NCBI RefSeq assembly: GCF_009931435.1 | Contig: NZ_CP043414.1 | Strand: one strand, 5' to 3' | Length of the DNA: 64,000 bases | Origin: Escherichia coli | GTDB taxonomy: Bacteria > Pseudomonadota > Gammaproteobacteria > Enterobacterales > Enterobacteriaceae | Part shown: in pieces, positions 1 through 64,000 of the stretch | Layout of the letters: each line of letters starts with the position of its first letter | Position numbering within the stretch: the first letter of the stretch is position 1 | Made by a program: the position numbers and the translations under genes | The notes under the pieces: generated by a model | The model's database searches: none | Told to the model about the DNA's origin: nothing | What the model saw: only the letters and a program-made list of their open reading frames with translations

Positions 1-202
1 TTAACACCAGGCTTATCAGGCGGTCTGGCTTACGCAGCAATTTTTCGACACGTTTGGCCGAGCGATTACCCTGTTTCGCCATATGCCGCAGACGATAGCG
101 GTTGAGGGTCATCATTCCGGTTTCGGACCCGGAAAAATAGGCTGAAATGACCACCATGATGATCAGAATAATGATCAACGTGGTAGTAGATATGTGTTCC
201 AG
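1..202 (-). CDS. corB: 5' portion of CorB/YfjD-family membrane protein gene (partial, runs off window); N-terminus reads EHISTTTLIIILIIMVV..., start codon uncertain
   Basis: Reverse-strand translation matches the N-terminus of E. coli YfjD/CorB as I recall it; synteny next to ypjD. Confidence 0.6.
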   Translation of the reverse strand, partial: MEHISTTTLIIILIIMVVISAYFSGSETGMMTLNRYRLRHMAKQGNRSAKRVEKLLRKPDRLISLVL

Positions 203-222
203 GGGAAACTCCTTTTCTGGGG

Positions 223-1014
223 TTAGCTGATTAACTGCTGGACAATTCGGCTACCGAAGTAGGCCAGTGTCAGAATGACCGCACCCGCAACGTTAAACCA
301 GACGACGCGGCGTCCACGCCATCCTTCATGATAATGTCCCCACAGCAGCACAATATAGACAAACCACGCCACGATAGAGAGCACGGCCTTGTCGATATTT
401 TCCATGCTAAATAAGTTGTGCATGTAGAAGAGACCAGTGCAAAGAGTGAGCGTTAACAGCACCACGCCAATCTGCGTGATGTGGAACATTTTACGCTCGA
501 TACTCATCAACGGCGGCATTTCCTGGTTAAACGCCAGCTTCTTGTTCTTCAGTTGGTAATCAATCCACGCCAGTTGTAATGCATACAGAGCGGCGATAAT
601 CAGCGTGGCATAGGAAAAGAGCGATAAGCCAATGTGAACCAGCATCCCAGGCGTTGCTTCCAGATGGGTGATGTATTCATTGGGCATAAAGGTGGCCAGC
701 GCCAGGTTGATAAGCGCAAAGGCATAGACAATGGGTAGCAGTAACCAGCCACGATTGCGGGAAGCCACGATGGTCATTACCGTACAGATCATCAAACTGA
801 CCAGCGAACCAACGTTCAGTAAGCTGAGGTTTTGTCCGCTATCACCGTCGGGCAGGATGCGGGCTTCCAGAGCGATTGCGTGGCAGACCAGCGCGATGAC
901 CGCAGAAATAATAGCCATGCGCCGCCAGCCGCCGTTTTTTTGCAGCAGACCGGGAACAATCAGCGCAAGACTGACGGAGTAGGCGACAAGCGCGAGCAGA
1001 GCAAAAACGGGCAT
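223..1014 (-). CDS. ypjD: Inner membrane protein YpjD (cytochrome c assembly family); start taken at the internal Met (MPVFALLALV...)
   Basis: ORF 223..1089; multi-TM protein matching YpjD; 263-aa product from the internal start. Confidence 0.85.
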   Translation of the reverse strand: MPVFALLALVAYSVSLALIVPGLLQKNGGWRRMAIISAVIALVCHAIALEARILPDGDSGQNLSLLNVGSLVSLMICTVMTIVASRNRGWLLLPIVYAFALINLALATFMPNEYITHLEATPGMLVHIGLSLFSYATLIIAALYALQLAWIDYQLKNKKLAFNQEMPPLMSIERKMFHITQIGVVLLTLTLCTGLFYMHNLFSMENIDKAVLSIVAWFVYIVLLWGHYHEGWRGRRVVWFNVAGAVILTLAYFGSRIVQQLIS

Positions 1015-1180
1015 AGTAATGTCGACAGTTTGAGCAATAAGAAAGAGAAGCAGTATAGCGTCAGGTGAACGCTGCTCCAACCGTTGCATAACAACAAAGA
1101 CGCCTTCATGTTATACTGCGGCAAAATACTGATGATGTGTCGCGATTGCGGCCAACCGTTTCCACCCCAGGCGAGAGACA

Positions 1181-2542
1181 ATGTTTGATAATTTAACCGA
1201 TCGTTTGTCGCGCACGCTGCGCAATATCAGTGGCCGTGGACGCCTCACTGAAGACAACGTAAAAGATACGCTGCGCGAAGTGCGCATGGCGCTGCTGGAG
1301 GCGGACGTCGCCCTGCCGGTAGTGCGTGAGTTTATCAATCGCGTAAAAGAGAAAGCGGTTGGTCATGAAGTTAATAAGAGCCTGACGCCGGGGCAGGAGT
1401 TCGTCAAAATCGTCCGTAACGAACTGGTTGCGGCGATGGGCGAAGAGAACCAGACCCTGAATCTGGCTGCGCAACCGCCAGCGGTGGTACTGATGGCGGG
1501 CCTGCAAGGTGCCGGTAAAACAACCAGCGTGGGCAAGCTCGGTAAGTTCCTGCGTGAGAAGCACAAGAAGAAAGTGCTGGTGGTTTCTGCTGACGTCTAT
1601 CGCCCGGCGGCAATCAAACAGCTTGAGACGCTGGCAGAGCAGGTGGGCGTTGATTTCTTCCCTTCTGATGTTGGTCAGAAGCCGGTTGATATTGTTAACG
1701 CGGCGCTGAAAGAAGCCAAACTGAAATTCTACGACGTGCTGCTGGTGGATACCGCTGGTCGTCTGCACGTTGACGAAGCGATGATGGACGAGATCAAACA
1801 AGTCCATGCGTCGATTAACCCGGTTGAAACCCTGTTTGTGGTTGACGCCATGACCGGTCAGGATGCGGCCAATACGGCAAAAGCATTCAATGAAGCGTTA
1901 CCGCTGACCGGTGTGGTACTGACTAAAGTCGACGGCGATGCTCGTGGCGGTGCGGCGCTCTCTATTCGTCACATTACGGGCAAACCGATCAAGTTCCTCG
2001 GTGTTGGCGAGAAAACCGAGGCGCTGGAGCCGTTCCATCCGGACCGCATCGCTTCCCGTATTCTCGGCATGGGCGACGTGCTGTCGCTGATCGAAGATAT
2101 CGAAAGTAAAGTTGACCGCGCGCAGGCAGAGAAATTAGCCAGCAAGCTGAAAAAAGGCGACGGCTTCGATCTCAACGACTTCCTTGAGCAACTGCGCCAG
2201 ATGAAAAATATGGGCGGCATGGCTAGCCTGATGGGCAAACTGCCGGGCATGGGGCAGATCCCGGATAACGTCAAGTCGCAGATGGACGATAAAGTGCTGG
2301 TGCGTATGGAAGCCATCATCAACTCGATGACGATGAAAGAGCGCGCTAAGCCAGAAATCATCAAAGGTTCGCGTAAACGCCGTATCGCTGCCGGTTGCGG
2401 TATGCAGGTGCAGGACGTTAACCGTCTTCTGAAACAGTTCGACGACATGCAGCGCATGATGAAGAAAATGAAGAAGGGCGGAATGGCGAAGATGATGAGA
2501 AGCATGAAAGGGATGATGCCGCCGGGATTTCCTGGTCGCTAA
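1181..2542 (+). CDS. ffh: Signal recognition particle protein Ffh (SRP54 GTPase)
   Basis: 453 aa; GTPase motifs GLQGAGKTT, DTAGR, TKVDGD; Met-rich C-terminal M domain. Confidence 0.97.
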   Translation: MFDNLTDRLSRTLRNISGRGRLTEDNVKDTLREVRMALLEADVALPVVREFINRVKEKAVGHEVNKSLTPGQEFVKIVRNELVAAMGEENQTLNLAAQPPAVVLMAGLQGAGKTTSVGKLGKFLREKHKKKVLVVSADVYRPAAIKQLETLAEQVGVDFFPSDVGQKPVDIVNAALKEAKLKFYDVLLVDTAGRLHVDEAMMDEIKQVHASINPVETLFVVDAMTGQDAANTAKAFNEALPLTGVVLTKVDGDARGGAALSIRHITGKPIKFLGVGEKTEALEPFHPDRIASRILGMGDVLSLIEDIESKVDRAQAEKLASKLKKGDGFDLNDFLEQLRQMKNMGGMASLMGKLPGMGQIPDNVKSQMDDKVLVRMEAIINSMTMKERAKPEIIKGSRKRRIAAGCGMQVQDVNRLLKQFDDMQRMMKKMKKGGMAKMMRSMKGMMPPGFPGR

Positions 2543-2600
2543 ATGACCTTATGCGACAGAGTTATTAACTGCTGATTGCATTTTCTCCAGAAATCAGTAA

Positions 2601-2927
<327 letters not shown>

Positions 2928-2945
2928 TCTGTCACGGTGGTCATG

Positions 2946-3494
2946 ATGAGCAAACAACTCACCGCGCAAGCACCTGTTGATCCCATCGTTTTGGGAAAAA
3001 TGGGTTCGTCTTACGGTATTCGTGGGTGGCTCAGAGTGTTTTCTTCCACCGAAGACGCCGAAAGCATTTTTGACTATCAGCCCTGGTTTATCCAGAAGGC
3101 GGGTCAGTGGCAGCAAGTCCAGCTGGAAAGCTGGAAGCACCACAATCAGGACATGATCATCAAGCTGAAAGGCGTTGACGATCGTGATGCGGCGAACCTG
3201 CTGACGAATTGTGAAATTGTCGTGGATTCATCGCAGCTGCCTCAGCTTGAAGAGGGTGACTACTACTGGAAAGACCTGATGGGCTGCCAGGTAATAACCA
3301 CTGAAGGCTACGATCTCGGTAAAGTCATCGATATGATGGAAACCGGATCTAATGACGTTCTCGTCATTAAGGCAAACCTGAAAGATGCGTTTGGTATCAA
3401 GGAACGTCTCGTACCGTTCCTCGATGGGCAGGTTATCAAGAAAGTCGATCTCACTACTCGTTCAATCGAAGTAGATTGGGATCCTGGTTTTTAA
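2946..3494 (+). CDS. rimM: Ribosome maturation factor RimM
   Basis: 182 aa from [10 protein letters not shown]...; operon context. Confidence 0.93.
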
Positions 3495-3524
3495 ACCACC
3501 GGATAAACGGTAAAAGACGGCGCT

Positions 3525-4292
3525 ATGTGGATTGGCATAATTAGCCTGTTTCCTGAAATGTTCCGCGCAATTACCGATTACGGGGTAACTGGCCGGGCAG
3601 TTAAAAATGGCCTGCTGAGCATCCAGAGCTGGAGTCCTCGTGACTTCACGCATGACCGGCACCGTACTGTGGACGATCGTCCTTACGGCGGCGGACCGGG
3701 GATGTTAATGATGGTGCAACCTTTACGGGACGCCATTCATGCAGCAAAAGCCGCGGCGGGTGAAGGCGCAAAGGTGATTTATCTGTCACCGCAGGGGCGC
3801 AAGCTTGATCAAGCAGGCGTCAGCGAACTGGCAACGAATCAAAAATTGATTCTGGTGTGCGGTCGCTACGAAGGTATAGATGAGCGCGTGATCCAAACCG
3901 AAATTGACGAAGAATGGTCAATCGGCGATTACGTTCTCAGTGGTGGTGAGTTACCAGCAATGACGCTGATTGACTCCGTTTCCCGGTTTATTCCGGGAGT
4001 ACTGGGACATGAAGCTTCGGCAACGGAAGATTCCTTTGCTGAAGGATTGCTGGATTGCCCGCACTATACACGGCCTGAGGTGTTAGAAGGGATGGAAGTT
4101 CCGTCAGTGTTACTGTCGGGCAACCATGCTGAGATACGTCGCTGGCGTTTGAAACAGTCGCTGGGCCGTACCTGGCTTAGAAGACCTGAACTTCTGGAAA
4201 ACCTGGCTCTGACTGAAGAGCAAGCAAGGTTGCTGGCGGAGTTCAAAACGGAACACGCACAACAGCAACATAAACATGATGGGATGGCGTAA
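3525..4292 (+). CDS. trmD: tRNA (guanine37-N1)-methyltransferase TrmD
   Basis: 255 aa; SPOUT-family sequence; operon context. Confidence 0.95.
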
Positions 4293-4330
4293 GCCCCCGA
4301 GATATCAGTTTACCCAGGATAAGAGATTAA

Positions 4331-4681
<351 letters not shown>

Positions 4682-4711
4682 GATTTCGCTTAAGCGACAT
4701 CCTGTTAAGAA

Positions 4712-4740
4712 GGGCTGGCCAATTGGCTGGCCCTTTTTTT
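4712..4740 (+). terminator. Rho-independent terminator after rplS
   Basis: GC palindrome ggccaattggcc followed by T7 run. Confidence 0.75.
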
Positions 4741-4757
4741 ATCTGTTTGCTCGTGTT

Positions 4758-5240
4758 TTAAGGGGTAGTAATCACTACTGCGACGCGGCGGTTCTCGGCG
4801 CGGCCCTGGGCGGTCTTGTTACTGGCTATGGGATATTTTTTTCCTAAACCCTGTGTGGTGAGGTTGCTGCGCGGAATTTGTCCACCTATAGCCCATGCAT
4901 CGGCCACAACATTCGCCCGTTTCAATGATAAGGCTTCGTTGTAACTGTCTTCACCATAGTTGTCGGTGTGTCCATCCATACGGGCATGCGTTAGCCCTGT
5001 CGAGGCCAATTTGGCTGCCATGGTTTGGATCTGTTGCTGGCTTTCCGGGAGCAATTTGTAGTCATTTTTTGCGAACAGAATGGCATCTGATAATCCCAGC
5101 GACCAGTCGCCGGCGGATTCAGTAAATCCATAAGATTGCATAGCGGCAACTTGCTCAGGAGTAAACTTTCCCTGAGGGGACTGGCAGCCAGTCAGTACTA
5201 GCGAGGTGAAAATCAGGGGTGCTACCAGGTGCTTTATCAT
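4758..5240 (-). CDS. yfiB: OmpA-family outer membrane lipoprotein YfiB
   Basis: 160 aa; lipobox LVLTGC; OmpA-like C-terminal domain; yfiRNB operon. Confidence 0.9.
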   Translation of the reverse strand: MIKHLVAPLIFTSLVLTGCQSPQGKFTPEQVAAMQSYGFTESAGDWSLGLSDAILFAKNDYKLLPESQQQIQTMAAKLASTGLTHARMDGHTDNYGEDSYNEALSLKRANVVADAWAIGGQIPRSNLTTQGLGKKYPIASNKTAQGRAENRRVAVVITTP

Positions 5241-5255
5241 ATCGATATATCCTTG

Positions 5256-6482
5256 TTATCTCACCAGCTTTTCGGCACGCTGGTGTTTGGCCTGATACAT
5301 ATTGTGATCGGCCAGCTCTTGTAATTTTTCCGCAGAGGCATGCTCAATGGTCATCGCGTAACCAATGCTTAATGTCATGGTGGTCTGATGACCATTATGA
5401 AGATCAAACGGGCGATTAAAGATTTGTGTCAGTGCTGAGCATATCCGCTGCACTTCAGATTCCGACTGTACACCATAGAGCACCATCGCGAATTCATCGC
5501 CGCCTATGCGGTATGCTTTATGTTGCAGCCCGCCAAATTCTGCTAACCGTTTTGCTACCTCAATCAAGACCCGATCGCCCGTCGCATGACCCCAGGTATC
5601 GTTGATATATTTAAAATTATCGCCATCAAGAAACAGTAACGCCGACGTTTTTCTGGCATCGGAACTGCTCATCAACGTGTTGATGCCGCTACGAAACGCA
5701 GCCCGGTTCGCCAGCCCGGTTAATGGGTCATGTAGCGCGGTACGTAGAAGCTGCGCATTTTTGGCCTGTAAACGAAGCTGCCACTCTTCCATTTCATCCA
5801 GCAGACTGTTGAAGTCGAGAGCGAAGCGGTGAAACTCAGCGATACGTTCTTCCGAAACTCGTCGGGAAAAATTGCGGTTGGAACGCACATCATGTACGAC
5901 ATCGGTGATATTTTTCAGCGCTTCCACCAGGCCATTGTGCAAATGGCGGGTGAGGGTAATTGCGATGCCTGATGCCAGCAGAATACAACCGGTCAGGACA
6001 GCGAGCGAAAACCAGATAAAATGGCTGATCGAGCTGTCGCGAGCGGTTAAGCGTACTTCGCCAATGGTTTCACCATTGTGACGAATCGGCTGAGTGATGG
6101 GGGCAGGGAAGAGCCAGTGGCTTATGAAATTGCTGAAAGTATCGCCTGGATCCTTACGGGTGTAATGCCAGGATGCCAGAATATTTTGCTGCTTATCACG
6201 CACTTCTGCAGTTGAAAATTGCCCTTGCTTCCCCAGCGCTGCCAGTGTTTGAGTTGCTGCAGGGCCATCGGCAAAAACGACCGCTGCTTCCAGACTGTAA
6301 GTCATTGTTGCTGCTGTCAGTGCCAGGTTTTTTTGCGCGTACTGTTTCAGGGTCAGCACCGAGGTCACGGAAAGCAGCAACCAGATCAGCATCATAGTGA
6401 TAAATATGCTGGTCATACTGATGTTGCGTAATGCTCTTTTAAACGTGGGGCGCTTATTAAGAGAATTATCGTTATCCATCAT
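5256..6482 (-). CDS. dgcN: Diguanylate cyclase DgcN/YfiN (membrane GGDEF protein)
   Basis: 408 aa; N-terminal TM/HAMP region; GGDEF domain with RIGGDEF motif. Confidence 0.93.
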
Positions 6483-6990
6483 TTTTCTTCCGTGCGAGCA
6501 TTAAGACATCTGGGTTCACCTTTACACCGCTACGCGATAAGGCATCCAGGTTTACGGCAAATCTGACGTCATTATTGTGGATGATCAGACAAAAGGCGCT
6601 GCCAATAATGCACTCGGCATTTTGTTCGGCAATTAATAATAACGCCTTTGACGGATATTGTTCGGTTAATTCCATCTGGAATGTTGGTGACTCGTTGCCA
6701 AAATAAAAACCATTGCAGCCTGATATCATCGCCTCTTGTTGAGAGTGAATGATGACAGGCAGATAAGGCAAAGATGTCGCGCCATTCTCTTGTAGGGCGG
6801 TACTAAAACGTGAAGATGAAAAGATACATAACTTTGGTAGGCCTGATAGCGCAGGCCAGCGAGTGTAACTGACAATACCGGAAACCATCGTACGCACGTT
6901 TTTCGCAACGTCTGAAGGTTCCTGAGCGAGTATTGGTGCTCCCGTCAGGAGGAGAATCAGCAGTAAGAACAGACGATGAGAAAAACGCAT
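6472..6990 (-). CDS. yfiR: Periplasmic regulator YfiR (inhibitor of YfiN)
   Basis: 172 aa with signal peptide; overlaps dgcN start; conserved operon. Confidence 0.88.
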
Positions 6991-7139
6991 TCAGGGATCC
7001 TCACCATCTTCGCTTGCAATGCATCGATAATTTTTCAGAATGCTCATTAAAATATCATTCTTTCATGCGGTCGTCATCAATGTGAGAAATAAAACACAAT
7101 GAGTAGAATCTCATGTTTAATTTATTTGTGGGGGGTTAA

Positions 7140-7505
7140 TTAATTTAATCGTATTGTGCTGGCATTTTCATCAGCCCCTTTTTGCCATACTTCATGCAGT
7201 TGGCTGGCATTTTCAACATTGTTGCAGCTGGCAGGAAAGCTTTTACCGGAAAGTCCTCGGGCATAAGTAAAATCGGTCTGGCAAGTTTTCTTTTGTCCTT
7301 CGGCATATCCTTTAAGGTATAGACCGCGATCCGCCTGTGAATCGCTAAATGCATCGTCATCTTTTATGGCGTTGCCCGATATCGCATCTTCCATACCAAC
7401 ATCATACCAGTCGGTGCTGGTCAAGGTTGGCGCGTGAGTATAAGGATCAATCTGACATCCGCTAACCAGTAAAGCCAACAAGGGGGCGATAAACTTTTTC
7501 ATCAT
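7140..7505 (-). CDS. yfiL: Lipoprotein YfiL
   Basis: Start taken at MMKKFIAPLLALLVSGC (lipobox) behind an AGGAG RBS. Confidence 0.75.
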   Translation of the reverse strand: MMKKFIAPLLALLVSGCQIDPYTHAPTLTSTDWYDVGMEDAISGNAIKDDDAFSDSQADRGLYLKGYAEGQKKTCQTDFTYARGLSGKSFPASCNNVENASQLHEVWQKGADENASTIRLN

Positions 7506-7603
7506 TTCTTTCTCCTTTTTCAAAGCATAGCGGATTGTTTTCAAAGGCGATGTAAATTTATTTATACATAAACAAGGATTAAAAGCGCGAATAAATTGCT
7601 TGT

Positions 7604-7643
7604 GTAAAGAAAAATGTACGAAATATGGATTGAAAACTTTACT
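7604..7643 (+). promoter_or_regulatory. TyrR boxes in the aroF promoter region
   Basis: TGTAAAgaaaaaTGTACg and TGGATTgaaaacTTTACT match the TGTAAA-N6-TTTACA consensus immediately upstream of aroF. Confidence 0.7.
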
Positions 7644-7714
7644 TTATGTGTTATCGTTACGTCATCCTCGCTGAGGATCAACTATCGCAAACGAGCATAA
7701 ACAGGATCGCCATC

Positions 7715-8785
7715 ATGCAAAAAGACGCGCTGAATAACGTACATATTACCGACGAACAAGTTTTAATGACTCCGGAACAACTGAAGGCCGCTTTTCCATT
7801 AAGCCTGCAACAGGAAGCCCAGATTGCTGACTCGCGTAAAACTATTTCAGATATTATCGCCGGGCGCGATCCTCGTCTGTTGGTAGTATGTGGTCCTTGT
7901 TCCATTCATGATCCGGAAACTGCTCTGGAATATGCTCGTCGATTTAAAGCCCTTGCCGCAGAGGTCAGCGATAGCCTCTATCTGGTAATGCGCGTCTATT
8001 TTGAAAAACCCCGTACCACTGTCGGTTGGAAAGGGTTGATTAACGATCCCCATATGGATGGCTCTTTTGATGTAGAAGCCGGGCTGCAGATCGCGCGTAA
8101 ATTGCTGCTTGAGCTGGTGAATATGGGACTGCCACTGGCGACGGAAGCGTTAGATCCTAATAGCCCGCAATACCTGGGCGATCTGTTTAGCTGGTCAGCA
8201 ATTGGTGCTCGTACAACGGAATCGCAAACACACCGTGAAATGGCCTCCGGGCTTTCCATGCCGGTTGGTTTTAAAAACGGCACCGACGGCAGCCTTGCAA
8301 CGGCTATTAACGCTATGCGTGCCGCCGCCCAGCCGCACCGTTTTGTTGGCATTAACCAGGCAGGGCAGGTTGCGTTGCTACAAACTCAGGGGAATCCGGA
8401 CGGGCATGTGATCCTGCGCGGTGGTAAAGCGCCGAACTATAGCCCTGCGGATGTTGCGCAATGTGAAAAAGAGATGGAACAGGCGGGACTGCGCCCGTCT
8501 CTGATGGTAGATTGCAGCCACGGTAATTCCAATAAAGATTATCGCCGTCAGCCTGCGGTGGCAGAATCCGTGGTTGCTCAAATCAAAGATGGCAATCGCT
8601 CAATTATTGGTCTGATGATCGAAAGTAATATCCACGAGGGCAATCAGTCTTCCGAGCAACCGCGCAGTGAAATGAAATACGGTGTATCCGTAACCGATGC
8701 CTGCATTAGCTGGGAAATGACCGATGCCTTGCTGCGTGAAATTCATCAGGATCTGAACGGGCAGCTGACGGCTCGCGTGGCTTAA
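7715..8785 (+). CDS. aroF: Tyr-sensitive DAHP synthase AroF
   Basis: 356 aa from [15 protein letters not shown]...; the longer ORF start at 7646 is an upstream extension. Confidence 0.96.
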
Positions 8786-8795
8786 GAGGTTTATT

Positions 8796-9917
8796 ATGGT
8801 TGCTGAATTGACCGCATTACGCGATCAAATTGATGAAGTCGATAAAGCGCTGCTGAATTTATTAGCGAAGCGTCTGGAACTGGTTGCTGAAGTTGGCGAG
8901 GTGAAAAGCCGCTTTGGACTGCCTATTTATGTTCCGGAGCGCGAGGCATCTATGCTGGCCTCGCGGCGTGCAGAGGCGGAAGCTCTGGGTGTACCGCCAG
9001 ATCTGATTGAGGATGTTTTGCGTCGGGTGATGCGTGAATCTTACTCCAGTGAAAACGACAAAGGATTTAAAACGCTTTGTCCGTCTCTGCGTCCGGTGGT
9101 TATCGTCGGTGGTGGCGGTCAGATGGGACGTCTGTTCGAGAAGATGCTGGCACTCTCGGGTTATCAGGTGCGGATTCTGGAGCAACATGACTGGGATCGA
9201 GCGGCTGATATTGTTGCCGATGCCGGAATGGTGATTGTTAGTGTGCCCATCCACGTTACTGAACAGGTTATTGGCAAATTACCGCCTTTACCGAAAGATT
9301 GTATTCTGGTCGATCTGGCATCGGTGAAAAATGGACCATTACAGGCCATGCTGGCGGCGCATGATGGTCCGGTGCTGGGGTTACACCCGATGTTCGGCCC
9401 GGACAGCGGTAGCCTGGCAAAGCAAGTTGTGGTCTGGTGTGATGGACGTAAGCCGGAAGCATACCAATGGTTTCTGGAGCAAATTCAGGTCTGGGGCGCT
9501 CGGCTGCATCGTATTAGCGCTGTCGAGCACGATCAGAATATGGCGTTTATTCAGGCACTGCGCCACTTTGCTACTTTTGCTTATGGGCTGCACCTGGCAG
9601 AAGAAAATGTTCAGCTTGAGCAACTTCTGGCGCTTTCTTCGCCGATTTACCGCCTTGAGCTGGCGATGGTTGGGCGACTGTTTGCCCAGGATCCGCAACT
9701 GTATGCCGACATTATTATGTCGTCAGAGCGTAATCTGGCGTTAATCAAACGTTACTATAAGCGTTTCGGCGAGGCGATTGAGTTGCTGGAGCAGGGCGAT
9801 AAGCAGGCGTTTATTGACAGTTTCCGCAAGGTGGAGCACTGGTTCGGCGATTACGCACAGCGTTTTCAGAGTGAAAGCCGCGTGTTATTGCGTCAGGCGA
9901 ATGACAGTCGCCAGTAA
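8796..9917 (+). CDS. tyrA: Bifunctional chorismate mutase / prephenate dehydrogenase TyrA
   Basis: 373 aa; aroF-tyrA operon. Confidence 0.96.
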
Positions 9918-9925
9918 TAATCCAG

Positions 9926-9951
9926 TGCCGGGTGGCGTGTTTCACCCGGCA
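9926..9951. terminator. Bidirectional terminator between convergent tyrA and pheA
   Basis: Inverted repeat gtgccgggtg / cacccggcac flanked by A/T runs. Confidence 0.75.
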
Positions 9952-9959
9952 CGATTTCA

Positions 9960-11120
9960 TTATGCCGGATCGACTGGTACCACATTCTCGCTTGGGTAAC
10001 AGCCCAGGACTTTCATCGAGCGAGTGATTTCACCTAGCTCTTTCAACGCCTGTTGCATTTCCGCTGATTCCAGATTGGCCTGAATATCCAGATAAAACAT
10101 CTCTTCCCACGGGTTTCCGTGAATCGGGCGTGATTCCAGACGGGTCATAATCAGATTGTGGTTGCGCAGTACCAGCAACGCTTCAACCAGCGCACCAGCT
10201 TGTTGTCCGGTCGCCATTAACAACGTCGTTTTCGCCGGAACCTGGTCAGAAACGTTAATGGCTTTACGTGCCAACACCACAAATCGGGTGAAGTTTTGTC
10301 GCTGATTCGCTTCAATATGCTCCAGTACCTGCAAACCGTACAAAGTGCCGCCAGCTTCGCTTCCCAACGCAGCAACATGCGGTGATTTTGCCTGTGCAAC
10401 CTTTTCCATTGCCGCAGACGTACTTTCGGTATATTCAATCTTCCAGTGCGGATAACGATTAAGGAATTTGCTGCATTGCTGGAATGGCTGCGGATGGCTG
10501 TAGACCGTATTAATGGTGGATAAATCAGTAGTGCCGGAGACCAACAAACAATGATCGATAGTTAACGTCATCTCGCCAACAATCGACAAACTGGTATGTT
10601 GCAGCAGATCGTAAACGTCGTTTATGGCACCGGAGCTGGTATTTTCAATCGGTACGACGGCATAGTCGGCCTGGCCGGTTTCCACCTGATTAAAAATATC
10701 GGCAAATTTGGCGCAGCCACTTTCAATGAATTGCTCAAAGTGACGCGCAGCGTACTGACGAGCGGCAAGATGTGAATAGGAGCCTTTGGGGCCGAGAAAA
10801 GCGATGCGTGCTGAGTGCGGATTAATTTTATTGAGATGTTGCTGGAGCAGTGCCTGCTGAGTTAATACGGAATCTTCAATGATGAGTTGGAACAGGCGAG
10901 TAATGTAATGGGCGTCCAGATGGTGCACTTTACCGAGCGTAATTAATCTTTCCAGCAAATCGCGTTCGCGATCAATATCACGTACCGGGCGATGAGAGAG
11001 CAGTTTGGCTTTTCCCACCTCGACGGCCAGTTCGCGCCGCTCTGCCAGTAATGCTAATAATTTTTCATCCAGCGCGCTGATTTTCTCTCGCAGCGCCAGT
11101 AACGGGTTTTCCGATGTCAT
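9960..11120 (-). CDS. pheA: Bifunctional chorismate mutase / prephenate dehydratase PheA
   Basis: 386 aa; [22 protein letters not shown]... Confidence 0.96.
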
Positions 11121-11142
11121 AGTGTTGCCTTTTTGTTATCAA

Positions 11143-11170
11143 TAAAAAAGGCCCCCCGGTTTGGGAGGCC
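11143..11170 (-). terminator. pheA attenuator terminator
   Basis: Minus-strand hairpin ggcctcccaaaccggggggcc followed by U-run, between pheL and pheA. Confidence 0.8.
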
Positions 11171-11218
11171 TTATTGTTCGTCTTCGCATTCTGTTTCACA
11201 CGACGAAACGCCTCCCAT

Positions 11219-11266
11219 TCAGGGGAAGGTAAAAAAGAATGCGAAGAAAAACGGCGTGTGTTTCAT
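11219..11266 (-). CDS. pheL: pheA leader peptide PheL ([15 protein letters not shown])
   Basis: 15-codon minus-strand ORF with seven Phe codons, directly upstream of the attenuator. Confidence 0.9.
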   Translation of the reverse strand: [15 protein letters not shown]

Positions 11267-11320
11267 GTTTGTTTCCTTAGGTGACTTCAGTACAGTACCC
11301 GTACTGTTTTCTCGCTGTCA

Positions 11321-11347
11321 ACAAAAAACGCGCCCGAAGGTGCGTTG
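11321..11347. repeat. attL: left copy of 27-bp direct repeat (acaaaaaacgcgcccgaaggTgcgttg)
   Basis: Matches 49447..49473 with one mismatch; integrase gene lies just inside. Confidence 0.75.
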
Positions 11348-11433
11348 TAAAACCCACTGAATTCAATGTTTTCCCTTTGTTTTCAGTGGGTTTTGTTATT
11401 GGTGGGGGTTACTGATTACCCTATAAAACCCAC

Positions 11434-12456
11434 TTATGTGGATGAAATGTGGATGCCTCCTTTTAACGGATTAAGTGAAATTGCATCCTGGAGGAAATCA
11501 GGAGCGAGGTGCGCATAGGTCATAGTTTGCTGGATCGTGGCGTGCCCCATAATTCGCTGGAGCGTAAGTATATTTCCTCCATTAATCATAAAGTGAGCAG
11601 CAAAGGTATGGCGTAGAACATGTACAGCCTGTCCTTTTGGTAGGTCTGGCTTAACACTGCGAAGCACCTTGCGATATTCCTCATAATTGACGTCAAACAA
11701 AAGGCCGGATTTCTTTGTTTTGATCTCACTAACAACTTCATCAGAGACAGGAATAATTCGAACTTTTCCGTTTTTAGTTTTGTTAAACGTCACGCGATTA
11801 TTGATGATGTGTTCCGCGCGCAGATTTTTCGCTTCTCCCCATCTCGCCCCAGTACTGAGACAAAGTAGCGTAATCCGCCGGGCATCACCGCTTACTGCAT
11901 CCAGTAATTTGGCGATTTCTTCCATGGTGAGATACGTCATTTCGGGTGATTTTCGTTTCAAAGAGGGGAGGGCGCGGAGCGGATTTTCTCCGTGAAATTC
12001 CCCGGCATTTGCCAGGAGTGTAAACATTCCTCCGAGATCCGACTCATCACGCCGAACAGTAGACTCTTTTACTCCCAAAGATAAACGGGAGCTTCGATAA
12101 GCGGCCATGAAACGAGCATTAATCTGGCTAACCCTTGGATCATTCATTTCTTTGATGATTTTTTTCAACCTGGTTAGAACGCCGTTAGCATATGGCTTAT
12201 TGCGTCCACCCAATTCCCACCATAACGGAAGCAGATCTGAGAGATGACGTTGCTCTGTTGGCTTTTCAAGCCATTCCTTATCGTGCATGTGGCTGAGAAC
12301 ATAACGCTCAAAGGCCACTGCATCTGCCTTTTTCTTAAAAATCCGCTGAATCCGACGTCCACTTCGGCCACGCGGTCTAACATCCACTTTATACCGTCCA
12401 CCATCGAGCGCTTTAATTGCCATTGGCAAGCCCTCCGGTGAAACGAGGAAAGACAT
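11434..12456 (-). CDS. int: Tyrosine integrase, P2 Int-like (start possibly at 12423, MAIKALDGGRY)
   Basis: Similar to P2 Int as I recall it (LSTGARWGEA, HxLRHTFA, YAH motifs). Confidence 0.9.
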   Translation of the reverse strand: MSFLVSPEGLPMAIKALDGGRYKVDVRPRGRSGRRIQRIFKKKADAVAFERYVLSHMHDKEWLEKPTEQRHLSDLLPLWWELGGRNKPYANGVLTRLKKIIKEMNDPRVSQINARFMAAYRSSRLSLGVKESTVRRDESDLGGMFTLLANAGEFHGENPLRALPSLKRKSPEMTYLTMEEIAKLLDAVSGDARRITLLCLSTGARWGEAKNLRAEHIINNRVTFNKTKNGKVRIIPVSDEVVSEIKTKKSGLLFDVNYEEYRKVLRSVKPDLPKGQAVHVLRHTFAAHFMINGGNILTLQRIMGHATIQQTMTYAHLAPDFLQDAISLNPLKGGIHISST

Positions 12457-12489
12457 TTCCAGTTTGTAAAACGTAAGAATAATAAAGGG

Positions 12490-12807
12490 TTAGCCAATTT
12501 TCCTTTCGGATGGGGGTAAGTCCGTTGGCTCTTGCCCATAGTGTGCGAGAGCCGGAGCTATCTGCCCGGATTCAGGCGCAATTTTCCCAGTCATAAACCA
12601 CAACGCATATTTCTCAAATCTGGGGTTGTTTAGTATTTGCTCAATTACTTCAGCATTAGGGATAGTTTTACCGCTTTCATATCTCCACAGAGCATCACGG
12701 TTTAAACCAAGCATTTTTGCTGTATCCGGGAGGCTAGTAAGTCTCTCGCTTTCACGCATGATTTTTATGCGCTCTCCAATAGTCATACGCATGTTGCAAT
12801 TCTCCAA
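12490..12807 (-). CDS. Immunity repressor, P2 C-like
   Basis: C-terminal WFMTGKIAPESGQIAPALAHYGQ block matches P2 C as recalled; divergent from the cox-like gene. Confidence 0.85.
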   Translation of the reverse strand: MENCNMRMTIGERIKIMRESERLTSLPDTAKMLGLNRDALWRYESGKTIPNAEVIEQILNNPRFEKYALWFMTGKIAPESGQIAPALAHYGQEPTDLPPSERKIG

Positions 12808-12887
12808 CGTCTGTATTAATGTTTATACAAATGAGTTTGATTTGGGGCATCCGTCGCAAGAAATACCCCAAACAGGGAGATTATCAC
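12808..12887. promoter_or_regulatory. Lysis/lysogeny switch region (divergent promoters and operators)
   Basis: Intergenic between divergent repressor and cox-like genes; inferred from P2 architecture. Confidence 0.5.
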
Positions 12888-13214
12888 ATGAATGAAGAAC
12901 TATTGAGGGCATTGTTTAAGATCCCAGACCCCATCACCGTCGATGAGTTTTCCCGCCGTACAGGTAAGACCGAATCAGCCGTAAGAAAGTTGGTAGAGCG
13001 TCGACTCATCCCTCTAACTACTGAGCGCGAGGTTTTAGGCGAGGAAGGGAGTTCGCGCCGTCTTCTCATCCTTTGGAATGAGTGGCTCGAAATGGTCTAT
13101 GACGCAACGAAACAGCTTCCTCCTGAGCGTAAAGATTGGCGCAATCACTGGCTTAAGAAAGCCAAGAAGCTGGCGGAAGATTTGGGATTAGGCTTTCTTA
13201 ATTTTGCTGCATGA
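12888..13214 (+). CDS. Cox-like excisionase / early regulator (start at MNEELLRALF)
   Basis: Position opposite the repressor; GGAG RBS before the internal Met; small HTH-like protein. Confidence 0.55.
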   Translation: MNEELLRALFKIPDPITVDEFSRRTGKTESAVRKLVERRLIPLTTEREVLGEEGSSRRLLILWNEWLEMVYDATKQLPPERKDWRNHWLKKAKKLAEDLGLGFLNFAA

Positions 13215-13232
13215 GATGCAGGGAGTTTTGAT

Positions 13233-13574
13233 ATGAAACAGCAACGTAATTCACGCTTTCGTAATGGTGCTGAACGCCACGCTAACCGTTTCGCTACCAG
13301 TGCATCACGCAGCAACATCCGCTACAGCCTGAGTGATACACACGCAACGCCGGATGGCTACCCAGTAAAACAAATCGGCGAGCACGCTTGGCTGATTGAG
13401 AAAGCTGGAATCGTGATCCACAAATGCCCACGCAATCCGTTTACCGGAAACCGCATTTTTGCATTGAGCTGTGGCGACAATCAGTTTGGGCAGGATTTCA
13501 CATTATACGAAGCACTTCGCACGGTTGATCGTCTGCTTCGCGGGCAAAGTTTTATTAAACAGGCTGATTTATAA
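13233..13574 (+). CDS. Hypothetical early-operon protein (113 aa)
   Basis: Co-directional ORF in the early operon. Confidence 0.45.
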   Translation: MKQQRNSRFRNGAERHANRFATSASRSNIRYSLSDTHATPDGYPVKQIGEHAWLIEKAGIVIHKCPRNPFTGNRIFALSCGDNQFGQDFTLYEALRTVDRLLRGQSFIKQADL

Positions 13575-13584
13575 CGGGTGCTTT

Positions 13585-13872
13585 ATGACCAAAGACCATG
13601 CACAAGGTGTATTTATCCGCTTTATTGATTTTCGCGGTGAACTGTTATTACGTGCATCCGCTATTGACGGAGTGACTCCGGCGGGTAAAAACGGAGCCGA
13701 CGAAGCCACTTACGTTTATCTGAACGGCACGCGACTGCTTGTGGAACTTCCGTACCAGACCGTACGAGAAATCATTAGCGAAGCTGAAAAGGCACGCCAA
13801 GTTAATGGCGATGAACCCTATATCGAAATTATTTGTATGGATTCAGAAGCTGAAATACAGAAAGCAGATTAA
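13585..13872 (+). CDS. Hypothetical early-operon protein (95 aa)
   Basis: Internal ATG immediately after the upstream stop. Confidence 0.45.
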   Translation: MTKDHAQGVFIRFIDFRGELLLRASAIDGVTPAGKNGADEATYVYLNGTRLLVELPYQTVREIISEAEKARQVNGDEPYIEIICMDSEAEIQKAD

Positions 13873-13883
13873 AGGGCGTTGTG

Positions 13884-14126
13884 ATGGGCAAAGAATATAA
13901 AACTCTCATTAACAAAGCACTTGAGCGTTTTTATTTTCGCTTAAGTGCATCAGGCGCTCATGCTGAACGTGCAGCCCGTGACTCATTGACCAGGGCAATC
14001 CGGAGTTTGTATGACGTCGCTTTTTACGCTGATGATCTGGATGCACTTAACGAACTTTCCGAGCTGATCTGTGCCGCAGAATGCGGGGAACATATTGAAC
14101 CGTATAAGCTGGGGAATATCGCATGA
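13884..14126 (+). CDS. Hypothetical early-operon protein (80 aa)
   Basis: ORF in early operon. Confidence 0.4.
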   Translation: MGKEYKTLINKALERFYFRLSASGAHAERAARDSLTRAIRSLYDVAFYADDLDALNELSELICAAECGEHIEPYKLGNIA

Positions 14127-14236
14127 GTATATTTATCTCATGGCTTGTTCTGATTATTTCGGTGGCCTGCGCCATTGGAATTATGCGAATTATTCATTCA
14201 GTAAAAAAGATTGAACGTTTTTTCACTGGTGAATAA
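14123..14236 (+). CDS. Small hydrophobic peptide (37 aa, MSIFISWLVLIISVACAIGIMRIIHSVKKIERFFTGE)
   Basis: Found by reading; ATGA overlap with upstream stop; single predicted TM helix. Confidence 0.3.
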   Translation: MSIFISWLVLIISVACAIGIMRIIHSVKKIERFFTGE

Positions 14237-14329
14237 CGATACAAATAAAACATCAAATTAAATAAGAAAACGTGAAAACCATCCGTATTAACGGAGGTAT
14301 TCGCACACGCAAATAACGGAGATACAAAA

Positions 14330-14740
14330 ATGCACGCAAAAGAAGAAGGTATCATCAGAGCACTGAAAGAAATTTCAAAGACAGAAAACGAAGTAGCGAA
14401 AAAAGCCATAGCAAATAATCATATGGACGTCGCAACCCACACACTGATAGTCGCAAGAGTCACGGCAGAAGCAGCCGAAATTATCGCAAAACAGGATGCT
14501 GAACTGGCGGTTCTCAGAACACAACCAGTCACCGGACTGGATTTGTCTAACACCGGACGCCTTATTTACACAATTGGCTCGGAGCTACAGCGATACACCA
14601 TTATCGCCGGGTTACAGGATAAATACCTGATCACTCCTCACCCCATAAGGGAATCAGAAATTCTGACAAATCTCCGCCTGATAGAGCGCTCTCAAGTCGC
14701 ATTCATTGATGACGCACAGTGCACCGTATTTAACGCATAG
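14330..14740 (+). CDS. Hypothetical early-operon protein (136 aa)
   Basis: ORF with purine-rich RBS region. Confidence 0.45.
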   Translation: MHAKEEGIIRALKEISKTENEVAKKAIANNHMDVATHTLIVARVTAEAAEIIAKQDAELAVLRTQPVTGLDLSNTGRLIYTIGSELQRYTIIAGLQDKYLITPHPIRESEILTNLRLIERSQVAFIDDAQCTVFNA

Positions 14741-14763
14741 AGTTACTGGACAAAGGGGGCGCA

Positions 14764-14967
14764 ATGGCAATTAAGCATTTTCCCGTCGTTCGCTTTACCT
14801 CCAGAGGGCGCGAATACGAGGTCGACGAACGCCTGATTACCACTATCGACAAACATCGTTCGGAAAAGGATGCACACCACATCTACCTCACTGACGGCAC
14901 TTACTTCTGCGCCACTAATGTGGCGCGGGTAAACCTTATCCGACAGGTACAGGAGCCACGCAGATGA
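14764..14967 (+). CDS. Hypothetical small protein (67 aa)
   Basis: ORF; stop overlaps next start. Confidence 0.4.
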   Translation: MAIKHFPVVRFTSRGREYEVDERLITTIDKHRSEKDAHHIYLTDGTYFCATNVARVNLIRQVQEPRR

Positions 14968-15230
14968 CCATTCTGGACTACATCGCTACTCATCCGGGGT
15001 GTAGCGGCGGAGAGATCGCCGCAGCACTGAATACTCCAACCACAGCCATTAATGCTGAGTTACGCCAACTTTGGCGCGGCGGCTTAGTCATCAGAACAAA
15101 CCGCAGCACAGGTGGTCGCGCTCGCAAAACTGGAGGCCAGGCTTCTTACCACGTAAACCCGATGCCGTTCGGGTGTAGCAATCCACTTACTCACATGTTT
15201 AACCAGCTACTGAAGGAAGCCAGAACATGA
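14964..15230 (+). CDS. Small winged-helix-like DNA-binding protein (88 aa)
   Basis: Translationally coupled; HTH-like GCSGGEIAAALNTPTTAINAELRQL. Confidence 0.45.
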   Translation: MTILDYIATHPGCSGGEIAAALNTPTTAINAELRQLWRGGLVIRTNRSTGGRARKTGGQASYHVNPMPFGCSNPLTHMFNQLLKEART

Positions 15231-15526
15231 GCACCATCAACCACCAGAAGCTACGCGAACTGGCATTTGCCCTGCAACGAATGGCAACACCTCAAAAATT
15301 ACTGGCATTTCGCGCAATGCTCTCGCCGTCTGCTGTGCTGGCACTGCTGGATGAGCTGGAGCACGCCAGAACCATGGCTCCAGCCATTCGCCTGACGCTC
15401 CATCATGAAATCGCTGATTTCTGCGCACCACTGGGTTCGCCTGGTGAACCAGAAACGCCGGAAACAATGCAACGAGAGCTACTGCAACGCATCGACAAGG
15501 TTTTTGATTTTTTCCTTAACCAGTAA
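15227..15526 (+). CDS. Hypothetical protein (99 aa)
   Basis: Translationally coupled ORF. Confidence 0.4.
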   Translation: MSTINHQKLRELAFALQRMATPQKLLAFRAMLSPSAVLALLDELEHARTMAPAIRLTLHHEIADFCAPLGSPGEPETPETMQRELLQRIDKVFDFFLNQ

Positions 15527-15537
15527 AGGACCGCGAT

Positions 15538-15750
15538 ATGAACAAAAAGACCTGGTTTCGCGCATACATGTGGGCGCTGGTATGCGTCCTCGTTTCTCTC
15601 ATTCTGTATGTGGGGCTACTTCCCAGAATGATTTCATCAGACAGCTCCTTCCTGGTATTGCTGGGCATTTTTGTCGCCTTGCTGTACCCGGCGGGCGTTG
15701 TTCGCTTTTTCAGTAACTACATCAAAGCAATTATGGAAACCAAACAATGA
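15538..15750 (+). CDS. Small two-TM membrane protein (70 aa)
   Basis: Two hydrophobic helices; ATGA overlap with downstream SPFH gene. Confidence 0.5.
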   Translation: MNKKTWFRAYMWALVCVLVSLILYVGLLPRMISSDSSFLVLLGIFVALLYPAGVVRFFSNYIKAIMETKQ

Positions 15751-16571
15751 AAAAACTATTACCACTCATCCCTCTCCTGATGACCACACTTCTGGTTGGC
15801 TGTGACCGCGTGGAGCCGGGCAATGTAGGCATCAAAGTCAACAAACTGGGCGACGATAAAGGCGTCGGTGAAGTAGTTGGCGTTGGCCGCTACTGGACAG
15901 GCTGGAATACAGAGGTTTACATCTTCCCGACTTTCAAACAAATGAAGACTTACGATGAGCCGTTCAACTTCCAGATGAGTGACGGCACAACCATCGGCTA
16001 TCACATCGGCGTGGCCTACAAAGTTGATCCATCCAAAGTTACCACTGTGTTTCAGACCTACCGCAAAGGCGTGGATGACATTACCGACACTGACCTGCGC
16101 CAGAAGATCGCCGATGCACTCAACCGACTGGCCAGCAAAATGACCACCGATAAGTTTATCGACGGTGGCAAGTCTGAACTGCTGGATTCAGCACTTAAAG
16201 ACATTCAGTCAGAAATGACACCTATCGGCATTCAGGTCATGAGCCTCTCTTATGTCGGTAAACCGGAATATCCGCCAACCGTTATCGACAGCATTAACGC
16301 CAAAGTCACGGCAAACCAGAAAACCCTGCAACGCGAACAGGAAGTCAAGCAACGCGAAGCAGAAGCCAACATGTTGCGCGCAGAAGCTGCCGGACAGGCT
16401 GATGCCATTCGCACAAAAGCCCAGGCTGAAGCCGACGCCATTCGTTTACGCGGTGAAGCTCTGCGCCAGAATCCCGGCGTTATGGAGCTGGAAGCAATCA
16501 ACAAATGGAACGGCACGCTGCCGCAATACATGACCAGCAACACCGCTGTTCCGTTTGTTCCGGTGAAGTAA
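15747..16571 (+). CDS. SPFH/band-7 (prohibitin/HflKC-like) domain lipoprotein
   Basis: Signal peptide plus lipobox LLVGC; SPFH-like core; Ala/Glu/Arg-rich coiled-coil tail. Confidence 0.6.
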   Translation: MKKLLPLIPLLMTTLLVGCDRVEPGNVGIKVNKLGDDKGVGEVVGVGRYWTGWNTEVYIFPTFKQMKTYDEPFNFQMSDGTTIGYHIGVAYKVDPSKVTTVFQTYRKGVDDITDTDLRQKIADALNRLASKMTTDKFIDGGKSELLDSALKDIQSEMTPIGIQVMSLSYVGKPEYPPTVIDSINAKVTANQKTLQREQEVKQREAEANMLRAEAAGQADAIRTKAQAEADAIRLRGEALRQNPGVMELEAINKWNGTLPQYMTSNTAVPFVPVK

Positions 16572-16940
16572 TTAAACCCGGCCAGTGAAAATCGCTGGCC
16601 GGAGCAGTATCAGGATTTTTTTTAGTATGCCGTTCTCACAAAAAAACCGCTTGCCATGCCGCAATCAGTCAGGTTACATTTCCGCTGCACCTCATAAAAC
16701 GGGTGCCGGGTTTCGCAGCCTGCTGACAACCAAAGCGCACAACCGCGCCAGCGGTTTTTTTGTGCGTACTGTATTGCCACGTCTTTTTCGCACACGAATT
16801 ATGGCGGGGCGTACGGGGCCGACTTCGGTCGGGCCGGGTTCTTTGGTTGCCGGTACTGCGAACCCCGTACGTCTCGCCACCCACAGTTTCGCAGCTCTGG
16901 ATGGTGAGTTTTCAAAACTTACAACCAAAGAGGCTACACC

Positions 16941-17171
16941 ATGGCAAACCGCAAACAGCACCGCGCTATCGCGGAGCGTCGTCACATCCAGACTGAAATC
17001 AACCGCAGACTTTCCCGCGCATTCCGCGTCGCTAAAATCATGCACATCAATATGCTGCATGAGCGTAGCTGCGAACTTTCAAACCTCTACTCATCCGCTG
17101 TTTTCAGTTATCTGGCGGATGATCTGCGCGAGCTTCAGCAGCTCATCCAGCAGCAAAACAAACTCCATTAA
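16941..17171 (+). CDS. Hypothetical small basic protein (76 aa)
   Basis: AAAGAGG RBS. Confidence 0.45.
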   Translation: MANRKQHRAIAERRHIQTEINRRLSRAFRVAKIMHINMLHERSCELSNLYSSAVFSYLADDLRELQQLIQQQNKLH

Positions 17172-17243
17172 TTCCTGTTCCGGGCCTTTCCTGCACCTTG
17201 CGGCGGGAGGCCTTCGCACATCTGTAACAAGAGGATTGCCGCA

Positions 17244-17609
17244 ATGATTCTCGCCAACGACTTTCTTGAATACCTGCTCAACACAGAGCGTGATCTTGCC
17301 GCTCGCGTGCGTGATCGTTATGACATGTACCTGAAATCCCTGCCTGTACCGCAGCTCGCTGACGGAAAGATTGTTATTGATGGTCGCTACATGATTGACA
17401 GCCACGAGGGAAATTACAGGCTTTCCCGCATTGAAGGTGGCACCCCGTCCGTTATTGGCATTTACCAGCGCCCATCCTCTGCAATCGTCGATGTGATTGC
17501 CGACAGCATCCGCATCACACATCGCCATGCCGACACAGAAGACACCGTGCTGGAAATTCAGCGGCTGGCTACAGTCTGCCGCGACACCCTGAATGGCATG
17601 ACGAAGTAA
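17244..17609 (+). CDS. Hypothetical protein (121 aa) upstream of replication gene
   Basis: AGAGGA RBS; position analogous to P2 gene B. Confidence 0.45.
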   Translation: MILANDFLEYLLNTERDLAARVRDRYDMYLKSLPVPQLADGKIVIDGRYMIDSHEGNYRLSRIEGGTPSVIGIYQRPSSAIVDVIADSIRITHRHADTEDTVLEIQRLATVCRDTLNGMTK

Positions 17610-17615
17610 ATCACT

Positions 17616-20438
17616 ATGACGGCAGAGTACATCAGGGACTGGCAACAACCGCGCCACGCAGTGGGGCGTGAAGGAACGGGGATCCCCGCTCCTGAATCCG
17701 CGCTTTCCTCCTGGCTGGATGCCTACCGGGTAGAGAACGAGCGCCGCCAGGAAATGGCTGATGCGGCGTTCTCCGCCACGCCGCTGGGCAACCTGATTAA
17801 TAAAAGCCTGGACGCACAGGAAAAACAGGACAAAACCATCACACTGGCAGGAGACGCCAGAAAACAGGCACGCGGCGCAGTGGATGAAGCCATGACCTCG
17901 CTGCGCCTGCTGCCGTCCTATCTGCGCGATCCGCTTATTCGCCACCTCTCCTTCCTGCGCAAAAAACAGGAAGCCGATCGCCGGAAAGGCAAAAAGAGCT
18001 GGCAGGCGGAACGCTATGCACGCGGAACCCTGCGCAAAATATTCGAACGTCTGGACCGCACCGATCACCGCTGGCTGACACCGGGTTATCGCTCCCTTGC
18101 CGGACGCGAACGCCTGGACGATTTGCTTTACCTGCCGCAGCTCAACAAACACCAGATACAGACGCTGGCCACCATGACGGCGGCGATGTTCAGCAGCACC
18201 TTCGAAAAACTCTGCGATGGCTTTGGCGCGACTGATGGCGAACTGACCATGGATGTAACGCTGAAGGCGTATCAGATGCTGGCCCGCATGGCGTTACACC
18301 TGCACGCCATGCCTCCACATTATGACGCACTGACAACAGACAAAGACCGGAGGAACGAACCGGACACAGAGCTGCTGCCGGGCGCAATCCTTCGCCTGAC
18401 CTGTGCGGAATGGTGGAAACGCAAACTGTGGCTGTTACGTTGCGAGTGGCGGGAAGAACAACTCCGCGCCGCCTGTCTGGTTTCCAGAAAAACATCGCCC
18501 TATCTGAGCCAGGACGCGTTAAGCGAGTTTCGCGCACAGCGCGAGAAAACACGCGATTTCCTGAAAAGTTTCATGCTGGAAAACGAAGACGGGTTCACGA
18601 TTGATCTCGAGACAGTGTATTACGCGGGAGTAAGTAACCCGGTTCACCGTAAGGCAGAAATGATGGCCACCATGAAGGGACTGGAACTTCTGGCCGAAGC
18701 CCGTGGCGACAGAGCGGTGTTTCTGACTGTCACCTGCCCGTCAAAATACCACGCAACAACGGAGAACGGTCATCCGAACCCCAAATGGAACGGGGCCACC
18801 ATGCGCGACTCCAGCGATTACCTGGTTAACACGTTTTTTGCGGCGGTCCGCAAAAAACTGAACCGCGACGGCCTGCGCTGGTATGGCATCCGCACGGTGG
18901 AGCCTCACCATGACGGCACCGTGCACTGGCATATGATGGTCTTTGCTCATCCGGAAGAAATCGACAGCATCGTGGCCATCACCCGCGATATTGCCATTCA
19001 GGAAGACCGCCACGAGCTGGGCAATGATATTACTCCGCGCTTTAAAGTGGAGTATGTCGACGGCTCAAAAGGCACACCAACCAGCTATATCGCGACCTAC
19101 ATCGGGAAAAACCTGGACAGCCGCGCCGTGGATGGCATCGACCCGAAAACGGGCAAACCACGCGTTGACCACGAAACCGGAAAGTCAATGGCCGAGAGCG
19201 TGGAACGCGCCATCGGCTGGGCGCGCCTTCACCGTGTCCGCCAGTTCCAGTTCTTTGGTATCCCCTCCCGTCAGGTGTGGCGTGAACTGCGTCGCCTTGC
19301 CAGCCAGATGGCACGCAACCCGGAAGGCCCGCAACAGCTGAAGGATGACGCAATGGATGCGGTACTCGCTGCCGCTGATGCCGGATGTTTTGCCACCTAC
19401 ATAGAGAAACAGGGCGGCGTTCTTGTTCCACGCAAAGACTACCTGATTCGCACCGCCTACGACCTCGCAGATGAGCTGAACGATTACGGCGAACAGAGCG
19501 TACAGATTTACGGGATCTGGTCGCCACTCATCGGGGAATCCTCCCGTGTGTGCACGCATCCGGATAACTGGAAGCTGGTAAGACGTAAACCGGAAACGGA
19601 AGACAGCGCCCGCGAAAATGGTTTTGACCTTCAGGGCGGCCCTGCCGCCCCTTGGACTCGTGGCAATAACTGTCCCCGTGTACAGGAAACGGACAACAAC
19701 GGGACAGAACAGCCGGAAGAACGGCCAGCACCGTGGCCGCAGCTTCCTGACAGCGTTGACGTGAATGAATGGATGCGCTCACTGAAACGGCACGAACGCC
19801 GGGCGCTGATGCGTTCGCTGCGTGACAAACAGGCAAAAAACAGCAGTGATGAAATGCAGAACTGGACACAGAGCCGCAAACAGCCACGGCCTTTGCCTGA
19901 TAACCACGAGTTACTCGCTAAAGAATGGCGGGAGTCTGCTGAATCTCTCGGCCTGCATATTGGTGAACAGCAGATGCAGCACCTGTTACGGGGCGGCAGT
20001 CTGTACGTTGACGGCAGCATCATTGCACCGCAGGGATTTGAAATTGTACGCAAACCGGATACCCGCCCGGACAGCCGAATCACGCAGCTCTGGCAGCGCC
20101 TGAGCCGTAATCACGGCGTAAGCAGCACGGGGATCCGCCATAACCCGGTCGCCAGCTATCTGGAACAGCTGGGGGCATCAGACCCCGAAGCCGCCGCACG
20201 CCTGGCATCCACACTTCAGCAGGACCAGAACACCATGAAAACCCCCGTTACCGTGCTTTCTGACATGCTGCGCGCCATCCGTGACGCAGAGCACGCACAG
20301 AGAATCAGTGAAACAACTGAACGCGCCCGCCGCAAAGCAGACCTGCTGCGGGGTGGCCTGACCAGTGGAAACAAAAAACAGACAAAAACAGGATTCACAA
20401 ATCCCGTAAATGAGCAAAAAACGCGCCGTGATATATGA
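17616..20438 (+). CDS. Rolling-circle replication initiator (HUH endonuclease, P2 gpA / phiX174 gpA family), 940 aa
   Basis: HUH motif in VHWHMMVFAHP and catalytic Tyr motif YIATYIGKNLD; position after the early operon. Confidence 0.8.
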   Translation: MTAEYIRDWQQPRHAVGREGTGIPAPESALSSWLDAYRVENERRQEMADAAFSATPLGNLINKSLDAQEKQDKTITLAGDARKQARGAVDEAMTSLRLLPSYLRDPLIRHLSFLRKKQEADRRKGKKSWQAERYARGTLRKIFERLDRTDHRWLTPGYRSLAGRERLDDLLYLPQLNKHQIQTLATMTAAMFSSTFEKLCDGFGATDGELTMDVTLKAYQMLARMALHLHAMPPHYDALTTDKDRRNEPDTELLPGAILRLTCAEWWKRKLWLLRCEWREEQLRAACLVSRKTSPYLSQDALSEFRAQREKTRDFLKSFMLENEDGFTIDLETVYYAGVSNPVHRKAEMMATMKGLELLAEARGDRAVFLTVTCPSKYHATTENGHPNPKWNGATMRDSSDYLVNTFFAAVRKKLNRDGLRWYGIRTVEPHHDGTVHWHMMVFAHPEEIDSIVAITRDIAIQEDRHELGNDITPRFKVEYVDGSKGTPTSYIATYIGKNLDSRAVDGIDPKTGKPRVDHETGKSMAESVERAIGWARLHRVRQFQFFGIPSRQVWRELRRLASQMARNPEGPQQLKDDAMDAVLAAADAGCFATYIEKQGGVLVPRKDYLIRTAYDLADELNDYGEQSVQIYGIWSPLIGESSRVCTHPDNWKLVRRKPETEDSARENGFDLQGGPAAPWTRGNNCPRVQETDNNGTEQPEERPAPWPQLPDSVDVNEWMRSLKRHERRALMRSLRDKQAKNSSDEMQNWTQSRKQPRPLPDNHELLAKEWRESAESLGLHIGEQQMQHLLRGGSLYVDGSIIAPQGFEIVRKPDTRPDSRITQLWQRLSRNHGVSSTGIRHNPVASYLEQLGASDPEAAARLASTLQQDQNTMKTPVTVLSDMLRAIRDAEHAQRISETTERARRKADLLRGGLTSGNKKQTKTGFTNPVNEQKTRRDI

Positions 20439-20486
20439 AGCGCGCACAAAACAGGCGAAAACGGGATTTAAAAATCCTGTAACCGA
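20385..20486. repeat. Two copies of a ~24-bp imperfect palindrome spanning the replication-gene stop and parM upstream region
   Basis: aaaacaGGATTcacaaATCCCgtaa (20385..20410) and aaaacgGGATTtaaaaATCCTgtaa (20457..20486); possible ParR operator or parC. Confidence 0.5.
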
Positions 20487-20514
20487 TTAATTAATCAACA
20501 TAAGGAAAAGCGAC

Positions 20515-21474
20515 ATGAAAATTTGTATCGACGACGGATCCACCAACATCAAGCTGGCATGGACTGAGAACGGCGAACGCCGCAACGCCATCAGCCCGAA
20601 CAGCTTCAAGTCAGAATGGTCTGCGCCGTTCGGTGGCACGCAGCCCGCGAACTACATGCTTGATGGCGTGCGCTATGGTTTTGATCCGGTCAGCGATCGC
20701 TTTGTCCAGACGACCGACACGCAATACCAGTACAGCGATGTGAATGTCATTGCCATTCATCATGCGCTGGTCAAATCAGGCATCACGCCACAGGAGGTGG
20801 ATGTGGTTGTCACCCTGCCACTGAGCGAGTATTTCGACACAAACGCACAGCCGGACATGGCCAACATCAACCGCAAAAAAGCGAACGTTATGCGCCCGGT
20901 GGAGTACCAGAACGGCGAGGCATTCACTATCCGTAACGTGCGGGTTATGCCTGAATCCATTCCGGCTGGCTTTAAAGCACTGGCTGACATGAGTCCGTTT
21001 GAATCCCTGCTGATTGTGGATTTGGGCGGAACCACGCTGGATGTGGCAAAGGTTCAGGGGCAACTGGCAGGTATCAGCCAGGTGTTTTGCGATCCACACG
21101 TAGGCGTTTCCCTGATGGCCGATGCCGTACTGTCGGTAATGGCCACTAACGGTATGCGCACCAGTCACCACATCGCCAATACCATTATCGAACATCGCCA
21201 CGATGAAGCCTGGCTGCGCCAGCACATCCACAATAACGCACATTACGCCAGCCTGATGGCTGTTATTCGTGAAAAGGAAGAAACACTGAAACAACGCGTG
21301 ATCCGCGCGCTGGCGGGTTTTTCGGGTTACGGGCGGGTGATGGTTGTAGGTGGAGGGGCAGAGATTGTGGCACCCGCTATCCGCGAAGCCTGCGGAGTTA
21401 ATGCGACTTTCATCGCGGACGGGGTGCCACAGTTTGCTCTGGTTAATGGGCTGTACGCAATGGACAAGGAGTAA
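20515..21474 (+). CDS. parM: Actin-like segregation ATPase ParM/StbA
   Basis: N-terminal IDDGSTNIKLAW and overall similarity to plasmid R1 ParM as recalled. Confidence 0.85.
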   Translation: MKICIDDGSTNIKLAWTENGERRNAISPNSFKSEWSAPFGGTQPANYMLDGVRYGFDPVSDRFVQTTDTQYQYSDVNVIAIHHALVKSGITPQEVDVVVTLPLSEYFDTNAQPDMANINRKKANVMRPVEYQNGEAFTIRNVRVMPESIPAGFKALADMSPFESLLIVDLGGTTLDVAKVQGQLAGISQVFCDPHVGVSLMADAVLSVMATNGMRTSHHIANTIIEHRHDEAWLRQHIHNNAHYASLMAVIREKEETLKQRVIRALAGFSGYGRVMVVGGGAEIVAPAIREACGVNATFIADGVPQFALVNGLYAMDKE

Positions 21475-21478
21475 ATCA

Positions 21479-21793
21479 ATGACGACACCAACCAGACGGA
21501 TAAGTTTCTATCTGAAGCCCGCCGTCGTCAAGAGCGAACGGGAGGCGTGCAGTTACCTCGACAGCCTGCCAGCCTCCGAACGCAGCCGCGCACAACGCGC
21601 GGCTTTTCTGGCCGGACTGGCTCTTATAAAACGCACCCCCGCGTTGGCGTATTCGCTGGCAGAATGGTCAGAAGACGAAATACGGATGCCACCGCTACCA
21701 GTACAGCCTGAAAAACCGGCGCAACCAGCAGCAGACAGCGCCCCCCATATGCAGCAGGTGAAAAAGAATATTCAGGCGTTTTTCCCGAAGTGA
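21479..21793 (+). CDS. parR: ParR/StbB-like centromere-binding protein (104 aa)
   Basis: Immediately downstream of parM; AGGAG RBS; N-terminal RRISFYLKP resembles R1 ParR. Confidence 0.65.
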   Translation: MTTPTRRISFYLKPAVVKSEREACSYLDSLPASERSRAQRAAFLAGLALIKRTPALAYSLAEWSEDEIRMPPLPVQPEKPAQPAADSAPHMQQVKKNIQAFFPK

Positions 21794-21807
21794 AAACAGG
21801 AGTAACT

Positions 21808-22095
21808 ATGTCCACCATTACCAAAGAATGGTTACAACGTAAAATCACAGAGTTTAAATCGTGGCGCGAAGACATCCCGTTCGGTCTTGATGAAGACGAT
21901 CACAATATGTTAATCGCACTGGAAATCGCACTTGCATCACTGGAAGCAGAGCCAGTGGCATGGATGCACGCAAATAATCCTATTGGAATACCGGCGATAA
22001 CAAGAAGTAAAGATGTTGCAGACAGCTGGCGCTCTAAGGGATGGAATGTATTGCCTCTTTATTCACTGACCCGCTCCATCAATTTATGCCATTAA
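21808..22095 (+). CDS. Hypothetical protein (95 aa)
   Basis: ORF starting MSTITKEWLQRK. Confidence 0.4.
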   Translation: MSTITKEWLQRKITEFKSWREDIPFGLDEDDHNMLIALEIALASLEAEPVAWMHANNPIGIPAITRSKDVADSWRSKGWNVLPLYSLTRSINLCH

Positions 22096-22106
22096 TGGAA
22101 GTAATC

Positions 22107-22466
22107 ATGATGAAAGATAATTCCGGAAGCCAGCGTGCATCAGTTGCAGTTATGGTAATGATTAAATTTGTGAAACAGTACACCGGAAAGCCAATCTCGC
22201 TCCGGCAATTAAGCAAAGAAACCGTTTCACTGTCATATCTGGAGCAAATATTCAGATATTTACGGGAAAGTAGCCTGGTAAAAGCCACACGCGGCCCGGG
22301 TGGTGGATATATCCCGACAAAAGAAAATTACAGTGTTGGTGATATTGTCCGGGCAATGAAATGTTCCGGATTATATACACAGCACGTTATTCTGGCTGCA
22401 CTGGATAATATTTCTTTAACCAGCCTGCAGGAAGACACAAATTATCAGTTGTCTGCCATTGAATAA
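22107..22466 (+). CDS. Rrf2-family-like transcriptional regulator (short, 119 aa)
   Basis: LSYLEQIFRYLRESSLVKATRGPGGGY matches the Rrf2/IscR HTH signature. Confidence 0.55.
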   Translation: MMKDNSGSQRASVAVMVMIKFVKQYTGKPISLRQLSKETVSLSYLEQIFRYLRESSLVKATRGPGGGYIPTKENYSVGDIVRAMKCSGLYTQHVILAALDNISLTSLQEDTNYQLSAIE

Positions 22467-22534
22467 GAAAACCCGGAACGGGTGCGCAAATTCTTTGTGC
22501 GCCCGTTCCGGGTTGGACAAGCGAAGCGCGTCAG

Positions 22535-22792
22535 CTATCCGGCCTGCAACAACTCCAGAGCCATTTGTTTTTCTTCCGGACGCATCCGCTCAATCAACAG
22601 CTTTAACACACCATTCTCCAGCCCGCTGGGCACCAGTGTGTGCGAGTAGGTCAGATTCATCACCCAGGTATGTCCGCACTCGAGACGGGTGCAACGGTAA
22701 TACACATCAGCAAACTGATCGGTTTTCCAGGCTGTTTTCTCAATCACTGCATGTGCACCGCAGCAATGACATCGCGCTTTCTGTCTGCGCAT
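22535..22792 (-). CDS. Ogr/Delta-family zinc-finger late-gene activator (start at internal Met)
   Basis: CxCC...YYRC...CGH pattern similar to P2 Ogr; adjacent to the late operon. Confidence 0.65.
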   Translation of the reverse strand: MRRQKARCHCCGAHAVIEKTAWKTDQFADVYYRCTRLECGHTWVMNLTYSHTLVPSGLENGVLKLLIERMRPEEKQMALELLQAG

Positions 22793-22857
22793 TTTCCACC
22801 TCCCGGAACAGCGTTTTACTGCCACCGATTTTACCCGCTCTTTCCCCATACCGCACA

Positions 22858-23892
22858 TCACTCCATGGGTTCATCAAAATCAAGAATAAATTTCACCTCC
22901 CCCAGTCGTCTGATATCCGGGTCGCTGTTGATCCCCTCCATAATCAGGCGGCGCATCGGGATAACCTCATCCCTGTAATATGCCTCGCGGGATTTCAGTG
23001 GGTCACCAAGCCCGGCCGTATTTGCGGGAATGATGCCGGCAAGCCCGGGTGGAAAACGGTGCGCAACGAGCTGATCCTGGGCACTGATAGTTTTTATATT
23101 CAGGAACTCATCTTTTGTACCTGAATCTCCGATAGGGATCACCTTAACGCCTTCTTTGTCTCCGCCAGGTATATTGATAAACATGGATTTAAAATTGCCC
23201 GCCCCTTTTGACGCCTCTATCTTTTTACGGAATTCCGCCTCGAGCTCGGGATCCATGTCCGGGTCAGTGGAATACAGGATATAACCAAGATGTGCGCCGT
23301 TCTTGTAATACTTGCGGCGAAAGCGGGTGGCATCCACATTCAGCATGGCAGATTCCATCCCGTGAATATAATCCGGGACACCGTAAACCTGCTGTTGCGG
23401 GTCATAAATGGCCACGAACACTACTTCGCCTGGCGGGTAAACGAGATCTTCCAGTGCCGCCTGCACAATCACCGTGCCACCCTCGTTGTTACGCCGCAGG
23501 TACAGAGAAGGTAACGTATGCAGGCGCACCACTCGACCGAAGCCATTGCGCACTTTAAGCAACCCCATATCCCCGAATATCAGCAGATTGGTTACTGCTG
23601 CCGCCATGGCGGCGTGTGTCATACCACCACCCCCCCGAAAACCCTGCATGATCATATTGACGCGCGCACGCAATACCGCGCCGTGATACGGTGCGATATT
23701 GGACAACATGGCGAGATCCATGCGCTCAATGGGCGGCGTGTACCAGCCGTTATAGCCATCCCAGAGCGAGCCGTAATAACAGCCCCATGCAGCGACCGGT
23801 TCCGGGTCACCAAATTCAATAAAAGTCATTTTGCTGGCTGTTTTTTTTGCCACGCCATCGTGTAACACGGGGTATTTTTTCTTTTTACTCAT
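22858..23892 (-). CDS. Portal protein (P2 gpQ-like, 344 aa)
   Basis: Size and position next to terminase large subunit, divergent from scaffold/capsid. Confidence 0.75.
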   Translation of the reverse strand: MSKKKKYPVLHDGVAKKTASKMTFIEFGDPEPVAAWGCYYGSLWDGYNGWYTPPIERMDLAMLSNIAPYHGAVLRARVNMIMQGFRGGGGMTHAAMAAAVTNLLIFGDMGLLKVRNGFGRVVRLHTLPSLYLRRNNEGGTVIVQAALEDLVYPPGEVVFVAIYDPQQQVYGVPDYIHGMESAMLNVDATRFRRKYYKNGAHLGYILYSTDPDMDPELEAEFRKKIEASKGAGNFKSMFINIPGGDKEGVKVIPIGDSGTKDEFLNIKTISAQDQLVAHRFPPGLAGIIPANTAGLGDPLKSREAYYRDEVIPMRRLIMEGINSDPDIRRLGEVKFILDFDEPME

Positions 23893-25672
23893 CTGACAGG
23901 ATCCATGTTGATTTGCGCTTGTGCTTATAGTTCAGGGGTTCATTACTTGCGGCATGAGCTATGGCAAAGAAGATGTCAGCGTGCCCGGTTTCTTCGCTAC
24001 GTTCGGCGGTGAAAGTGACTTTATTGCCGCTGTTGGTGGATTCCTGACGAATGGCCAGGAACGATGCCGGAATATCCGTGGCTTCTTCATCCCACTCAAT
24101 ACGGTTGGCGTAAATCAGATCCAGCATCTTCATCACCAGGCGGTTTTTGGATTCCACGCTGTAATGAATGGCCACTGTTTCACGGCGGGCAAATCCCTGA
24201 ACCAGCTCAAAGACACCGTAGCCAAGACCGGTGACGTCAATGCCGATAAATGTCATGTTATAGCGCGCCTTAATGCTGCGGATACGCTCTGCCATAAACT
24301 GGAATGACATGCTGCGCCAGTGGTGTTTTTCCAGCACGCGGAATCGTTCTGCCGCAACCAGCGGCGGTGCCAGCACAACAAATGTGGCGTTATCGCCGGA
24401 GCGCGCAGGGTCAAAGCCGCCCCACACTTCACGGTTACCAAATGGCATGGGCTCTTCCGGGTGAAAATCCTCCCACGTACTGACATCAACACCACAACGC
24501 ACAAGATCATCGAATTTAAAGACGCTCTCTTTGTCATCCACAAACACACACATAAACAGCATATTGAACGCTGTTTCGTTGTATCGCTCGCGCAGCTCGT
24601 TGATGTCAGCAAGGTTAAAGCCGCCGGCAATGGCATCTTCCAGCGTAACCACATAGCGCCACTGACCATCCGGACATTCACGCCCACCATCGCGCAGCTC
24701 ATCAAAGGACGGAAACTCAACCCCTTTTCGTTTCGGATCGCCTTTGCGCCATTCATCGCCAGACCAGAACGGGTAACCCTGGTGTGTTTTGGATGACGGC
24801 GTGGAGAAATAGGTAATGCGCCAGTGTTTATGGGTGGCCATCCCTGATGCCACTTCATTGAGACGGCGAAAACCGGGGATCCACAGGTATTCATCAATAT
24901 ACAGGTGGCCGCTGTTTGACTGCGCTGTGTTACTGTTGGTCGCCAGAAAATACAGTTCAGCCAGATTACTTAACTTAACCGGATTGCCTTTAATGGGAAT
25001 GCCAAACTCTGTTTGTGCAATTTTTACAATATAAGTACGGAACACTTCGGCCTGACGTTTTGATGCCGATAAAAATATCTGTGTGTCGCCGGTTAATACT
25101 GCATCTTCAAATGCCTCAAACGCGAAGTAATACGTCGCCCCAATCTGGCGGGATTTAAGCAGGTTGCGTACACGGCGGAATTTGTTTTCACGCAGATGCA
25201 ACTGATAAGCAAACAACTTTTTCGTAAACGGCTCAAAACTTTCAGCAGTCAGTCCGGAAACGTCATTAGCTTTGCGGGGGCGCTCTTTCTTACCTGCACC
25301 TTTTTCTCCGCGTTCTTCTTTTCCATAACGACCAGACTGGGGAATATCCGCTCCCATTCGTTCAATCTCGGCCATTCGTTCCGTGTGCTTGTTCCTGACC
25401 GACATCAGTTTGACATGATGACCAATCAGGCGATCGAGTTCATCGTGCTCTTCCGGCGTTTTATGATCACGCTCCGCCAGTACAGCGAGACGACGGGCGA
25501 TAACATCCTCCACGCCTTCAGTATTAAGCTGTGTGTACCACTCAAACTTTGTCGCCCAGTAATAAACAATTCGCGGGCTGTTCAGTCCGAGCTTCTTTTG
25601 TATTTCTTTTGGTGTGTGTCTTTTCAGATAGAGCGATTTTGCAGCAGCAATCACCTCATCAGAATACGCCAT
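23885..25672 (-). CDS. Terminase large (ATPase) subunit, P2 gpP-like
   Basis: 595 aa; ATPase motif region; gene order. Confidence 0.85.
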   Translation of the reverse strand: MAYSDEVIAAAKSLYLKRHTPKEIQKKLGLNSPRIVYYWATKFEWYTQLNTEGVEDVIARRLAVLAERDHKTPEEHDELDRLIGHHVKLMSVRNKHTERMAEIERMGADIPQSGRYGKEERGEKGAGKKERPRKANDVSGLTAESFEPFTKKLFAYQLHLRENKFRRVRNLLKSRQIGATYYFAFEAFEDAVLTGDTQIFLSASKRQAEVFRTYIVKIAQTEFGIPIKGNPVKLSNLAELYFLATNSNTAQSNSGHLYIDEYLWIPGFRRLNEVASGMATHKHWRITYFSTPSSKTHQGYPFWSGDEWRKGDPKRKGVEFPSFDELRDGGRECPDGQWRYVVTLEDAIAGGFNLADINELRERYNETAFNMLFMCVFVDDKESVFKFDDLVRCGVDVSTWEDFHPEEPMPFGNREVWGGFDPARSGDNATFVVLAPPLVAAERFRVLEKHHWRSMSFQFMAERIRSIKARYNMTFIGIDVTGLGYGVFELVQGFARRETVAIHYSVESKNRLVMKMLDLIYANRIEWDEEATDIPASFLAIRQESTNSGNKVTFTAERSEETGHADIFFAIAHAASNEPLNYKHKRKSTWILSDE

Positions 25673-25866
25673 AAATAAACCTCACCTGCTGATGCAATTT
25701 TAATTTATGCATTTTCAGCAAAGGATTTTTTAAAAACGAATATCGCTTTTCGGTATTTTTCGGATATATACGCATATCCGAAAGTACCGGAAATTAATCA
25801 GATGACGACATTTTTATTTCTCCGTTAAATAACGCCAGTTTAATTTTTATCAGCGGGTTAATTCAG

Positions 25867-26757
25867 ATGTCGAAACTGAAAACAGACTGGGTGGTCGTAG
25901 CCACTTCAGGCCCCACCATCGACGGTCGGGAAATTGATCCAAAGTGGCTGACGGATGCCGCCGAGGTTTATAACCCGGACGAACACACCGCCATGCTCTG
26001 GCCGTTTCATGCCAGCGCCGGCTGGCGTGCTTTCACCAATAACTATGGTCTTGTTGATGCACTGAAGGCGGAAAAAGTCGGTGATAAAGTGCAGCTGAAA
26101 GCCCGCCTGATACCCAACCGCTTTCTGACCGAAGCCAACGAGGCTGGACAAAAACTTTTCACCTCCATAGAGGTAAAGGAAAACTACCTGGGAACAGGCA
26201 AATTCTTTGTATCCGGTATCGCTGTGACTGACACACCGGCCAGCATCAACACCACCCGCCTGCAATTTTCGCAGGGAGATTCCATTCACATGGGGAATGC
26301 AGAAGAACTGAATTTCACGCTGCAGTCTGACGACGAGCAGGCCAAACGCAGTTTCTTTTCCGGCCTTTTCTCCGTGGGACGCAACAAACAGGAAAACGAT
26401 ATGAACGAAAAACAGTTCGGCCAGTTGATGGACGCTATCAACAAAACCGGCGAACGCCTGGACAAACTGGAAGAAAACGTCGCGCAGTTCAGCGCGAAGG
26501 ATGCCCCGAAAGATACCAGTGATAACAAGCCGGAAGGCAGCACCGGCGATCAGGGGCAGGACAACGCAGAACAGAACAACAAGGACGACAAAACCTTCAC
26601 GCTGACCACCGAGCAGGGCGAAAAGCTGTTCTCCACAGTGAACGCCATCGCGGAGAAGGTTACCAGTATGGAAACCGCATTTGCTGAACTCAGCAAGGAC
26701 GCCACGAAGCTGCCGGGCAACAATCCGGCCGGTGGCGAAACTTTTAACCTGGTGTAA
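25867..26757 (+). CDS. Capsid scaffolding protein / protease, P2 gpO-like
   Basis: GPTIDGREI and GIAVTDTPAS blocks match P2 gpO as recalled; acidic coiled-coil C-terminus. Confidence 0.85.
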   Translation: MSKLKTDWVVVATSGPTIDGREIDPKWLTDAAEVYNPDEHTAMLWPFHASAGWRAFTNNYGLVDALKAEKVGDKVQLKARLIPNRFLTEANEAGQKLFTSIEVKENYLGTGKFFVSGIAVTDTPASINTTRLQFSQGDSIHMGNAEELNFTLQSDDEQAKRSFFSGLFSVGRNKQENDMNEKQFGQLMDAINKTGERLDKLEENVAQFSAKDAPKDTSDNKPEGSTGDQGQDNAEQNNKDDKTFTLTTEQGEKLFSTVNAIAEKVTSMETAFAELSKDATKLPGNNPAGGETFNLV

Positions 26758-26771
26758 CCGGAGAGAACGCA

Positions 26772-27785
26772 ATGAACATGACACCAGAAGCACAAAAGCT
26801 GGTTAATCAGTACATCAGCGAACTGCAAAAAACATTCAGTGACTGCGGGAAATCAAGCGATCGTTTCTTTTCGCTGACCGAGCCACGCAGTATTGCTCTG
26901 CATAAAGCCCTGCTGGAAAGCACGGAGTTTCTGAGTTTCATCACCTGCATGGACGTTCCGCACCCGCAGGGGCAGGTCGTCACCGTGGGCGAATCCACAC
27001 TGCGCACCGGTCGCGTGAAAAGCGGTCGTTTCGCTAAAGGTTCGGGCATCAAAGGCAACGAATTTAAACTCGTTGAAACTGATTCCTGCTGCGTGATCAC
27101 CTGGGAACAACTCGCCATCTGGGCGAATGCCGGCAGCCCGCAGGAATTTTTCAACCTGATGAACTCCGCCGCCGTCACCAACTTTGCGCTGGATATGCTG
27201 CGCATTGGCTTTAACGGTAAAACAGCAGCGGAAAACTCTGACCCGGAAAGTCACCCGAACGGCGAAGACGTCAACATCGGCTGGCATGAAATCGCCAAAA
27301 AGTGGGGAGAACAGCCCGGCAATACCTCCCGTATTCTGACAGACGCCGTTACCCTGGGCGAAGGCGGCGATTATGTCGGTCTTGATGCCATGGCCTCAGA
27401 CCTGATCCGCACTTACATCCCGGCACAGTATCACAACGACCCACGACTTACCGTACTGGTCGGCGCAGACCTTGTGGCTGCTGAAGAACTACGCCTCTAC
27501 AACAAAGAGGATAAGCCTACCGAAAAAGTGGCCGCACAGTTGCTGACGAAGAACATTGCAGGCCGCAAGGCCATCATTCCGCCGTTTATGCCGGGCAAAC
27601 GTATGGTGGTGACCATGCTGCCAAACCTGCAGATCCTGACGCTGAAAGGCTCCCGCCGCCGCAAGGCAGAAGATGTGGGCGATCGCAAACAGTTCGAAAA
27701 CTCATACTGGCGTTACGAGGGGTACGCCCTGGGCGATCCGGATTTATATGCTGCCGTAGATGAGTCTGCGGTCACCATCGCCTGA
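26772..27785 (+). CDS. Major capsid protein, P2 gpN-like
   Basis: Blocks IGFNGK and LGEGGDYVGLDAMASD match P2 gpN. Confidence 0.9.
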   Translation: MNMTPEAQKLVNQYISELQKTFSDCGKSSDRFFSLTEPRSIALHKALLESTEFLSFITCMDVPHPQGQVVTVGESTLRTGRVKSGRFAKGSGIKGNEFKLVETDSCCVITWEQLAIWANAGSPQEFFNLMNSAAVTNFALDMLRIGFNGKTAAENSDPESHPNGEDVNIGWHEIAKKWGEQPGNTSRILTDAVTLGEGGDYVGLDAMASDLIRTYIPAQYHNDPRLTVLVGADLVAAEELRLYNKEDKPTEKVAAQLLTKNIAGRKAIIPPFMPGKRMVVTMLPNLQILTLKGSRRRKAEDVGDRKQFENSYWRYEGYALGDPDLYAAVDESAVTIA

Positions 27786-27802
27786 TAAACGGAGCGCACG
27801 GT

Positions 27803-28513
27803 ATGCCAACGCCAATGCAGCGACAACGTGCCCGACAGATGGATGAGCGCCGTGCGGCGCTCATGACCAGAACGGACGGGAGCGCCATCAGCACAGAGAG
27901 TCAGCACATTAAGCTGCTGGCACTGGATAACGACATCAGACAACTGCACAACATGGAGCTGCTGTCTGACAAGCTGGAATTCAAACGGAACACGCTGCTG
28001 CCCCGCTGGCTGCCACACGCACAGGCTTATCTGGAGGGGGAACGCGTCTATCAGAATCCCATTCTGGTGTACTGCATCATCTGGCTGTTCGATACCGGGC
28101 AGTTTGAGATGGCGCTGCGGTGGGCTGACATTGCCATTGAGCAGGGGCAAAAGACGCCGGAGAACTTCAAAAGCGAGCTGCCAACGTTTGTGGCCCATTT
28201 CATTCTTGAATGGGCAGAAACCGAAGCTGAACGTGGGAACAGTATCGCGCCATATTTTCAGCAGGTGTTTGAAAAAATCCGTGACAAATGGCGCGTGAAT
28301 GAACGCCTTGCTGCCCGCTACTGGCGCTTTGCAGGCGTCCTGCTGCTGCGCGGCGATGACGGTAAACCGCTGGCCAGTGCAATTAACGATCCGGAGAGAC
28401 TGCAACAGGCCGACCAGTGTCTGGAACAGGCTGCCTGGCTGCATCCAAAAATTCAGGTGAAAACCCTGCGCCAGCGCATTGCCGCAAGACTGCGCGCGTT
28501 GCAGGGCACGTAA
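27803..28513 (+). CDS. Terminase small / endonuclease subunit, P2 gpM-like
   Basis: Gene order after capsid; 236 aa. Confidence 0.75.
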   Translation: MPTPMQRQRARQMDERRAALMTRTDGSAISTESQHIKLLALDNDIRQLHNMELLSDKLEFKRNTLLPRWLPHAQAYLEGERVYQNPILVYCIIWLFDTGQFEMALRWADIAIEQGQKTPENFKSELPTFVAHFILEWAETEAERGNSIAPYFQQVFEKIRDKWRVNERLAARYWRFAGVLLLRGDDGKPLASAINDPERLQQADQCLEQAAWLHPKIQVKTLRQRIAARLRALQGT

Positions 28514-28611
28514 ACGACTCCCAACAACCGGGCGGGCGCGGTGGAGGTGTGCCGGCAAAAGCCATCAGCACACTGCGGAAACCGGTCAGCCCGCCTTTCC
28601 CCGGAGTGAGC

Positions 28612-29106
28612 ATGTTTGACGGGAAAAGCATTCACTATCAGCAGGCCATTATTCAGAACGATGGATTCTGGCCGGATATTGATGCCGGCGATTTTGAAAA
28701 GAGCCGCAGCATCTCCGCCGTCACGTCACACGAAACGGTGCTGACGGCGCTGCTTTGCGCGGTAACAGAGATTAACACTGAACTGGCTGCACGCCGTGAA
28801 TACTGGCAGGAACAGGGCCACATCCGGGCCGCTGATATTCCGGGTTACACCGTGTTGCAACCAGAGCCGCGCAATACGGATGCACAACCTGAACGGATGC
28901 AGAACCACATTACAGCACTGTACACCAAGGCTGTATATGCCCGCGCAAAGGCCGATCTTTTGCCGGAATCTGCCAGCGTGGGGCGGCGCGAGGCGCAGCC
29001 ATCATCAGAAGCCAGCGAAAGCCGCCGGACGTTGCTGGCTGAAGCGGCCATGGCGGTGCGGGCGCTGCTGGGCCGACCGCGTGCATCCATCGCGCTGATT
29101 GATTAA
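28612..29106 (+). CDS. Head completion/stabilisation protein, P2 gpL-like (start at internal Met MFDGK)
   Basis: GGAGTGAG RBS; 164 aa; gene order. Confidence 0.7.
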   Translation: MFDGKSIHYQQAIIQNDGFWPDIDAGDFEKSRSISAVTSHETVLTALLCAVTEINTELAARREYWQEQGHIRAADIPGYTVLQPEPRNTDAQPERMQNHITALYTKAVYARAKADLLPESASVGRREAQPSSEASESRRTLLAEAAMAVRALLGRPRASIALID

Positions 29107-29115
29107 GGAAATGGT

Positions 29116-29589
29116 ATGACGCAACTCGCCAGCCTGACGGCATTCATTGAAAACAATCTGCCGGCACGCGCACGCATTCCGTTCACCAGTGACATGGATG
29201 ACATCACGCTCGTTCCGTTTACGAAGTCGCTGGGGCACGGGCAGTTATGTACGCAGGTCCGAAAATATACGGCTTTTCTGCGATGGGACGCATGGCCCTA
29301 TCGTCAGCTCAATCCGGATTTGGTGTTTTCTCTGGTTGAAGCCTGGCTGGCAGACAACGGCGGCGACCTGCGCCAGCGCCTGGCACCGGATGCGCCAGCC
29401 GTTGACGTCGAAGTGGATGATGAAAATGAAGTGGCATGGCTGGAAATCAGTCTGCCGCTGGTTGATCCCATCACCCTGGTTGAGGACGAAAACGGCCCCA
29501 TCCCCAGAGGCGGGAAACGTTACCAGCTGGAAAAGCCTGAAATCTGGGTGGCTCAGGCGCATCAGCTTCACTGCCAGGTGATGCCATGA
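29116..29589 (+). CDS. Putative head-tail joining / tail completion protein (157 aa)
   Basis: Position between head completion and sheath genes. Confidence 0.45.
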   Translation: MTQLASLTAFIENNLPARARIPFTSDMDDITLVPFTKSLGHGQLCTQVRKYTAFLRWDAWPYRQLNPDLVFSLVEAWLADNGGDLRQRLAPDAPAVDVEVDDENEVAWLEISLPLVDPITLVEDENGPIPRGGKRYQLEKPEIWVAQAHQLHCQVMP

Positions 29590-30299
29590 CGCGCCCCGTG
29601 ATTAACGAGTCACAACTCCGGCAGGTTCGTCGCGCCATCAGAGAGGCAGAACTTCCGCCGGCAAAGGCCAGAAAGCTGCTGGTTCGCATTGCGAAATACG
29701 GCCTGATACCGGCTGCACGACGCAATGTGAAAGCACAGCGAACACCGGAGGGGGCAGCCTGGGCACCACGAAAAAGACCGGATAAAGCCGGCGGCAGGTA
29801 TAAAAACAAAATGCTGCTGGGACTGCCGAAACTGCTGGCCATCAGGGTTGACGGCAGCGGGAAAAGTGTCCGCCTTTTCTTCAAAAAAGGGGATTACAAC
29901 ACCGGCTCTCATGGTGGGGCGGTCGCGTGGGTGCAACAGCACGGCGCAACCATCAAAGGCCGCGCCACAAAACGCCGGGACAGCGAAGCCATGCGCACCC
30001 GTCCCGCCACACGACGGCAGGCAGAACGCCTTCTTTCTCTGGGCTTTCGCGCCCCCGTCGGCGCAGTCAACAAAAAAAACGGACGCAGGGGACGCAGAAA
30101 GCCTTCTCTGAAATGGATTATGGAAAACATGAGTATGGCGCAGGCCGGACTGGTGATCAGCATTCTGAAAGGCGAGCAGAAAAAACGTGTATGGGAAATC
30201 AAAATCCCCTCCCGCGCATTTCTGGGAGCCAGCGATGCTGAATTTGCCCGCATTCTGGAAGCGCAGCTGCGCAGCCTGCATTACGGCGGCACGAGATAA
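29586..30299 (+). CDS. Putative virion morphogenesis / tail completion protein (237 aa)
   Basis: Translationally coupled; position before sheath. Confidence 0.45.
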   Translation: MTRPVINESQLRQVRRAIREAELPPAKARKLLVRIAKYGLIPAARRNVKAQRTPEGAAWAPRKRPDKAGGRYKNKMLLGLPKLLAIRVDGSGKSVRLFFKKGDYNTGSHGGAVAWVQQHGATIKGRATKRRDSEAMRTRPATRRQAERLLSLGFRAPVGAVNKKNGRRGRRKPSLKWIMENMSMAQAGLVISILKGEQKKRVWEIKIPSRAFLGASDAEFARILEAQLRSLHYGGTR

Positions 30300-30318
30300 C
30301 AAAATCAGGAGACAAACC

Positions 30319-31467
30319 ATGACATGGCCATCTGTCACGATTGAACAGTACAACACATTCAGCAGTTCACCGGACGGCGTGGAAAATACGCTGCTGTTTG
30401 TGGGCAATGCACAAAACAACAAAGGTGAGGTTCTGCCGGTTAATGCCAACAGCGATCTGGATGAGCTACTGGGAAAGAACGCCAGCCCGCTGAAGAACTT
30501 CCTTCAGTCTGCACTGACCAATGCCGGACAGAATGCCTTTTTCTATGTTGCCGTTCTGCCGGAAGCCGGCAAAGGCAAAGAAGCAACGCCAGCCTGCCAG
30601 GTATGGCAGAACGCCATACTGGCGGCTCAGGAAACTGTTTCAGTTGAAGGCGTGGTGATCACCGAGCCGGTCAGCACGAAGGATGACATCAACGCCATAC
30701 AGGCGTTACGTCAGACCATCATCAATAAATATCAGCGCCGCATCTGGTTCATCCTGACCATCGCCGCCAACGACAACAGTAAAACCTGGGCGGAATACGT
30801 TGCCGAACTGACCGCACTACAGAAAGGCATTGCAGCCCCGCAGGTCATGCTGGTTCCGGAGATTTTTGGATTTGAACCGGGCGTTCTTGCCGGTCGCCTG
30901 TGTAACAGCGCCGTCACCATTGCTGACAGTCCGGCACGTGTGGCAACCGGGCACCTGTCCGCACTGAAAACCACAGAACGCCCGAAAGACAGCACAGGGC
31001 AGGCAATTGATCTCGACACTCTGCAGGCACTGGCAACCGCCCGCTACAGCGTGCCCATGTGGTATGCCGACTATGACGGCCTTTACTGGGCTGACGGTGT
31101 AACACTTGAGGTGGAAGGCGGGGACTACAACGTCATTGAGCATGTCCGCATTGCTGATAAGGTGGCGCGCCGCGTGCGGCTGATGGCCATCCCCAAGATT
31201 GCCGACCGCTCGCTGAACAGCACGCCGGGCAGCATTGCCGCACATGAAACGCTGTTTGCCCGCCCACTGCGTGCCATGGCGAAATCCATGCAAATTAACG
31301 GCATCACGTTTCCGGGCGAAGTGAAATCGCCCCGGAAAGGCGACGTGGTTATCACCTGGCAGGACGAAAAGACGGTCAGCATCAGCATTGTCGTCCGCCC
31401 TTACGCCTGCCCTAAAACCATCAAAGTGGGCATTCAGCTGGATAAATCTCTGGAGGAAAACGCATGA
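30319..31467 (+). CDS. Tail sheath protein (382 aa, start at MTWPSVTIEQ)
   Basis: AGGAGA RBS; size; immediately upstream of tube gene. Confidence 0.65.
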   Translation: MTWPSVTIEQYNTFSSSPDGVENTLLFVGNAQNNKGEVLPVNANSDLDELLGKNASPLKNFLQSALTNAGQNAFFYVAVLPEAGKGKEATPACQVWQNAILAAQETVSVEGVVITEPVSTKDDINAIQALRQTIINKYQRRIWFILTIAANDNSKTWAEYVAELTALQKGIAAPQVMLVPEIFGFEPGVLAGRLCNSAVTIADSPARVATGHLSALKTTERPKDSTGQAIDLDTLQALATARYSVPMWYADYDGLYWADGVTLEVEGGDYNVIEHVRIADKVARRVRLMAIPKIADRSLNSTPGSIAAHETLFARPLRAMAKSMQINGITFPGEVKSPRKGDVVITWQDEKTVSISIVVRPYACPKTIKVGIQLDKSLEENA

Positions 31468-41758: not shown

Positions 41759-42330
41759 TGAAAATAATCGACATAAAGGCGATGAAATACCTGGAAGACG
41801 GGTCTGTTTCCTGTGAAGTGTTGTTTGGAGGGCGGGCTGATTATATTCCTTATCGTGCAGTGGAAAATGATTCTGCTGCATCAGGCCAGCGGGTATGGGG
41901 AACACTGATGAGCGGTGAGTTTGGTGAAATCATCCCCTTCACTGTAACAGCAGAGATGCTGGACAAAGAAAAAGAACTGAAAAAAGAGGAAATCAGGCGC
42001 TGGCGAACAGAACAGGAGGCGCAGCCGTTCACATTCGAATGGAACAGCAGCACATGGAATGGAGGAAAATCCTCACTGGAACGCTTATTCCCGGCAGTGA
42101 TGGCAGCAAAATCTGGTGTGGCACACAATGCCACAGTATGGAGTGATGCAAATAACCAACAAATTAAATTGTCACAACAAAAGCTGGAAGAACTACTTAC
42201 GGCAATGGTGCAGGCTCAGGCTGCACGCAACGATGAGATTTACCTGCGCCAGCGTGAGATGAAAAACACGCTGGCCACACTGAATAACATTGCTGCAATT
42301 AGGGCATTTCAGGTGGGCAAAGCAGAATGA
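41758..42330 (+). CDS. Tail fibre assembly chaperone 2 (190 aa, start at MKIIDIKAMKY)
   Basis: Downstream of fibre 2; internal Met coupled to fibre stop. Confidence 0.65.
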   Translation: MKIIDIKAMKYLEDGSVSCEVLFGGRADYIPYRAVENDSAASGQRVWGTLMSGEFGEIIPFTVTAEMLDKEKELKKEEIRRWRTEQEAQPFTFEWNSSTWNGGKSSLERLFPAVMAAKSGVAHNATVWSDANNQQIKLSQQKLEELLTAMVQAQAARNDEIYLRQREMKNTLATLNNIAAIRAFQVGKAE

Positions 42331-43040
42331 AATGGAAAGAGGTAATTTTACGTCCGTCTGCCATAAACATTAAATGTTCTGTGGTTTGTCTTCATCCGTG
42401 GTCAGAAAATACCGGAAACATCAAACCATCGGGGCGTTATCTCAGCCCCGAAAATGCTGTATCTGCACTTTTACCCTACCTGAAAGAAAGCACAGAAAAA
42501 GACATTGTGGCGCTGTTGTTTTGCGCTCCTTCTGCTGGCGAGTTTTTATCACTCGCCAGGCAATTTTCAGGCGCATTTCCATTGCCAGAGGTGGGGCGAA
42601 TGTCCCGCATGATTTCCAGTCAACTTTCACTGGCCATCAGCAGAATGCAAATCCCCGCCAGACCGGCAACATCACTTCCGGAACCGATAATGCTGTCGAC
42701 ACAGACCACTCGCAGCATGTCGCTGGCAGCAACCATTGCACAGGCAGCCACTCCTGCCGCCACATCACCGGAAACATTGTCATCATCGCTGCATCAGTTC
42801 ATGAATGCGAGAGATAAAGCCTTACAGGAAATCGCTGATCAGCAGGCCGCACTCCGGCAAAAAGTTTGCCCGGTGTGGCGCTTTTGCTACAAGGGAGCCC
42901 TTAGCCAGGCTGCAGTGCTGATACAAAAAAACATCCCACACCCCGAGTGGGTTTTTACAGCTGTGATGCTGTTCGTCGGCGATAATCTCTCATCACTAAG
43001 GGAAGCACTACATGACCCAGATGATTGTCCTTGCGCTTGA
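42327..43040 (+). CDS. Hypothetical protein (237 aa), function unknown
   Basis: Translationally coupled ORF between fibre chaperone and baseplate/spike genes. Confidence 0.5.
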   Translation: MKWKEVILRPSAINIKCSVVCLHPWSENTGNIKPSGRYLSPENAVSALLPYLKESTEKDIVALLFCAPSAGEFLSLARQFSGAFPLPEVGRMSRMISSQLSLAISRMQIPARPATSLPEPIMLSTQTTRSMSLAATIAQAATPAATSPETLSSSLHQFMNARDKALQEIADQQAALRQKVCPVWRFCYKGALSQAAVLIQKNIPHPEWVFTAVMLFVGDNLSSLREALHDPDDCPCA

Positions 43041-43587
43041 CGGGGAAGCCATTCTGCTGCGTAACATCACCGTCAGCGCCACCATGCAACTACCGGACAA
43101 AGATATGTCCGGACAGTCAACCAGCACCACGAGCGCCCAGCAGGGAAACAAGGCTAAAGAGCTGCGCGTGTCGGGGGTTATTGATTTTAACGATGAAGCT
43201 ATTCTGACCCGTATTTTTCAGCTTGCGGAGGCAACAGAAAGCAACGGTGCTAAAAAAACATATCGCATTGCTAACGCTACCGCGAAGGCAATCAATATGC
43301 GACAGGGGGTGTTTTCTGGTGGCATTGATGCCACGGAACAACAGGGAAAAATGCACTGGCAGATCACCTTTACTCTCAGGGAAAAATTAAGCGTGCCAGA
43401 GAAAGCATCCGCACGCAGCGGTTCGCAGAAAACCATCGCCAGACAGCAGACCCAGAATGGCAGCGAACAGGTACCAGACAAAGGCATGAATACGCAAAGT
43501 TCGTTCTGGAAAAAAATCAATGATGCCGTTGGCTCTGGTCTGGATGCTGTTGGCATCGGGAGCGTGAAAGAGGAAGGGAAAACATGA
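43012..43587 (+). CDS. Hypothetical tail/baseplate-associated protein (191 aa)
   Basis: AAGGGA RBS; coupled to downstream spike gene. Confidence 0.5.
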   Translation: MTQMIVLALDGEAILLRNITVSATMQLPDKDMSGQSTSTTSAQQGNKAKELRVSGVIDFNDEAILTRIFQLAEATESNGAKKTYRIANATAKAINMRQGVFSGGIDATEQQGKMHWQITFTLREKLSVPEKASARSGSQKTIARQQTQNGSEQVPDKGMNTQSSFWKKINDAVGSGLDAVGIGSVKEEGKT

Positions 43588-45281
43588 AATTGATACAACG
43601 CTGCATGATTAATGGCGAACGGGTGGAAATTGCCGATATAAGCCTTGTTCTTACCCTGAATGCTGCCGGTCGTGGCTTCATTTCTGTTAACAATCTGTCA
43701 CCCGAACACAGCCTTGCCGGCGCAATGGTACAAATTGATCTCGGCCGTGACGGTGAAGCATGGCGCTATTTCTCCGGCTACATTGAGCGCGATCAACCTG
43801 CTGAAAATGGCTCACGTCGCCTTTTTATTCGTGAAGCGGCTGCTGTGCTGGATTTTGATTTCCCTTGCTCCATGCAACACCCGACGTTGCGGGGGGTACT
43901 CGATAATCTGGGGCGACAAAGCGGTATCGTTTTTATCACTCCGGATGCGGATTATGCCAGTATACCAACTCCCTACATCACCCACAGCGGCAGCGGAGCA
44001 CAACTGCTCAGCCAACTGGGGCGAGCATTCAGTATCAGCGATTACGTCTGGCACCCTATGCCGGACGGTTCTGTATTTGTGGGAAGCGCAGCTGATTCAC
44101 GATTTGCCAGTATTACAATGCCGGATATTCCGCAACAGTACACACTCGGGCAAAGCGGCGGAAACAGCATCGACATCATGTTTATGGAAACTGTGCGACC
44201 GGGCGTGAACCTACCGGCCGGGCGCATTACCCGTGTAGCCCTCAACAACGAGAAAATGACCCTGACATGGGAGCGCCTTACCGCCACGGGTACCCCTGTT
44301 TCCAAATCACCATTACGCAGACAAATGGAAACACAGTTCCCAGAACTGGCCAGCGGTACGCTACATACCCGGCTGGCGCGCGTCATTGCGCCAACGGAGC
44401 CCACCACCCTGGGCGACGTGGCCGACAGTTTCCGCCCACGCTACGCCGTCGATGTGCAGTTGCTTGATGAGAACGGCAACGATAAAAGCGACACGCCCGT
44501 TTACCCGGCAGTACCGCTCCCCGTCCCCATGGCTGGCAGTGAGGCGGGATGTTTTGCCTACCCACCGGCAGGCACCATCGTGGAAATATCCAACATTGAA
44601 GGACGTCCGGACAAACCCGTTATCAGGCAAATCTTACCCGCTGGCCATAACCTGCCTGATGTAAAGCCCGGCGAACAGCTGCAGCAACAGCGCGCAGAAG
44701 TGTTTCAGCGCGTCACGACTGACGGAAGCTGGCACAGAGAAACCGATCAGCAAATCAGGGAGCATTCAGCCAGACGAACCATTAACAGCGATCAGGAAGA
44801 ACGCACAACAACAACCAGAACAACAACAGTACAGGCAAACGACATAACCAGCGTTCTGGGAACCAGCAAGCTGATGACAGGCCAGACAGAACACATTACT
44901 ACTGGTCATTATGCGATCGCAGCCGGTGAGCATATCCAGATGGTAGCGCAGGATTTGCTGACTAAACTCAAAGGGGCGACATCCACGATTGAGCGCGACC
45001 TTACTGAAAACGTGGGAGGCCGCAGAACATGCCGGGCGGACGGTGGTCTGGAGTTTACAGCCCCGACAGTATTTATTGGTCGCGGTGGCTCACGGGAAAA
45101 ATCCGGACTTAATCTGCTGACGTTGTTGATTGATATTCTGGATCTGGTTCAGTTGCTGGCCACACACACTGCAAACCACACCCACAGCAACACCGGCGCA
45201 CCAACAAACAACAGCGAACTTGCCGCAGACGCCAAACAGGCTACGAGCCTGCGCGAAAAATACGGTGACCTTATCGCCTGA
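43584..45281 (+). CDS. Baseplate central spike protein (gpV-like C-terminal domain)
   Basis: C-terminal THTANHTHSNTGAPT resembles the His-rich tip motif of P2 gpV as recalled; 565 aa. Confidence 0.55.
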   Translation: MKLIQRCMINGERVEIADISLVLTLNAAGRGFISVNNLSPEHSLAGAMVQIDLGRDGEAWRYFSGYIERDQPAENGSRRLFIREAAAVLDFDFPCSMQHPTLRGVLDNLGRQSGIVFITPDADYASIPTPYITHSGSGAQLLSQLGRAFSISDYVWHPMPDGSVFVGSAADSRFASITMPDIPQQYTLGQSGGNSIDIMFMETVRPGVNLPAGRITRVALNNEKMTLTWERLTATGTPVSKSPLRRQMETQFPELASGTLHTRLARVIAPTEPTTLGDVADSFRPRYAVDVQLLDENGNDKSDTPVYPAVPLPVPMAGSEAGCFAYPPAGTIVEISNIEGRPDKPVIRQILPAGHNLPDVKPGEQLQQQRAEVFQRVTTDGSWHRETDQQIREHSARRTINSDQEERTTTTRTTTVQANDITSVLGTSKLMTGQTEHITTGHYAIAAGEHIQMVAQDLLTKLKGATSTIERDLTENVGGRRTCRADGGLEFTAPTVFIGRGGSREKSGLNLLTLLIDILDLVQLLATHTANHTHSNTGAPTNNSELAADAKQATSLREKYGDLIA

Positions 45282-45880
45282 TCACCGGGCATACCCCCCC
45301 ATAAACGCCCATCACGCAACGCACGGCTCCGGTCGTGCGTTTTCATATCTGCCACCTGATTAATGCGTTCTGCGTGCCATTCTGGCGCTGTATGCGCACA
45401 CCGCGTAAACGGTGTGACGTAAAGCGTGAGGTGACGTAAACCGCGCTACCCCCTCCAACCCGCGGGTTTCGTGTCGAAACAGTTTTTCAGTTTTCTGCCG
45501 TGCAAAAATGACCGCCAGCCCGCGCAGCAACTGAGGGAAAAGCGAAGATCTGAAATTTCACGCTTTGAAATTTTTTGCAGTTTTCAAAGTGGTTTTTACG
45601 ATCGCACAAATGGCCGGAGCAATAAAACCGCATGATATTAAAAGAGTTTTCATACTTTACGCGAGACAAAAAAACGATCACGAAAGGATCGCATCAAACA
45701 GCCATCAAACAAAGAAGGCAGACACGGCGCGGCCTGCACAAAATTAAGCTCCAAAATAAAACTGAAAAAAAGGATCGCAACAAGAAGAAAAGCGCGTAAA
45801 ACGATCGCTGCTGATGTGGCGTTTCTTTATACAAGCTGCTATTTGCGATATGCTGAACACATCAACCTGTGGAGTGCATT

Positions 45881-46507
45881 ATGAAACGAAAATCAAAGTC
45901 TGCTGCCATTGCTGCTATTACTACAGCTCTGACAGCATCACTGGCTCCGGTGCCAGCTAAAAGCACGATACTACCAACAACAGTTATTGAATCCGCGACA
46001 CACGCCAGAGTGGTTTCAATGCTTACATTTGAGCATCATGATGGTCAGGTGTTTCTGCCTCTCGAAGAAGCTATTGAATATATCAACGGGCTGAATGACA
46101 ACATGCGCGCCGCGCTCAATGCAGTCATTGAAGAACGACAGAACAGAGGCAAGGGAGCACTGTTTACTGACAAAACCGCAAAAATCATAAAAATATGCGA
46201 AGAGTCAATTAAGCAGCACACCCGTGTTAAAGAGGCTGTCAAAATTGTAATGGATCCGGATAACCTGGCAAAAATGTATCCGGATAGCCTGGAGCAAAGA
46301 ATCGCCTATCGCAATAAACTGGTTCGTTTTGGTCGGGCAATTGCGCAGGGAGAGTTTATCGCTCGTGATGCCATCAACACCATCAAACGAAGCACCGCAC
46401 CAGACAAAACAACCAGCCTGGGCAATACGCTGTCTGACGGAAATGTGAAAGCAATGATTATTGCCGAGCATAAAAACATGGGACTCCCGGCACCGGAGTT
46501 TTCCTGA
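45881..46507 (+). CDS. Hypothetical protein (208 aa) with signal-peptide-like N-terminus, coupled to the YafO-like gene
   Basis: GGAG RBS before MKRKSK; N-region/hydrophobic stretch MKRKSKSAAIAAITTALTASLAPVPA; TGATG overlap with next gene. Confidence 0.6.
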   Translation: MKRKSKSAAIAAITTALTASLAPVPAKSTILPTTVIESATHARVVSMLTFEHHDGQVFLPLEEAIEYINGLNDNMRAALNAVIEERQNRGKGALFTDKTAKIIKICEESIKQHTRVKEAVKIVMDPDNLAKMYPDSLEQRIAYRNKLVRFGRAIAQGEFIARDAINTIKRSTAPDKTTSLGNTLSDGNVKAMIIAEHKNMGLPAPEFS

Positions 46508-46887
46508 TGGCAAGCAAAGTAAGCATTCATAAAGATGTTGAATACCAGGACATTGCAAAAGTTTACGGAAAGGCTCTGGAAAACTGGTTAAATACCGGTG
46601 TTCTCCCTGACAGATTCGGCAATGAAGGGCAGTGGGAAGATAACGCAAGATTATGTGGTTCGTTTGTATATAAATTACACATAAGACTACCGTCAGAACC
46701 ACCATGGAAGAAAAGCAAAGCCCAAATAGACAGAACTTCAAATATCTATCTGGTTTATACAAGGCACTGGATGGATTATGACAATATACAAATCATCAGC
46801 ATCATGGCCCCAGATGCTCACGAAAAAGCCAAAACTTCTTTCATGGCTGAACTGGAAAGACGGGCTGAAGAATTCCAGAACTCATAA
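46507..46887 (+). CDS. YafO-family toxin-like protein (126 aa)
   Basis: Blocks GVLPDRFGNEG, HIRL, YLVYTR and C-terminal ISIMAPDAHEKAK...AEEF resemble E. coli YafO as I recall it. Confidence 0.55.
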   Translation: MASKVSIHKDVEYQDIAKVYGKALENWLNTGVLPDRFGNEGQWEDNARLCGSFVYKLHIRLPSEPPWKKSKAQIDRTSNIYLVYTRHWMDYDNIQIISIMAPDAHEKAKTSFMAELERRAEEFQNS

Positions 46888-46907
46888 ATTGCCTGATTTT
46901 CTCTCAG

Positions 46908-46942
46908 AAACCCGCAGCGTAAAAACTGTGGGTTTTCTTTTT
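46908..46942 (+). terminator. Rho-independent terminator after the YafO-like operon
   Basis: Hairpin aaacccgcag...ctgtgggttt followed by T-run. Confidence 0.65.
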
Positions 46943-47178
46943 GCTACCCTGATACGTGAGGGTAGCACTCAAAGTGAGGCAATATGTAGGCAACCTATTT
47001 AATACGTAAAAATTAATGCATTAAATGGATATTTACTAGCATGGGTACTGGCTTAAAATATCACAACCCTGTTTTATAACGTACTGAATTTATTAGGTGT
47101 GACGGTTTTCCAATGGGGCTTCCGACATTACGTTCAGCTGATGCTTTTCTTATGTAACGAGAAGACATATATTGGTAA

Positions 47179-47234
47179 GCGATGAAGCGATGAAGCGATG
47201 AAGCGATGAAGCGATGAAGCGATGAAGCGATGTA
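47179..47234. repeat. Octanucleotide tandem repeat (GCGATGAA) x6 plus one degenerate unit, flanked by ATGTAACG
   Basis: Directly visible; about 95 bp upstream of the ATPase start codon. Confidence 0.95.
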
Positions 47235-47251
47235 ACGTCTGTTTGGTTATA

Positions 47252-47296
47252 AACTTCACACTAATAATTTCTAAATGAAATTATTAGTGTGAAGTT
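47252..47296. promoter_or_regulatory. 20-bp perfect inverted repeat (aacttcacactaataatttc / gaaattattagtgtgaagtt, 5-nt spacer): candidate operator or 5'-UTR hairpin
   Basis: Perfect palindrome ending 34 bp upstream of the ATPase ATG; RBS AAGGAA follows. Confidence 0.6.
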
Positions 47297-47329
47297 GATG
47301 TTTATTGTGATTATAACTAAGGAATTAAA

Positions 47330-48799
47330 ATGAAATTATCTCCAGCAGAATTGAAGTTAGAAAGGGGTAAGGTTCAAGATAATAAATTCAATCAATATGT
47401 TAAACGTATCACATTAAAAAATGTCAGAGGGTTTGATGAGGAAATTGTGGAGTTTAAAACACCAGTTACAGCTCTTATCGGGACTAATGGTGGAGGGAAG
47501 TCGACTATATTAGGTGCTGTAGCTCTCGCTTATAAAAATGTTAAGCCAAGCAAGTTTTTCCCTAAATCATTTTATGGGGATGATTCAATGAGTGATTGGG
47601 AAATTGGATTCGAATTGATTGACAAGCCTATTTCAAAAGATAAAAATATTAACAGGACTGCAAAATTTAAACAGATGAAATGGCGCAGAGATAATTTCCC
47701 AGAGCGAAATGTTGTATATGTAGAAATACAAAGAACTGTTCCTGCAGGCGAACTAACTAAGTTTAATAAATTTTTATCTGGCGATGCTAAACAATTTGAA
47801 GAAAAAAATCTCAACCCTGAGACAATAAAATATTGCTCTGCCGTTTTAGATAAAAAGATAGAAGATTACAGATGTATAATAAATAAGCACGATCCATCTT
47901 CAAGAATGTTTGTAGGTAAGGCAATTAATGGTTCTGGTTATTCTCAGTTCCATTTTGGTGCAGGTGAAGCATCAATAATAGATACTATTGATAGAATAGA
48001 GACTGCTGCTGATAATTCTCTTGTTTTAATTGAAGAAATTGAAAATGGACTGCATCCTGTTGCAGTGCGGTTGTTTGTTAACTATTTGACAAATGTAGCA
48101 AAGAGGAAAAAGCTGCAAATAATATTTACAACACATTCGCAGGATGCAGTAAACGAGCTAGAGCCAGAAGCTGTTTGGGCTTCTATTAACAAAAAAGTAT
48201 GGAATGGTAAACTAAGTATTGAAAGTTTACGCGCTATAACGGGACAGAAGATAAATTCGAAAGTTATATATGTTGAAGATTCTTTTGCAAAAGAGTGGGT
48301 TGAAAATGCGATGGATCGATATATTCCAGAACTAGCCTCAACAATAAAAGTCTACACGGCAGGTGGTTACCCCAGCGTGGTTAAAGTAAGTCAATATCAT
48401 AATGAGAACCCTACTATAAATTATCCATCAATCGCATTAGTTGATGGGGATATTAAAGGTAGACCCGGAACTAAAGATCTGCCTGATAATGCAATGTTCA
48501 TCGGGGATGATTATCCTGACGCTACGGTTTTTCATTATATTGCAAATAACATAGAAGAAAATGCCTCAGTTTTGAGGCAAAGATGTTTGTTAACAAGATT
48601 TGACGCTGAAAAGATTAAATCGGAAGTTGAGAGTGTGATGCATTCTGCATGTGATCACCATGTTTATTTTACTAGATTAAGTGATAAATTAGATTTTGCC
48701 TCAGAACTATTCATTCGAGCTGGTATGATAGATTTATTTAATGAGAAAAATCCAGAATTTTGGTCCCCAATTATGGACTTCATTAAAAAAGGTCTATAG
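47330..48799 (+). CDS. OLD-family-like ABC ATPase fused to Toprim/DUF4435-like domain (489 aa); candidate antiphage defence protein
   Basis: Walker A GTNGGGKST, Walker B LVLIEEIE, H-loop TTHS; C-terminal YVEDS (Glu) and ALVDGD (DxD); AT-rich gene. Confidence 0.65.
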   Translation: MKLSPAELKLERGKVQDNKFNQYVKRITLKNVRGFDEEIVEFKTPVTALIGTNGGGKSTILGAVALAYKNVKPSKFFPKSFYGDDSMSDWEIGFELIDKPISKDKNINRTAKFKQMKWRRDNFPERNVVYVEIQRTVPAGELTKFNKFLSGDAKQFEEKNLNPETIKYCSAVLDKKIEDYRCIINKHDPSSRMFVGKAINGSGYSQFHFGAGEASIIDTIDRIETAADNSLVLIEEIENGLHPVAVRLFVNYLTNVAKRKKLQIIFTTHSQDAVNELEPEAVWASINKKVWNGKLSIESLRAITGQKINSKVIYVEDSFAKEWVENAMDRYIPELASTIKVYTAGGYPSVVKVSQYHNENPTINYPSIALVDGDIKGRPGTKDLPDNAMFIGDDYPDATVFHYIANNIEENASVLRQRCLLTRFDAEKIKSEVESVMHSACDHHVYFTRLSDKLDFASELFIRAGMIDLFNEKNPEFWSPIMDFIKKGL

Positions 48800-48865
48800 T
48801 AATAATGCAAAAATATAATATTTAGTTTGCGATTTATATTTTTCATAATGAATTGTTGAGAAAAT

Positions 48866-48901
48866 AAGAGAGCATCGAAAATTGAGGCTCTCTTATTTTT
48901 A
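48866..48901 (+). terminator. Rho-independent terminator after the ATPase gene
   Basis: Hairpin aagagagc...gctctctt followed by T-run. Confidence 0.7.
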
Positions 48902-48959
48902 TGAGATATCTCTAATGTATTAATCGTTTTATTTTGGTGCTACCACCACTGATGCTAAC

Positions 48960-49346
48960 TTGTCGATCAGACATTCGCACTATTCAATATCTTTTAGGCT
49001 CCGCAATGAAAACGCCCCCGAAGGAACAATCCCCCGTCAATCGGTTGCCAAAGGCCATTTAGGTAAATCGCCTTCGAGGTCGTTCGATGGCTGCATGACG
49101 TTCCCGGTTATCCCGTCAAAGAAAATGCACTCGACCGGAAAACCAGAAGAACTAATGGCGGAGTTGGTCAGGACTGCGAATAGTGGCGGAACAGTCCTTG
49201 ATCCTTTTATGGGGCCAGGGACAACGGGTGTGGCTGCACTGAAAGCAGGGCGAAAATTTATTGGTATAGAGACCAGTGATCATTATTTTGAAGTAGCAGC
49301 ACAGCGACTTCGGGGGACTATTACCACAACCATTTCGACTACATAA
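48960..49346 (+). pseudogene. 3' fragment of a beta-class DNA methyltransferase gene (N6-adenine or N4-cytosine), N-terminally truncated
   Basis: HSTGKPEELMAEL and VLDPFMGPGTTGVAALKAGRKFIGIE (SAM-binding FxGxG) present; no catalytic DPPY region upstream. Confidence 0.6.
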
Positions 49347-49350
49347 GACA

Positions 49351-49378
49351 AAGCCCGCATTTTTGCGGGCTTGTATAT
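49351..49378 (+). terminator. Terminator hairpin after the methyltransferase remnant
   Basis: aagcccgca tttt tgcgggctt stem-loop. Confidence 0.6.
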
Positions 49379-49446
49379 CATTAGTGATGTGGACAGTTTG
49401 TGGATGTTTACAAGAAATAAGCTAATAGAAACAATTTGTTATCTTT

Positions 49447-49473
49447 ACAAAAAACGCGCCCGAAGGCGCGTTG
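49447..49473. repeat. attR: right copy of the 27-bp direct repeat; also the raiA terminator hairpin
   Basis: acaaaaaacgcgcccgaaggcgcgttg; perfect hairpin acgcgcc/ggcgcgt plus T-run on the raiA strand. Confidence 0.75.
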
Positions 49474-49495
49474 GCGATACACTCAATATAAAGGA

Positions 49496-49891
<396 letters not shown>

Positions 49892-50028
49892 TCAAAATGT
49901 GTGATGGAAATCTCATAATTTTGTCACTTTTTGTCAACGAATCTTTTTTGTGAGAAATCGCAGGAAGAGGTGTTTTTTTACTTGAGGAATATCTCAAAGC
50001 GAGCCATATTTGATGAGATCGATAGTGA

Positions 50029-50808
50029 CTAAATCGCTTCAGTTTCACAACTAACAGAATAAAAAAACGGCAGCTCAAGGCTGTAATGCCAGTCAGTTAA
50101 GCAACTGACTGGCTCTTTTTCGGGGCTGTGGGGTATTTCCAGGGCCTCTCCTTTACCACTCTCGGGAAGGCCCTTTCCCTTCTTGTCGGTAATTTCACTG
50201 GCTGTCCCATACTTGCAAGATCGCGCATCAGCTCCGGTATACGTCCCGGTGAAGCGCATGGCGTCCGTCATCGACGTCAGCAGATGGCTGGTCAGTTCCA
50301 TCTGGCAGACCATTTTGACCTGCGGGTAGAGCGCCGGGTTCCCGGCATGTGTCTGGCGGGGGAAGGCTGCATCGTTCTCTGGTGTATCCGGTGTGCGCCA
50401 GAACACACCATCGATGGCCAGCAGGGTCAGGCTGCACCAGTGCGGATGCAGCGTGGCGTTATGCCAGAGCTGCGCTGTTTTCGTGAACACGCGGCGGACA
50501 GCCTCACTTCCCAGGCGCTGGCGGGCCTGAATAACGGCACTGGGGGCAACGAAGGGGCGATTGCCCGGCAGCATGATGTCCAGGCGATTCACAATCTGGT
50601 GAAGAGGTTCTTTACGCTCAAGCGCCATGCCAACAATACACCAGACCATCATTTCGAGGGGAAGACGGCGCTTGCGTAGCGTTACAGTACCTGATTCGGC
50701 AAGGCAACGAGAGATGAGTTCGGGGTCGAGGTAATCCCCCAGAAAAGTCAGTGGGTTACGCAGAGAATCGTAACGGGATACCAAATCAAGGGCCTGTCCA
50801 ATGAGCAT
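50029..50808 (-). pseudogene. Truncated/frameshifted IS4 transposase (InsG N-terminal ~200 aa fused to out-of-frame tail)
   Basis: N-terminal sequence matches IS4 InsG as recalled, then diverges after HLLTSMTDAMRF. Confidence 0.75.
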
Positions 50809-50892
50809 AAAAAAATCCGGAAACGAGTGAGCGTTTCCGGATTCTTACACAGCCACTGAATCGGTCAACTGATCCTTAACTGATCGGCATTA
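50084..50892. mobile_element. IS4 copy with internal deletion (~0.8 kb versus 1.4 kb full length), with target-site duplication
   Basis: Terminal inverted repeats taatgccagtcagttaag / cttaactgatcggcatta; flanking direct repeat cagctcaagg(g)ctg at 50071..50083 and 50893..50906. Confidence 0.75.
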
Positions 50893-50930
50893 CAGCTCAA
50901 GGGCTGCCGTTTTTTTATTTCAATCTTCTG

Positions 50931-51668
50931 TTATGTATTGCTGCTGTTAGCAGCGATAATCTTCGCTACCTTTTCAGCTTGCGCATTCATCTGCATCTGA
51001 CGGTATGCATTTTCCATCAGCGGCAGCGCATCACGCGTAGCCTGGGTATCCGGATAGTCGCGCAACATGCCTTCTACGCGGTTAACGACAGCAACCCATG
51101 CACCACGTTCTGTATAATACTCGGCAACGGAGTATTCATATTTCGCCAGACGATCTTTCAGGAATACCAGACGTTTGGTGGCATCGGTGGTGTACTGACT
51201 GTTCGGATAGCCGCGCACCAGTTTGGAAAAGTCACTAAACGCAGCTCGTGCATGTTGAGGATCGCGATCGCTACGGTCAACGCCAAAGAACCCTTGCAGC
51301 GCACTGTCATCCAGCGCCATATTGGTCAGGCCACGCATGTACATGACATAATCGATATTCGGATGGGTCGGGTTAAGGCGAATAAAACGATCGATGGCAG
51401 CCTGTGCTAACGGCAAATCGGCGTTTTTATAGTAGGCGTAGATGAGATCCAGCTGCACCTGCTGCGAATACGGACCAAACGGATAGCGATTATCTAACGC
51501 TTCCAGTTGCGTTATTGCCTGTCTCCAGTTACCGTCCTGCAGCTTTTGTTGTGCAGTCGCGTAAATTTCATTTGGCGGATTATCAGGTACTTCTTCCTTT
51601 GACCCCGAGCAACCCGCCAAAAACAGGCTTAGTGTGGCGGCTGCCACCAGATATTTCATGCGCGTCAT
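50931..51668 (-). CDS. bamD: Outer membrane protein assembly factor BamD
   Basis: 245 aa; lipobox LAGC; TPR-like lipoprotein. Confidence 0.95.
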
Positions 51669-51802
51669 GACGTTTTGACTTTCCTCAAAATGTAATACGG
51701 GAGATTCTCTGTTCCTGCTCCCGGTTAAGACCAGCTACAATAGCACACTATATTAAACGGCAAAGCCGTAAAACCCCAACGATAAACGAAGAAGCAGTAT
51801 AT

Positions 51803-52783
51803 ATGGCACAACGAGTACAGCTCACTGCAACGGTGTCCGAAAACCAACTCGGTCAACGCTTAGATCAGGCTTTGGCCGAAATGTTCCCGGATTATTCACG
51901 TTCGCGAATAAAAGAATGGATCCTCGACCAGCGCGTGCTGGTTAACGGCAAAGTTTGTGATAAGCCGAAAGAAAAAGTATTGGGTGGCGAGCAGGTGGCC
52001 ATCAACGCTGAGATTGAAGAAGAAGCGCGTTTTGAACCGCAGGATATCCCGCTGGATATCGTCTATGAAGATGAAGATATCATCGTCATTAATAAACCAC
52101 GCGACCTGGTGGTACATCCTGGCGCGGGTAACCCGGATGGCACGGTACTGAATGCGTTGCTTCATTATTATCCGCCCATTGCCGATGTACCGCGTGCGGG
52201 CATCGTCCATCGTCTGGATAAAGACACCACCGGCCTGATGGTTGTGGCAAAAACCGTTCCGGCTCAGACGCGTTTAGTCGAATCTTTGCAACGGCGTGAA
52301 ATTACTCGTGAGTATGAAGCGGTGGCAATTGGTCATATGACCGCTGGCGGTACAGTAGATGAACCAATCAGCCGCCACCCGACCAAACGTACTCACATGG
52401 CGGTGCATCCGATGGGTAAACCGGCGGTCACTCACTATCGCATCATGGAACACTTCCGTGTGCACACGCGTCTGCGGTTGCGTCTGGAAACCGGACGTAC
52501 GCACCAGATCCGCGTGCATATGGCCCATATCACTCATCCGCTGGTGGGCGATCCGGTTTATGGCGGCCGTCCGCGTCCGCCAAAAGGTGCTTCGGAAGCG
52601 TTTATCTCCACGCTGCGTAAGTTTGACCGCCAGGCGCTTCATGCAACCATGCTGCGTCTTTATCACCCGATCTCCGGCATCGAAATGGAATGGCATGCGC
52701 CTATTCCACAAGATATGGTGGAGCTGATTGAGGTGATGCGCGCCGATTTCGAAGAGCATAAGGATGAAGTGGACTGGTTATGA
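51803..52783 (+). CDS. rluD: 23S rRNA pseudouridine synthase RluD
   Basis: 326 aa; S4 domain plus RluA-family core (HRLDKDTTGL). Confidence 0.95.
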   Translation: MAQRVQLTATVSENQLGQRLDQALAEMFPDYSRSRIKEWILDQRVLVNGKVCDKPKEKVLGGEQVAINAEIEEEARFEPQDIPLDIVYEDEDIIVINKPRDLVVHPGAGNPDGTVLNALLHYYPPIADVPRAGIVHRLDKDTTGLMVVAKTVPAQTRLVESLQRREITREYEAVAIGHMTAGGTVDEPISRHPTKRTHMAVHPMGKPAVTHYRIMEHFRVHTRLRLRLETGRTHQIRVHMAHITHPLVGDPVYGGRPRPPKGASEAFISTLRKFDRQALHATMLRLYHPISGIEMEWHAPIPQDMVELIEVMRADFEEHKDEVDWL

Positions 52784-53511
52784 GTAAGCTGATTGTCCCG
52801 CAGTGGCCGCTGCCAAAAGGTGTTGCGGCCTGTAGCTCTACCCGTATCGGCGGCGTGAGCTTGCCGCCGTATGACTCGCTCAACCTCGGTGCCCATTGTG
52901 GCGATAACCCGGATTACGTCGAGGAAAATCGTAAGCGACTTTTTGCTGCGGGCAATTTGCCTTCAAAACCGGTCTGGCTTGAGCAGGTACACGGCAGAGA
53001 TGTGCTTAAGCTTACTGGCGAACCTTATGCCTCAAAACGAGCAGATGCCTCTTATAGCAATACGCCCGGCACGGTTTGCGCCGTGATGACGGCCGACTGC
53101 CTCCCCGTGCTGTTTTGCAATCGAGCGGGAACGGAAGTCGCCGCCGCTCATGCTGGCTGGCGTGGACTGTGCGCTGGCGTGCTGGAGGAGACGGTTTCCT
53201 GTTTTGCTGATAATCCGGAAAATATTCTCGCCTGGTTAGGGCCGGCAATTGGTGCACGCGCGTTTGAAGTGGGGGCGGAGGTTCGCGAGGCGTTTATGGC
53301 AGTAGACGCCAAAGCGAGTACAGCTTTCATTCAGCATGGTGATAAGTATCTGGCGGATATTTATCAGCTTGCCCGGCAGCGTCTGGCGAGCGTAGGTGTT
53401 GAGCAAATTTTCGGCGGCGACCGTTGTACATATACGGAAAATGAGACATTCTTCTCTTATCGTCGCGACAAGATCACCGGTCGTATGGCAAGTTTCATTT
53501 GGCTGATATAA
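52780..53511 (+). CDS. yfiH: YfiH/PgeF family protein
   Basis: 243 aa; conserved synteny after rluD. Confidence 0.9.
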   Translation: MSKLIVPQWPLPKGVAACSSTRIGGVSLPPYDSLNLGAHCGDNPDYVEENRKRLFAAGNLPSKPVWLEQVHGRDVLKLTGEPYASKRADASYSNTPGTVCAVMTADCLPVLFCNRAGTEVAAAHAGWRGLCAGVLEETVSCFADNPENILAWLGPAIGARAFEVGAEVREAFMAVDAKASTAFIQHGDKYLADIYQLARQRLASVGVEQIFGGDRCTYTENETFFSYRRDKITGRMASFIWLI

Positions 53512-53640
53512 CCTAAAGAATCAAGACGATCCGGTACGCGTGATTTTCTTTTCACATTAATCTGGTCAATAACCTTGAATAATTGAGGGATGACCTCATT
53601 TAATCTCCAGTAGCAACTTTGATCCGTTATGGGAGGAGTT

Positions 53641-56214
53641 ATGCGTCTGGATCGTCTTACTAATAAATTCCAGCTTGCTCTTGCCGATGCCCAATCACTT
53701 GCACTCGGGCACGACAACCAATTCATCGAACCTCTTCATTTAATGAGCGCCCTGCTGAATCAGGAAGGGGGTTCGGTTAGTCCTTTATTAACATCCGCCG
53801 GCATCAATGCTGGTCAGTTGCGCACAGATATCAATCAGGCATTAAATCGTTTACCGCAGGTTGAAGGCACTGGTGGCGATGTCCAGCCCTCACAGGATCT
53901 GGTGCGCGTTCTTAATCTTTGCGACAAGCTGGCGCAAAAACGTGGTGATAACTTTATCTCGTCAGAACTGTTCGTTCTGGCGGCACTTGAGTCTCGCGGC
54001 ACGCTGGCCGACATCCTGAAAGCAGCAGGGGCGACCACCGCCAACATTACTCAAGCGATTGAACAAATGCGTGGAGGTGAAAGCGTGAACGATCAAGGAG
54101 CTGAAGACCAACGTCAGGCTTTGAAAAAATACACTATCGACCTCACCGAACGAGCCGAACAAGGCAAACTCGATCCGGTGATTGGCCGTGATGAAGAAAT
54201 TCGCCGTACCATTCAGGTACTGCAACGTCGTACTAAAAATAACCCGGTGCTGATTGGTGAACCAGGTGTTGGTAAAACAGCCATCGTTGAAGGTCTGGCT
54301 CAGCGTATTATCAATGGCGAAGTACCGGAAGGGCTGAAAGGCCGCCGCGTACTGGCGCTGGATATGGGCGCGCTGGTGGCTGGGGCGAAATATCGCGGTG
54401 AGTTTGAAGAACGTTTAAAAGGCGTACTTAACGATCTTGCTAAACAGGAAGGGAACGTCATCCTGTTTATCGACGAATTACATACCATGGTCGGCGCGGG
54501 TAAAGCCGATGGCGCAATGGACGCCGGAAACATGCTGAAACCGGCGCTGGCGCGTGGTGAATTGCACTGCGTAGGTGCCACGACGCTGGACGAATATCGC
54601 CAGTACATCGAAAAAGATGCTGCGCTGGAACGTCGCTTCCAGAAAGTGTTTGTTGCCGAGCCAACCGTGGAAGACACCATTGCTATTCTGCGTGGCCTGA
54701 AAGAACGTTATGAACTGCACCACCATGTGCAAATTACTGACCCGGCAATTGTTGCAGCGGCGACGTTGTCTCATCGCTACATTGCTGACCGTCAGCTGCC
54801 GGATAAAGCCATCGACCTGATCGATGAAGCAGCATCCAGCATTCGTATGCAGATTGACTCAAAACCGGAAGAACTCGACCGACTCGATCGTCGTATCATC
54901 CAGCTCAAACTGGAACAACAGGCGTTAATGAAAGAGTCTGATGAAGCCAGTAAAAAACGCCTGGATATGCTCAACGAAGAACTGAGCGACAAAGAACGTC
55001 AGTATTCCGAGTTAGAAGAAGAGTGGAAAGCAGAGAAAGCCTCGCTCTCTGGTACGCAGACCATTAAAGCGGAACTGGAACAGGCGAAAATCGCTATTGA
55101 ACAGGCTCGCCGTGTGGGTGATCTGGCGCGGATGTCTGAACTGCAATACGGCAAAATTCCAGAACTGGAAAAGCAACTGGAAGCCGCAACGCAGCTCGAA
55201 GGCAAAACTATGCGTCTCTTGCGTAATAAAGTGACCGACGCCGAAATTGCTGAAGTGCTGGCGCGTTGGACGGGGATTCCGGTTTCTCGCATGATGGAAA
55301 GCGAGCGCGAAAAACTGCTGCGTATGGAGCAAGAGCTGCACCATCGCGTTATTGGTCAGAACGAAGCGGTTGATGCGGTATCTAACGCTATTCGTCGTAG
55401 CCGTGCGGGGCTTGCTGACCCGAATCGCCCGATTGGTTCATTCCTGTTCCTCGGCCCAACGGGTGTGGGGAAAACTGAGCTTTGTAAGGCGCTGGCGAAC
55501 TTTATGTTTGATAGCGACGAGGCGATGGTCCGTATCGATATGTCCGAGTTTATGGAGAAACACTCGGTGTCTCGTCTGGTTGGTGCGCCTCCGGGATATG
55601 TCGGTTATGAAGAAGGTGGCTACCTGACCGAAGCAGTGCGTCGTCGTCCGTATTCCGTCATCCTGCTGGATGAAGTGGAAAAAGCGCATCCGGATGTCTT
55701 CAACATTCTGTTGCAGGTACTGGATGATGGGCGTCTGACTGACGGGCAGGGGAGAACGGTCGACTTCCGTAATACGGTTGTCATTATGACCTCTAACCTC
55801 GGTTCCGATTTGATTCAGGAACGCTTCGGTGAACTGGATTATGCGCACATGAAAGAGCTGGTACTCGGTGTGGTAAGCCATAACTTCCGTCCGGAATTCA
55901 TTAACCGTATCGATGAAGTGGTGGTCTTCCATCCGCTGGGTGAACAGCACATTGCGTCGATTGCGCAGATTCAGTTGAAACGTCTGTACAAACGTCTGGA
56001 AGAACGTGGTTATGAAATCCACATTTCTGACGAGGCGCTGAAACTGCTGAGCGAGAACGGTTACGATCCGGTCTATGGTGCACGTCCTCTGAAACGTGCA
56101 ATCCAGCAGCAGATCGAAAACCCGCTGGCACAGCAAATACTGTCTGGTGAATTGGTTCCGGGTAAAGTTATTCGCCTGGAAGTTAATGAAGACAGGATTG
56201 TCGCCGTCCAGTAA
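53641..56214 (+). CDS. clpB: Chaperone disaggregase ClpB (start at [10 protein letters not shown])
   Basis: 857 aa; two AAA+ modules (GEPGVGKT and GPTGVGKT Walker A); ORF start at 53629 is a short upstream extension. Confidence 0.97.
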
Positions 56215-56328
56215 TGATAAAACGAGTCCTTCGGGGCTCGTTTTTGTCTATAAATTAGACGGAAAAGACTATATTCAAGATGTTTTGCCTGAAAAATGAG
56301 CGAACGATAAAGTTTTTATATTTTTCGC

Positions 56329-56356
56329 TTGTCAGGCCGGAATAACTCCCTATAAT
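56329..56356 (+). promoter_or_regulatory. rRNA operon promoter P1
   Basis: TTGTCA -35, 16-bp spacer, TATAAT -10. Confidence 0.75.
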
Positions 56357-56445
56357 GCGCCACCACTGACACGGAACAACGGCAAACACGCCGCCGGGTC
56401 AGCGAGGTTCTCCTGAGAATCTCGACAGAGAAAAGCAAAAAAATG

Positions 56446-56474
56446 CTTGACTCTGTAGCGGGAAAGCGTATTAT
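56446..56474 (+). promoter_or_regulatory. rRNA operon promoter P2
   Basis: TTGACT -35, 17-bp spacer, TATTAT -10. Confidence 0.7.
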
Positions 56475-56655
56475 GCACACCCCGCGCCGCTGAGAAAAAG
56501 CGAAGCGGCACTGCTCTTTAACAATTTATCAGACAATCTGTGTGGGCACTCGAAGATACGGATTCTTAACGTCGCAAGACGAAAAATGAATACCAAGTCT
56601 CAAGAGTGAACACGTAATTCATTACGAAGTTTAATTCTTTGAGCATCAAACTTTT

Positions 56656-58197
<1,542 letters not shown>

Positions 58198-58368
58198 CCT
58201 TAAAGAAGCGTACTTTGCAGTGCTCACACAGATTGTCTGATGAAAAGTGAATAGCAAGGCGTTTACGCGTTGGGAGTGAGGCTGAAGAGAATAAGGCCGT
58301 TCGCTTTCTATTAATGAAAGCTCACCCTACACGAAAATATCACGCAGCGCGTGATAAGCAATTTTCGT

Positions 58369-58444
58369 GTCCCCTTCGTCTAGAGGCCCAGGACACCGCC
58401 CTTTCACGGCGGTAACAGGGGTTCGAATCCCCTAGGGGACGCCA
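58369..58444 (+). tRNA. gltW: tRNA-Glu (UUC) in the 16S-23S spacer
   Basis: GTCCCCTTCGTCTAGAGG...GGGGACGCCA, 76 nt. Confidence 0.95.
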
Positions 58445-58637
58445 CTTGCTGGTTTGTGAGTGAAAGTCACCTGCCTTAATATCTCAAAACTCATCTTCGG
58501 GTGACGTTTGAGATATTTGCTCTTTAAAAATCTGGATCAAGCTGAAAATTGAAACACTGAACAACGAAAGTTGTTCGTGAGTCTCTCAAATTTTCGCAAC
58601 ACGATGATGAATCGCAAGAAACATCTTCGGGTTGTGA

Positions 58638-61541
<2,904 letters not shown>

Positions 61542-61728
61542 TACAACGCCGAAGGTGTTTTGGCGGATTGAGAGAATTTCAGCTTGGATCCAGAGTCCGA
61601 AGGATTTTGCGCTGAGACAAGGCGGCAAATGAAGCGAAGGAAGGAGCATACTGAAGTATGTGACTGATTTTCGCGAATGCAGCCAACGCAGTATCAGCAC
61701 AAAAGACACAGGACAGAGCACAGGAATT

Positions 61729-61848
61729 TGCCTGGCGGCCTTAGCGCGGTGGTCCCACCTGACCCCATGCCGAACTCAGAAGTGAAACGCCGTAGCGCCG
61801 ATGGTAGTGTGGGGTCTCCCCATGCGAGAGTAGGGAACTGCCAGGCAT
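61729..61848 (+). rRNA. rrfG: 5S ribosomal RNA
   Basis: TGCCTGGCGGCC...GAACTGCCAGGCAT, 120 nt. Confidence 0.97.
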
Positions 61849-61860
61849 CAAATTAAGCAG

Positions 61861-61890
61861 AAGGCCATCCGTCAGGATGGCCTTTTTGCG
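61861..61890 (+). terminator. rRNA operon terminator
   Basis: Hairpin aaggccatcc...ggatggcctt followed by TTT. Confidence 0.8.
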
Positions 61891-62178
61891 CTGGTGCGGA
61901 AAAAATGCCGGATGCGACGCTGGCTGCATCTTATCCGTCCTACGCTCCCACATAAGCCAGATTCAACAGCGAATACGGCTTCCCCAAATTGCCCACTTAA
62001 ATACTTCCTCCTTACCAGAAATCTATCCTTAAGCTCCTTAATAACCATTTTCCTGCTAACTAAATTCATGGTTAAGGTTGCATAATGATGCGCAACAAAT
62101 GCATAACATTTTCTTTACCAAAAAAATAAACAACAGCGACCGACAAAAGCATCGGATTACGGCAGGAGACATAATGGC

Positions 62179-63477
62179 ATGGCTGAAAGTACTGTAACGG
62201 CAGACAGCAAACTGACAAGTAGTGATACTCGTCGCCGCATCTGGGCAATTGTGGGGGCCTCTTCAGGTAATTTGGTCGAGTGGTTCGATTTCTATGTCTA
62301 CTCGTTCTGTTCACTCTACTTCGCCCACATCTTCTTCCCTTCCGGGAACACGACGACTCAACTACTGCAAACAGCAGGTGTTTTTGCTGCGGGATTTCTG
62401 ATGCGCCCAATAGGCGGTTGGCTATTTGGCCGGATAGCCGATAAACATGGTCGCAAAAAATCGATGCTGTTATCGGTGTGTATGATGTGTTTCGGCTCAC
62501 TGGTTATCGCCTGTTTGCCAGGCTACGAAACAATCGGTACCTGGGCTCCGGCATTATTGCTTCTTGCTCGTTTATTCCAGGGATTATCCGTTGGCGGAGA
62601 ATATGGCACCAGCGCCACCTATATGAGTGAAGTTGCCGTTGAAGGGCGCAAAGGTTTTTACGCATCATTTCAGTATGTGACGTTGATCGGCGGGCAACTG
62701 CTAGCTCTACTGGTTGTCGTGGTTTTACAACACACCATGGAAGACGCTGCACTCAGAGAGTGGGGATGGCGTATTCCTTTCGCGTTAGGAGCTGTGTTAG
62801 CTGTTGTGGCGTTGTGGTTACGTCGTCAGTTAGATGAAACTTCACAACAAGAAACACGCGCTTTAAAAGAAGCTGGTTCTCTAAAAGGATTATGGCGCAA
62901 TCGCCGTGCATTCATCATGGTTCTCGGTTTTACCGCTGCAGGCTCCCTTTGTTTCTATACCTTCACCACTTATATGCAGAAGTATCTGGTAAATACTGCG
63001 GGAATGCATGCCAACGTGGCGAGTGGCATTATGACTGCCGCATTGTTTGTATTCATGCTTATTCAACCACTTATTGGCGCGCTGTCGGATAAGATTGGTC
63101 GTCGTACCTCAATGTTATGTTTCGGTTCTCTGGCAACCATTTTTACCGTTCCTATTCTCTCAGCATTGCAGAACGTTTCTTCGCCTTATGCCGCTTTTGG
63201 TCTAGTGATGTGCGCCCTGCTGATAGTGAGTTTTTATACTTCAATCAGTGGAATACTGAAGGCTGAGATGTTCCCGGCACAGGTTCGCGCATTAGGCGTT
63301 GGTCTGTCATATGCGGTCGCCAATGCTATATTTGGTGGTTCGGCGGAGTACGTAGCGTTGTCACTGAAATCAATAGGAATGGAAACAGCCTTCTTCTGGT
63401 ATGTGACCTTGATGGCCGTGGTGGCGTTTCTGGTTTCACTAACATTGCACCGTAAAGGAAAAGGGATGCGTCTTTAG
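62179..63477 (+). CDS. kgtP: Alpha-ketoglutarate permease KgtP (MFS transporter)
   Basis: 432 aa; [40 protein letters not shown]...; 12-TM MFS. Confidence 0.96.
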
Positions 63478-63797
63478 TGATGCGCCAGTTGCCAGACGGT
63501 ATAGCCAGTAGTTGCACCGGCGACATCCCAGGTAAAATCTTTCCAGCTCCAGCCGCTCCCCTCGGGGCGGCTATCCCAAAGTTCTTTTGACGCGCCCAGC
63601 CCAACAGAGAACATCAGCCCGAAAGTGGCACTGCGATCGCGACTCATCCCCTGATGCTGTGAATATTCATTTCCGGCAGCGGAAAGCATCGCCGAGGCGA
63701 TAAAGTGTTGAGCTTTATCCTGCCCGCTCCAGCTATCGTTAGCCATATGGCTGCATCCAGAAAGTAACAATAGCGAACAGACAAAAAGAATACGCAA
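63474..63797 (-). CDS. yfiM: Lipoprotein YfiM
   Basis: 107 aa; lipobox LLSGC; synteny kgtP-yfiM-pssA. Confidence 0.85.
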
Positions 63798-63840
63798 AAC
63801 GTGGCCTCCAAAAACAAACCCCGTACAGGACGGGGTTGTG

Positions 63841-64000
63841 ATTACAGGATGCGGCTAATTAATCGGTCGATGCGGATACGGCGCAAACGGCGAATGAGTT
63901 TACGAACCTTCACCGGATAATCGGCAATACTTTGCAGATCGCGATAGTGCTTAACGATGGTGGTATGCTCGCGGATCAGCTCCAGTTCTTTCTCTCGCTG
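63841..64000 (-). CDS. pssA: 3' end of phosphatidylserine synthase gene pssA (partial, runs off window)
   Basis: Minus-strand reading ends ...[15 protein letters not shown]-stop; synteny. Confidence 0.7.

What the first reader, a model, noticed from the sequence alone, without database searches (positions are those of the whole stretch)
17616..20438. HUH rolling-circle initiator with a long C-terminal extension
The replication protein carries a phiX174/P2 gpA-type HUH motif and YxxxYxxK catalytic motif but at 940 aa is markedly longer than P2 gpA (~760 aa). The extra ~300 C-terminal residues are Arg/Gln/Glu-rich and extend up to the palindromic repeats at the parM promoter.
Basis: partly seen in the sequence, partly recalled or inferred. 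Interest (0 to 1): 0.3.

Follow-up and report, generated by a model that had tools for sequence, protein, structure and literature searches.

The report
P88-type prophage gpA replication nickase
This is the ordinary, already-annotated rolling-circle replication nickase (gpA) of a very common P88-like P2-family prophage of E. coli; its "long C-terminal extension" is mostly the modular tail that P2 gpA also has, plus about 100 extra residues, the last 22 of which are encoded by the start of the neighbouring plasmid-partition (parMR) cassette.

Summary
The 940-aa ORF (17616-20438, +) is real. It carries the HUH motif (H437-W-H439) and Y491-x3-Y495-x2-K498. It is the gpA "replication endonuclease" of a P88-like (Xuanwuvirus) P2-family prophage, 97-98% identical in DNA to phages P88, P884B11 and Shae_phiSM. 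The exact protein is already in public databases, and the gene/parM junction occurs in 1,286 of 5,426 complete E. coli genomes.

The "~300 extra C-terminal residues" are not confirmed. P2 gpA (761 aa) aligns out to residue ~830. The 179-aa excess splits into about 35 N-terminal, 40 internal and 104 C-terminal residues.

After the core (to ~660), the tail consists of:
- a disordered linker whose DNA carries the conserved ori nick sequence, at the position annotated in P2;
- two family-wide modules, including a small alpha/beta domain under very strong purifying selection;
- a helical module shared with SW3-type gpA;
- a clade-specific long helix;
- a 22-residue end encoded by the first repeat of the parMR cassette.

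That last stretch is conserved as DNA whatever reads into it. Post-core tails are common among gpA homologues, and some homologues are as long (943 aa). Verdict: ordinary and already known; low interest.

The parts
17616..20438 (+). gpA replication endonuclease / rolling-circle initiator CDS, 940 aa plus stop
   Evidence: ORF. Pfam Phage_GPA E=2e-130. PHROG 91 'nicking at origin of replication' matches residues 3-940. 96.8-98.3% nt identity over the full length to the same gene in phages P88, P884B11 and Shae_phiSM. The exact protein is in public databases as 'replication endonuclease'.
18924..18932 (+). HUH metal-binding motif codons (H437-W438-H439)
   Evidence: Aligned to P2 'HWH'. H437, W438 and H439 are nearly invariant in 139 homologues.
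19086..19109 (+). Catalytic tyrosine motif codons, Y491-x3-Y495-x2-K498
   Evidence: Aligned to P2 'YIAKYISK'. Y491, Y495 and K498 are nearly invariant.
19596..19760 (+). Coding region for the disordered linker (aa 661-715) between the core and the tail modules
   Evidence: AF2 pLDDT is below 50 over residues 666-706. pN/pS is 0.73 with low pS of 0.042, i.e. relaxed as protein and constrained as DNA.
19644..19673 (+). Putative ori nick-site sequence GCCGCCCCTTGGACTCGTGGCAATAACTGT. The nick is predicted at about 19654/19655 by homology to the nick annotated in P2.
   Evidence: Aligns with the P2 sequence around the annotated 'nick site at ori' (P2 record position 29892, inside gene A). Third-codon-position identity is 0.81 over codons 673-684 across 7 divergent gpA genes, against a gene-wide mean of 0.34 (SD 0.10), while aa identity there is only 0.47. 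56 Klebsiella phages match the gene by megablast; the 11 listed all match only at query nt 2017-2078, which is window 19632-19693.
19761..19832 (+). Helical hairpin module (aa 716-739) carrying the 'ERRxLxRxLR' motif, shared with P2-, RE2010- and SW3-type gpA
   Evidence: Alignments. AF2 helices at 716-722 and 725-739. Profile hits in 10 homologue tails.
19905..20114 (+). Compact alpha/beta tail domain (aa 764-833) with the 'SxGxxLS...LLRGGxxxxxG...W' motif; family-wide and uncharacterised
20115..20243 (+). Helical module (aa 834-876, 'NHGVxxxxIRxxPVxxY'), shared only with SW3/Irrigatiovirus-type and a few other long gpA proteins
   Evidence: Alignments. Profile hits to SW3, P0026, P0036 and P0029. 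pN/pS 0.27.
20244..20354 (+). Long helix specific to the P88 clade (aa 877-913)
   Evidence: tblastn of residues 744-940 finds only 14 P88-like phages, all at >=93% identity. AF2 predicts a helix at 877-913. pN/pS is 0.22 for residues 877-910. It is present in STEC379 gpA, which has no par cassette.
20370..20435 (+). Last 22 codons (aa 919-940, KKQTKTGFTNPVNEQKTRRDI), encoded by the left end of the parMR cargo module
   Evidence: DNA homology to loci with unrelated upstream genes (L006, L008) starts at window 20373. The same 22 aa end a different 155-aa ORF in L006. PGAP calls the stretch an orphan pseudogene remnant in L008. It is absent from the 921-aa STEC379 gpA. The segment is predicted disordered. 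pN/pS is 0.53.
20372..20409 (.). 38-nt repeat unit 1, with palindrome ACAGGATTcacaAATCCCGT at 20388-20407; candidate ParR-binding (parC-like) site inside the gpA reading frame
   Evidence: the repeat finder families D1 and I1. Pattern search gives 2 hits against 0.08 expected. Conserved in 9 loci regardless of upstream context.
20445..20482 (.). 38-nt repeat unit 2, with palindrome ACGGGATTtaaaAATCCTGT at 20461-20480, in the spacer before parM
   Evidence: The 73-nt start-to-start spacing equals the spacing of the iteron clusters upstream of an IncL/M plasmid parM.
20515..21474 (+). parM (actin-like plasmid segregation ATPase); first gene of the cargo in the gpA-portal hotspot
   Evidence: Pfam StbA_N E=1.8e-82 and ParM_N E=1.6e-68. 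Annotated as ParM in P88 and in RefSeq genomes.
21479..21793 (+). parR-like adaptor gene (Plasmid_stab_B family)
   Evidence: Pfam PF10784 E=1.9e-24. Annotated as 'partition protein' in P88.

Best explanation
The ORF is the gpA rolling-circle replication initiator of a P88-like (Xuanwuvirus, Peduoviridae) prophage.

Mechanism, by homology to P2 gpA. The HUH motif (H437/H439) holds a divalent metal. Y491 and Y495 cleave one strand at a specific ori sequence that lies inside the gene itself (about 19654) and become covalently attached to the 5' end. The free 3'-OH then primes rolling-circle synthesis.

The C-terminal 280 residues are a beads-on-a-string tail rather than one novel extension:
(1) A disordered linker (661-715). 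Its sequence matters as DNA, because it contains the ori, and not as protein.
(2) A helical hairpin (716-739).
(3) A compact alpha/beta domain (764-833). Both (2) and (3) are also present in P2 gpA and in many other homologues. The domain is the most strongly constrained part of the whole protein. I infer that it is needed for initiation, by recognising ori as duplex DNA or by recruiting a host or phage helicase.
(4) A helical module (834-876) shared with SW3-type gpA.
(5) A long helix (877-913) found only in the P88 clade and kept under purifying selection.
(6) A disordered 22-residue end. It exists because the gpA reading frame runs into the first repeat of the parMR cassette inserted in the gpA-portal cargo hotspot, and stops there.

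Shown here: identity, motifs, module boundaries, DNA-level conservation at the nick site, selection patterns and the par-module boundary. Inferred only: the biochemical roles of modules 2-5 and ParR binding to the repeats.
For: Identity:
- Pfam Phage_GPA and PHROG 91 matches.
- 97-98% nt identity to the P88, P884B11 and Shae_phiSM gpA genes, all 2823 nt and followed by parM/parR.
- The exact protein is in public databases, in a 16,881-member 90%-identity cluster whose named members read are all called 'replication endonuclease'.
- The gene/par junction is present in 1,286 of 5,426 complete E. coli genomes.

Homology with P2 extends well into the tail.

Ori: the P2 record annotates the nick inside gene A. 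The homologous window sequence shows third-position identity of 0.81 against a mean of 0.34, with only 0.47 aa identity. It is the only part of the gene that the listed Klebsiella phages match by megablast.

Structure: the core is confident, residues 661-715 and 740-763 are disordered, the domain at 764-815 has pLDDT above 90, and there is a helix at 877-913.

Selection (pN/pS): core 0.10; linker 0.73 with low pS; domain 764-833 zero (0 nonsynonymous against 85 synonymous differences); residues 877-910 0.22; residues 919-940 0.53.

Par boundary: homology with L006 and L008 starts at 20373. STEC379 gpA, followed by a different cargo, ends at 921 aa without the 22-aa end.

Hotspot: the gpA-gpQ interval is a published cargo hotspot in which about a quarter of E. 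coli P2-like phages carry a partition system (PMC9122126).
Against: - The profile search for the alpha/beta domain did not recover P2, RE2010 or the Klebsiella tails at E<=1e-3. Their homology rests on MAFFT alignments and shared motifs.
- The nick position is transferred from the P2 annotation and was not measured.
- ParR binding to the 38-nt units is untested. No sigma-70 consensus promoter was called in 20372-20514.
Confidence: 0.85

Rival explanations
1. One reading: a gpA core carrying a distinctive, roughly 300-residue Arg/Gln/Glu-rich C-terminal extension that other gpA proteins lack, possibly a new appended function.
For: The protein is 179 aa longer than P2 gpA. Pfam covers only residues 179-503, and the tail has no Pfam domain. 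Q is about twice as frequent in the tail as in the core. Residues ~861-940 really are restricted to the P88 clade.
Against: P2 gpA aligns out to residue ~830. Only ~104 residues are extra at the C-terminus. Tails of 100-290 aa are common in the family, and proteins of 878, 902 and 943 aa exist. The composition bias is mild.
Confidence: 0.07
2. Gene fusion: the clade-specific end (about residues 861-940) derives from a formerly separate small gene between gpA and parM. That gene would have been fused in frame to gpA by loss of the gpA stop codon or by a deletion.
For: Related elements do have a separate small ORF between a shorter gpA and the same par module: a 155-aa ORF in L006 and a 151-aa ORF in L008. 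The L006 ORF ends with the identical 22 residues. SW3-type gpA proteins stop close to the position equivalent to residue ~870.
Against: Beyond the shared 22-29 terminal residues, BLASTP finds no similarity between residues 829-940 and the 155-aa ORF. The two small ORFs are unrelated to each other. Residues 877-910 are present in STEC379 gpA without any par module. That ties the helix to gpA and not to the cargo.
Confidence: 0.12
3. Functional coupling: the overlap of the gpA 3' end with the first par repeat is selected. Either the C-terminal peptide or helix contacts ParR/ParM, or transcription and translation through repeat 1 modulates par expression. This would link rolling-circle replication to partition of an extrachromosomal form.
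For: Repeat unit 1 lies inside the ORF in every P88-like phage examined. A 34.4-kb circular 'plasmid' record is a P88-like phage genome. Published speculation holds that par lets P2-like prophages persist as plasmids (PMC9122126).
Against: The same repeat 1 sits in a non-coding or pseudogene context in L008 and at the end of an unrelated ORF in L006. The encoded peptide therefore follows the DNA and not gpA. The peptide is predicted disordered and evolves with relaxed constraint: pN/pS is 0.53, and P88 differs from the window at 4 of the last 22 residues. gpA works without it in STEC379-type phages, whose gpA is 921 aa.
Confidence: 0.05

Closest known systems
Replication endonuclease (gpA) of Escherichia phage P88 (NC_026014, gp16, YP_009113059.1) and other Xuanwuvirus phages (P884B11, Shae_phiSM, vB_EcoM-569R5)
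   Same: Same gene. It is 2823 nt / 940 aa with 96.8-98.3% nt identity over the full length. It has the same neighbours (366-nt ORF upstream, parM and parR downstream), the same 76-nt spacer and the same repeat units.
   Different: Only point differences. For example, 4 of the last 22 residues differ from P88. The cargo downstream of parMR differs between strains.
Bacteriophage P2 gpA (NP_046795.1, 761 aa), the characterised cis-acting HUH initiator with ori inside gene A
   Same: 31% identity over query residues 77-744. It has the same HUH and Y-x3-Y-x2-K motifs. The nick-site sequence is conserved at the same position in the gene (P2 GCCGCGCCTCGGAGTCCTGTCAATAACTGT against window GCCGCCCCTTGGACTCGTGGCAATAACTGT). 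The post-nick 'RALR' helix and the 'LxRGxxVxxxG...W' module are also shared.
   Different: The query is 179 aa longer: +35 at the N-terminus, about +40 internal, and +104 after the last shared tryptophan (W826 against P2 W751). P2 is followed by orf91, tin and old rather than parMR.
gpA of Salmonella phage SW3 (Irrigatiovirus, 878 aa) and cluster representatives P0026 (868 aa) and P0036 (841 aa)
   Same: These long gpA proteins share the tail out to query residue ~856-860, including the extra 'NHGVxxxxIRxxPVxxY' helical module.
   Different: About 35% identity. They lack residues ~861-940 and have no par cassette downstream.
Type II plasmid partition locus parMRC (R1-type; here the StbA_N/ParM_N plus Plasmid_stab_B families)
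   Same: An actin-like ParM gene and a small ParR-like gene, preceded by two repeat units 73 nt apart. An IncL/M plasmid homologue has two iteron clusters with the same spacing.
   Different: The units here are 38-nt repeats that each hold a 6+4+6 palindrome, rather than arrays of ~10-11-nt iterons. Only two units were found. The first overlaps the end of the replication gene. ParR binding was not tested.

Membership tests
P2 gpA-type HUH rolling-circle initiators (Pfam Phage_GPA PF05840; PHROG 91) | Family profile match above the curated threshold | tested here: met
   PF05840 scores 434.9 bits against a cutoff of 31.4, E=2e-130, covering profile positions 1-321 of 321. PHROG 91 gives E=1.4e-276 over residues 3-940.
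P2 gpA-type HUH rolling-circle initiators (Pfam Phage_GPA PF05840; PHROG 91) | HUH metal-binding motif | tested here: met
   H437-W438-H439, in nearly invariant columns of 139 homologues and aligned with the P2 motif.
P2 gpA-type HUH rolling-circle initiators (Pfam Phage_GPA PF05840; PHROG 91) | Two catalytic tyrosines spaced Y-x3-Y, followed by a conserved Lys | tested here: met
   Y491, Y495 and K498 are nearly invariant and align to P2 'YIAKYISK'.
P2 gpA-type HUH rolling-circle initiators (Pfam Phage_GPA PF05840; PHROG 91) | Origin/nick site located inside the initiator's own coding sequence | tested here: met
   The sequence homologous to the nick annotated in P2 is present at 19644-19673. 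It shows a DNA-level conservation signature: third-position identity 0.81 against a mean of 0.34. Actual cleavage was not measured.
P2 gpA-type HUH rolling-circle initiators (Pfam Phage_GPA PF05840; PHROG 91) | Site-specific nicking with covalent 5'-phosphotyrosine attachment; cis-preferential action | not testable with these tools
   This needs biochemistry or genetics.
P2 gpA-type HUH rolling-circle initiators (Pfam Phage_GPA PF05840; PHROG 91) | Genomic context: last gene of the early operon of a P2-like prophage, next to the cargo hotspot and the portal and terminase genes | tested here: met
   Portal (22858-23892, -) and large terminase (23885-25672, -) lie downstream. The gene order is the same as in P88. 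The hotspot is described in PMC9122126.
Xuanwuvirus (P88-like) gpA | Near-identical full-length sequence including the clade-specific residues 861-940 | tested here: met
   96.8-98.3% nt identity over 100% of the gene. The tail of residues 744-940 is found only in these 14 phages, all at >=93% identity.
Type II partition system ParMRC (neighbouring module overlapping the gene end) | Actin-like ParM ATPase plus a small ParR adaptor gene | tested here: met
   StbA_N E=1.8e-82 and ParM_N E=1.6e-68. Plasmid_stab_B E=1.9e-24.
Type II partition system ParMRC (neighbouring module overlapping the gene end) | A parC centromere of repeated ParR-binding sites upstream of parM that includes the promoter | tested here: inconclusive
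   There are two 38-nt units with palindromes, 73 nt apart and conserved in 9 loci. The spacing matches a plasmid homologue. No consensus promoter was called, and binding was not tested.

The most novel reading that the evidence does not exclude
Two related readings are not excluded.

First, the small, extremely constrained alpha/beta domain (aa 764-833) that follows the ori-encoding linker could be a previously undescribed functional domain of gpA-type initiators. It is family-wide, has no Pfam model and matches no solved fold. It might recognise duplex ori DNA or load a helicase.

Second, in P88-like phages the reading of gpA through the first ParR-site repeat could mechanistically couple rolling-circle replication to par expression, and so to maintenance of a plasmid-like state.
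Probability: 0.1. Interest if true: 0.4.

Novelty: already known. Interest (0 to 1): 0.12.

Why it matters
It matters little as a discovery. The gene is a routinely annotated replication endonuclease of a prophage found in about a quarter of complete E. coli genomes.

The dissection is useful for annotation in four ways:
- It shows that Pfam covers only about a third of gpA.
- It shows that the ori is embedded in a linker-coding stretch that is conserved as DNA.
- It shows that gpA tails are modular and vary by clade.
- It shows that the left edge of hotspot cargo (here parMR) can reach into the last codons of gpA. This explains length variants of 921, 940 and 946 aa and the orphan 'DNA replication protein' pseudogene calls.

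The uncharacterised alpha/beta tail domain is under very strong selection. It is a reasonable target for anyone studying P2-type initiation.

Tried and rejected
- Domain searches of the tail found nothing: Pfam on residues 707-940 gave no hit at E<=0.1, and NCBIfam on the whole protein gave no hit.
- PDB sequence search gave nothing relevant.
- Foldseek of the full model against PDB gave only weak HUH-domain matches (Helitron, AAV Rep) at E>=0.04.
- The word-indexed homologue search with residues 744-940 returned only fragments of the same E. coli protein.
- I tested whether the tail DNA came in with a plasmid parMRC locus. Plasmid homology (67% nt identity) starts only at the parM start codon, so this was rejected at the DNA level.
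- I tested whether P0029 marks a shorter natural C-terminus. Its locus L006 is frameshifted and mosaic, so it was rejected as evidence for length. It was still useful for locating the par-module boundary.
- The 155-aa ORF of L006 has no match in the phage collection or Pfam, and is unrelated to the 151-aa ORF of L008.
- Literature searches for P2 gpA C-terminal function found nothing usable in the open-access library (one search failed on a term that was too short). The P88 and phiSM papers do not discuss the replication protein.
- The sigma-70 scan found no consensus promoter between 20372 and 20514.
Full report
**Observation.** The window has an uninterrupted ORF at 17616-20438 (+) encoding 940 aa. 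Pfam Phage_GPA (PF05840) matches residues 179-503 at E=2e-130, and PF23343 (Rep ORF2/G2P) matches weakly. PHROG 91, 'nicking at origin of replication', matches residues 3-940. BLASTP against P2 gpA (761 aa, taken from NC_001895) gives 31% identity over query residues 77-744 against P2 42-687. This places the HUH motif at H437-W438-H439 and the tyrosine motif at Y491-x3-Y495-x2-K498. In a 139-sequence alignment of representatives these residues fall in nearly invariant columns. So the ORF, its length, the motifs and the length difference from P2 are all real.

**Identity.** The gene is 96.8-98.3% identical in DNA, over its full 2823 nt, to the 'replication endonuclease' of phages P88, P884B11, Shae_phiSM and several other E. 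coli phages of the genus Xuanwuvirus (Peduoviridae). The neighbours are the same: a 366-nt ORF upstream and parM and parR downstream.
- The exact 940-aa protein is already in public databases. Its 90%-identity cluster has 16,881 members. Members listed have lengths of 921, 940, 942 and 946 aa plus partial fragments, and the named ones are all called replication endonuclease.
- The 3' part of the gene together with the parM junction is present in 1,286 of 5,426 complete E. coli genomes, including O157:H7, E2348/69 and ST131 strains. Nearly all copies are chromosomal.
- The P88 and phiSM papers do not discuss this protein.

**How much of it is 'extension'.** Three lines of evidence show that the supposed ~300-residue extension is mostly ordinary gpA.

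First, homology with P2 continues far beyond residue 640. BLASTP runs to residue 744. MAFFT alignments of the C-terminal parts carry it through a shared 'ERRxLxRxLR' helix and a shared 'SxGxxLS...LLRGGxxxxxG...W' module, with query W826 opposite P2 W751, only 10 residues from the P2 C-terminus. From these alignments the 179-aa excess is about +35 at the N-terminus, +25 in the core, +15 in the linker and modules, and +104 after W826.

Second, long tails are normal in the family. Among the best 150 cluster representatives, out of 2,525 hits at E<=1e-3, lengths range up to 943 aa with many at 800-900 aa. Alignments typically stop at query residue ~686-692, and the unaligned C-terminal remainder has a median of ~69 aa, a 90th percentile of ~149 aa and a maximum of ~291 aa. 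Annotated phage genes give a series of 761 (P2), 794 (Klebsiella Gegevirus), 804 (RE2010), 878 (SW3), 921 (STEC379 prophage) and 940 aa.

Third, the composition bias is mild. In residues 691-940 against 1-690, Q is 7.6% vs 3.9%, R is 10.8% vs 9.4% and E is 7.6% vs 6.8%.

**Anatomy of the tail.** An AlphaFold2 model built with the 139-sequence alignment has mean pLDDT 82.8. A tail-only model gives the same picture apart from a longer first helix.

| Residues | Model | Distribution among homologues | pN/pS |
|---|---|---|---|
| 28-660 | confident core | whole family | 0.10 (residues 101-660) |
| 661-715 | disordered linker; encodes the ori nick site | variable as protein | 0.73, pS only 0.042 (core 0.108) |
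| 716-739 | helical hairpin | shared with P2, RE2010, SW3 | 0.175 (residues 716-763) |
| 740-763 | second disordered stretch | variable | included above |
| 764-833 | compact alpha/beta domain, pLDDT >90 over 764-815; two helices, three strands, then a helix at 817-833 | at least 21 of 88 homologue tails | 0 (85 synonymous, 0 nonsynonymous) |
| 834-876 | lower-confidence helices | SW3, P0026, P0036 and P0029 only | 0.27 |
| 877-913 | long helix | P88 clade only | 0.22 (residues 877-910) |
| 915-940 | disordered basic end | depends on the cargo module | 0.73 (residues 911-918) and 0.53 (919-940) |

Residues ~861-940 are found, by tblastn against 50,697 phage records, only in the 14 P88-like phages at >=93% identity. 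The pN/pS values come from six close relatives. They show that the alpha/beta domain is the most constrained part of the protein, that the clade-specific helix is a real, selected protein segment, and that the linker and the extreme end are not constrained as protein.

**The ori is inside the gene, in the linker.** The P2 GenBank record annotates the 'nick site at ori' at position 29892, inside gene A at about codon 620. The surrounding P2 sequence, GCCGCGCCTCGGAGTCCTGTCAATAACTGT, aligns with window 19644-19673, GCCGCCCCTTGGACTCGTGGCAATAACTGT.
- In a codon alignment of seven gpA genes that are only ~30-45% identical as proteins, codons 673-684 have third-position identity of 0.81. The gene-wide mean is 0.34 and the SD of 12-codon windows is 0.10. 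Amino-acid identity there is just 0.47. That is the signature of selection on DNA.
- 56 Klebsiella phages match the gene by megablast; the 11 listed all match only at query nt 2017-2078, which is this same spot.
- Most distant protein alignments end at residue ~686, the 'NNC' encoded by CAATAACTGT.

By homology, the nick is predicted at about 19654/19655. This is inference from P2 and was not measured.

**The last 22 codons belong to the par module.** A 38-nt unit occurs twice: at 20372-20409, inside the ORF, and at 20445-20482, in the 76-nt spacer before parM. Each unit contains a GGGATT-N4-AATCCC-type palindrome. The palindrome pattern has 2 hits in the window against 0.08 expected. Natural variants define module boundaries.
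- In E. coli SWHEFF_58 (L008), gpA is 768 aa and is followed by an unrelated 151-aa ORF. Homology to the window starts at 20373, and PGAP calls the 22-codon stretch an N-terminally truncated 'DNA replication protein' pseudogene.
- In a decayed, mosaic locus (L006), a different 155-aa Cys-rich ORF reads into the same DNA and ends with the identical KKQTKTGFTNPVNEQKTRRDI.
- In E. coli STEC379 (L009), the cargo is an AAA ATPase plus an S8 peptidase. Its gpA shares the tail to residue ~910 and stops at 921 aa.

An alignment of nine loci shows continuous conservation from 20373 to parM regardless of what lies upstream. So the 877-913 helix travels with gpA, and the terminal ~22-30 residues are dictated by whatever cargo sits in the hotspot.

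The gpA-gpQ interval is a published cargo hotspot, and about a quarter of E. coli P2-like phages are reported to carry a putative partition system there (PMC9122126). This agrees with the 24% found here. ParM and the ParR-like protein are confirmed by Pfam. An IncL/M plasmid homologue has iteron clusters upstream of parM with the same 73-nt spacing. This is modest support for a parC-like role for the two units. Binding and the promoter position remain untested.

**Mechanism.** By homology with P2 gpA, the protein is an HUH nickase-ligase that cuts one strand at the ori inside its own gene, attaches covalently through a tyrosine and primes rolling-circle replication. That biochemistry is my own knowledge of the P2 system; the record annotation is. 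The tail modules have no assigned function anywhere I could search. My best inference is that the strongly constrained alpha/beta domain and the preceding basic helix take part in initiation, through duplex-ori recognition or helicase recruitment. I further infer that the clade-specific helices are accessory, and that the terminal peptide is a by-product of the par insertion.

**Rivals.** A gene-fusion origin for residues 861-918 is possible but unsupported, because no similarity to the free-standing ORFs was found beyond the par-encoded end and the helix is present without par. A selected functional coupling between gpA and par is unlikely, because the DNA is conserved in non-coding and foreign-ORF contexts and the peptide is poorly constrained.

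**Verdict.** The interpretation as an HUH initiator is right. The '300-residue extension' is an over-reading of a family-typical modular tail with about 100 clade-specific extra residues. The gene is already known and extremely common, so interest is low.

Noticed in passing
plasmid record NZ_CP148288.1 (hits H30/H112); not a window coordinate: A 34,461-bp circular, non-mobilizable E. coli 'plasmid' record matches the window's gpA gene over 89% of its length and the parM/parR region at about 95-96% identity, and is about the size of a P88-like phage genome. It may be an extrachromosomal (phage-plasmid) state or just an assembled induced phage.
   Followed up: no
L008:4504-4959, L006:4810-5277: In related prophages a small ORF sits between a shorter gpA and the same par module: 151 aa in L008, and 155 aa in L006 with CxxC...CxxC motifs. 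Neither has Pfam hits, the 155-aa ORF has no phage-collection hit, and the two are unrelated to each other.
   Followed up: partly
window 17616-17920 (gpA codons 1-100): The N-terminal ~100 residues of gpA are a second variable end. Phages PhiR44_2 and Chuche and several plasmid or chromosome records match the gene only from nt 304 onward. Among close relatives, pS is 0.27 and pN/pS is 0.69 for this region, and the first 27 residues are predicted disordered. This points to a recombination breakpoint inside the 5' part of the gene.
   Followed up: partly
L006 (GCA_002973245.1 contig JZQA01000170.1), whole locus: The locus contains frameshifted gpA pieces and two copies of the gpA-tail/parC/parM-5' region in tandem, with fragmented parM genes. 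It is either a decayed, rearranged prophage or an assembly chimera of two related prophages.
   Followed up: partly
L009:4713-8083 (E. coli STEC379): In this P88-like prophage the hotspot next to gpA carries an AAA-family ATPase plus an S8 peptidase in place of parMR. It is probably a defence cassette.
   Followed up: no
window 15747-16571: A 274-aa protein in the early operon upstream of gpA is annotated 'SPFH domain-containing protein' by PGAP but 'lipoprotein / serine protease' in the P88 record. It is an unusual passenger in a P2-type early operon.
   Followed up: no
window 46001-50000: A marked drop in G+C to 0.39, against ~0.50-0.58 in the surrounding sequence. It probably marks foreign cargo or the prophage-host boundary.
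   Followed up: no
L014 (E. coli strain 1190, NZ_CP023386.1) versus window 20439-22857: Strain 1190 is 100% identical to the window over 19850-20900. Its gpA-to-portal interval is 3.8 kb, longer than the window's 2.4 kb, and includes a Doc/Phd toxin-antitoxin pair. So the cargo beyond parMR varies even between near-identical prophages.
   Followed up: no

What the first reader, a model, noticed from the sequence alone, without database searches (positions are those of the whole stretch)
22107..22466. Short Rrf2-family-like regulator encoded in the prophage near the cos/late-operon boundary
The ORF retains the Rrf2/IscR DNA-binding signature (LSYLEQIF...RGPGGGY) but is shorter than typical Rrf2 proteins and lacks an obvious Cys cluster. 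It is an unusual regulator type for a P2-like phage and may be a cargo regulator or remnant.
Basis: partly seen in the sequence, partly recalled or inferred. Interest (0 to 1): 0.3.

Follow-up and report, generated by a model that had tools for sequence, protein, structure and literature searches.

The report
Phage-borne sensor-less mini-IscR DNA-binding protein
The ORF is a real, intact gene for a shortened relative of the bacterial iron-sulfur regulator IscR that keeps the DNA-reading part but has lost the iron-sulfur sensing part. It belongs to a small uncharacterised family found here only in temperate phages and integrative elements of enterobacteria, and in this window it sits as swappable cargo in a P2-like prophage.

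Summary
Window 22107-22466 (+) encodes a 119-aa protein that passes Pfam Rrf2 (50.9 bits, cut-off 30). Its closest solved relative is E. coli IscR. It is not a remnant. It belongs to a family of 95-125-aa proteins that keep IscR's recognition helix (SxSYLEQ) and wing (RGPGGGY). The family lacks about 24 residues that carry three of IscR's four cluster ligands (C98, C104, H107) and half of the dimerisation helix. The family is under purifying selection (dN/dS 0.06-0.14) and folds confidently (pLDDT 89; TM 0.72 to apo-IscR). Every context examined was a temperate phage or integrative element, and all named hosts are Enterobacterales. In this E. coli P88-like prophage it forms, with an Ea22/EaA-like ORF, a 674-bp swappable cassette in the gpA-gpQ hotspot. 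About 36 of roughly 1,300 related prophage-bearing genomes carry it. The most likely function is a signal-blind, apo-IscR-like DNA binder acting in trans. Targeting of host IscR sites is inference only, and no IscR-type site was found in the phage DNA. RefSeq already names it an Rrf2-family regulator. I found no functional study. It is a new variant of a known kind, of moderate interest.

The parts
22107..22466 (+). CDS of the 119-aa sensor-less IscR-like (mini-Rrf2) protein. Alternative starts are 22095 and 22110. The PGAP model starts at 22041.
21808..22095 (+). Upstream 95-aa ORF, a mosaic of Ea22/EaA/DUF551-like modules. Its TAA stop overlaps ATG 22095 (TAATG). It is the other gene of the cassette but not a conserved partner of the family.
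21794..22467 (.). Swappable cargo cassette (orf95 plus mini-IscR). Related prophages share the sequence to its left (stbB) and right (hairpin) but carry other genes in between.
22470..22514 (.). 21-nt-arm inverted repeat. It is the right border of the cassette. On the - strand it is followed by a U-run, so it looks like the intrinsic terminator of the ogr transcript. It probably also stops + strand transcription.
   Evidence: H57-H59 share 22468-22534; dG -39.5 kcal/mol, z -5.9.
22535..22792 (-). ogr/Delta-type zinc-finger late activator gene, convergent with the cassette.
20515..21793 (+). parM (20515-21474) and stbB/Plasmid_stab_B (21479-21793). They are co-directional and lie immediately upstream. 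The cassette has no convincing promoter of its own and is probably read through from here.
17616..20438 (+). gpA-type replication endonuclease, the left boundary of the gpA-gpQ hotspot.
22858..23892 (-). Portal protein (gpQ homologue), the right boundary of the hotspot.

Best explanation
The gene encodes a functional accessory phage protein: an IscR-derived winged-helix DNA-binding protein that has lost its iron-sulfur sensor. Shown here: the wHTH fold; retention of the IscR residues that read DNA (S40, E43, Q44, R59, P61 and the Gly-rich wing); loss of ligands C98, C104 and H107 and of about half of the dimerisation helix; purifying selection; restriction to temperate mobile elements of Enterobacterales; and cassette-like, patchy presence in the P2-type gpA-gpQ hotspot. 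Inferred: it forms a homodimer and binds DNA constitutively, because it has nothing with which to sense Fe-S status. The E43-equivalent residue is invariant and there is no cluster, so it should behave like apo-IscR and prefer type-2-like IscR sites. It is dispensable for the phage and has no operator nearby. I therefore propose that it acts in trans on the host chromosome as a signal-blind mimic or competitor of IscR, for example at suf, hya and other type-2 promoters. It would be expressed with the early or replication genes.
For: Family and fold:
- Pfam Rrf2 is above cut-off, and IscR models are the top NCBIfam hits for all 19 family members.
- phmmer and Foldseek both put apo-IscR first (TM 0.72), with a monomer model of pLDDT 89.3.
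- hhalign of the family against IscR gives probability 99.85% and E 7e-31, with gaps that remove IscR 86-91 and about 96-112.
- Invariant residues are S41, S43, Y44, E46, GPGGGY and L99, which correspond to IscR S38, S40, Y41, E43 and G60-Y65. The roles of S40, E43, R59, P61 and the wing glycines in DNA contact come from PMC9338935.
- A fused-dimer AF2 model has pTM 0.75 with both halves at pLDDT about 90.

Evidence that the gene is functional:
- About 20 clusters of 95-125-aa relatives exist.
- 157 IMG/VR contigs encode relatives, and the best 80 are all short and ligand-less.
- dN/dS is 0.06-0.14.

Contexts:
- Lambdoid cI -> small ORF -> mini-IscR -> recE -> xis -> int.
- Or O -> DnaC-like -> DUF1627-like -> mini-IscR.

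Accessory status:
- Present in about 36 of about 1,300 E. coli genomes with a related prophage.
- Other cargo occupies the same slot in relatives.

Host range:
- Named hosts are Escherichia, Klebsiella, Enterobacter, Citrobacter, Cedecea, Lelliottia and Mixta.
Against: - No binding site is known. Neither IscR type-1 nor type-2 consensus occurs near the gene or above chance in the window.
- The type-2 core occurs 0 times in 805 kb of related phage loci. This is compatible with host targets but gives no positive support.
- The shortened dimerisation helix could change dimer geometry and therefore half-site spacing.
- The IscR N-terminal DNA contacts (R2, and probably R8/Y9) are not conserved.
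- The dimer evidence is a linker hack read out only as pTM, with no control.
- The hotspot position fits a defence role at least as well.
- The protein fails the NCBIfam Rrf2 and IscR cut-offs.
- There are no expression data.
Confidence: 0.45

Rival explanations
1. It is a regulator of phage genes. It would bind an operator in its own or a related phage genome and tune early, partition, late or cassette genes.
For: It has a transcription-factor fold. It sits in early operons next to repressor or replication modules. In the window it is convergent with ogr and downstream of parM-stbB.
Against: It is present in only about 36 of about 1,300 related prophage-bearing genomes, so the phage does not need it. 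It occurs in unrelated phage backbones at different positions. It has no own promoter, and no operator-like palindrome lies upstream; the only strong inverted repeat is the downstream terminator. No IscR-like motif occurs in 805 kb of carrier loci.
Confidence: 0.2
2. It is part of an anti-phage (superinfection exclusion or defence) or counter-defence cassette together with orf95, for example by binding and silencing incoming DNA.
For: It lies exactly in the gpA-gpQ hotspot that Rousset et al. 2022 showed to be rich in defence systems. [quoted passage not shown] A 2026 preprint predicts that many unknown hotspot genes are antiviral. The cassette swaps between relatives.
Against: PADLOC gives no hit for either protein. 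The orf95 partner is not conserved with the family. Most homologues sit in lytic early operons of lambdoid phages, not in defence hotspots. No effector-like domain is present.
Confidence: 0.15
3. It is a dominant-negative partner of host IscR. It would heterodimerise through the retained C-terminal helix and poison or retarget IscR.
For: The C-terminal 'VLxALDxVxL' segment aligns to IscR 113-126 in the dimerisation helix region. All named hosts are Enterobacterales, which from my own knowledge carry IscR.
Against: Half of the dimerisation helix is missing. The full set of DNA-reading residues is under strong conservation, which a pure poison subunit would not need. The homodimer model is already confident. 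No heterodimer test was possible.
Confidence: 0.1
4. It is a decaying fragment of a full-length Rrf2 gene with no function.
For: It is about 25-45 aa shorter than typical Rrf2 proteins and fails the NCBIfam cut-offs.
Against: The short length and the C-terminal motif are conserved across relatives only 35-54% identical. dN/dS is 0.06-0.14. All 80 best viral homologues are intact and short. The model has pLDDT 89.
Confidence: 0.03

Closest known systems
E. coli IscR in its apo form (PDB 4HF0/4HF1/4CHU)
   Same: It is the best sequence and structural match. The recognition helix S-L-S-Y-L-E-Q and the wing R-G-P-G-G-G-Y are the same. The C-terminal 'LNNITL'-type segment is retained. Like apo-IscR it has no cluster, and it keeps the E43 equivalent that restricts apo-IscR to type-2 sites (that role is from my own knowledge of Rajagopalan et al. 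2013; PMC9338935 mentions it).
   Different: It lacks C98, C104 and H107 and about 24 residues including the N-terminal half of the dimerisation helix. It has no C-terminal tail. It is 119 aa against 162 aa. It is not linked to iscSUA and is phage-borne. Its scores are far below the IscR equivalog cut-offs (59 against 208 bits).
Cluster-less Rrf2 proteins such as CymR (PDB 2Y75, 3T8R), BC1842 (1YLF) and 1XD7
   Same: They are Rrf2 wHTH proteins that work without an Fe-S cluster. They appear among the structural matches, and the CymR model is matched by all family members.
   Different: They keep the full-length dimerisation helix and are chromosomal metabolic or stress regulators. Their recognition helix and wing differ (CymR has SEHYLEQ and RGAYGGY, from my own knowledge).
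Cargo of the P2 gpA-gpQ (cos-proximal) hotspot, for example old and tin of P2 (Rousset et al. 2022, PMC9122126)
   Same: It occupies the same slot between the replication endonuclease and the portal gene. Content differs between related prophages. The locus type is listed in that paper's supplement.
   Different: It has no known defence domain, no PADLOC hit and no tested phenotype.
Phage-encoded copies of host transcription factors or nucleoid proteins (for example VqmA-Phi of vibriophage VP882 and lambda NinH as a Fis-like protein; from my own knowledge, not checked here)
   Same: This is the same concept: a phage carries a homologue of a host DNA-binding regulator that can act on host-type sites.
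   Different: Those proteins keep their sensing or complete domain architecture. Here the sensor has been deleted.

Membership tests
Rrf2 superfamily | Profile match above the curated Pfam threshold (PF02082) | tested here: met
   50.9 bits against a cut-off of 30, E 2.2e-13, profile positions 2-85 of 132.
Rrf2 superfamily | Profile match above the NCBIfam TIGR00738 (rrf2_super) cut-off | tested here: not met
   53.5 bits against a cut-off of 73.3. The shortfall comes from the missing C-terminal half of the profile.
Rrf2 superfamily | N-terminal winged helix-turn-helix with a glycine-rich wing (Lx3Gx6Gx2GGx2L motif, PMC9338935) | tested here: met
   The AF2 model (pLDDT 89.3) matches Rrf2 structures only (TM 0.6-0.74). 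The sequence reads L52-x3-S56-x6-G63-x2-G66G67-x2-P70. The wing glycines are invariant in the family. The first G is S in this protein, and the last L is P.
Rrf2 superfamily | Long C-terminal helix that forms the homodimer | tested here: inconclusive
   Only the C-terminal half is retained, aligned to IscR about 113-126. A fused-dimer AF2 model gives pTM 0.75, which suggests a dimer, but its geometry could not be inspected.
IscR (TIGR02010 / NF008110 equivalogs) | Score above the equivalog cut-off | tested here: not met
   59.3 against 207.55 bits, and 46.3 against 275 bits.
IscR | [2Fe-2S] ligands C92, C98, C104 and H107 | tested here: not met
   C98, C104 and H107 fall in alignment gaps. C87 aligns to C92 but is present in only 5 of 19 family members.
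IscR | DNA-reading residues S40, E43, Q44, R59, P61 | tested here: met
   S43, E46, Q47, R62 and P64 are invariant or nearly invariant in the family. Their roles come from PMC9338935.
IscR | Genomic linkage to iscSUA or an Fe-S biogenesis operon | tested here: not met
   The gene lies in a prophage hotspot. Homologues lie in phage early operons.
IscR | Binds type-1 or type-2 IscR DNA sites | not testable with these tools
   Only motif scans were possible, and they found nothing above chance in the window or the phage loci.
P2-like gpA-gpQ hotspot cargo (Rousset 2022) | Located between the replication endonuclease and the portal gene, and variable among related prophages | tested here: met
   gpA is at 17616-20438 and the portal gene at 22858-23892. 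About 36 of about 1,300 genomes carry the cassette. Alternative cargo is seen in P88, L015 and L016. The locus is listed in the paper's supplement.
Anti-phage defence system | Match to a known defence protein model, or a demonstrated protection phenotype | tested here: not met
   PADLOC gives 0 hits for both cassette proteins. The phenotype cannot be tested here.
Two-gene module (for example toxin-antitoxin) with orf95 | The partner gene is conserved next to homologues | tested here: not met
   orf95 has no counterpart next to the homologues in 8 other contexts. The only recurrent neighbour is a DUF1627-like wHTH protein.

The most novel reading that the evidence does not exclude
Temperate phages of Enterobacterales carry a dedicated, signal-blind IscR mimic. 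On expression it would occupy host IscR type-2 sites, or pair with IscR, and uncouple the Isc/Suf iron-sulfur biogenesis and anaerobic-respiration regulon from the cell's real Fe-S status, to the benefit of phage replication or lysogen fitness. That would be a previously undescribed class of phage host-takeover factor, made by deleting the sensor from a host regulator.
Probability: 0.25. Interest if true: 0.65.

Novelty: new variant of a known kind. Interest (0 to 1): 0.4.

Why it matters
IscR is a master regulator of Fe-S cluster supply, oxidative and iron stress responses and, in several pathogens, virulence. A phage family that carries IscR's DNA-reading head without its sensor would be a simple natural tool for overriding that regulon. 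It would also add transcription-factor mimicry to the functions found in P2-type hotspots, which are currently read almost only as defence islands. If instead it is a defence or phage-internal regulator, it still marks an untested 674-bp cassette that is easy to clone. In practical terms, the RefSeq gene model (141 aa from 22041) is probably too long at its N-terminus.

Tried and rejected
- Looked for a palindromic operator near the gene. Only the downstream terminator hairpin and weak chance-level repeats were found.
- Scanned for IscR type-2 and type-1 consensus. Type-2 gave 4 matches at 1 mismatch against 8.4 expected, none near the gene. Type-1 gave 0 matches.
- Scanned 805 kb of related loci for the type-2 core. 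It occurred 0 times against 6.25 in shuffles. The loci are highly redundant, so I treat this neither as an operator nor as robust avoidance.
- Searched for the P2 cos sequence. It is absent.
- Tested the defence annotation with PADLOC. There was no hit.
- Tested orf95 as a conserved partner by all-against-all BLAST of neighbours in 9 contexts. It is not conserved. orf95 is also not related to the prophage's other ead/Ea22-like protein.
- Rejected the HrcA_DNA-bdg Pfam hit (23 bits). It covers only the shared wing region of the same wHTH fold.
- The first search for related loci attempt on the 19-sequence alignment failed for lack of a conserved stretch. It worked with 6 closer sequences.
- Four full-text literature searches found no study of a phage-encoded Rrf2 or IscR-like protein. 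The apparent hits used delta-iscR only as a control strain, concerned host IscR sites, or concerned a host nsrR-like gene.
- A distant DNA search found no donor phage for the mini-IscR half of the cassette.

Full report
**Where the window comes from**

The segment 20400-23000 is 100% identical to the chromosome of E. coli strain 7_33_46A, and partial matches occur in 1,302 of 5,426 complete E. coli genomes. The surrounding genes are those of a P88-like (Xuanwuvirus, Peduoviridae) prophage inserted between the pheA leader and raiA.

The local gene order is:
- gpA-type replication endonuclease (17616-20438)
- parM (20515-21474)
- stbB / Plasmid_stab_B (21479-21793)
- a 95-aa ORF (21808-22095)
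- the target ORF (to 22466)
- a strong hairpin (22470-22514)
- then, on the opposite strand, ogr (22535-22792), portal (22858-23892) and large terminase

**The observation**

It passes Pfam Rrf2 at 50.9 bits against a cut-off of 30 (E 2.2e-13), but only over profile positions 2-85 of 132. NCBIfam ranks IscR first (59.3 bits), followed by the Rrf2 superfamily model and then CymR. All are below their curated cut-offs because the C-terminal half of those models is not matched. Against solved structures the best sequence hits are E. coli IscR entries, at about 1e-10. RefSeq already names the gene 'RrF2 family transcriptional regulator', with a 141-aa model starting at 22041. PHROGs has it as phrog_24072, function unknown.

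The N-terminus is better placed at 22095-22110, for three reasons. Homologues and IscR begin about 8-10 residues before the first helix. The 22-aa extension has no counterpart in any relative. GGAAG precedes ATG 22107 by 5 nt, while ATG 22095 overlaps the upstream stop as TAATG.

**What the protein is**

A full HMMER scan of 1.84 billion representatives found 1,737 Rrf2 relatives. Only about 20 clusters align over the whole query, and these are all 95-125 aa long.

Aligned with E. coli IscR, this short family keeps the following as invariant or nearly invariant:
- S41, S43, Y44, E46 and Q47, which correspond to IscR S38, S40, Y41, E43 and Q44
- R62 and G63-Y68, which correspond to IscR R59 and G60-Y65
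- L99 within a C-terminal 'VLxALDxVxL' motif

S40, E43, R59, P61 and the wing glycines are the DNA-contacting residues described for the IscR-hya complex (PMC9338935).

Profile-profile comparison with a set of full-length IscRs gives 99.85% probability and E 7e-31. It places two gaps that remove IscR 86-91 and about 96-112, so ligands C98, C104 and H107 and the first half of the dimerisation helix are missing. The single Cys of the window protein (C87) aligns to C92 but is present in only 5 of 19 members.

AlphaFold2 with the family alignment gives a confident model (pLDDT 89.3, pTM 0.81). Its best PDB matches are apo-IscR and IscR-DNA complexes (TM 0.70-0.74), followed by CymR, RsrR and NsrR.

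I also predicted a tandem construct of two copies joined by a 30-residue Gly-Ser linker. It gave pTM 0.75, with both halves at pLDDT about 90 and only the linker disordered. This suggests a defined homodimer. It is weak evidence, because the geometry could not be inspected and no control was run.

**Functional gene or remnant**

- A scan of IMG/VR found 157 viral contigs encoding relatives.
- The best 80 all encode intact 108-123-aa proteins when read from the family N-terminus, and none has the cluster ligands.
- Among 60 unique coding sequences of the commonest subfamily, Nei-Gojobori dN/dS has a median of 0.063 for pairs with dS 0.03-0.2, and 0.14 for more diverged pairs.

The 'remnant' reading is therefore excluded.

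**Where the family lives**

Every context examined is a temperate phage or integrative element.
- In the commonest subfamily, which includes Citrobacter phage Chris1, the order is CI-type repressor, a 64-71-aa ORF, mini-IscR, RecE-like exonuclease VIII, xis, int. This is an early-left operon.
- Similar left-operon positions occur in prophages of Mixta calida and Lelliottia.
- In another group the order is O-like, DnaC-like, DUF1627-like wHTH protein, mini-IscR, then (in L003, L005 and L030) a small zinc-ribbon protein.
- One member sits beside a GhoT/OrtT-type toxin near an integrase.

All hosts named for cluster members are Enterobacterales: Escherichia, Klebsiella, Enterobacter, Citrobacter, Cedecea, Lelliottia and Mixta. 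Among isolated phages only Klebsiella phage Kp4865-4 and Citrobacter phage Chris1 carry a short-family member. BFVD has a single structural match.

**The cassette in the window**

- The 741-bp stretch 21794-22534 occurs nearly complete in 36 of 5,426 complete E. coli genomes, always chromosomal and at least 99% identical.
- Other prophages with the same stbB on the left and the same 67-bp hairpin segment (22468-22534) on the right carry different genes in between.
- P88 itself carries four unrelated small ORFs at this position. Another variant keeps only the first 200 bp of the query, that is, the start of orf95.
- So 21794-22467 behaves as a swappable cassette in the gpA-gpQ slot. Rousset et al. 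2022 defined this slot as the cos-proximal hotspot of P2-like phages. [quoted passage not shown]
- The 95-aa upstream ORF is a mosaic of Ea22/EaA/DUF551-like modules from the 'ea' regions of lambdoid and P22-like phages. It is not found next to other family members.
- The cassette has no convincing promoter of its own. The only consensus hit lies inside orf95. No + strand terminator-like site separates it from parM-stbB, so read-through is the simplest assumption.
- The hairpin (dG -39.5 kcal/mol, z -5.9) is followed by a U-run on the - strand. It is most simply the ogr terminator and the cassette's right border.

**How it most likely works**

Shown:
- It is a conserved, folded wHTH protein of IscR descent with IscR's DNA-reading residues.
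- It has no sensor.
- It is accessory to the phage.

Inferred:
- It dimerises and binds DNA constitutively.
- Because the E43 equivalent is invariant and no cluster can form, it should resemble apo-IscR in specificity, that is, type-2-like sites. The E43 rule comes from my own knowledge of Rajagopalan et al. 2013 and is touched on in PMC9338935.
- Its targets are probably in trans, most plausibly host IscR sites. This rests on three points. Most related prophages lack the gene. It appears in unrelated phage backbones. There is no operator-like site nearby and no IscR-type motif in the window or in 805 kb of carrier loci.

I give this whole chain a confidence of 0.45. The first layer alone, a functional sensor-less DNA binder, I would put near 0.8. 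The host-IscR-site step I would put near 0.3.

The rivals are:
- a phage-internal regulator (0.2)
- a defence or counter-defence role suggested by the hotspot (0.15; PADLOC finds nothing)
- a heterodimer poison of IscR (0.1)
- a dead remnant (0.03)

**Comparison with what is known**

It works like apo-IscR but is not IscR. It fails the ligand, score and genomic-context criteria. It is a divergent, truncated member of the Rrf2 superfamily that passes Pfam and fails TIGR00738. Known cluster-less Rrf2 proteins such as CymR and BC1842 keep the full dimerisation helix.

Four full-text searches found no study of a phage-encoded Rrf2 or IscR-like protein (with follow-up reading). The library searched does not hold most subscription-journal papers.

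The gene is thus annotated but uncharacterised. I class the short, phage-restricted, sensor-less family as a new variant of a known kind.

**Verdict**

The finding is real and correctly read by the first stage, apart from the 'remnant' option and the unverified cos claim. It is of moderate interest (0.4). The attraction is the clean natural experiment of a host master regulator stripped of its sensor and spread by phages. The weakness is that no target or phenotype can be shown computationally.

Noticed in passing
window 20388-20407 and 20462-20482, with parM 20515-21474 and stbB 21479-21793: An integrated P2-like prophage carries a complete ParM/StbB (ParR-like) plasmid-partition pair. Two similar inverted repeats (ACAGGATT..AATCCCGT and ACGGGATTT..AATCCTGT) lie just upstream and look like a parC-type centromere or promoter. 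The module is present in about 1,300 E. coli genomes, which raises the question of whether these phages ever replicate as plasmids.
   Followed up: partly
window 16687-16761 and 16797-16884 (+): Rfam finds an isrK Hfq-binding RNA and a C4 antisense RNA (P1/P7-type immunity RNA) in the early region of this P2-like prophage.
   Followed up: no
window 22535-22861 (-): The ogr/Delta zinc-finger gene sits directly downstream of the portal gene on the - strand, facing the hotspot, and ends at the shared hairpin terminator. P88 itself has no ogr annotated at this position. From my own knowledge, in P2 ogr is at the other end of the late region.
   Followed up: no
window 45869-48799: There is a second cargo region at the right end of the prophage. 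It holds a hypothetical protein plus a YafO-family toxin (46507-46887), a 489-aa 'ATP-dependent nuclease' (47330-48799) and, in the matching strain, a truncated DNA methyltransferase. These are probable defence or toxin-antitoxin cargo.
   Followed up: no
L003 1304-2597; L005 1749-3092; L011 2952-3979; L030 4309-5521; L008 5774-6345: In the replication modules of lambdoid prophages the mini-IscR gene is repeatedly preceded, often with overlapping stop and start, by a DUF1627-like wHTH protein. In L003, L005 and L030 it is followed by a small Cys4 zinc-ribbon protein. This may be a conserved triad of unknown function.
   Followed up: partly
The loci are highly redundant, so this may be chance, but avoidance of IscR sites by carriers would be worth testing on a non-redundant set.
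   Followed up: partly
window 22365-22367 (Cys87 of the 119-aa protein): The only cysteine aligns with IscR ligand C92 in the profile-profile alignment and recurs in 5 of 19 family members. It may be a vestige of the cluster site or a thiol switch specific to one lineage.
   Followed up: partly
window about 13200-13600 compared with L001 2292-5175: The otherwise near-identical prophage in strain 7_33_46A has an IS66-family (ISEc23) insertion splitting a DUF4761 gene. From the coordinate offset between the two, the window appears to lack this insertion, so the window is from a different isolate.
   Followed up: no
window 15747-16571; L010 4905-5627: An SPFH/Band_7 protein is encoded in the early region of this prophage. 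A Band_7 protein also lies two genes upstream of the mini-IscR homologue in an unrelated prophage. This may be coincidence.
   Followed up: no

What the first reader, a model, noticed from the sequence alone, without database searches (positions are those of the whole stretch)
45282..49446. Right-end prophage cargo island between the spike gene and attR
The ~4.2 kb between the last structural gene and attR contains no virion genes. It holds a ~590-bp non-coding leader with short repeated motifs, the YafO-like pair, a ~430-bp structured AT-rich spacer, the ATPase-Toprim gene and a methyltransferase remnant. The position corresponds to where P2-type phages carry accessory genes next to att, and the composition shift suggests modular replacement. 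The elements may act as one composite defence locus.
Basis: inference. Interest (0 to 1): 0.6.

Follow-up and report, generated by a model that had tools for sequence, protein, structure and literature searches.

The report
Swappable cargo region at prophage end
The 4.2 kb between the last tail gene and the right attachment site of this E. coli prophage is a real swap-in/swap-out cargo region. It holds a toxin gene pair, a known single-gene anti-phage nuclease and a broken methylase gene, which are separate cassettes rather than one combined system.

Summary
45282-49446 runs from the stop codon of the last tail gene to the base before a 20-bp att core (11321-11340 and 49447-49466). The att core overlaps the raiA terminator hairpin.

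Sister prophages show cargo turnover at fixed flanks. They usually carry hok/gef, with or without com and an intact DNA methyltransferase.

In the window, a 208-aa protein plus a YafO-family (RelE-fold) toxin fill the hok slot. A low-GC cassette encoding an HEC-04-type ABC-ATPase-Toprim nuclease, a published anti-phage family, abuts the methyltransferase gene, of which only the last 99 codons remain.

The two cassettes occur apart more often than together: 13 and 10 genomes against 6 of 5426. Each is followed by a predicted terminator. This gives no support for a single composite defence locus.

The first 495 bp of the "leader" is conserved phage backbone, not cargo.

Three points remain open:
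- The toxin's partner has a signal-peptide-like N-terminus and no known family. Databases mislabel it "SufA".
- An 8-bp repeat upstream of the nuclease gene varies from 7 to 13 units between strains.
- A 260-bp non-coding block is unusually conserved.

Verdict: a new member of a known kind, of modest interest.

The parts
11321..11340 (.). attL core, the 20-bp direct repeat
   Evidence: It is the longest exact repeat between the two prophage ends. The integrase gene lies next to it at 11434-12456 (-).
43584..45281 (+). Last structural gene (baseplate hub/spike, 565 aa). It forms the left fixed flank.
   Evidence: phrog_2258 baseplate protein, 9e-232, with a weak VgrG match. It is 92-100% identical in sister prophages.
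45282..45776 (.). Conserved non-coding backbone ('leader'). It holds a terminator-like hairpin at about 45319-45343 and a highly conserved block at 45331-45590.
   Evidence: It aligns up to 45776 with L002, L012, L013, L014 and L017, and homology then stops. The block is 96.5-98.5% identical even where the spike gene's 3' part is only 90-93%. No ORF family or Rfam match was found. The hairpin appears in the minimum-energy fold.
45777..45880 (+). Upstream region of the YafO cassette, with a GGAG ribosome-binding site at 45871-45874.
   Evidence: The cassette's left boundary is 45777-45781 in every context examined. No strong sigma-70 consensus was found. The ribosome-binding site was read from the sequence.
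45881..46507 (+). 208-aa partner protein of unknown family, the putative antitoxin. Its N-terminus looks like a signal peptide.
   Evidence: - No Pfam, NCBIfam, PHROG or significant PADLOC match.
- The family is small: 32 representatives among 1.84 billion proteins.
- A PF13957 gene follows it in all seven full-length homologue contexts examined.
- The AF2 model is a helical bundle (pLDDT 76) with only generic fold matches.
46507..46887 (+). YafO-family toxin (126 aa), a RelE/HigB-fold mRNA endonuclease.
46908..46969 (+). Shared 62-bp linker with an intrinsic terminator (stem 46907-46936, then a T-run).
   Evidence: dG -15.8 kcal/mol, z -3.3 (scan). The same element follows hok in L002, L012 and L013.
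47177..47232 (.). (AAGCGATG)x7 tandem repeat whose copy number varies between strains.
   Evidence: TRF score 112. Perfect units number 7, 9, 10, 8, 8, 9, 13, 9 and 8 in nine otherwise 98-99.5% identical loci.
47249..47299 (.). Palindrome with a 20-bp perfect stem, 31 nt upstream of the nuclease start. It contains a promoter-like TTCACA-18-AATTAT on each strand.
   Evidence: dG -32.4 kcal/mol, z -8.9. It is invariant in all nine loci.
47330..48799 (+). HEC-04-type ABC-ATPase-Toprim nuclease (489 aa), a single-gene anti-phage system.
   Evidence: PADLOC PDLC04149 HEC-04, 6e-204, covering 5-488 of 494. K57, E235/E236, H269, E316, D372 and D374 are invariant in 18 homologues. These match the residues mutated in the published protein.
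48861..48899 (+). Terminator hairpin after the nuclease gene.
   Evidence: Inverted repeat I6. Fold dG -21.4 kcal/mol, z -4.5, followed by a U-run.
49023..49050 (.). 28-bp junction element, identical to sequence found just 3' of hok in other prophages.
   Evidence: 96% match to L004, L013 and L014 directly downstream of hok.
49047..49346 (+). 3' remnant (99 codons) of a com-associated DNA methyltransferase gene. It is a pseudogene.
   Evidence: It aligns with residues 170-259 of the intact 268-aa L002 protein at 93%. The AdoMet motif FMGPGTTG is kept, but the DPPY motif and the com gene are absent.
49351..49372 (.). Terminator-like hairpin after the methyltransferase remnant.
   Evidence: dG -17.6 kcal/mol, z -4.7.
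49447..49466 (.). attR core. It overlaps the raiA terminator hairpin.
   Evidence: Direct repeat. The terminator-like hairpin at 49472-49453 (-) overlaps it. raiA lies at 49496-49837 (-).

Best explanation
The interval is the variable accessory region at the right end of a hybrid P2-like prophage integrated at the raiA terminator. It is a mosaic of independent cassettes joined at short shared linkers.

1. **Backbone (45282-45776).** Conserved non-coding sequence that includes a terminator-like hairpin downstream of the late genes.
2. **Toxin cassette.** A two-gene cassette sits exactly where sister prophages carry the hok/sok-type killer gene. It encodes a 208-aa partner and, translationally coupled to it, a YafO-family RelE-fold RNase. 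Inferred role: an addiction or abortive-infection module. The partner would keep the RNase inactive until the prophage is lost or a phage infects.
3. **Nuclease cassette.** A low-GC single-gene cassette encodes an HEC-04-type ABC-ATPase-Toprim nuclease. Inferred role: expressed from its own palindromic promoter in the lysogen, it senses superinfecting phage through the ATPase and cuts nucleic acid with the Toprim domain. The published family member needs both activities for defence.
4. **Methylase remnant.** The nuclease cassette abuts a methylase gene that has lost com and its first 169 codons. The phage has apparently lost a DNA-modification gene at the point where the defence gene now sits.

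Shown here: the anatomy, breakpoints, family assignments, intact catalytic residues and independent distribution. Inferred: expression in the lysogen, anti-phage activity of this allele, and toxin neutralisation by the partner.
For: - **Fixed flanks, variable content.** This holds in 11 other right-end arrangements examined, spanning two phage lineages and three integration sites, with precise shared breakpoints.
- **Independent distribution.** Of 5426 complete E. coli genomes, 6 carry both cassettes, 10 carry only the nuclease cassette and 13 carry only the YafO pair.
- **Separate transcription signals.** A predicted terminator follows each unit.
- **Nuclease assignment.** HEC-04 HMM 6e-204 over the full length, with conserved Walker A, Walker B and Toprim E/DxD residues. 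Published work shows defence that Walker A and Toprim mutations abolish.
- **Toxin assignment.** PF13957 hit and a RelE/HigB-like predicted fold.
- **Conserved pairing.** The partner-toxin pair persists down to about 25% identity. It recurs in P2-like prophage variable regions in other genera.
- **Single origin of the nuclease-methylase junction.** The same junction occurs in every nuclease-bearing locus examined.
- **Block exchange.** The nuclease end is contiguous, through attP, with an int/early block shared at 97-98% with canonical P2-like prophages. The late genes share no DNA similarity.
Against: - No expression or phenotype data are available.
- The scan found no strong promoter for the YafO cassette.
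- The partner has no antitoxin-type or DNA-binding domain, and its N-terminus looks like a Sec signal peptide. That does not fit a cytoplasmic antitoxin well.
- The toxin falls far below NCBI's cut-off for K-12 YafO (42.7 against 153 bits).
- The identity between this nuclease and the experimentally tested HEC-04 protein is unknown.
- All six genomes with both cassettes may descend from one prophage, so their co-occurrence says little in either direction.
Confidence: 0.72

Rival explanations
1. One composite defence locus. The YafO pair, the spacer elements and the ATPase-Toprim nuclease would work together, for example with the nuclease sensing infection and the RNase executing.
For: The cassettes are adjacent and on the same strand. 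They are co-inherited in six genomes. Defence systems often cluster.
Against: Each cassette occurs more often without the other (13 and 10 genomes against 6). Their breakpoints and GC content differ. A terminator and a 360-bp spacer with its own promoter-like palindrome lie between them. HEC-04 is active as a single gene in published tests.
Confidence: 0.05
2. The YafO cassette is not a classical toxin-antitoxin pair. The 208-aa protein would be exported or membrane-anchored. The pair would then act differently, for example as a membrane-linked trigger for the RNase or as an unrelated lysogenic-conversion function.
For: The N-terminus has a basic stretch, about 15 hydrophobic residues and then VPA|xS. 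This pattern is kept even in members about 25% identical, while the hydrophobic core sequence varies. There is no antitoxin or DNA-binding domain and no informative fold match.
Against: The gene order, 1-nt overlap and strict pairing fit antitoxin-toxin organisation. AF2 packs the N-terminal segment against the core with pLDDT near 88. No signal-peptide predictor could be run.
Confidence: 0.18
3. Decaying remnant. The interval would be leftover DNA with no function under selection.
For: It contains a clear pseudogene, the methyltransferase remnant. The full combination is rare.
Against: All three other ORFs are full length, and the nuclease keeps its invariant catalytic residues. The proteins are identical or nearly identical across strains from different hosts and continents. 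The cassettes recur at the same kind of site in other genera.
Confidence: 0.05

Closest known systems
Defence/accessory hotspots of P2-like phages (Rousset et al. 2022, PMC9122126; bioRxiv 10.64898/2026.02.27.708500)
   Same: Fixed core flanks with rapidly exchanged cargo that includes known defence systems. Cassettes are swapped between phage lineages.
   Different: The classic hotspot lies between gpA and the portal gene and holds old/tin. This one lies between the last late gene and attR. The 2026 preprint lists additional hotspots, including one 'downstream of GpL', but does not resolve this position in the text read.
HEC-04 (PADLOC PDLC04149; Payne et al., bioRxiv 10.1101/2024.01.29.577857) and plasmid R64 IbfA (PMC12111858)
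   Same: A single polypeptide with an N-terminal ABC-type ATPase and a C-terminal Toprim domain. The HMM match covers the full length. The Walker A lysine and the Toprim E/DxD residues are conserved.
   Different: It is found here in a prophage end rather than embedded in an Hma system or on an IncI1 plasmid. Plasmid relatives are only about 28% identical over the ATPase part, and they were not verified to be ibfA. Activity of this allele is untested.
OLD-family nucleases (P2 Old), Gabija GajA, PARIS AriA/AriB and retron ATPase-Toprim effectors
   Same: An ABC ATPase is combined with a Toprim nuclease for phage defence.
   Different: Their models match only parts of the ATPase at 50-90 bits, against 676 bits for HEC-04. 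There is no GajB, AriB or retron partner gene nearby.
E. coli K-12 YafN-YafO type II toxin-antitoxin system
   Same: The toxin belongs to Pfam PF13957 and has a RelE-like fold. The partner gene lies upstream and overlaps it.
   Different: The toxin is not an equivalog of K-12 YafO. The partner is a 208-aa helical protein of an uncharacterised family, not a YafN-type antitoxin.
hok/sok (Hok/Gef) type I toxin-antitoxin loci
   Same: They occupy the identical slot in sister prophages and are followed by the same terminator element.
   Different: hok encodes a small membrane toxin; here the toxin is a protein RNase with a protein partner. No hok remnant is present in the window.
Phage Mu com-mom
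   Same: A small Com zinc-finger gene overlaps the start of a DNA-modification gene at the phage right end in sister prophages.
   Different: The enzyme here is a DPPY-type DNA methyltransferase rather than Mom. In the window only its last 99 codons remain.

Membership tests
HEC-04 / IbfA-type ATPase-Toprim defence protein | Single polypeptide with a full-length match to the family profile (ABC ATPase plus C-terminal Toprim) | tested here: met
   PDLC04149, 6e-204, residues 2-488 aligned to profile positions 5-488 of 494.
HEC-04 / IbfA-type ATPase-Toprim defence protein | Walker A lysine and the Toprim metal-binding E and DxD residues, which defence requires in the published protein (K62, E319, D375, D377) | tested here: met
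   K57, E316, D372 and D374 are invariant in 18 homologues. The E-to-D spacing of 56 residues is the same as published.
HEC-04 / IbfA-type ATPase-Toprim defence protein | Reduces plaquing of phages when expressed | not testable with these tools
   Known only from the literature for other alleles.
PARIS (AriA + AriB, or the fused form) | DUF4435-type Toprim partner or domain together with an AriA-type ATPase | tested here: not met
   AriA models match only the ATPase segment at 89 bits. Pfam finds no DUF4435.
Gabija | GajA nuclease with an adjacent GajB helicase gene | tested here: not met
   GajA models give partial matches of 59 bits or less. There is no helicase gene in the island.
Class 1 OLD nuclease (P2 Old) | Full-length similarity to Old | tested here: not met
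   The Old model PDLC02358 scores 52 bits over two short stretches. The best solved OLD structure matches only the Walker regions.
YafO toxin family (PF13957, RelE/ParE superfamily) | Match to the family profile and a RelE-like fold | tested here: met
YafN-YafO system of E. coli K-12 | Toxin is equivalent to K-12 YafO | tested here: not met
   NF007377 scores 42.7 bits against a cut-off of 153.
YafN-YafO system of E. coli K-12 | Upstream YafN-type antitoxin | tested here: not met
   The upstream protein has no Pfam, NCBIfam or PHROG family and no informative fold match.
Type II toxin-antitoxin pair (generic) | Conserved two-gene unit with coupled genes | tested here: met
   The genes overlap by 1 nt. 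The pair is kept in Morganella-type, Serratia and other contigs down to about 25% identity. One truncated solo partner copy was found.
Type II toxin-antitoxin pair (generic) | Toxin arrests growth and the partner neutralises it | not testable with these tools
   This needs expression experiments.
Phage accessory/defence hotspot | Conserved flanks with different gene content in related elements | tested here: met
   Eleven other right-end arrangements were examined in addition to the window's own. Breakpoints are mapped.
Classic P2 old/tin hotspot | Location between gpA and the portal gene, next to cos | tested here: not met
   The island lies at the opposite end, next to attR. The window's own gpA-portal interval (20515-22858) gave no PADLOC hits.

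The most novel reading that the evidence does not exclude
The 208-aa protein with a signal-peptide-like N-terminus, together with its YafO-fold RNase, is an uncharacterised two-gene phage-exclusion or addiction system. It travels between variable regions of P2-like phages and can replace hok/sok. In it, an exported or membrane-associated partner controls a cytoplasmic RelE-type toxin. Separately, the 8-bp repeat upstream of the nuclease gene (7-13 units in near-identical loci) could act as a slipped-strand switch that tunes expression of a toxic defence gene.
Probability: 0.22. Interest if true: 0.55.

Novelty: new member of a known kind. Interest (0 to 1): 0.3.

Why it matters
- It documents, with base-level breakpoints, a cargo slot between the last late gene and attR of P2-like prophages. 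This slot is distinct from the well-known old/tin site.
- Short shared linkers, a 62-bp terminator and a 28-bp element, mark the cassette junctions.
- A defence gene sits where an intact DNA-modification gene lies in sister prophages.
- A type I killer (hok) has been replaced by a protein RNase pair in the same slot.
- It flags an uncharacterised partner family that public annotation wrongly calls SufA.
- None of this changes current concepts. It adds one concrete, testable candidate system and one candidate expression switch.

Tried and rejected
- **Isolated phages.** There is no DNA match to the island, and only tail-fibre fragments match the late region. The partner protein has no phage match. 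The toxin has four distant ones.
- **Rfam scan of the island.** Only two sub-threshold hits, MicC at 31.8 bits against a threshold of 90 and a Brucella sRNA. Both are treated as chance.
- **Small ORFs in the leader and spacer.** No PHROG family.
- **hok, com, TM2 or ogr remnants in the island.** None found.
- **Fold searches for the partner.** Only generic helical bundles and its own mislabelled family came up.
- **'SufA' label.** Rejected, because no NCBIfam or Pfam model supports it. I first misread it as a different integration site near sufA. The loci are all at raiA.
- **PARIS, Gabija, OLD and retron-effector assignments for the nuclease.** Rejected in favour of HEC-04.
- **GATC clustering in the leader.** Six sites fall in one 300-bp window, the densest in the 64-kb sequence. 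Other places reach five, so this is not compelling.
- **K-12 YafO alignment.** No conclusion rests on it.

Full report
**Setting.** The window is E. coli chromosome: ffh through pheA, then a prophage, then raiA-bamD-rluD-yfiH-clpB. A 20-bp direct repeat, ACAAAAAACGCGCCCGAAGG, lies at 11321-11340 and 49447-49466. The right copy overlaps the raiA terminator hairpin.

The prophage has an integrase at 11434-12456 (-) and a P2 gpA-type replication nickase. It also has portal and terminase genes on the minus strand, a P2-family capsid, sheath, tape measure and fibres. Its last structural gene is a 565-aa baseplate hub/spike at 43584-45281. The finding's interval, 45282-49446, therefore runs exactly from that gene's stop codon to the base before attR.

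**What is in the interval.**
- No island ORF matches a virion family.
- 45881-46507 encodes a 208-aa protein with no Pfam, NCBIfam or PHROG family.
- It overlaps by one base the start of a 126-aa protein (46507-46887). That protein matches Pfam YafO_toxin over the whole model (1.4e-27).
- After a terminator hairpin (46907-36) comes a 34%-GC stretch. It holds an (AAGCGATG)x7 array at 47177-47232 and a palindrome with a 20-bp stem within 47249-47299. The palindrome contains a promoter-like TTCACA-18-AATTAT on each strand.
- 47330-48799 encodes a 489-aa protein. It matches the PADLOC HEC-04 profile end to end (6e-204). OLD, GajA, AriA, PtuA and retron-effector profiles match only parts of its ATPase.
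- In an alignment with 17 homologues, the Walker A lysine (K57), Walker B (E235/E236), H269 and the Toprim residues E316, D372 and D374 are invariant.
- Payne et al. showed that HEC-04 is a single-gene anti-phage system. Its defence is lost in Walker A (K62A) and Toprim (E319A/D375A/D377A) mutants, and its over-expression appears toxic.
- A second paper relates the family to IbfA of plasmid R64 and summarises activity against T4 and T5.
- The gene ends with its own terminator at 48861-99.
- 49047-49346 matches residues 170-268 of an intact 268-aa DNA methyltransferase found in sister prophages. The AdoMet motif remains, but the DPPY motif and the upstream com gene are gone.

*Frequencies.* Among 5426 complete E. 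coli genomes:
- Only 6 carry the whole island.
- 10 carry the nuclease cassette plus the methyltransferase remnant without the YafO pair.
- 13 carry the YafO pair without the nuclease.
- An evenly spaced sample of the remaining matches suggests about 20 genomes have both flanks with other cargo, about 18 have the left flank only, and about 110 match only the methyltransferase.

*Sister prophages.* Prophages with the same spike gene and leader sit at raiA, serS and flk. They carry hok/gef alone, hok + DUF4875, hok + com + methyltransferase, or hok + a hypothetical gene + com + methyltransferase.

*Canonical P2-like prophages.* Those with gpD and ogr carry, between ogr and attR, one of these sets:
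- hok-TM2-com-methyltransferase
- hok-nuclease-remnant
- hok-TM2-com-methyltransferase-nuclease-remnant
- a spike-gene fragment followed by the YafO pair

*Breakpoints*:
- Backbone homology ends at 45776.
- The YafO cassette spans 45777/45781 to about 46907.
- A 62-bp terminator element (46908-46969) follows either hok or YafO.
- The nuclease cassette starts at 46969.
- It ends in a 28-bp element (49023-49050) that elsewhere sits just 3' of hok.
- It joins the methyltransferase at 49049/50 in every locus, which points to a single origin for that junction.

**Hybrid phage.** Compared with a canonical P2-like prophage at raiA (L022), the window shares two stretches:
- attL-int-early genes-gpA-ParM (9901-15526 and 16637-21631) at 97%.
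- 46908 to raiA at 98.5%.

Nothing between 21632 and 46907 is similar at the DNA level. In the circular phage genome the nuclease cassette is therefore part of a roughly 13-kb attP/int/early block. Two different morphogenetic lineages share that block. The YafO cassette sits at the junction.

**Independence of the parts.** Four observations argue against one composite system:
- The cassettes have separate distributions.
- Their boundaries differ.
- Their GC content differs: 44% against 34%, with 52% for the phage as a whole.
- A predicted terminator follows each unit.

The best reading is a mosaic accessory region. It holds a toxin-antitoxin-like cassette in the hok slot and a stand-alone defence gene, which lies against the truncated methylase gene.

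**The partner protein.**
- Its family is small, with 39 clusters at 90% identity and 32 representatives among 1.84 billion proteins.
- A PF13957 gene followed it in all seven full-length homologue contexts examined. These include a bare two-gene insert between rne and a DUF496 gene in Morganella-type contigs.
- They also include the gpD-ogr-pair-host junction in Serratia, a 193-aa/564-aa spike-pair-host junction, and a primase-pair-ogr-portal interval.
- A 130-aa gene call near a contig start is also followed by the toxin. One 159-aa relative is solo.
- The N-terminus has basic residues, about 15 hydrophobic residues, then VPA followed by a small residue. This reads like a Sec signal peptide and is kept in members about 25% identical. 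AF2, however, packs it against the helical core.
- No predictor was available, so whether the protein is exported remains open. This is the main uncertainty in calling the pair a classical toxin-antitoxin system.
- RefSeq and UniProt call many members 'SufA'. No profile supports that name.

**Comparison with what is known.**
- Variable defence-rich loci in P2-like phages are established. The classic one lies between gpA and the portal gene.
- A 2026 preprint lists further sites, including one 'downstream of GpL'.
- The slot between the last late gene and attR described here fits that picture, but it is not singled out in the text I could read.
- The nuclease is a member of a published family, and the toxin of a known superfamily.
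- The finding is therefore a new member of a known kind. It has three unexplained details: the partner's N-terminus, the strain-variable 8-bp repeat (7-13 units in nine loci), and a 260-bp leader block that is more conserved than the gene beside it.

Noticed in passing
window 45881-46507; P0003-P0032: Homologues of the 208-aa partner are widely annotated as 'iron-sulfur cluster assembly scaffold protein SufA' in RefSeq and UniProt. No NCBIfam or Pfam model supports this, so it looks like a propagated misannotation.
   Followed up: partly
window 47177-47232 (also L001, L003, L004, L023-L027): The octamer AAGCGATG repeat upstream of the nuclease gene has 7, 9, 10, 8, 8, 9, 13, 9 and 8 perfect units in nine loci that are otherwise 98-99.5% identical. 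The palindrome next to it never changes. This could be a slipped-strand expression switch.
   Followed up: partly
window 45331-45590: This non-coding block is 96.5-98.5% identical in five sister prophages, even where the adjacent spike gene's 3' part drops to 90-93% and the distal leader to 78-89%. It has no ORF family and no Rfam match. It contains GTGACGTAAA(G/C)CG twice and lies at the start of a cluster of six GATC sites.
   Followed up: partly
L005 5745-6000 (NZ_CP061914.1): A canonical P2-like prophage at serS carries a 256-bp fragment of the window-type spike gene (equal to window 44501-44756). The fragment is fused directly to the YafO cassette, which shows the cassette moved between phage lineages.
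   Followed up: partly
window 15527-16636: This stretch is an insertion relative to the otherwise 97%-identical early region of prophage L022. Its 274-aa ORF (15747-16571) weakly resembles the SPFH proteins HflC/HflK and has no PADLOC hit.
   Followed up: partly
window 20515-23124: The classic gpA-portal hotspot of this prophage holds a ParM-like gene, an Rrf2-family regulator-like ORF (22041-22466) and several small ORFs. None matched a PADLOC model. An ogr-like zinc-finger ORF lies at about 22673-22774 (-), next to the portal gene rather than at the right end.
   Followed up: partly
window 50029-50808: A truncated IS4-family transposase ORF (259 aa, matching the first 154 of 332 profile positions) lies between raiA and bamD. 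Strain LR-62-2 (L015) has an intact IS4 at the same spot, and strain 7_33_46A (L001) has none.
   Followed up: partly
NZ_CP183151.1 33974-34372 (hit H73): The methyltransferase 3' part and att-arm sequence also occur on a 129-kb E. coli plasmid next to a tail-fibre gene. This may be a phage-plasmid or a misassembled prophage.
   Followed up: no

What the first reader, a model, noticed from the sequence alone, without database searches (positions are those of the whole stretch)
45282..45868. Repeat-rich non-coding leader upstream of the cargo genes
The ~590-bp spacer after the spike gene contains duplicated short motifs (GTGACGTAAA twice around 45410..45440; AAACGATC(A/G)C and AAAGGATCGCA each twice around 45677..45810) and palindromes (tgaaatttca; ctttgaaa/tttcaaag). 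No ORF with a plausible RBS is present. These may be regulator binding sites controlling cargo expression, or remnants of the phage end.
Basis: seen in the sequence. Interest (0 to 1): 0.3.

Follow-up and report, generated by a model that had tools for sequence, protein, structure and literature searches.

The report
Prophage DNA-packaging (cos) site
The repeat-rich 600-bp gap after the last tail gene is most likely the unannotated packaging (cos) site of an HP1-type P2-family prophage of E. coli, where the phage enzyme cuts the DNA to make the virion ends; it is not a control region for the neighbouring cargo genes.

Summary
All the motifs are present at the stated coordinates, and they exceed chance. 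Repeated 8-mers number 20 against 5.6 in shuffles. GATC occurs 6 times against 1.2 expected (P=0.002).

The region is not a cargo leader. The first 495 bp (to 45776) are conserved in relatives that carry different cargo at other integration sites. The same architecture recurs in distant Peduoviridae.

The core CTACCCCCTCCAACCCGC (45446-45463) aligns with:
- the cohesive ends annotated in the HP1 and phiO18P records;
- the PV94 genome end, where a paper reports a 16-nt overhang found by run-off sequencing;
- the record ends of ESSI-2 and SW5.

They lie at about -63/-49/-32 here and about -57 to -27 in relatives. A TTTTTCAG box follows at +18 to +23.

As in HP1, the site lies between the orf34/orf35 tail-gene homologues and attP/int. 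attR is 4 kb further on, at 49447-49466.

The cargo (a 208-aa protein, a YafO toxin and a HEC-04 ATPase) begins at 45777. It occupies a variable cos-adjacent slot that holds hok in most relatives.

One feature is unexplained: conserved GATC sites right of the cut site, found across the family.

Verdict: an ordinary but unannotated cos site, a new member of a known kind.

The parts
43584..45281 (+). Last tail/baseplate gene (565 aa), the homologue of HP1 orf35. It is the left landmark of the cos region.
   Evidence: tblastn finds homologues in HP1, HP2, PV94, phiO18P, K139, ESSI-2 and others. In many of these records (ESSI-2, SW5, HP1, HP2, K139, PV94, phiO18P, C5a and others) it lies within a few hundred bp of a record end. 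The upstream gene carries Pfam HP1_ORF34.
45318..45345 (+). Rho-independent terminator of the tail operon: hairpin 45318-45341 followed by a T-run.
   Evidence: Folds at -17 kcal/mol with z=-3.8. It is the only significant conserved RNA structure in the spacer (alifold z=-4.8). The stem shows G-T/G-C and C-G/T-G changes among relatives. Terminators occupy the same place in ESSI-2, ev015, Yen324 and HP1.
45402..45440 (.). Three CGTAAA boxes (CGCGTAAA 45402-45409, GACGTAAA 45416-45423, GACGTAAA 45433-45440). They are predicted terminase-recognition elements left of the cut site.
   Evidence: Nearly invariant in the 20 close relatives. Equivalent [CG]ACG[GTA]AA boxes lie at -50/-29 (PV94), -49/-29 (Yen324), -48/-31 (SW5) and -57/-44/-27 (HP1), against -63/-49/-32 here. 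The function is inferred.
45446..45463 (.). Predicted cosN core, CTACCCCCTCCAACCCGC: the pyrimidine-rich segment expected to become the cohesive end.
   Evidence: Unique in the window. Together with the CGTAAA boxes it forms the most conserved 40-bp stretch of the spacer (0.96-0.98). It aligns with HP1 cosL TCCTTCCCC (annotated) and phiO18P cosL CTCATCCGCTCCCGCC (annotated). It aligns with the PV94 record end CTCTTCCTCACCCGCC; the PV94 paper reports a 16-nt 5' overhang. It also aligns with the ESSI-2 15-nt terminal repeat CTACACCGCACCCGC and the SW5 record ends. The exact nick positions here are not determined.
45483..45494 (.). TTTTTCAGTTTT box, 18 nt right of the core.
   Evidence: Invariant in 22 loci. 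TTTTTCA(G/T) lies at +18 to +23 in L032, L035, ESSI-2, Yen324, PV94 and HP1. It is also present in F108 and C5a and at +47 from the left end of P2.
45502..45528 (.). Conserved G+C-rich block, GCAAAAATGACCGCCAGCCCGCGCAGC.
   Evidence: Conservation 0.97 among relatives. CCGCCAGCCCGCGC-like blocks align in ESSI-2, SW5, Yen324 and L035.
45547..45585 (.).
   Evidence: GATCTGAAA also occurs about 100 nt from the left end in phiO18P and C5a. F108 and HP1 have GATCTTAACTG there.
45600..45776 (.). A/T-rich conserved extension. It holds GATC at 45600, 45676, 45687 and 45773, ATTAAAAGAGTTTT (45637-45650), TTTACGCGAGAC (45656-45667), GCGCGGCCTGC (45727-45737) and an inverted copy of the box, AAAACTGAAAAA (45758-45769).
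   Evidence: The GATC columns are 0.989 conserved against 0.894 for the rest (permutation P=0.0007). Blocks are shared with ESSI-2 and Yen324. GATC offsets recur in ESSI-2, PV94 and HP1. No RNA structure was detected.
45777..45880 (+). Cargo-specific junction and 5' leader. It includes a sixth GATC (45803), a weak -35/-10 candidate TTTATA-17-TATGCT (45826-45854) and SD GGAG (45871-45874) before ATG 45881.
   Evidence: Homology with the hok-type relative L002 ends exactly at 45776. Conservation falls from about 0.8 to 0.3-0.5. The promoter candidate is my reading of the sequence and falls below the scan's threshold.
45881..49361 (+). Variable cargo between cos and attR: a 208-aa protein, a YafO-family toxin (46507-46887), a 489-aa AAA ATPase matching PADLOC HEC-04 (47330-48799), and the 3' fragment of an N6/N4 DNA methyltransferase.
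   Evidence: Loci with an identical 565-aa gene carry hok+Hexapep protein, hok+Com+MTase, hok alone, or this cargo.
27803..28513 (+). Small terminase subunit (P2 gpM family), a predicted cos-binding partner.
   Evidence: Pfam Phage_term_smal, E=1.9e-36.
23885..25672 (-). Large terminase subunit, the predicted cos-cutting enzyme.
   Evidence: RefSeq annotation of the near-identical locus (99.7% identical over the spacer): 'terminase large subunit domain-containing protein', next to GPO scaffold and P2-family capsid genes.
11321..11340 (.). attL core (ACAAAAAACGCGCCCGAAGG).
   Evidence: An exact 20-bp direct repeat occurs only here and at 49447-49466.
49447..49466 (.). attR core, the true prophage end, 3983 bp right of the cos core.

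Best explanation
The spacer is the cos (cohesive-end, DNA-packaging) region of an intact 38.1-kb HP1-type Peduoviridae prophage (11321-49466).

Layout, left to right:
- a terminator closing the tail operon (45318-45345);
- three CGTAAA boxes (45402-45440);
- a pyrimidine-rich core, CTACCCCCTCCAACCCGC (45446-45463);
- a TTTTTCAGTTTT box at +18;
- about 310 bp of conserved, A/T-rich, unstructured DNA that carries further copies of the box and five conserved GATC sites.

Inferred mechanism. During lytic growth the P2-type terminase (gpM-like small subunit 27803-28513, large subunit 23885-25672) recognises the flanking boxes. It then makes staggered nicks in or at the edges of the core. This would give 5' cohesive ends of roughly 16-18 nt. 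The virion DNA would then start with the cargo/attP/int side and end with the 565-aa tail gene.

What is shown: homology and positional equivalence to cos sites that were determined experimentally or annotated in the records, and to the ends of other records; and strong purifying selection on the core.

What is inferred: the actual cleavage, the overhang length, and which proteins bind which boxes.

The cargo genes are not controlled by these motifs. They occupy a variable slot that begins at 45777, immediately beside cos.
For: 1. Position. HP1's record annotates cosL at 1-9, attP at 251-694 and int at 698-1711. Its orf35, the homologue of the 565-aa gene, ends 192 nt before the right end. Here the core starts 164 nt after the stop codon. 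Pfam HP1_ORF34 marks the gene before it. Lavigne et al. 2009 state that the HP1/HP2 cos lies next to attP, not next to the portal gene (PMC2771037).

2. Sequence. The core and its flanks align with:
- the annotated cohesive ends of HP1 and phiO18P;
- the record end of PV94, for which a 16-nt 5' overhang was found by run-off sequencing (PMC3986222);
- the 15-nt terminal direct repeat of ESSI-2 and the record ends of SW5.
In the ESSI2_ev015 record, phage sequence stops inside the same motif and is followed by Nextera adapter to the record end.

3. Offsets. ACG[GTA]AA boxes lie at about -50/-30 and TTTTTCAG at +18 to +23 in phages of Escherichia, Yersinia, Vibrio and Haemophilus; ESSI-2 has the TTTTTCAG box but no match to the ACG box pattern.

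4. Selection. The CGTAAA boxes plus core are the most conserved 40 bp of the spacer among 22 loci (0.96-0.98).

5. Machinery. gpM-family small terminase, large terminase, portal and P2-type capsid genes are present.

6. No competing site. No P2-type cos sequence occurs anywhere in the window.

7. In many deposited genomes of this group the homologous gene lies within a few hundred bp of a record end.
Against: There is no direct evidence of cleavage for this phage.
- No IMG/VR contig containing the motif starts or ends at it.
- blastn of the spacer against deposited phage genomes finds nothing. The homology is seen only in anchored alignments of short blocks.
- Overhang lengths differ among relatives (HP1 annotated 9 nt, ESSI-2 15, PV94 and phiO18P 16), so the nick positions here are a guess.
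- K139, a relative, is reported to have terminally redundant rather than cohesive ends (PMC3986222). The packaging mode is therefore not uniform in the group.
- The conserved non-coding stretch right of the core (about 310 bp) is longer than the approx. 200-bp lambda cos (PMC4669245 abstract). It may carry a second function.
Confidence: 0.85

Rival explanations
1. One reading: the repeats are operator or activator sites (repressor, Ogr-like activator) in a long leader that controls the downstream cargo operon.
For: The cargo operon is transcribed away from the spacer. It needs a promoter somewhere in 45777-45880. A weak TTTATA-17-TATGCT candidate exists at 45826-45854. In P2, the old-tin transcript also starts close to cos.
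Against: All motifs left of 45777 are conserved in relatives with unrelated downstream genes and in other genera. No sigma-70-like promoter was found in 45100-46000. No TGT-N12-ACA site and no IHF consensus were found. Homology with relatives breaks exactly at 45776, so only the last ~100 bp belong to the cargo module.
Confidence: 0.05
2. It is cos, and the right-hand extension (about 45547-45776) is also a Dam/SeqA-responsive module. In this reading the methylation state of the GATC array gates terminase binding or cutting, or gates transcription across cos, by analogy with the P1 pac site.
For: GATC is enriched and conserved.
- 5 sites in 330 nt against 1.1 expected.
- GATC columns are more conserved than their neighbours (P=0.0007).
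- Nine lineages from hosts I take to be Dam-positive total 30 sites against 9.5 expected (P=9e-8).
- Offsets and one-helical-turn pairs recur: +211/+222 here, +195/+205 in PV94, and +138/+213 in ESSI-2 against +135/+211 here.
- The one Pseudomonas relative has a single site. That its host lacks Dam is from my own knowledge.
- HP1 is listed among phages that encode a Dam-like methyltransferase, and the role of phage Dam enzymes is described as not well understood (PMC7556043).
- P1 pac uses seven GATC hexamers with methylation-dependent cleavage (PMC10028697).
Against: Yersinia phage YenM_324 keeps the cos architecture with no GATC in the region. The sites lie on one side of the core only, and their flanks differ from the P1 TGATCA/G repeat. 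Several GATCs sit inside larger conserved words such as GATCTGAAA, so they could simply be part of a protein-binding motif. The sequences in the conservation test are phylogenetically related. No experiment was possible.
Confidence: 0.15
3. The region is a replication origin or a partition (centromere-like) site. A GATC cluster, A/T-rich DNA and iteron-like repeats would fit either.
For: There are six GATC sites and three copies of TTTTYCAGTTTT in A/T-rich DNA. The prophage encodes a ParM-type segregation ATPase at 20515-21474.
Against: The replication protein belongs to the GPA family (E=2e-130). The PV94 paper places the origin of such proteins within gene A (PMC3986222). The region is 24 kb from parM. 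The architecture is anchored on mapped genome ends, not on origins.
Confidence: 0.03
4. The spacer encodes a small RNA or a small protein.
For: Small ORFs exist, for example 45632-45799. SI7's annotators called small ORFs in the equivalent region.
Against: No Rfam match at E<=10. Apart from the tail-operon terminator, consensus folding finds no convincing structure on either strand; one marginal 4-bp helix at the cargo junction (45740-45839, E=-1.6 kcal/mol, z=-3.0) is too weak to count. Frame-breaking indels occur among close relatives. No promoter-like site was found.
Confidence: 0.02

Closest known systems
cos sites of HP1-type Peduoviridae (Haemophilus HP1/HP2, Vibrio PV94, Aeromonas phiO18P)
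   Same: The location is the same: after the orf34/orf35 tail genes and before attP/int. The core is pyrimidine-rich and ends in CCCGC(C/G). ACG(G/T/A)AA boxes lie at about -50/-30 and a TTTTTCAG box at about +20. A terminator follows the last tail gene. The terminase is of the P2 type.
   Different: The core is longer and differs in sequence: 18 nt between the conserved CTAC and CCCGC, against 15-16 nt in ESSI-2, PV94 and phiO18P. There are three boxes rather than two. About 4 kb of cargo lies between cos and attP, whereas HP1 has about 250 bp there. No experimental ends exist for this phage.
P2/186/P4 cos (19-nt GGCGAGGCGGGGAAAGCAC beside the portal gene Q)
   Same: Same terminase family. 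A TTTTTTCAG box lies right of the cohesive end, at +47 in P2. A variable accessory or defence hotspot lies directly beside cos (Rousset et al. 2022, PMC9122126).
   Different: No P2-type 19-mer occurs in the window. The core here is C-rich rather than G-rich on the strand that carries TTTTTCAG. The site lies beside the tail end and attP rather than between gene A/old and Q.
Lambda-type cos (cosQ-cosN-cosB)
   Same: The general logic is shared: a nicking site flanked by repeated protein-recognition elements, spanning about 200 bp or more (PMC4669245 abstract).
   Different: There is no sequence relation. No IHF consensus site was found. The terminase small subunit belongs to a different family.
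P1 pac site (GATC-hexamer, Dam-controlled packaging site)
   Same: A cluster of conserved GATC sites lies next to the site where packaging is initiated.
   Different: P1 uses headful packaging, with TGATCA/G repeats on both sides of the cut. Here the phage is a cos phage, the GATCs lie on one side only, and their flanks differ (A(C/G)GATCGC). Dependence on methylation is untested.

Membership tests
HP1-type Peduoviridae cos site | Lies between the last tail gene (orf35 homologue) and attP/int, not beside the portal gene. | tested here: met
   The core starts 164 nt after the stop of the orf35 homologue. HP1_ORF34 marks the gene before it. attR is 4 kb to the right and int lies at attL.
HP1-type Peduoviridae cos site | The core sequence is homologous to experimentally determined or annotated cohesive ends. 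| tested here: met
   It aligns with HP1 cosL, phiO18P cosL, the PV94 record end, and the ESSI-2 terminal repeat, with a shared ...CCCGC(C/G) right edge.
HP1-type Peduoviridae cos site | Flanking recognition boxes at conserved offsets. | tested here: met
   ACG[GTA]AA boxes at -63/-49/-32. TTTTTCAG at +18. Relatives have boxes at -57 to -27 and TTTTTCAG at +18 to +23.
HP1-type Peduoviridae cos site | A cognate P2-type terminase (gpM and gpP homologues) is encoded by the same element. | tested here: met
   Pfam Phage_term_smal E=1.9e-36. The large terminase and portal are annotated in the near-identical RefSeq locus.
HP1-type Peduoviridae cos site | Terminase cuts here to give cohesive ends on virion DNA. 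| not testable with these tools
   No virion-derived contig ending at the site was found. This needs induced phage DNA.
P2-type cos (19-nt GGCGAGGCGGGGAAAGCAC beside gene Q) | The 19-nt cohesive-end sequence is present next to the portal gene. | tested here: not met
   0 matches with up to 3 mismatches in the whole window. The region upstream of the portal gene shows coding sequence, a terminator-like hairpin and a small zinc-finger ORF by my own reading.
Dam-controlled packaging site (P1 pac type) | Multiple GATC-containing repeats at the packaging site. | tested here: inconclusive
   GATC is enriched and conserved. The sites lie on one side only, have a different repeat word, and are absent in YenM_324.
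Dam-controlled packaging site (P1 pac type) | Cleavage depends on adenine methylation. | not testable with these tools
   Requires dam- hosts or in vitro cleavage assays.
Promoter/operator leader of the cargo operon | A sigma-70 promoter, or Ogr-type (TGT-N12-ACA) or other operator sites specific to the cargo. | tested here: not met
   0 promoter-like sites. No TGT-N12-ACA site in the region. The motifs are conserved regardless of the cargo carried.
Known RNA families (Rfam 15) | A match to a covariance model. | tested here: not met
   No match at E<=10 in 44800-46400. No convincing conserved structure beyond the terminator.
cos-adjacent accessory/defence hotspot (as in P2 and P4, Rousset 2022) | Variable gene content immediately beside cos among otherwise near-identical phages, including defence-type genes. 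| tested here: met
   Four cargo states occur behind an identical 565-aa gene. The breakpoint is at 45776. The cargo includes a HEC-04 candidate defence ATPase (E=6e-204) and a YafO toxin.

The most novel reading that the evidence does not exclude
The conserved GATC array on the right side of cos may be a methylation-sensing gate on packaging in a cos phage, a counterpart of the P1 pac mechanism. The array occurs in phages of Escherichia, Cronobacter, Salmonella, Vibrio, Aeromonas, Pseudoalteromonas, Pasteurella and Haemophilus, often as pairs one helical turn apart. Fully methylated, hemimethylated or SeqA-bound states would decide whether terminase may cut. This could also explain why some phages of this group, such as HP1, carry their own Dam-like methyltransferase.
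Probability: 0.12. Interest if true: 0.55.

Novelty: new member of a known kind. Interest (0 to 1): 0.25.

Why it matters
Marking this spacer as cos corrects a plausible misreading of it as a cargo regulatory region. It also fixes the physical map of a prophage lineage found in at least 65 of the 5,426 complete E. coli genomes searched, where nothing is annotated under the match in the 20 records listed.

It shows that the variable cargo sits directly beside cos. The states seen are hok, com-methyltransferase, an acetyltransferase-like gene, and YafO plus a HEC-04 ATPase. The cos-adjacent hotspot pattern described for P2 and P4 therefore also holds in HP1-type phages, where cos lies in a different part of the genome. 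That supports the idea that cohesive ends promote cassette exchange.

The family-wide GATC array is a small, testable lead on a possible role for Dam methylation in packaging by cos phages.

Tried and rejected
- Rfam scan of 44800-46400 at E<=10: nothing.
- Promoter scan: no sigma-70-like site. The terminator-like hits on the minus strand are not backed by conserved structure.
- blastn (sensitive mode) of the spacer against 50,697 phage records: no match. The homology emerged only after fetching relatives through the neighbouring protein and anchoring on record ends.
- P2 cos 19-mer: absent.
- Ogr-type TGT-N12-ACA and IHF consensus sites: none in the region.
- att core: absent from the spacer, present only at 11321 and 49447. 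The spacer is therefore not an att remnant.
- hok/sok remnant: in hok-type relatives hok starts about 830 bp after the tail gene's stop and homology to our window ends at 495 bp. Rfam finds no Sok-type RNA there.
- Consensus RNA folding in 100-nt windows on both strands: only the tail-operon terminator is convincing. One window at the cargo junction gave z=-3.0 for a 4-bp helix of -1.6 kcal/mol, which I disregard.
- Virion-derived contigs ending at the motif in IMG/VR: 20 hits, all internal.
- Exact-protein contig look-up: gave cargo diversity but no termini.
- Dam-minus host comparison: only one usable Pseudomonas relative (phi3: cos-like core found, 1 GATC). This is too few to decide.
- Esposito et al. 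1996 (HP1 genome) is not held in the library.
Full report
**Context**

The window is E. coli chromosome. A 38.1-kb prophage lies between pheA/pheL and raiA. It is bounded by an exact 20-bp direct repeat, ACAAAAAACGCGCCCGAAGG, at 11321-11340 and 49447-49466.

A near-identical RefSeq locus (99.7% identical over the spacer) is annotated with these genes:
- large terminase, GPO scaffold, P2-family capsid and gpM terminase;
- lysis genes, tail and baseplate genes;
- three hypothetical proteins, the last being the 565-aa gene at 43584-45281.

After the gap come a 208-aa protein, a YafO toxin, an 'ATP-dependent nuclease', a methyltransferase fragment, and then raiA. Nothing is annotated in the gap in any of the 20 listed records, out of 65 E. 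coli genomes that carry it.

Against dinucleotide-preserving shuffles, the spacer has 20 repeated 8-mers where 5.6 are expected. It has 6 GATC sites where 1.2 are expected (P=0.002). The GATC cluster is the densest in the 64-kb window.

Small ORFs are present. One- and two-base indels among close relatives break their frames.

**The motifs do not belong to the cargo**

Most E. coli matches cover only the first 495 bp of the spacer.

In those strains the downstream genes are different:
- hok alone;
- hok plus com and a methyltransferase;
- hok followed by a DUF4875 gene, which may lie outside the prophage.

The prophages sit at other chromosomal sites (raiA, serS, flk).

Pairwise BLAST against one such relative shows 97% identity up to 45776, an abrupt break, and resumed homology only at 49049 in the 3' half of the methyltransferase.

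Contigs that encode an identical 565-aa protein show four different cargo states.

In an alignment of 22 related loci, conservation stays at roughly 0.75-0.98 across 45282-45781 and falls to 0.3-0.5 after that. It peaks at 0.96-0.98 over 45422-45461.

**What it is**

The 565-aa protein has homologues in HP1, HP2, PV94, K139, phiO18P, F108, ESSI-2, SW5 and others. In many of these deposited genomes it lies within a few hundred bp of a record end. The gene before it carries Pfam HP1_ORF34.

HP1's record annotates cosL at 1-9, attP at 251-694 and int at 698-1711. Its orf35 ends 192 nt before the right end. Lavigne et al. [quoted passage not shown]

Evidence from the ends of related records:
- ESSI-2 carries the same 15 nt, CTACACCGCACCCGC, at both record ends.
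- SW5 ends with ...CTACACCGC and begins with GCACCCGC....
- SI7, a permuted record of the same species, lacks 9 nt exactly there.
- In the ESSI2_ev015 record, phage sequence stops inside the motif and is followed by Nextera adapter to the record end.
- Yersinia phage YenM_324 has the identical 15-mer internally.
- PV94's paper reports a 16-nt 5' overhang found by run-off sequencing. Its record ends ...CACGAAATCG...CACGGAATCCGCACTCTTCCTCACCCGCC and begins tgcgcgctttcgcacgtgcaTTTTTTTCAGTTTT.
- phiO18P annotates cosL as CTCATCCGCTCCCGCC.

The window reads ...CGCGTAAACggtgtGACGTAAAgcgtgaggtGACGTAAACcgcgCTACCCCCTCCAACCCGCgggtttcgtgtcgaaacagTTTTTCAGTTTT....

I anchored every sequence on the shared CCCGC(C/G) edge. 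The ACG[GTA]AA boxes then fall as follows:

| Phage | Box offsets |
|---|---|
| this window | -63, -49, -32 |
| SW5 | -48, -31 |
| YenM_324 | -49, -29 |
| PV94 | -50, -29 |
| HP1 | -57, -44, -27 |

ESSI-2 has no match to this box pattern. TTTTTCA(G/T) falls at +18 to +23 in every sequence examined except SW5. P2 itself has TTTTTTCAG at +47 from its left end.

The core CTACCCCCTCCAACCCGC is unique in the window.

The palindrome TGAAATTTCA and the GATC words lie in the conserved right flank. Blocks of that flank also align in ESSI-2 and YenM_324: CCGCCAGCCCGCGC, ATTAAAAGAGTTTT, TTTACGCGA, GCGCGGCCTG and AACTGAAAAAA.

**Mechanism**

The prophage encodes a gpM-family small terminase (Pfam E=1.9e-36). 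It also encodes a large terminase, portal and capsid of the P2 type.

The best-supported reading is that terminase recognises the flanking boxes and nicks both strands at the core to make cohesive ends. Virion DNA would then run from the cargo/attP/int side to the 565-aa gene.

Shown: positional and sequence equivalence to cos sites that were mapped or annotated, and to record ends; strong conservation; presence of the machinery.

Inferred: cleavage itself, overhang length and polarity, and which protein binds which box.

**Rivals**

- Cargo leader. Rejected for 45282-45776, for the reasons above and because no promoter, Ogr-type site or IHF site is present. It remains plausible only for 45777-45880, where a weak TTTATA-17-TATGCT and a good SD precede ATG 45881.
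- Origin of replication. Unlikely. The replication protein is a GPA-family initiator, and the PV94 paper places the origin of such proteins inside gene A.
- Small RNA or small protein. No Rfam match. The only convincing conserved structure is the tail-operon terminator at 45318-45341 (-17 kcal/mol, z=-3.8; alifold z=-4.8).
- att remnant. The att core is absent from the spacer.
- P2-type cos elsewhere. None is present.

**The unexplained part**

Five GATC sites right of the core are retained in 20-22 of 22 loci. Their columns are more conserved than other tetramers of the region (0.989 against 0.894, permutation P=0.0007).

GATC counts in the 330 nt right of cos, each with about 1 expected:

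| Phage | GATC sites |
|---|---|
| this window | 5 |
| PV94 | 6 |
| phiO18P | 4 |
| C5a | 4 |
| F108 | 3 |
| ESSI-2 | 3 |
| SW5 | 3 |
| HP1 | 2 |
| YenM_324 | 0 |
| Pseudomonas phi3 | 1 |

The first nine total 30 sites against 9.5 expected (P=9e-8). That Pseudomonas lacks Dam, and that the other hosts have it, comes from my own knowledge.

Offsets recur. ESSI-2 has +138/+213 against +135/+211 here. Pairs about one helical turn apart occur here (+211/+222) and in PV94 (+195/+205).

P1's pac site uses GATC hexamers and methylation-dependent cutting (PMC10028697). HP1 is listed among phages that encode a Dam-like methyltransferase of unclear role (PMC7556043). A methylation gate on cos cutting is therefore conceivable.

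Against this, YenM_324 shows the GATCs are dispensable. Several of them also sit inside larger conserved words such as GATCTGAAA. I rate this reading at about 0.12-0.15.

**Comparison and novelty**

This is a member of the HP1-type cos family by every feature that could be tested in silico. It fails the P2-type test on sequence and location, although it shares the terminase family and the TTTTTTCAG box.

The cargo slot beside cos matches the cos-adjacent hotspots of P2 and P4 (Rousset et al. 2022). Here it holds a HEC-04 candidate defence ATPase (E=6e-204) and a YafO toxin.

The finding is ordinary biology that had not been annotated. It is a new member of a known kind, with one modest open question, the GATC array.

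Noticed in passing
window 20515-21793: The prophage encodes a full-length ParM/StbA-type actin-like segregation ATPase (Pfam StbA_N E=1.8e-82 plus ParM_N). A small ORF follows at 21479-21793 that might be a ParR-like partner. A plasmid-type partition module in an integrated P2-family prophage is unusual.
   Followed up: partly
window 47330-48799: The 489-aa 'ATP-dependent nuclease' matches PADLOC HEC-04, a candidate defence system, over its full length (E=6e-204). It carries AAA_15/AAA_21 domains related to OLD, GajA, PtuA and AriA ATPases.
   Followed up: partly
window 45881-46887: A YafO-family toxin (46507-46887) overlaps by one base a preceding 208-aa protein that has no Pfam, NCBIfam or PADLOC match and a hydrophobic, signal-like N-terminus. 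By my recollection this is much longer than the usual YafN partner. It may be a new antitoxin or partner type.
   Followed up: no
window 46908-46969 and 49028-49361: Short islands of homology to the hok-type relative (62 nt and 24 nt) and a methyltransferase lacking its N-terminus flank the cargo genes. This suggests two separate cassette replacements. The 208-aa/YafO pair may have replaced hok, and the HEC-04 gene may have replaced com plus the 5' part of the MTase.
   Followed up: partly
L010 4894-4937 (NC_049395.1, start of record): The RefSeq record of Escherichia phage ESSI2_ev015 begins with Illumina Nextera adapter sequence (CTGTCTCTTATACACATCT...) fused to the phage sequence inside the cos motif. 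This is adapter contamination in a reference genome.
   Followed up: no
L005 5880-5900 versus L007 end / L008 start: Salmonella phage SI7 (a permuted record) lacks 9 nt (CTACACCGC) at the cos junction relative to the concatenated ends of SW5, which is the same species. This is probably an assembly artefact at the cohesive ends.
   Followed up: no
L009 reverse strand, about 2440-2400 (ESSI-2, roughly 330 nt right of cos): A LexA-box-like palindrome (TACTGTGTTTATATACAGT) sits immediately after the conserved cos-right region in ESSI-2. The first cargo gene there may be SOS-controlled.
   Followed up: no
L064 407-1021 (Pseudomonas phage phi3): In phi3 a HicA/HicB toxin-antitoxin pair sits between the last tail gene and the cos-like core (CACTTATCCCCCTCCCGCC). 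Accessory genes can therefore sit on either side of cos in this family.
   Followed up: no
window 15747-16571 and 22535-22792 (-): An SPFH/Band-7 protein is encoded in the early region of the prophage (Pfam E=5.8e-31). A small Cys-rich ORF next to the portal gene looks like an Ogr/Delta-type zinc-finger activator, but it has no NCBIfam match.
   Followed up: partly

What the first reader, a model, noticed from the sequence alone, without database searches (positions are those of the whole stretch)
45881..46887. YafO-like toxin gene translationally coupled to an unrecognised 208-aa upstream partner
The 126-aa downstream product shares several blocks with YafO-family ribosome-dependent mRNA interferases. 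Canonical YafO pairs with the small (~97 aa) YafN antitoxin. Here the overlapping (TGATG) upstream gene encodes a 208-aa protein with no resemblance to YafN and an N-terminus that looks like a signal peptide. This is either a toxin-antitoxin pair with a new antitoxin type or a toxin domain recruited into a different two-gene module, sitting next to the ATPase cassette.
Basis: partly seen in the sequence, partly recalled or inferred. Interest (0 to 1): 0.65.

Follow-up and report, generated by a model that had tools for sequence, protein, structure and literature searches.

The report
YafO-type toxin with unusual partner
A small mobile two-gene cassette at the end of an E. coli prophage encodes a YafO-family toxin and, instead of the usual small YafN antitoxin, an uncharacterised 208-residue helical protein that is predicted to bind the toxin yet begins with what looks like a secretion signal. 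That combination has been catalogued before but never explained or tested.

Summary
ORF-A (45881-46507, 208 aa) and ORF-T (46507-46887, 126 aa) overlap in TGATG.

- **T** is a full-length Pfam YafO_toxin match (E 1.4e-27). It is 31% identical to K-12 YafO and is not its orthologue.
- **A** matches no Pfam, NCBIfam, PHROG, PADLOC or PDB entry and does not resemble YafN. It belongs to a very small family of Enterobacterales and Vibrio (32 representatives among 1.84 billion proteins).
- **Pairing.** In every evaluable locus, A is immediately followed by a T-type gene, and every T relative checked has A upstream.
- **Mobility.** The 1.17-kb cassette carries its own terminator. It occurs without the neighbouring HEC-04 ATPase, at prophage ends, in the P2 hotspot, or as two-gene chromosomal islets.
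- **Predicted complex.** AlphaFold2 of an A-linker-T fusion gives pTM 0.83, against 0.70 for A alone. A residues 171-190 become ordered.
- **N-terminus.** It has all three features of a Sec signal peptide, and Phobius called one on a homologue (Rousset 2022, Table S5B, system 123). However, its ASLAPVPA segment is the most conserved part of the protein.

Best reading: a type II-like toxin-antitoxin module with a new antitoxin family. The role of the N-terminus is unresolved, and nothing has been tested experimentally. This is a new variant of a known kind, of moderate interest.

The parts
45781..45880 (+). Upstream control region of the cassette. The left boundary is where identity with other cassette copies begins. 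It holds a candidate sigma-70 promoter, TTTATA (45826-45831), 17-nt spacer, TATGCT (45849-45854), and a GGAG Shine-Dalgarno sequence at 45871-45874.
   Evidence: The copy next to serS in a P2-like prophage matches the query from position 82, i.e. window 45781. The promoter was read by eye: it matches 8 of 12 positions, below the scan's threshold, so it is an inference. No palindromic operator was found.
45881..46507 (+). Gene A: 208-aa helical partner, the putative antitoxin of a new family.
   Evidence: No hit in Pfam, NCBIfam, PHROG, PADLOC or PDB. The family has 32 representatives. It always lies upstream of a YafO-type gene. The AF2 model has pLDDT 82.8 and is helical. Fold searches return only generic helical hairpins or its own family.
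45881..45964 (+). Codons 1-28 of A: signal-peptide-like N-terminus (MKRKSK / SAAIAAITTALTASLA / PVPAKS), including the invariant ASLAPVPA segment.
   Evidence: Across the family the n-region carries a charge of +1 to +5 in 34 of 35 members, the 12-residue Kyte-Doolittle maximum is about 1.8-2.5 in most members, and an A-x-S/G site follows. Phobius predicted a signal peptide on a homologue. This is the most conserved segment of A, 0.87, with saturated synonymous sites. AF2 places residues 21-25 as a strand; the only other strand in A is 56-60.
46277..46504 (+). Codons ~133-208 of A: the conserved C-terminal part (FGRA helix, PxKT loop, AEHKxLGLxxPxF tail), which is the predicted toxin-binding region.
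   Evidence: Nearly invariant F150, G151, R152, A155, P174, I193, E196 and H197. pLDDT of residues 171-190 rises from 69/77 to 95/86 and a new strand appears at 177-178 when T is fused. The tail motif is shared with the unrelated CUS-3-type partner family.
46507..46887 (+). Gene T: 126-aa YafO-family putative toxin, translationally coupled to A through the TGATG overlap.
   Evidence: Pfam PF13957 E=1.4e-27. phrog_1651 E=2.6e-24. 31% identity to K-12 YafO. G38, S52, H58, R76, L82, V83, P102, H105, A120, E121 and F123 are invariant, including in K-12 YafO.
46907..46946 (+). Intrinsic-terminator-like hairpin with a T-run, 20 nt after the T stop codon. It marks the end of the cassette transcript. 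Identity with other cassette copies ends at about 46950.
   Evidence: Terminator scan: 11-pair stem followed by CTTTTTGCTA. The right boundary of the shared cassette comes from query position 1251.

Best explanation
The region 45781-46950 is a self-contained, horizontally mobile two-gene toxin-antitoxin-like cassette. T is a YafO-family protein. By homology it is most likely a ribosome-associated mRNA endonuclease that arrests translation when free. A is a new family of partner protein that has replaced the Phd/YefM-type YafN. A is made first, and T is translated by coupling at the TGATG overlap. A then neutralises T by direct binding, mainly through its conserved C-terminal third (FGRA helix, PxKT loop, AEHKxLGLxxPxF tail). 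The cassette rides on prophage ends and in the P2 hotspot beside other defence cargo. Its likely benefit is prophage or island retention, abortive infection, or both.

Shown here: family membership of T, the novelty of A, obligate pairing, mobility of the cassette, and a confident predicted complex. Inferred: toxicity of T, neutralisation by A, and any anti-phage role. Unresolved: whether the signal-peptide-like N-terminus of A is a working export signal or a structural or tethering element.
For: - T is a full-length YafO_toxin match. It keeps the residues that are invariant with K-12 YafO, including H58, R76 and H105.
- Architecture: the partner gene lies upstream, with overlaps or gaps of -8 to +12 nt in 17 pairs. 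Where a gap exists there is usually a Shine-Dalgarno-like GGAG/GAGG motif before the T start.
- Pairing: all 9 intact loci found in a scan of one genome for each of 100,044 species have T directly after A. So do all divergent A members checked and 9 of 9 evaluable IMG/VR loci. All three T relatives checked, at 52-61% identity, have an A-family gene upstream.
- Correlated divergence: pairwise A and T distances correlate at r=0.83, Mantel p about 2e-4, and A diverges 1.5 times faster than T.
- Predicted complex: the A-(G4S)6-T fusion gives pTM 0.83 and pLDDT 84.3, against pTM 0.70 for A alone. A residues 171-190 become ordered and a new strand forms.
- Decay follows toxin-antitoxin logic. T carries a W88stop with A intact in two Photorhabdus species. 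T is deleted in a third. In Serratia symbiotica both genes have decayed and T has lost H58, H105 and G38. No locus has an intact T next to a broken A.
- The cassette moves as a unit and occurs without the ATPase. It has its own terminator. It also occurs as two-gene islets between housekeeping genes.
- It is a recurrent P2-hotspot cargo: system 123, 24 occurrences, Table S5B of PMC9122126.
Against: - There is no experimental evidence for toxicity, rescue or binding.
- A has no recognisable DNA-binding domain, and there is no palindromic operator upstream, so classical autoregulation is not supported.
- A carries a conserved Sec-type signal-peptide pattern. If A were exported it would be separated from a cytoplasmic toxin.
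- The complex rests on a linker-fusion AF2 run with only 16 paired rows. No PAE or coordinates were available, so the interface is inferred from pTM and pLDDT changes alone.
- Foldseek of the fused model found no RelE-like or other toxin fold in the PDB, and no YafO-family structure exists, so the fold and active site of T are unverified.
- Neither protein hits PADLOC.
Confidence: 0.6

Rival explanations
1. Export-labile antitoxin. A is a genuine Sec substrate. Newly made pre-A binds T in the cytoplasm, while free or extracted A is continually removed by SecA-driven export and signal-peptidase processing rather than by Lon or Clp proteolysis. When synthesis stops, for example on phage shut-off, or when export changes, the A pool drains and T is released. 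This is a special case of the toxin-antitoxin model with a new lability mechanism.
For: - The tripartite signal-peptide pattern persists through members that are only 20-25% identical. The n- and h-regions vary in sequence but keep their charge and hydrophobicity, and an A-x-S/G site with prolines at -4 and -6 follows.
- Phobius called a signal peptide on a homologue.
- The first residues after the putative site are mostly uncharged or acidic.
- A still appears to bind T through its C-terminus. That can be reconciled with a real export signal if binding competes with export.
Against: - The c-region ASLAPVPA is the most conserved segment of the protein (0.87) under protein-level selection, which is atypical for signal peptides.
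- AF2 models residues 3-18 as a confident helix and residues 21-25 as a strand within the fold, with block-mean pLDDT of 93 (residues 11-20) and 76 (21-30).
- One member, P0093, has a Glu in the h-region and low hydrophobicity.
- The CUS-3-type partner family has the same C-terminal motif but no signal-like N-terminus.
- No literature search here found a precedent.
Confidence: 0.15
2. Two-compartment or non-toxin-antitoxin module. A works in the periplasm or at the membrane, for example as an envelope sensor or a superinfection-exclusion factor. T is a co-expressed cytoplasmic RNase that A does not neutralise. T would be non-toxic at native levels, or controlled in some other way.
For: - Signal-peptide features of A.
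- A has no known antitoxin or DNA-binding domain.
- The location among prophage accessory and defence genes.
Against: - The predicted A:T complex is confident and orders the C-terminal region of A.
- The C-terminal region of A is the part that tracks T and is shared with another family of YafO partners.
- T-first decay suggests that T is harmful without A.
- Translational coupling and the very tight pairing are typical of partners that bind each other.
Confidence: 0.1
3. The pair is an accessory part of a three-gene system with the downstream HEC-04 ATPase (47330-48799).
For: The genes are adjacent in the window and in closely related strains.
Against: - A terminator-like hairpin follows T, and a 440-nt gap with its own inverted repeat precedes the ATPase.
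- 16 of the 22 E. coli genomes in which one place covers at least 80% of the query match at 95-99% identity. All 9 of those that are listed match only query positions 82-1251, i.e. the cassette without the flanks, and the one examined lies next to serS with no ATPase.
- No other locus in other genera has the ATPase.
Confidence: 0.03
4. T has lost nuclease activity and the pair is a neutral, decaying remnant.
For: - Some copies are visibly decaying.
- The fold of T was not matched to any solved toxin.
Against: - T is under strong purifying selection. All 33 T-family sequences aligned are at least 50% identical to the window T, and 11 columns are invariant and shared with K-12 YafO.
- Intact pairs occur in many genera and on active mobile elements.
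Confidence: 0.08

Closest known systems
YafN-YafO of E. coli K-12 (dinB-yafN-yafO-yafP operon)
   Same: The toxin belongs to the same Pfam family (PF13957) and keeps the shared invariant residues H58, R76, H105 and others. The partner gene is upstream, and the two genes are nearly contiguous or overlapping. YafO is a ribosome-dependent mRNA interferase that cuts 11-13 nt downstream of the start codon (review PMC7781912).
   Different: Identity is only 31%, and the NCBIfam equivalog score is 42.7 bits against a cut-off of 153. The partner is a 208-aa helical protein with a signal-like N-terminus, not the 97-aa YafN, and the two show no similarity. The pair is a mobile cassette on prophages, not part of the SOS-regulated dinB operon.
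P2-hotspot arrangement 'system 123, YafO_toxin' in Rousset et al. 2022 (PMC9122126, Table S5B)
   Same: It is the same two families in the same order. Protein 1 is an A-family member, near-identical to P0095, and was flagged by Phobius as having a signal peptide. Protein 2 is a T-family member. The arrangement is carried by P2-like prophages of E. coli.
   Different: It is a divergent branch: P0095 is 24% identical to the window's A. It sits in the internal P2 hotspot rather than at the right prophage end. It is only listed in the table, and the paper's main text does not discuss it (0 mentions).
Phage CUS-3 (P22-like) ECRS218_0007/0008 pair and its Pectobacterium/Salmonella relatives
   Same: A roughly 199-aa uncharacterised protein overlaps a downstream YafO-like gene that is 32.5% identical to T. 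The partner ends in SHKRxGMExPxW, which resembles A's AEHKxLGLSAPEF.
   Different: Apart from the last 27 or so residues the partner is not detectably homologous to A (hhalign E 9e-4, probability 23%). It has no signal-peptide-like N-terminus.
Combinatorial partner swapping in type II toxin-antitoxin systems (Leplae 2011, PMC3141249; E. coli survey PMC10790755; NetFlax, PMC10440598)
   Same: YafO toxins were already reported to pair with Phd-type and with unclassified partners. In E. coli only 8% of 13 YafO_toxin partner clusters were known antitoxins.
   Different: Those surveys do not describe this partner family, its signal-like N-terminus or its distribution.
Toxin-antitoxin-chaperone (TAC) systems with SecB-like chaperones, and secretion monitors such as SecM, MifM and VemP (conceptual comparison only)
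   Same: They link the protein-export machinery to control of a toxin, or to control of a translationally coupled downstream gene. For TAC, the review PMC4257090 was retrieved. The secretion monitors are cited from general knowledge.
   Different: There is no sequence relationship. In TAC systems the antitoxin is not itself a secretory protein. No arrest motif was identified in A.

Membership tests
YafO toxin family (Pfam PF13957) | Significant, full-length match to the family profile | tested here: met
   E=1.4e-27 over model positions 2-101 of 101. All 34 aligned relatives match.
YafO toxin family (Pfam PF13957) | Orthology to E. coli K-12 YafO (NCBIfam equivalog NF007377, cut-off 153 bits) | tested here: not met
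   42.7 bits and 31% identity. This is a separate subfamily.
YafO toxin family (Pfam PF13957) | Conservation of the residues that are invariant across the family (candidate catalytic His/Arg) | tested here: met
   G38, S52, H58, R76, L82, V83, P102, H105, A120, E121 and F123 are invariant, including in K-12 YafO. A catalytic role is inferred, not shown.
YafO toxin family (Pfam PF13957) | Ribosome-dependent mRNA cleavage and growth arrest | not testable with these tools
   Needs expression and primer-extension or RNA-seq assays.
YafN-YafO type pair | Partner is a Phd/YefM-type antitoxin (YafN) | tested here: not met
   No alignment to YafN. No PhdYeFM_antitox or any other Pfam hit in 41 family members.
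Type II toxin-antitoxin system | Bicistronic operon with a closely spaced or overlapping antitoxin-toxin pair | tested here: met
   TGATG overlap. Spacing of -8 to +12 nt in 17 pairs. Terminator after T.
Type II toxin-antitoxin system | Conserved co-occurrence and co-divergence of the two genes | tested here: met
   All evaluable loci are paired. Distance correlation r=0.83, Mantel p about 2e-4.
Type II toxin-antitoxin system | Direct protein-protein complex of antitoxin and toxin | tested here: inconclusive
   The linker-fusion AF2 run gives pTM 0.83 against 0.70 for A alone, and A residues 171-190 become ordered. This is a prediction only, without PAE or coordinates.
Type II toxin-antitoxin system | Antitoxin carries a DNA-binding domain and autoregulates through an operator | tested here: not met
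   No HTH, RHH, AbrB or Phd domain. No inverted repeat upstream of A.
Type II toxin-antitoxin system | Toxicity of T alone, rescue by A, and a labile antitoxin | not testable with these tools
   Indirect support only: T is lost or inactivated first in decaying loci.
Sec-type (signal peptidase I) signal peptide on A | Basic n-region, hydrophobic h-region, and small residues at -3 and -1 | tested here: met
   A heuristic scan of 35 members found an n-region charge of +1 to +5 in 34, a 12-residue Kyte-Doolittle maximum of about 1.8-2.5 in all but two outliers (P0087 1.69, P0093 1.05), and an A-x-S/G site. Phobius was positive on a homologue (published table).
Sec-type (signal peptidase I) signal peptide on A | Sequence-tolerant, fast-evolving signal region | tested here: not met
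   The c-region is the most conserved segment of A (0.87, against 0.42-0.67 for the other segments). ASLAPVPA is invariant despite saturated synonymous sites.
Sec-type (signal peptidase I) signal peptide on A | Actual export and cleavage | not testable with these tools
   Needs PhoA or Bla fusions, fractionation, and N-terminal sequencing.
Known anti-phage defence systems (PADLOC-DB 2.0) | Profile match to a catalogued defence protein | tested here: not met
   T has no hit. A has only a chance-level ThsB hit, E 0.0075.
Known anti-phage defence systems (PADLOC-DB 2.0) | Location in defence hotspots of mobile elements | tested here: met
   The pair lies next to HEC-04 in the window, in a P2 hotspot position in L025, and in P2-hotspot Table S5B.

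The most novel reading that the evidence does not exclude
A is a genuine Sec-exported protein that doubles as the antitoxin. Its removal from the cytoplasm by the export machinery, not proteolysis, sets the level of free antitoxin. The module would therefore fire when synthesis or export is perturbed, for example by phage takeover. The invariant ASLAPVPA segment would tune recognition or processing. This would be the first toxin-antitoxin system whose antitoxin lability comes from secretion.
Probability: 0.13. Interest if true: 0.85.

Novelty: new variant of a known kind. Interest (0 to 1): 0.52.

Why it matters
- **Open questions about YafO.** YafO is one of the least understood ribosome-dependent toxins. 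The PDB holds no structure for the family, and published surveys class most of its partners as unknown.
- **A second partner family.** This work defines a conserved, non-Phd partner family for YafO toxins. It points to a short C-terminal motif (EHKxLGhxxPxF/W) as a candidate neutralising element shared by two unrelated partner families.
- **An annotation error.** Many family members are named 'SufA' in public databases, and that name is not supported by any profile match.
- **A testable paradox.** A putative antitoxin carries a conserved secretion-signal-like N-terminus whose core is more conserved than the toxin-binding region. If the signal works, it would link protein export to toxin control.
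- **A possible defence role.** The cassette recurs in prophage defence hotspots but is absent from current defence-system catalogues, so it is a reasonable candidate for phage-challenge screening.

Tried and rejected
- **Remote homologues of A: none beyond the family.** A profile search of 1.84 billion representatives found 32 hits.
- **Structural confirmation of a RelE-like fold for T: failed.** Foldseek of the fused model against the PDB was dominated by the helical part and gave nothing significant. PDB sequence and profile searches found no YafO-family structure.
- **Three-gene system with the HEC-04 ATPase: rejected** on distribution and the terminator.
- **Nucleotide-level constraint explaining the invariant ASLAPVPA (RNA structure or promoter): rejected.** All synonymous codons are used.
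- **GTG 45869 as the start codon: rejected** in favour of ATG 45881, on homologue N-termini and Shine-Dalgarno position.
- **Homology between A and the CUS-3-type partner.** Only the C-terminal 27 or so residues align, and weakly. This is treated as a shared motif, not as shown homology.
- **Sequenced phage genomes (INPHARED).** No A homologue, and only two distant T-like hits.
- **Literature.** Searches for a characterised signal-peptide antitoxin or for YafO-based defence found nothing relevant.
- **Viral scan.** It was repeated with A1.
Full report
**1. What is in the sequence**

The finding holds at the stated coordinates. ORF-A runs 45881-46507 on the + strand and encodes 208 aa. It starts at ATG, with a GGAG Shine-Dalgarno sequence at 45871-45874. 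ORF-T runs 46507-46887 and encodes 126 aa. The stop codon of A and the start codon of T share one base, giving TGATG at 46505-46509. A terminator-like hairpin with a T-run lies at 46907-46946, 20 nt after the T stop. By eye, a candidate sigma-70 promoter precedes A: TTTATA, a 17-nt spacer, then TATGCT, at 45826-45854. It is an inference, because it matches only 8 of 12 positions and falls below the threshold of the scan.

The window is E. coli chromosome. A P2/HP1-like prophage extends from an integrase at 11437-12456, through tail genes, to about 49350, and abuts raiA, bamD and rluD. The pair lies at the far right end of this prophage.

**2. Identity of the two proteins**

T is a bona fide YafO-family protein.
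- It matches Pfam PF13957 at E=1.4e-27 over the whole model and phrog_1651 at 2.6e-24.
- It is 31% identical to K-12 YafO over 104 residues.
- It is not the YafO orthologue, because the NCBIfam equivalog scores 42.7 bits against a cut-off of 153.
- In an alignment of 33 subfamily members plus K-12 YafO, eleven residues are invariant: G38, S52, H58, R76, L82, V83, P102, H105, A120, E121 and F123. H58, R76 and H105 are plausible catalytic residues, but that is an inference.
- The PDB holds no structure for any YafO-family protein.

A matches nothing known.
- There is no significant hit in Pfam, whether scanning the single sequence or all 41 family members.
- The same holds for NCBIfam, PHROGs, PADLOC and the PDB.
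- A does not align to YafN.
- A profile search of 1.84 billion representative proteins found only 32 relatives. Those with a named source are from Enterobacterales or Vibrio.
- Many relatives are named 'iron-sulfur cluster assembly scaffold protein SufA' in NCBI and UniProt. No profile match supports that name.

**3. The pair is an obligate, mobile two-gene module**

A scan of one genome for each of 100,044 species returned 13 loci.
- Nine have an intact A directly followed by a T-type gene.
- The other four are decaying copies.

The association also holds from the other direction and at greater divergence.
- Three T-subfamily members at 52-61% identity were looked up independently. All have a divergent 200-201-aa A-family gene upstream.
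- The most divergent A members (profile E of about 1e-8) still sit upstream of a YafO_toxin gene. One of these T genes had not been called by the original annotation.
- In IMG/VR, 9 of 9 evaluable loci have T. The other two contigs end at the stop codon of A.
- Spacing between the genes ranges from an 8-nt overlap to a 12-nt gap, usually with a Shine-Dalgarno-like motif where a gap exists.
- Pairwise divergence of A and T is correlated (r=0.83, Mantel p about 2e-4), and A diverges 1.5 times faster than T.

The cassette is independent of the neighbouring ATPase at 47330-48799, which matches PADLOC HEC-04 at E=6e-204.
- 30 of 5,426 complete E. coli genomes carry the cassette.
- In several of them only window 45781-46950 is shared. 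In the copy examined it sits after ogr, at the end of a P2-like prophage next to serS, with no ATPase.

Other contexts found were:
- a position equivalent to the P2 internal hotspot, between the replication and partition genes and the portal gene (L025);
- inside a phage beside HicAB (L024);
- the end of an HP1-like prophage next to ihfA and pheT (L026);
- bare two-gene islets between housekeeping genes.

**4. Does A bind T?**

AlphaFold2 of A alone, with 41 sequences, gives pLDDT 82.8 and pTM 0.70. The model has:
- a helix at 3-18;
- a short strand at 21-25, and the only other strand in A at 56-60;
- a disordered stretch at 30-52;
- helices at 61-89, 99-124, 126-132, 137-171 and 186-199.

I then fused A to T through a (G4S)6 linker. 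The alignment held 16 naturally paired rows plus unpaired rows for each half, and its block structure was checked.
- The fused model has pLDDT 84.3 and pTM 0.83 over 364 residues, even though about 55 residues are disordered.
- A residues 171-180 rise from pLDDT 69 to 95, and residues 181-190 rise from 77 to 86.
- A new strand appears at 177-178.
- The N-terminus of A is unchanged.

A pTM this high requires a confident arrangement of the two halves, so a direct complex through the C-terminal third of A is predicted. No PAE or coordinates were available, so I treat this as supportive rather than conclusive.

That C-terminal region holds most of the near-invariant positions of the wider family: F150, G151, R152, A155, P174, I193, E196 and H197.

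**5. Decay pattern**

- In Photorhabdus L009 and L012, T carries the same W88stop mutation while A is intact.
- In L015, T is deleted and A is truncated.
- In Serratia symbiotica L016, A is riddled with stops, and the T frame is open but has lost H58, H105 and G38.
- No locus has an intact T with a broken A.

This fits a harmful T that needs A. The sample is only about three independent events.

**6. The N-terminus of A**

Evidence for a Sec signal peptide:
- Thirty-four of the 35 full-length members have a net positive n-region whose sequence varies.
- Nearly all have an Ala/Ile/Leu-rich core with a 12-residue Kyte-Doolittle maximum of about 1.8-2.5.
- All have an A-x-S/G site with prolines at -4 and -6, and what follows is mostly uncharged or acidic.
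- Rousset et al. 2022 list this gene pair as P2-hotspot system 123 ('YafO_toxin', 24 occurrences). Their Phobius column marks 'protein 1', an A-family member, as having a signal peptide (PMC9122126 Table S5B).

Evidence that it is more than a generic signal peptide:
- Residues 21-28 (LAPVPAxS) are the most conserved segment of the whole protein. The commonest residue has a mean frequency of 0.87 there, against 0.67 for the C-terminal helix and 0.42-0.61 elsewhere.
- ASLAPVPA is invariant in nine loci although every four-fold site uses three or four codons, so the constraint acts on the protein.
- AF2 builds the segment into the fold at fair confidence.
- One member, P0093, has a Glu in the hydrophobic core.

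A second partner family lacks the signal altogether.
- The ~199-aa gene overlapping a YafO-like gene in the immI region of phage CUS-3, together with its Pectobacterium and Salmonella relatives, has no signal-like N-terminus.
- It ends in SHKRxGMExPxW, which resembles A's AEHKxLGLSAPEF.
- Profile-profile comparison aligns only those last 27 or so residues (E 9e-4, probability 23%).
- This suggests that the C-terminal tail is the toxin-directed element, and that the signal-like N-terminus is a lineage-specific addition.

**7. Most likely mechanism**

I commit to a type II-like toxin-antitoxin cassette with confidence of about 0.6. A is translated first, and T follows by coupling. The C-terminal third of A clamps T and keeps the presumed ribosome-associated RNase inactive. 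Free T would cleave mRNA and stop growth, which would stabilise the prophage or abort a phage infection.

- Shown: family assignments, pairing, mobility, and the predicted complex.
- Inferred: toxicity, neutralisation, and any defence role.
- Unresolved: how A is regulated and removed. It has no DNA-binding domain, and there is no operator-like repeat upstream.

If the signal is functional, the simplest way to reconcile it with toxin binding is that export competes with T binding and supplies the antitoxin's lability. I give that about 0.13-0.15. Section 8 gives the precedent check.

**8. Comparison with what is known**

The closest systems are:
- YafN-YafO, with the same toxin family but a different partner class and a different genomic setting;
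- the untested Rousset system 123, with the same two families in a divergent branch;
- the CUS-3-type pair, which shares only the tail motif.

Earlier surveys noted that YafO toxins pair with Phd-type and with unclassified partners (PMC3141249). In E. coli, only 8% of 13 YafO_toxin partner clusters were known antitoxins (PMC10790755). No paper retrieved here characterises this partner family, and none describes a secretion-signal-bearing antitoxin.

**9. Verdict**

It is a new variant of a known kind: a YafO toxin with a new antitoxin family. The new elements are the strictness of the pairing, the predicted binding region, the shared C-terminal motif, and the anomalous conservation of the signal-like segment. 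The pair has been catalogued but not studied. Interest is moderate (0.52), and would be higher if the export link proves real.

Noticed in passing
window 45881-46507 and homologues (P0003-P0036; UniProt A0A376P806 and others): Many A-family proteins are named 'iron-sulfur cluster assembly scaffold protein SufA' in RefSeq and UniProt. No SufA or Fe-S profile matches any of 41 members, so this looks like a propagated misannotation.
   Followed up: partly
window 47330-48799 (+): A 489-aa ABC/OLD-type ATPase matches the PADLOC candidate defence gene HEC-04 at E=6e-204. RefSeq annotates it as 'ATP-dependent nuclease'. It is a separate cassette from the A-T pair.
   Followed up: partly
window 47249-47299: A 23-nt, 96% complementary inverted repeat with a 5-nt loop lies just upstream of the HEC-04 ATPase gene and overlaps promoter-like hexamers. 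It could be an operator or a terminator.
   Followed up: no
window 48960-49346 (+): A C-terminal fragment of an adenine-specific DNA methyltransferase, annotated as a pseudogene in near-identical strains, lies at the prophage-chromosome junction before raiA.
   Followed up: no
window 50029-50808 (-): A truncated IS4-family transposase ORF sits between raiA and bamD. The 99.9%-identical strain in L001 has only about 270 nt there, so this is a strain-specific insertion remnant.
   Followed up: partly
L035 1917-2920 (phage CUS-3, CP000711.1 7577-8580): The immI region of a P22-like phage carries an overlapping pair: a 199-aa gene and a 139-aa YafO-like gene. The partner is unrelated to A except for a similar C-terminal motif (SHKRxGMExPxW), and it has no signal-like N-terminus. 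Its relatives occur in Pectobacterium and Salmonella.
   Followed up: partly
L033 3001-3480 and L034 148-627 (P0101): A 159-aa protein has the C-terminal half of A but a different N-terminal half, with no T gene downstream. It sits beside a P2-type capsid gene or a P4-like Toprim primase, so it is possibly a solo antitoxin-like gene on a satellite.
   Followed up: partly
L009 and L012 6621-7001; L015; L016 6001-7005: Decaying copies of the cassette. Two Photorhabdus species share a W88stop in T with A intact. In another, T is deleted. In Serratia symbiotica both genes have decayed, and T has lost H58, H105 and G38 while keeping an open frame.
   Followed up: yes
L017-L019 2190-2767; L024 2362-3027: Other toxin-antitoxin pairs sit within about 1 kb of the A-T cassette in some loci: Phd/YefM with Fic, and HicA with HicB. 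The cassette therefore lands in accessory regions rich in toxin-antitoxin genes.
   Followed up: no
L020 1994-2419 (P0073, Yersinia enterocolitica): This T homologue is 141 aa long because of a tandem duplication of the peptide MEQWNNGT (EQWNNGTMEQWNNGTMEQWKNG) in the loop after the first helix.
   Followed up: no
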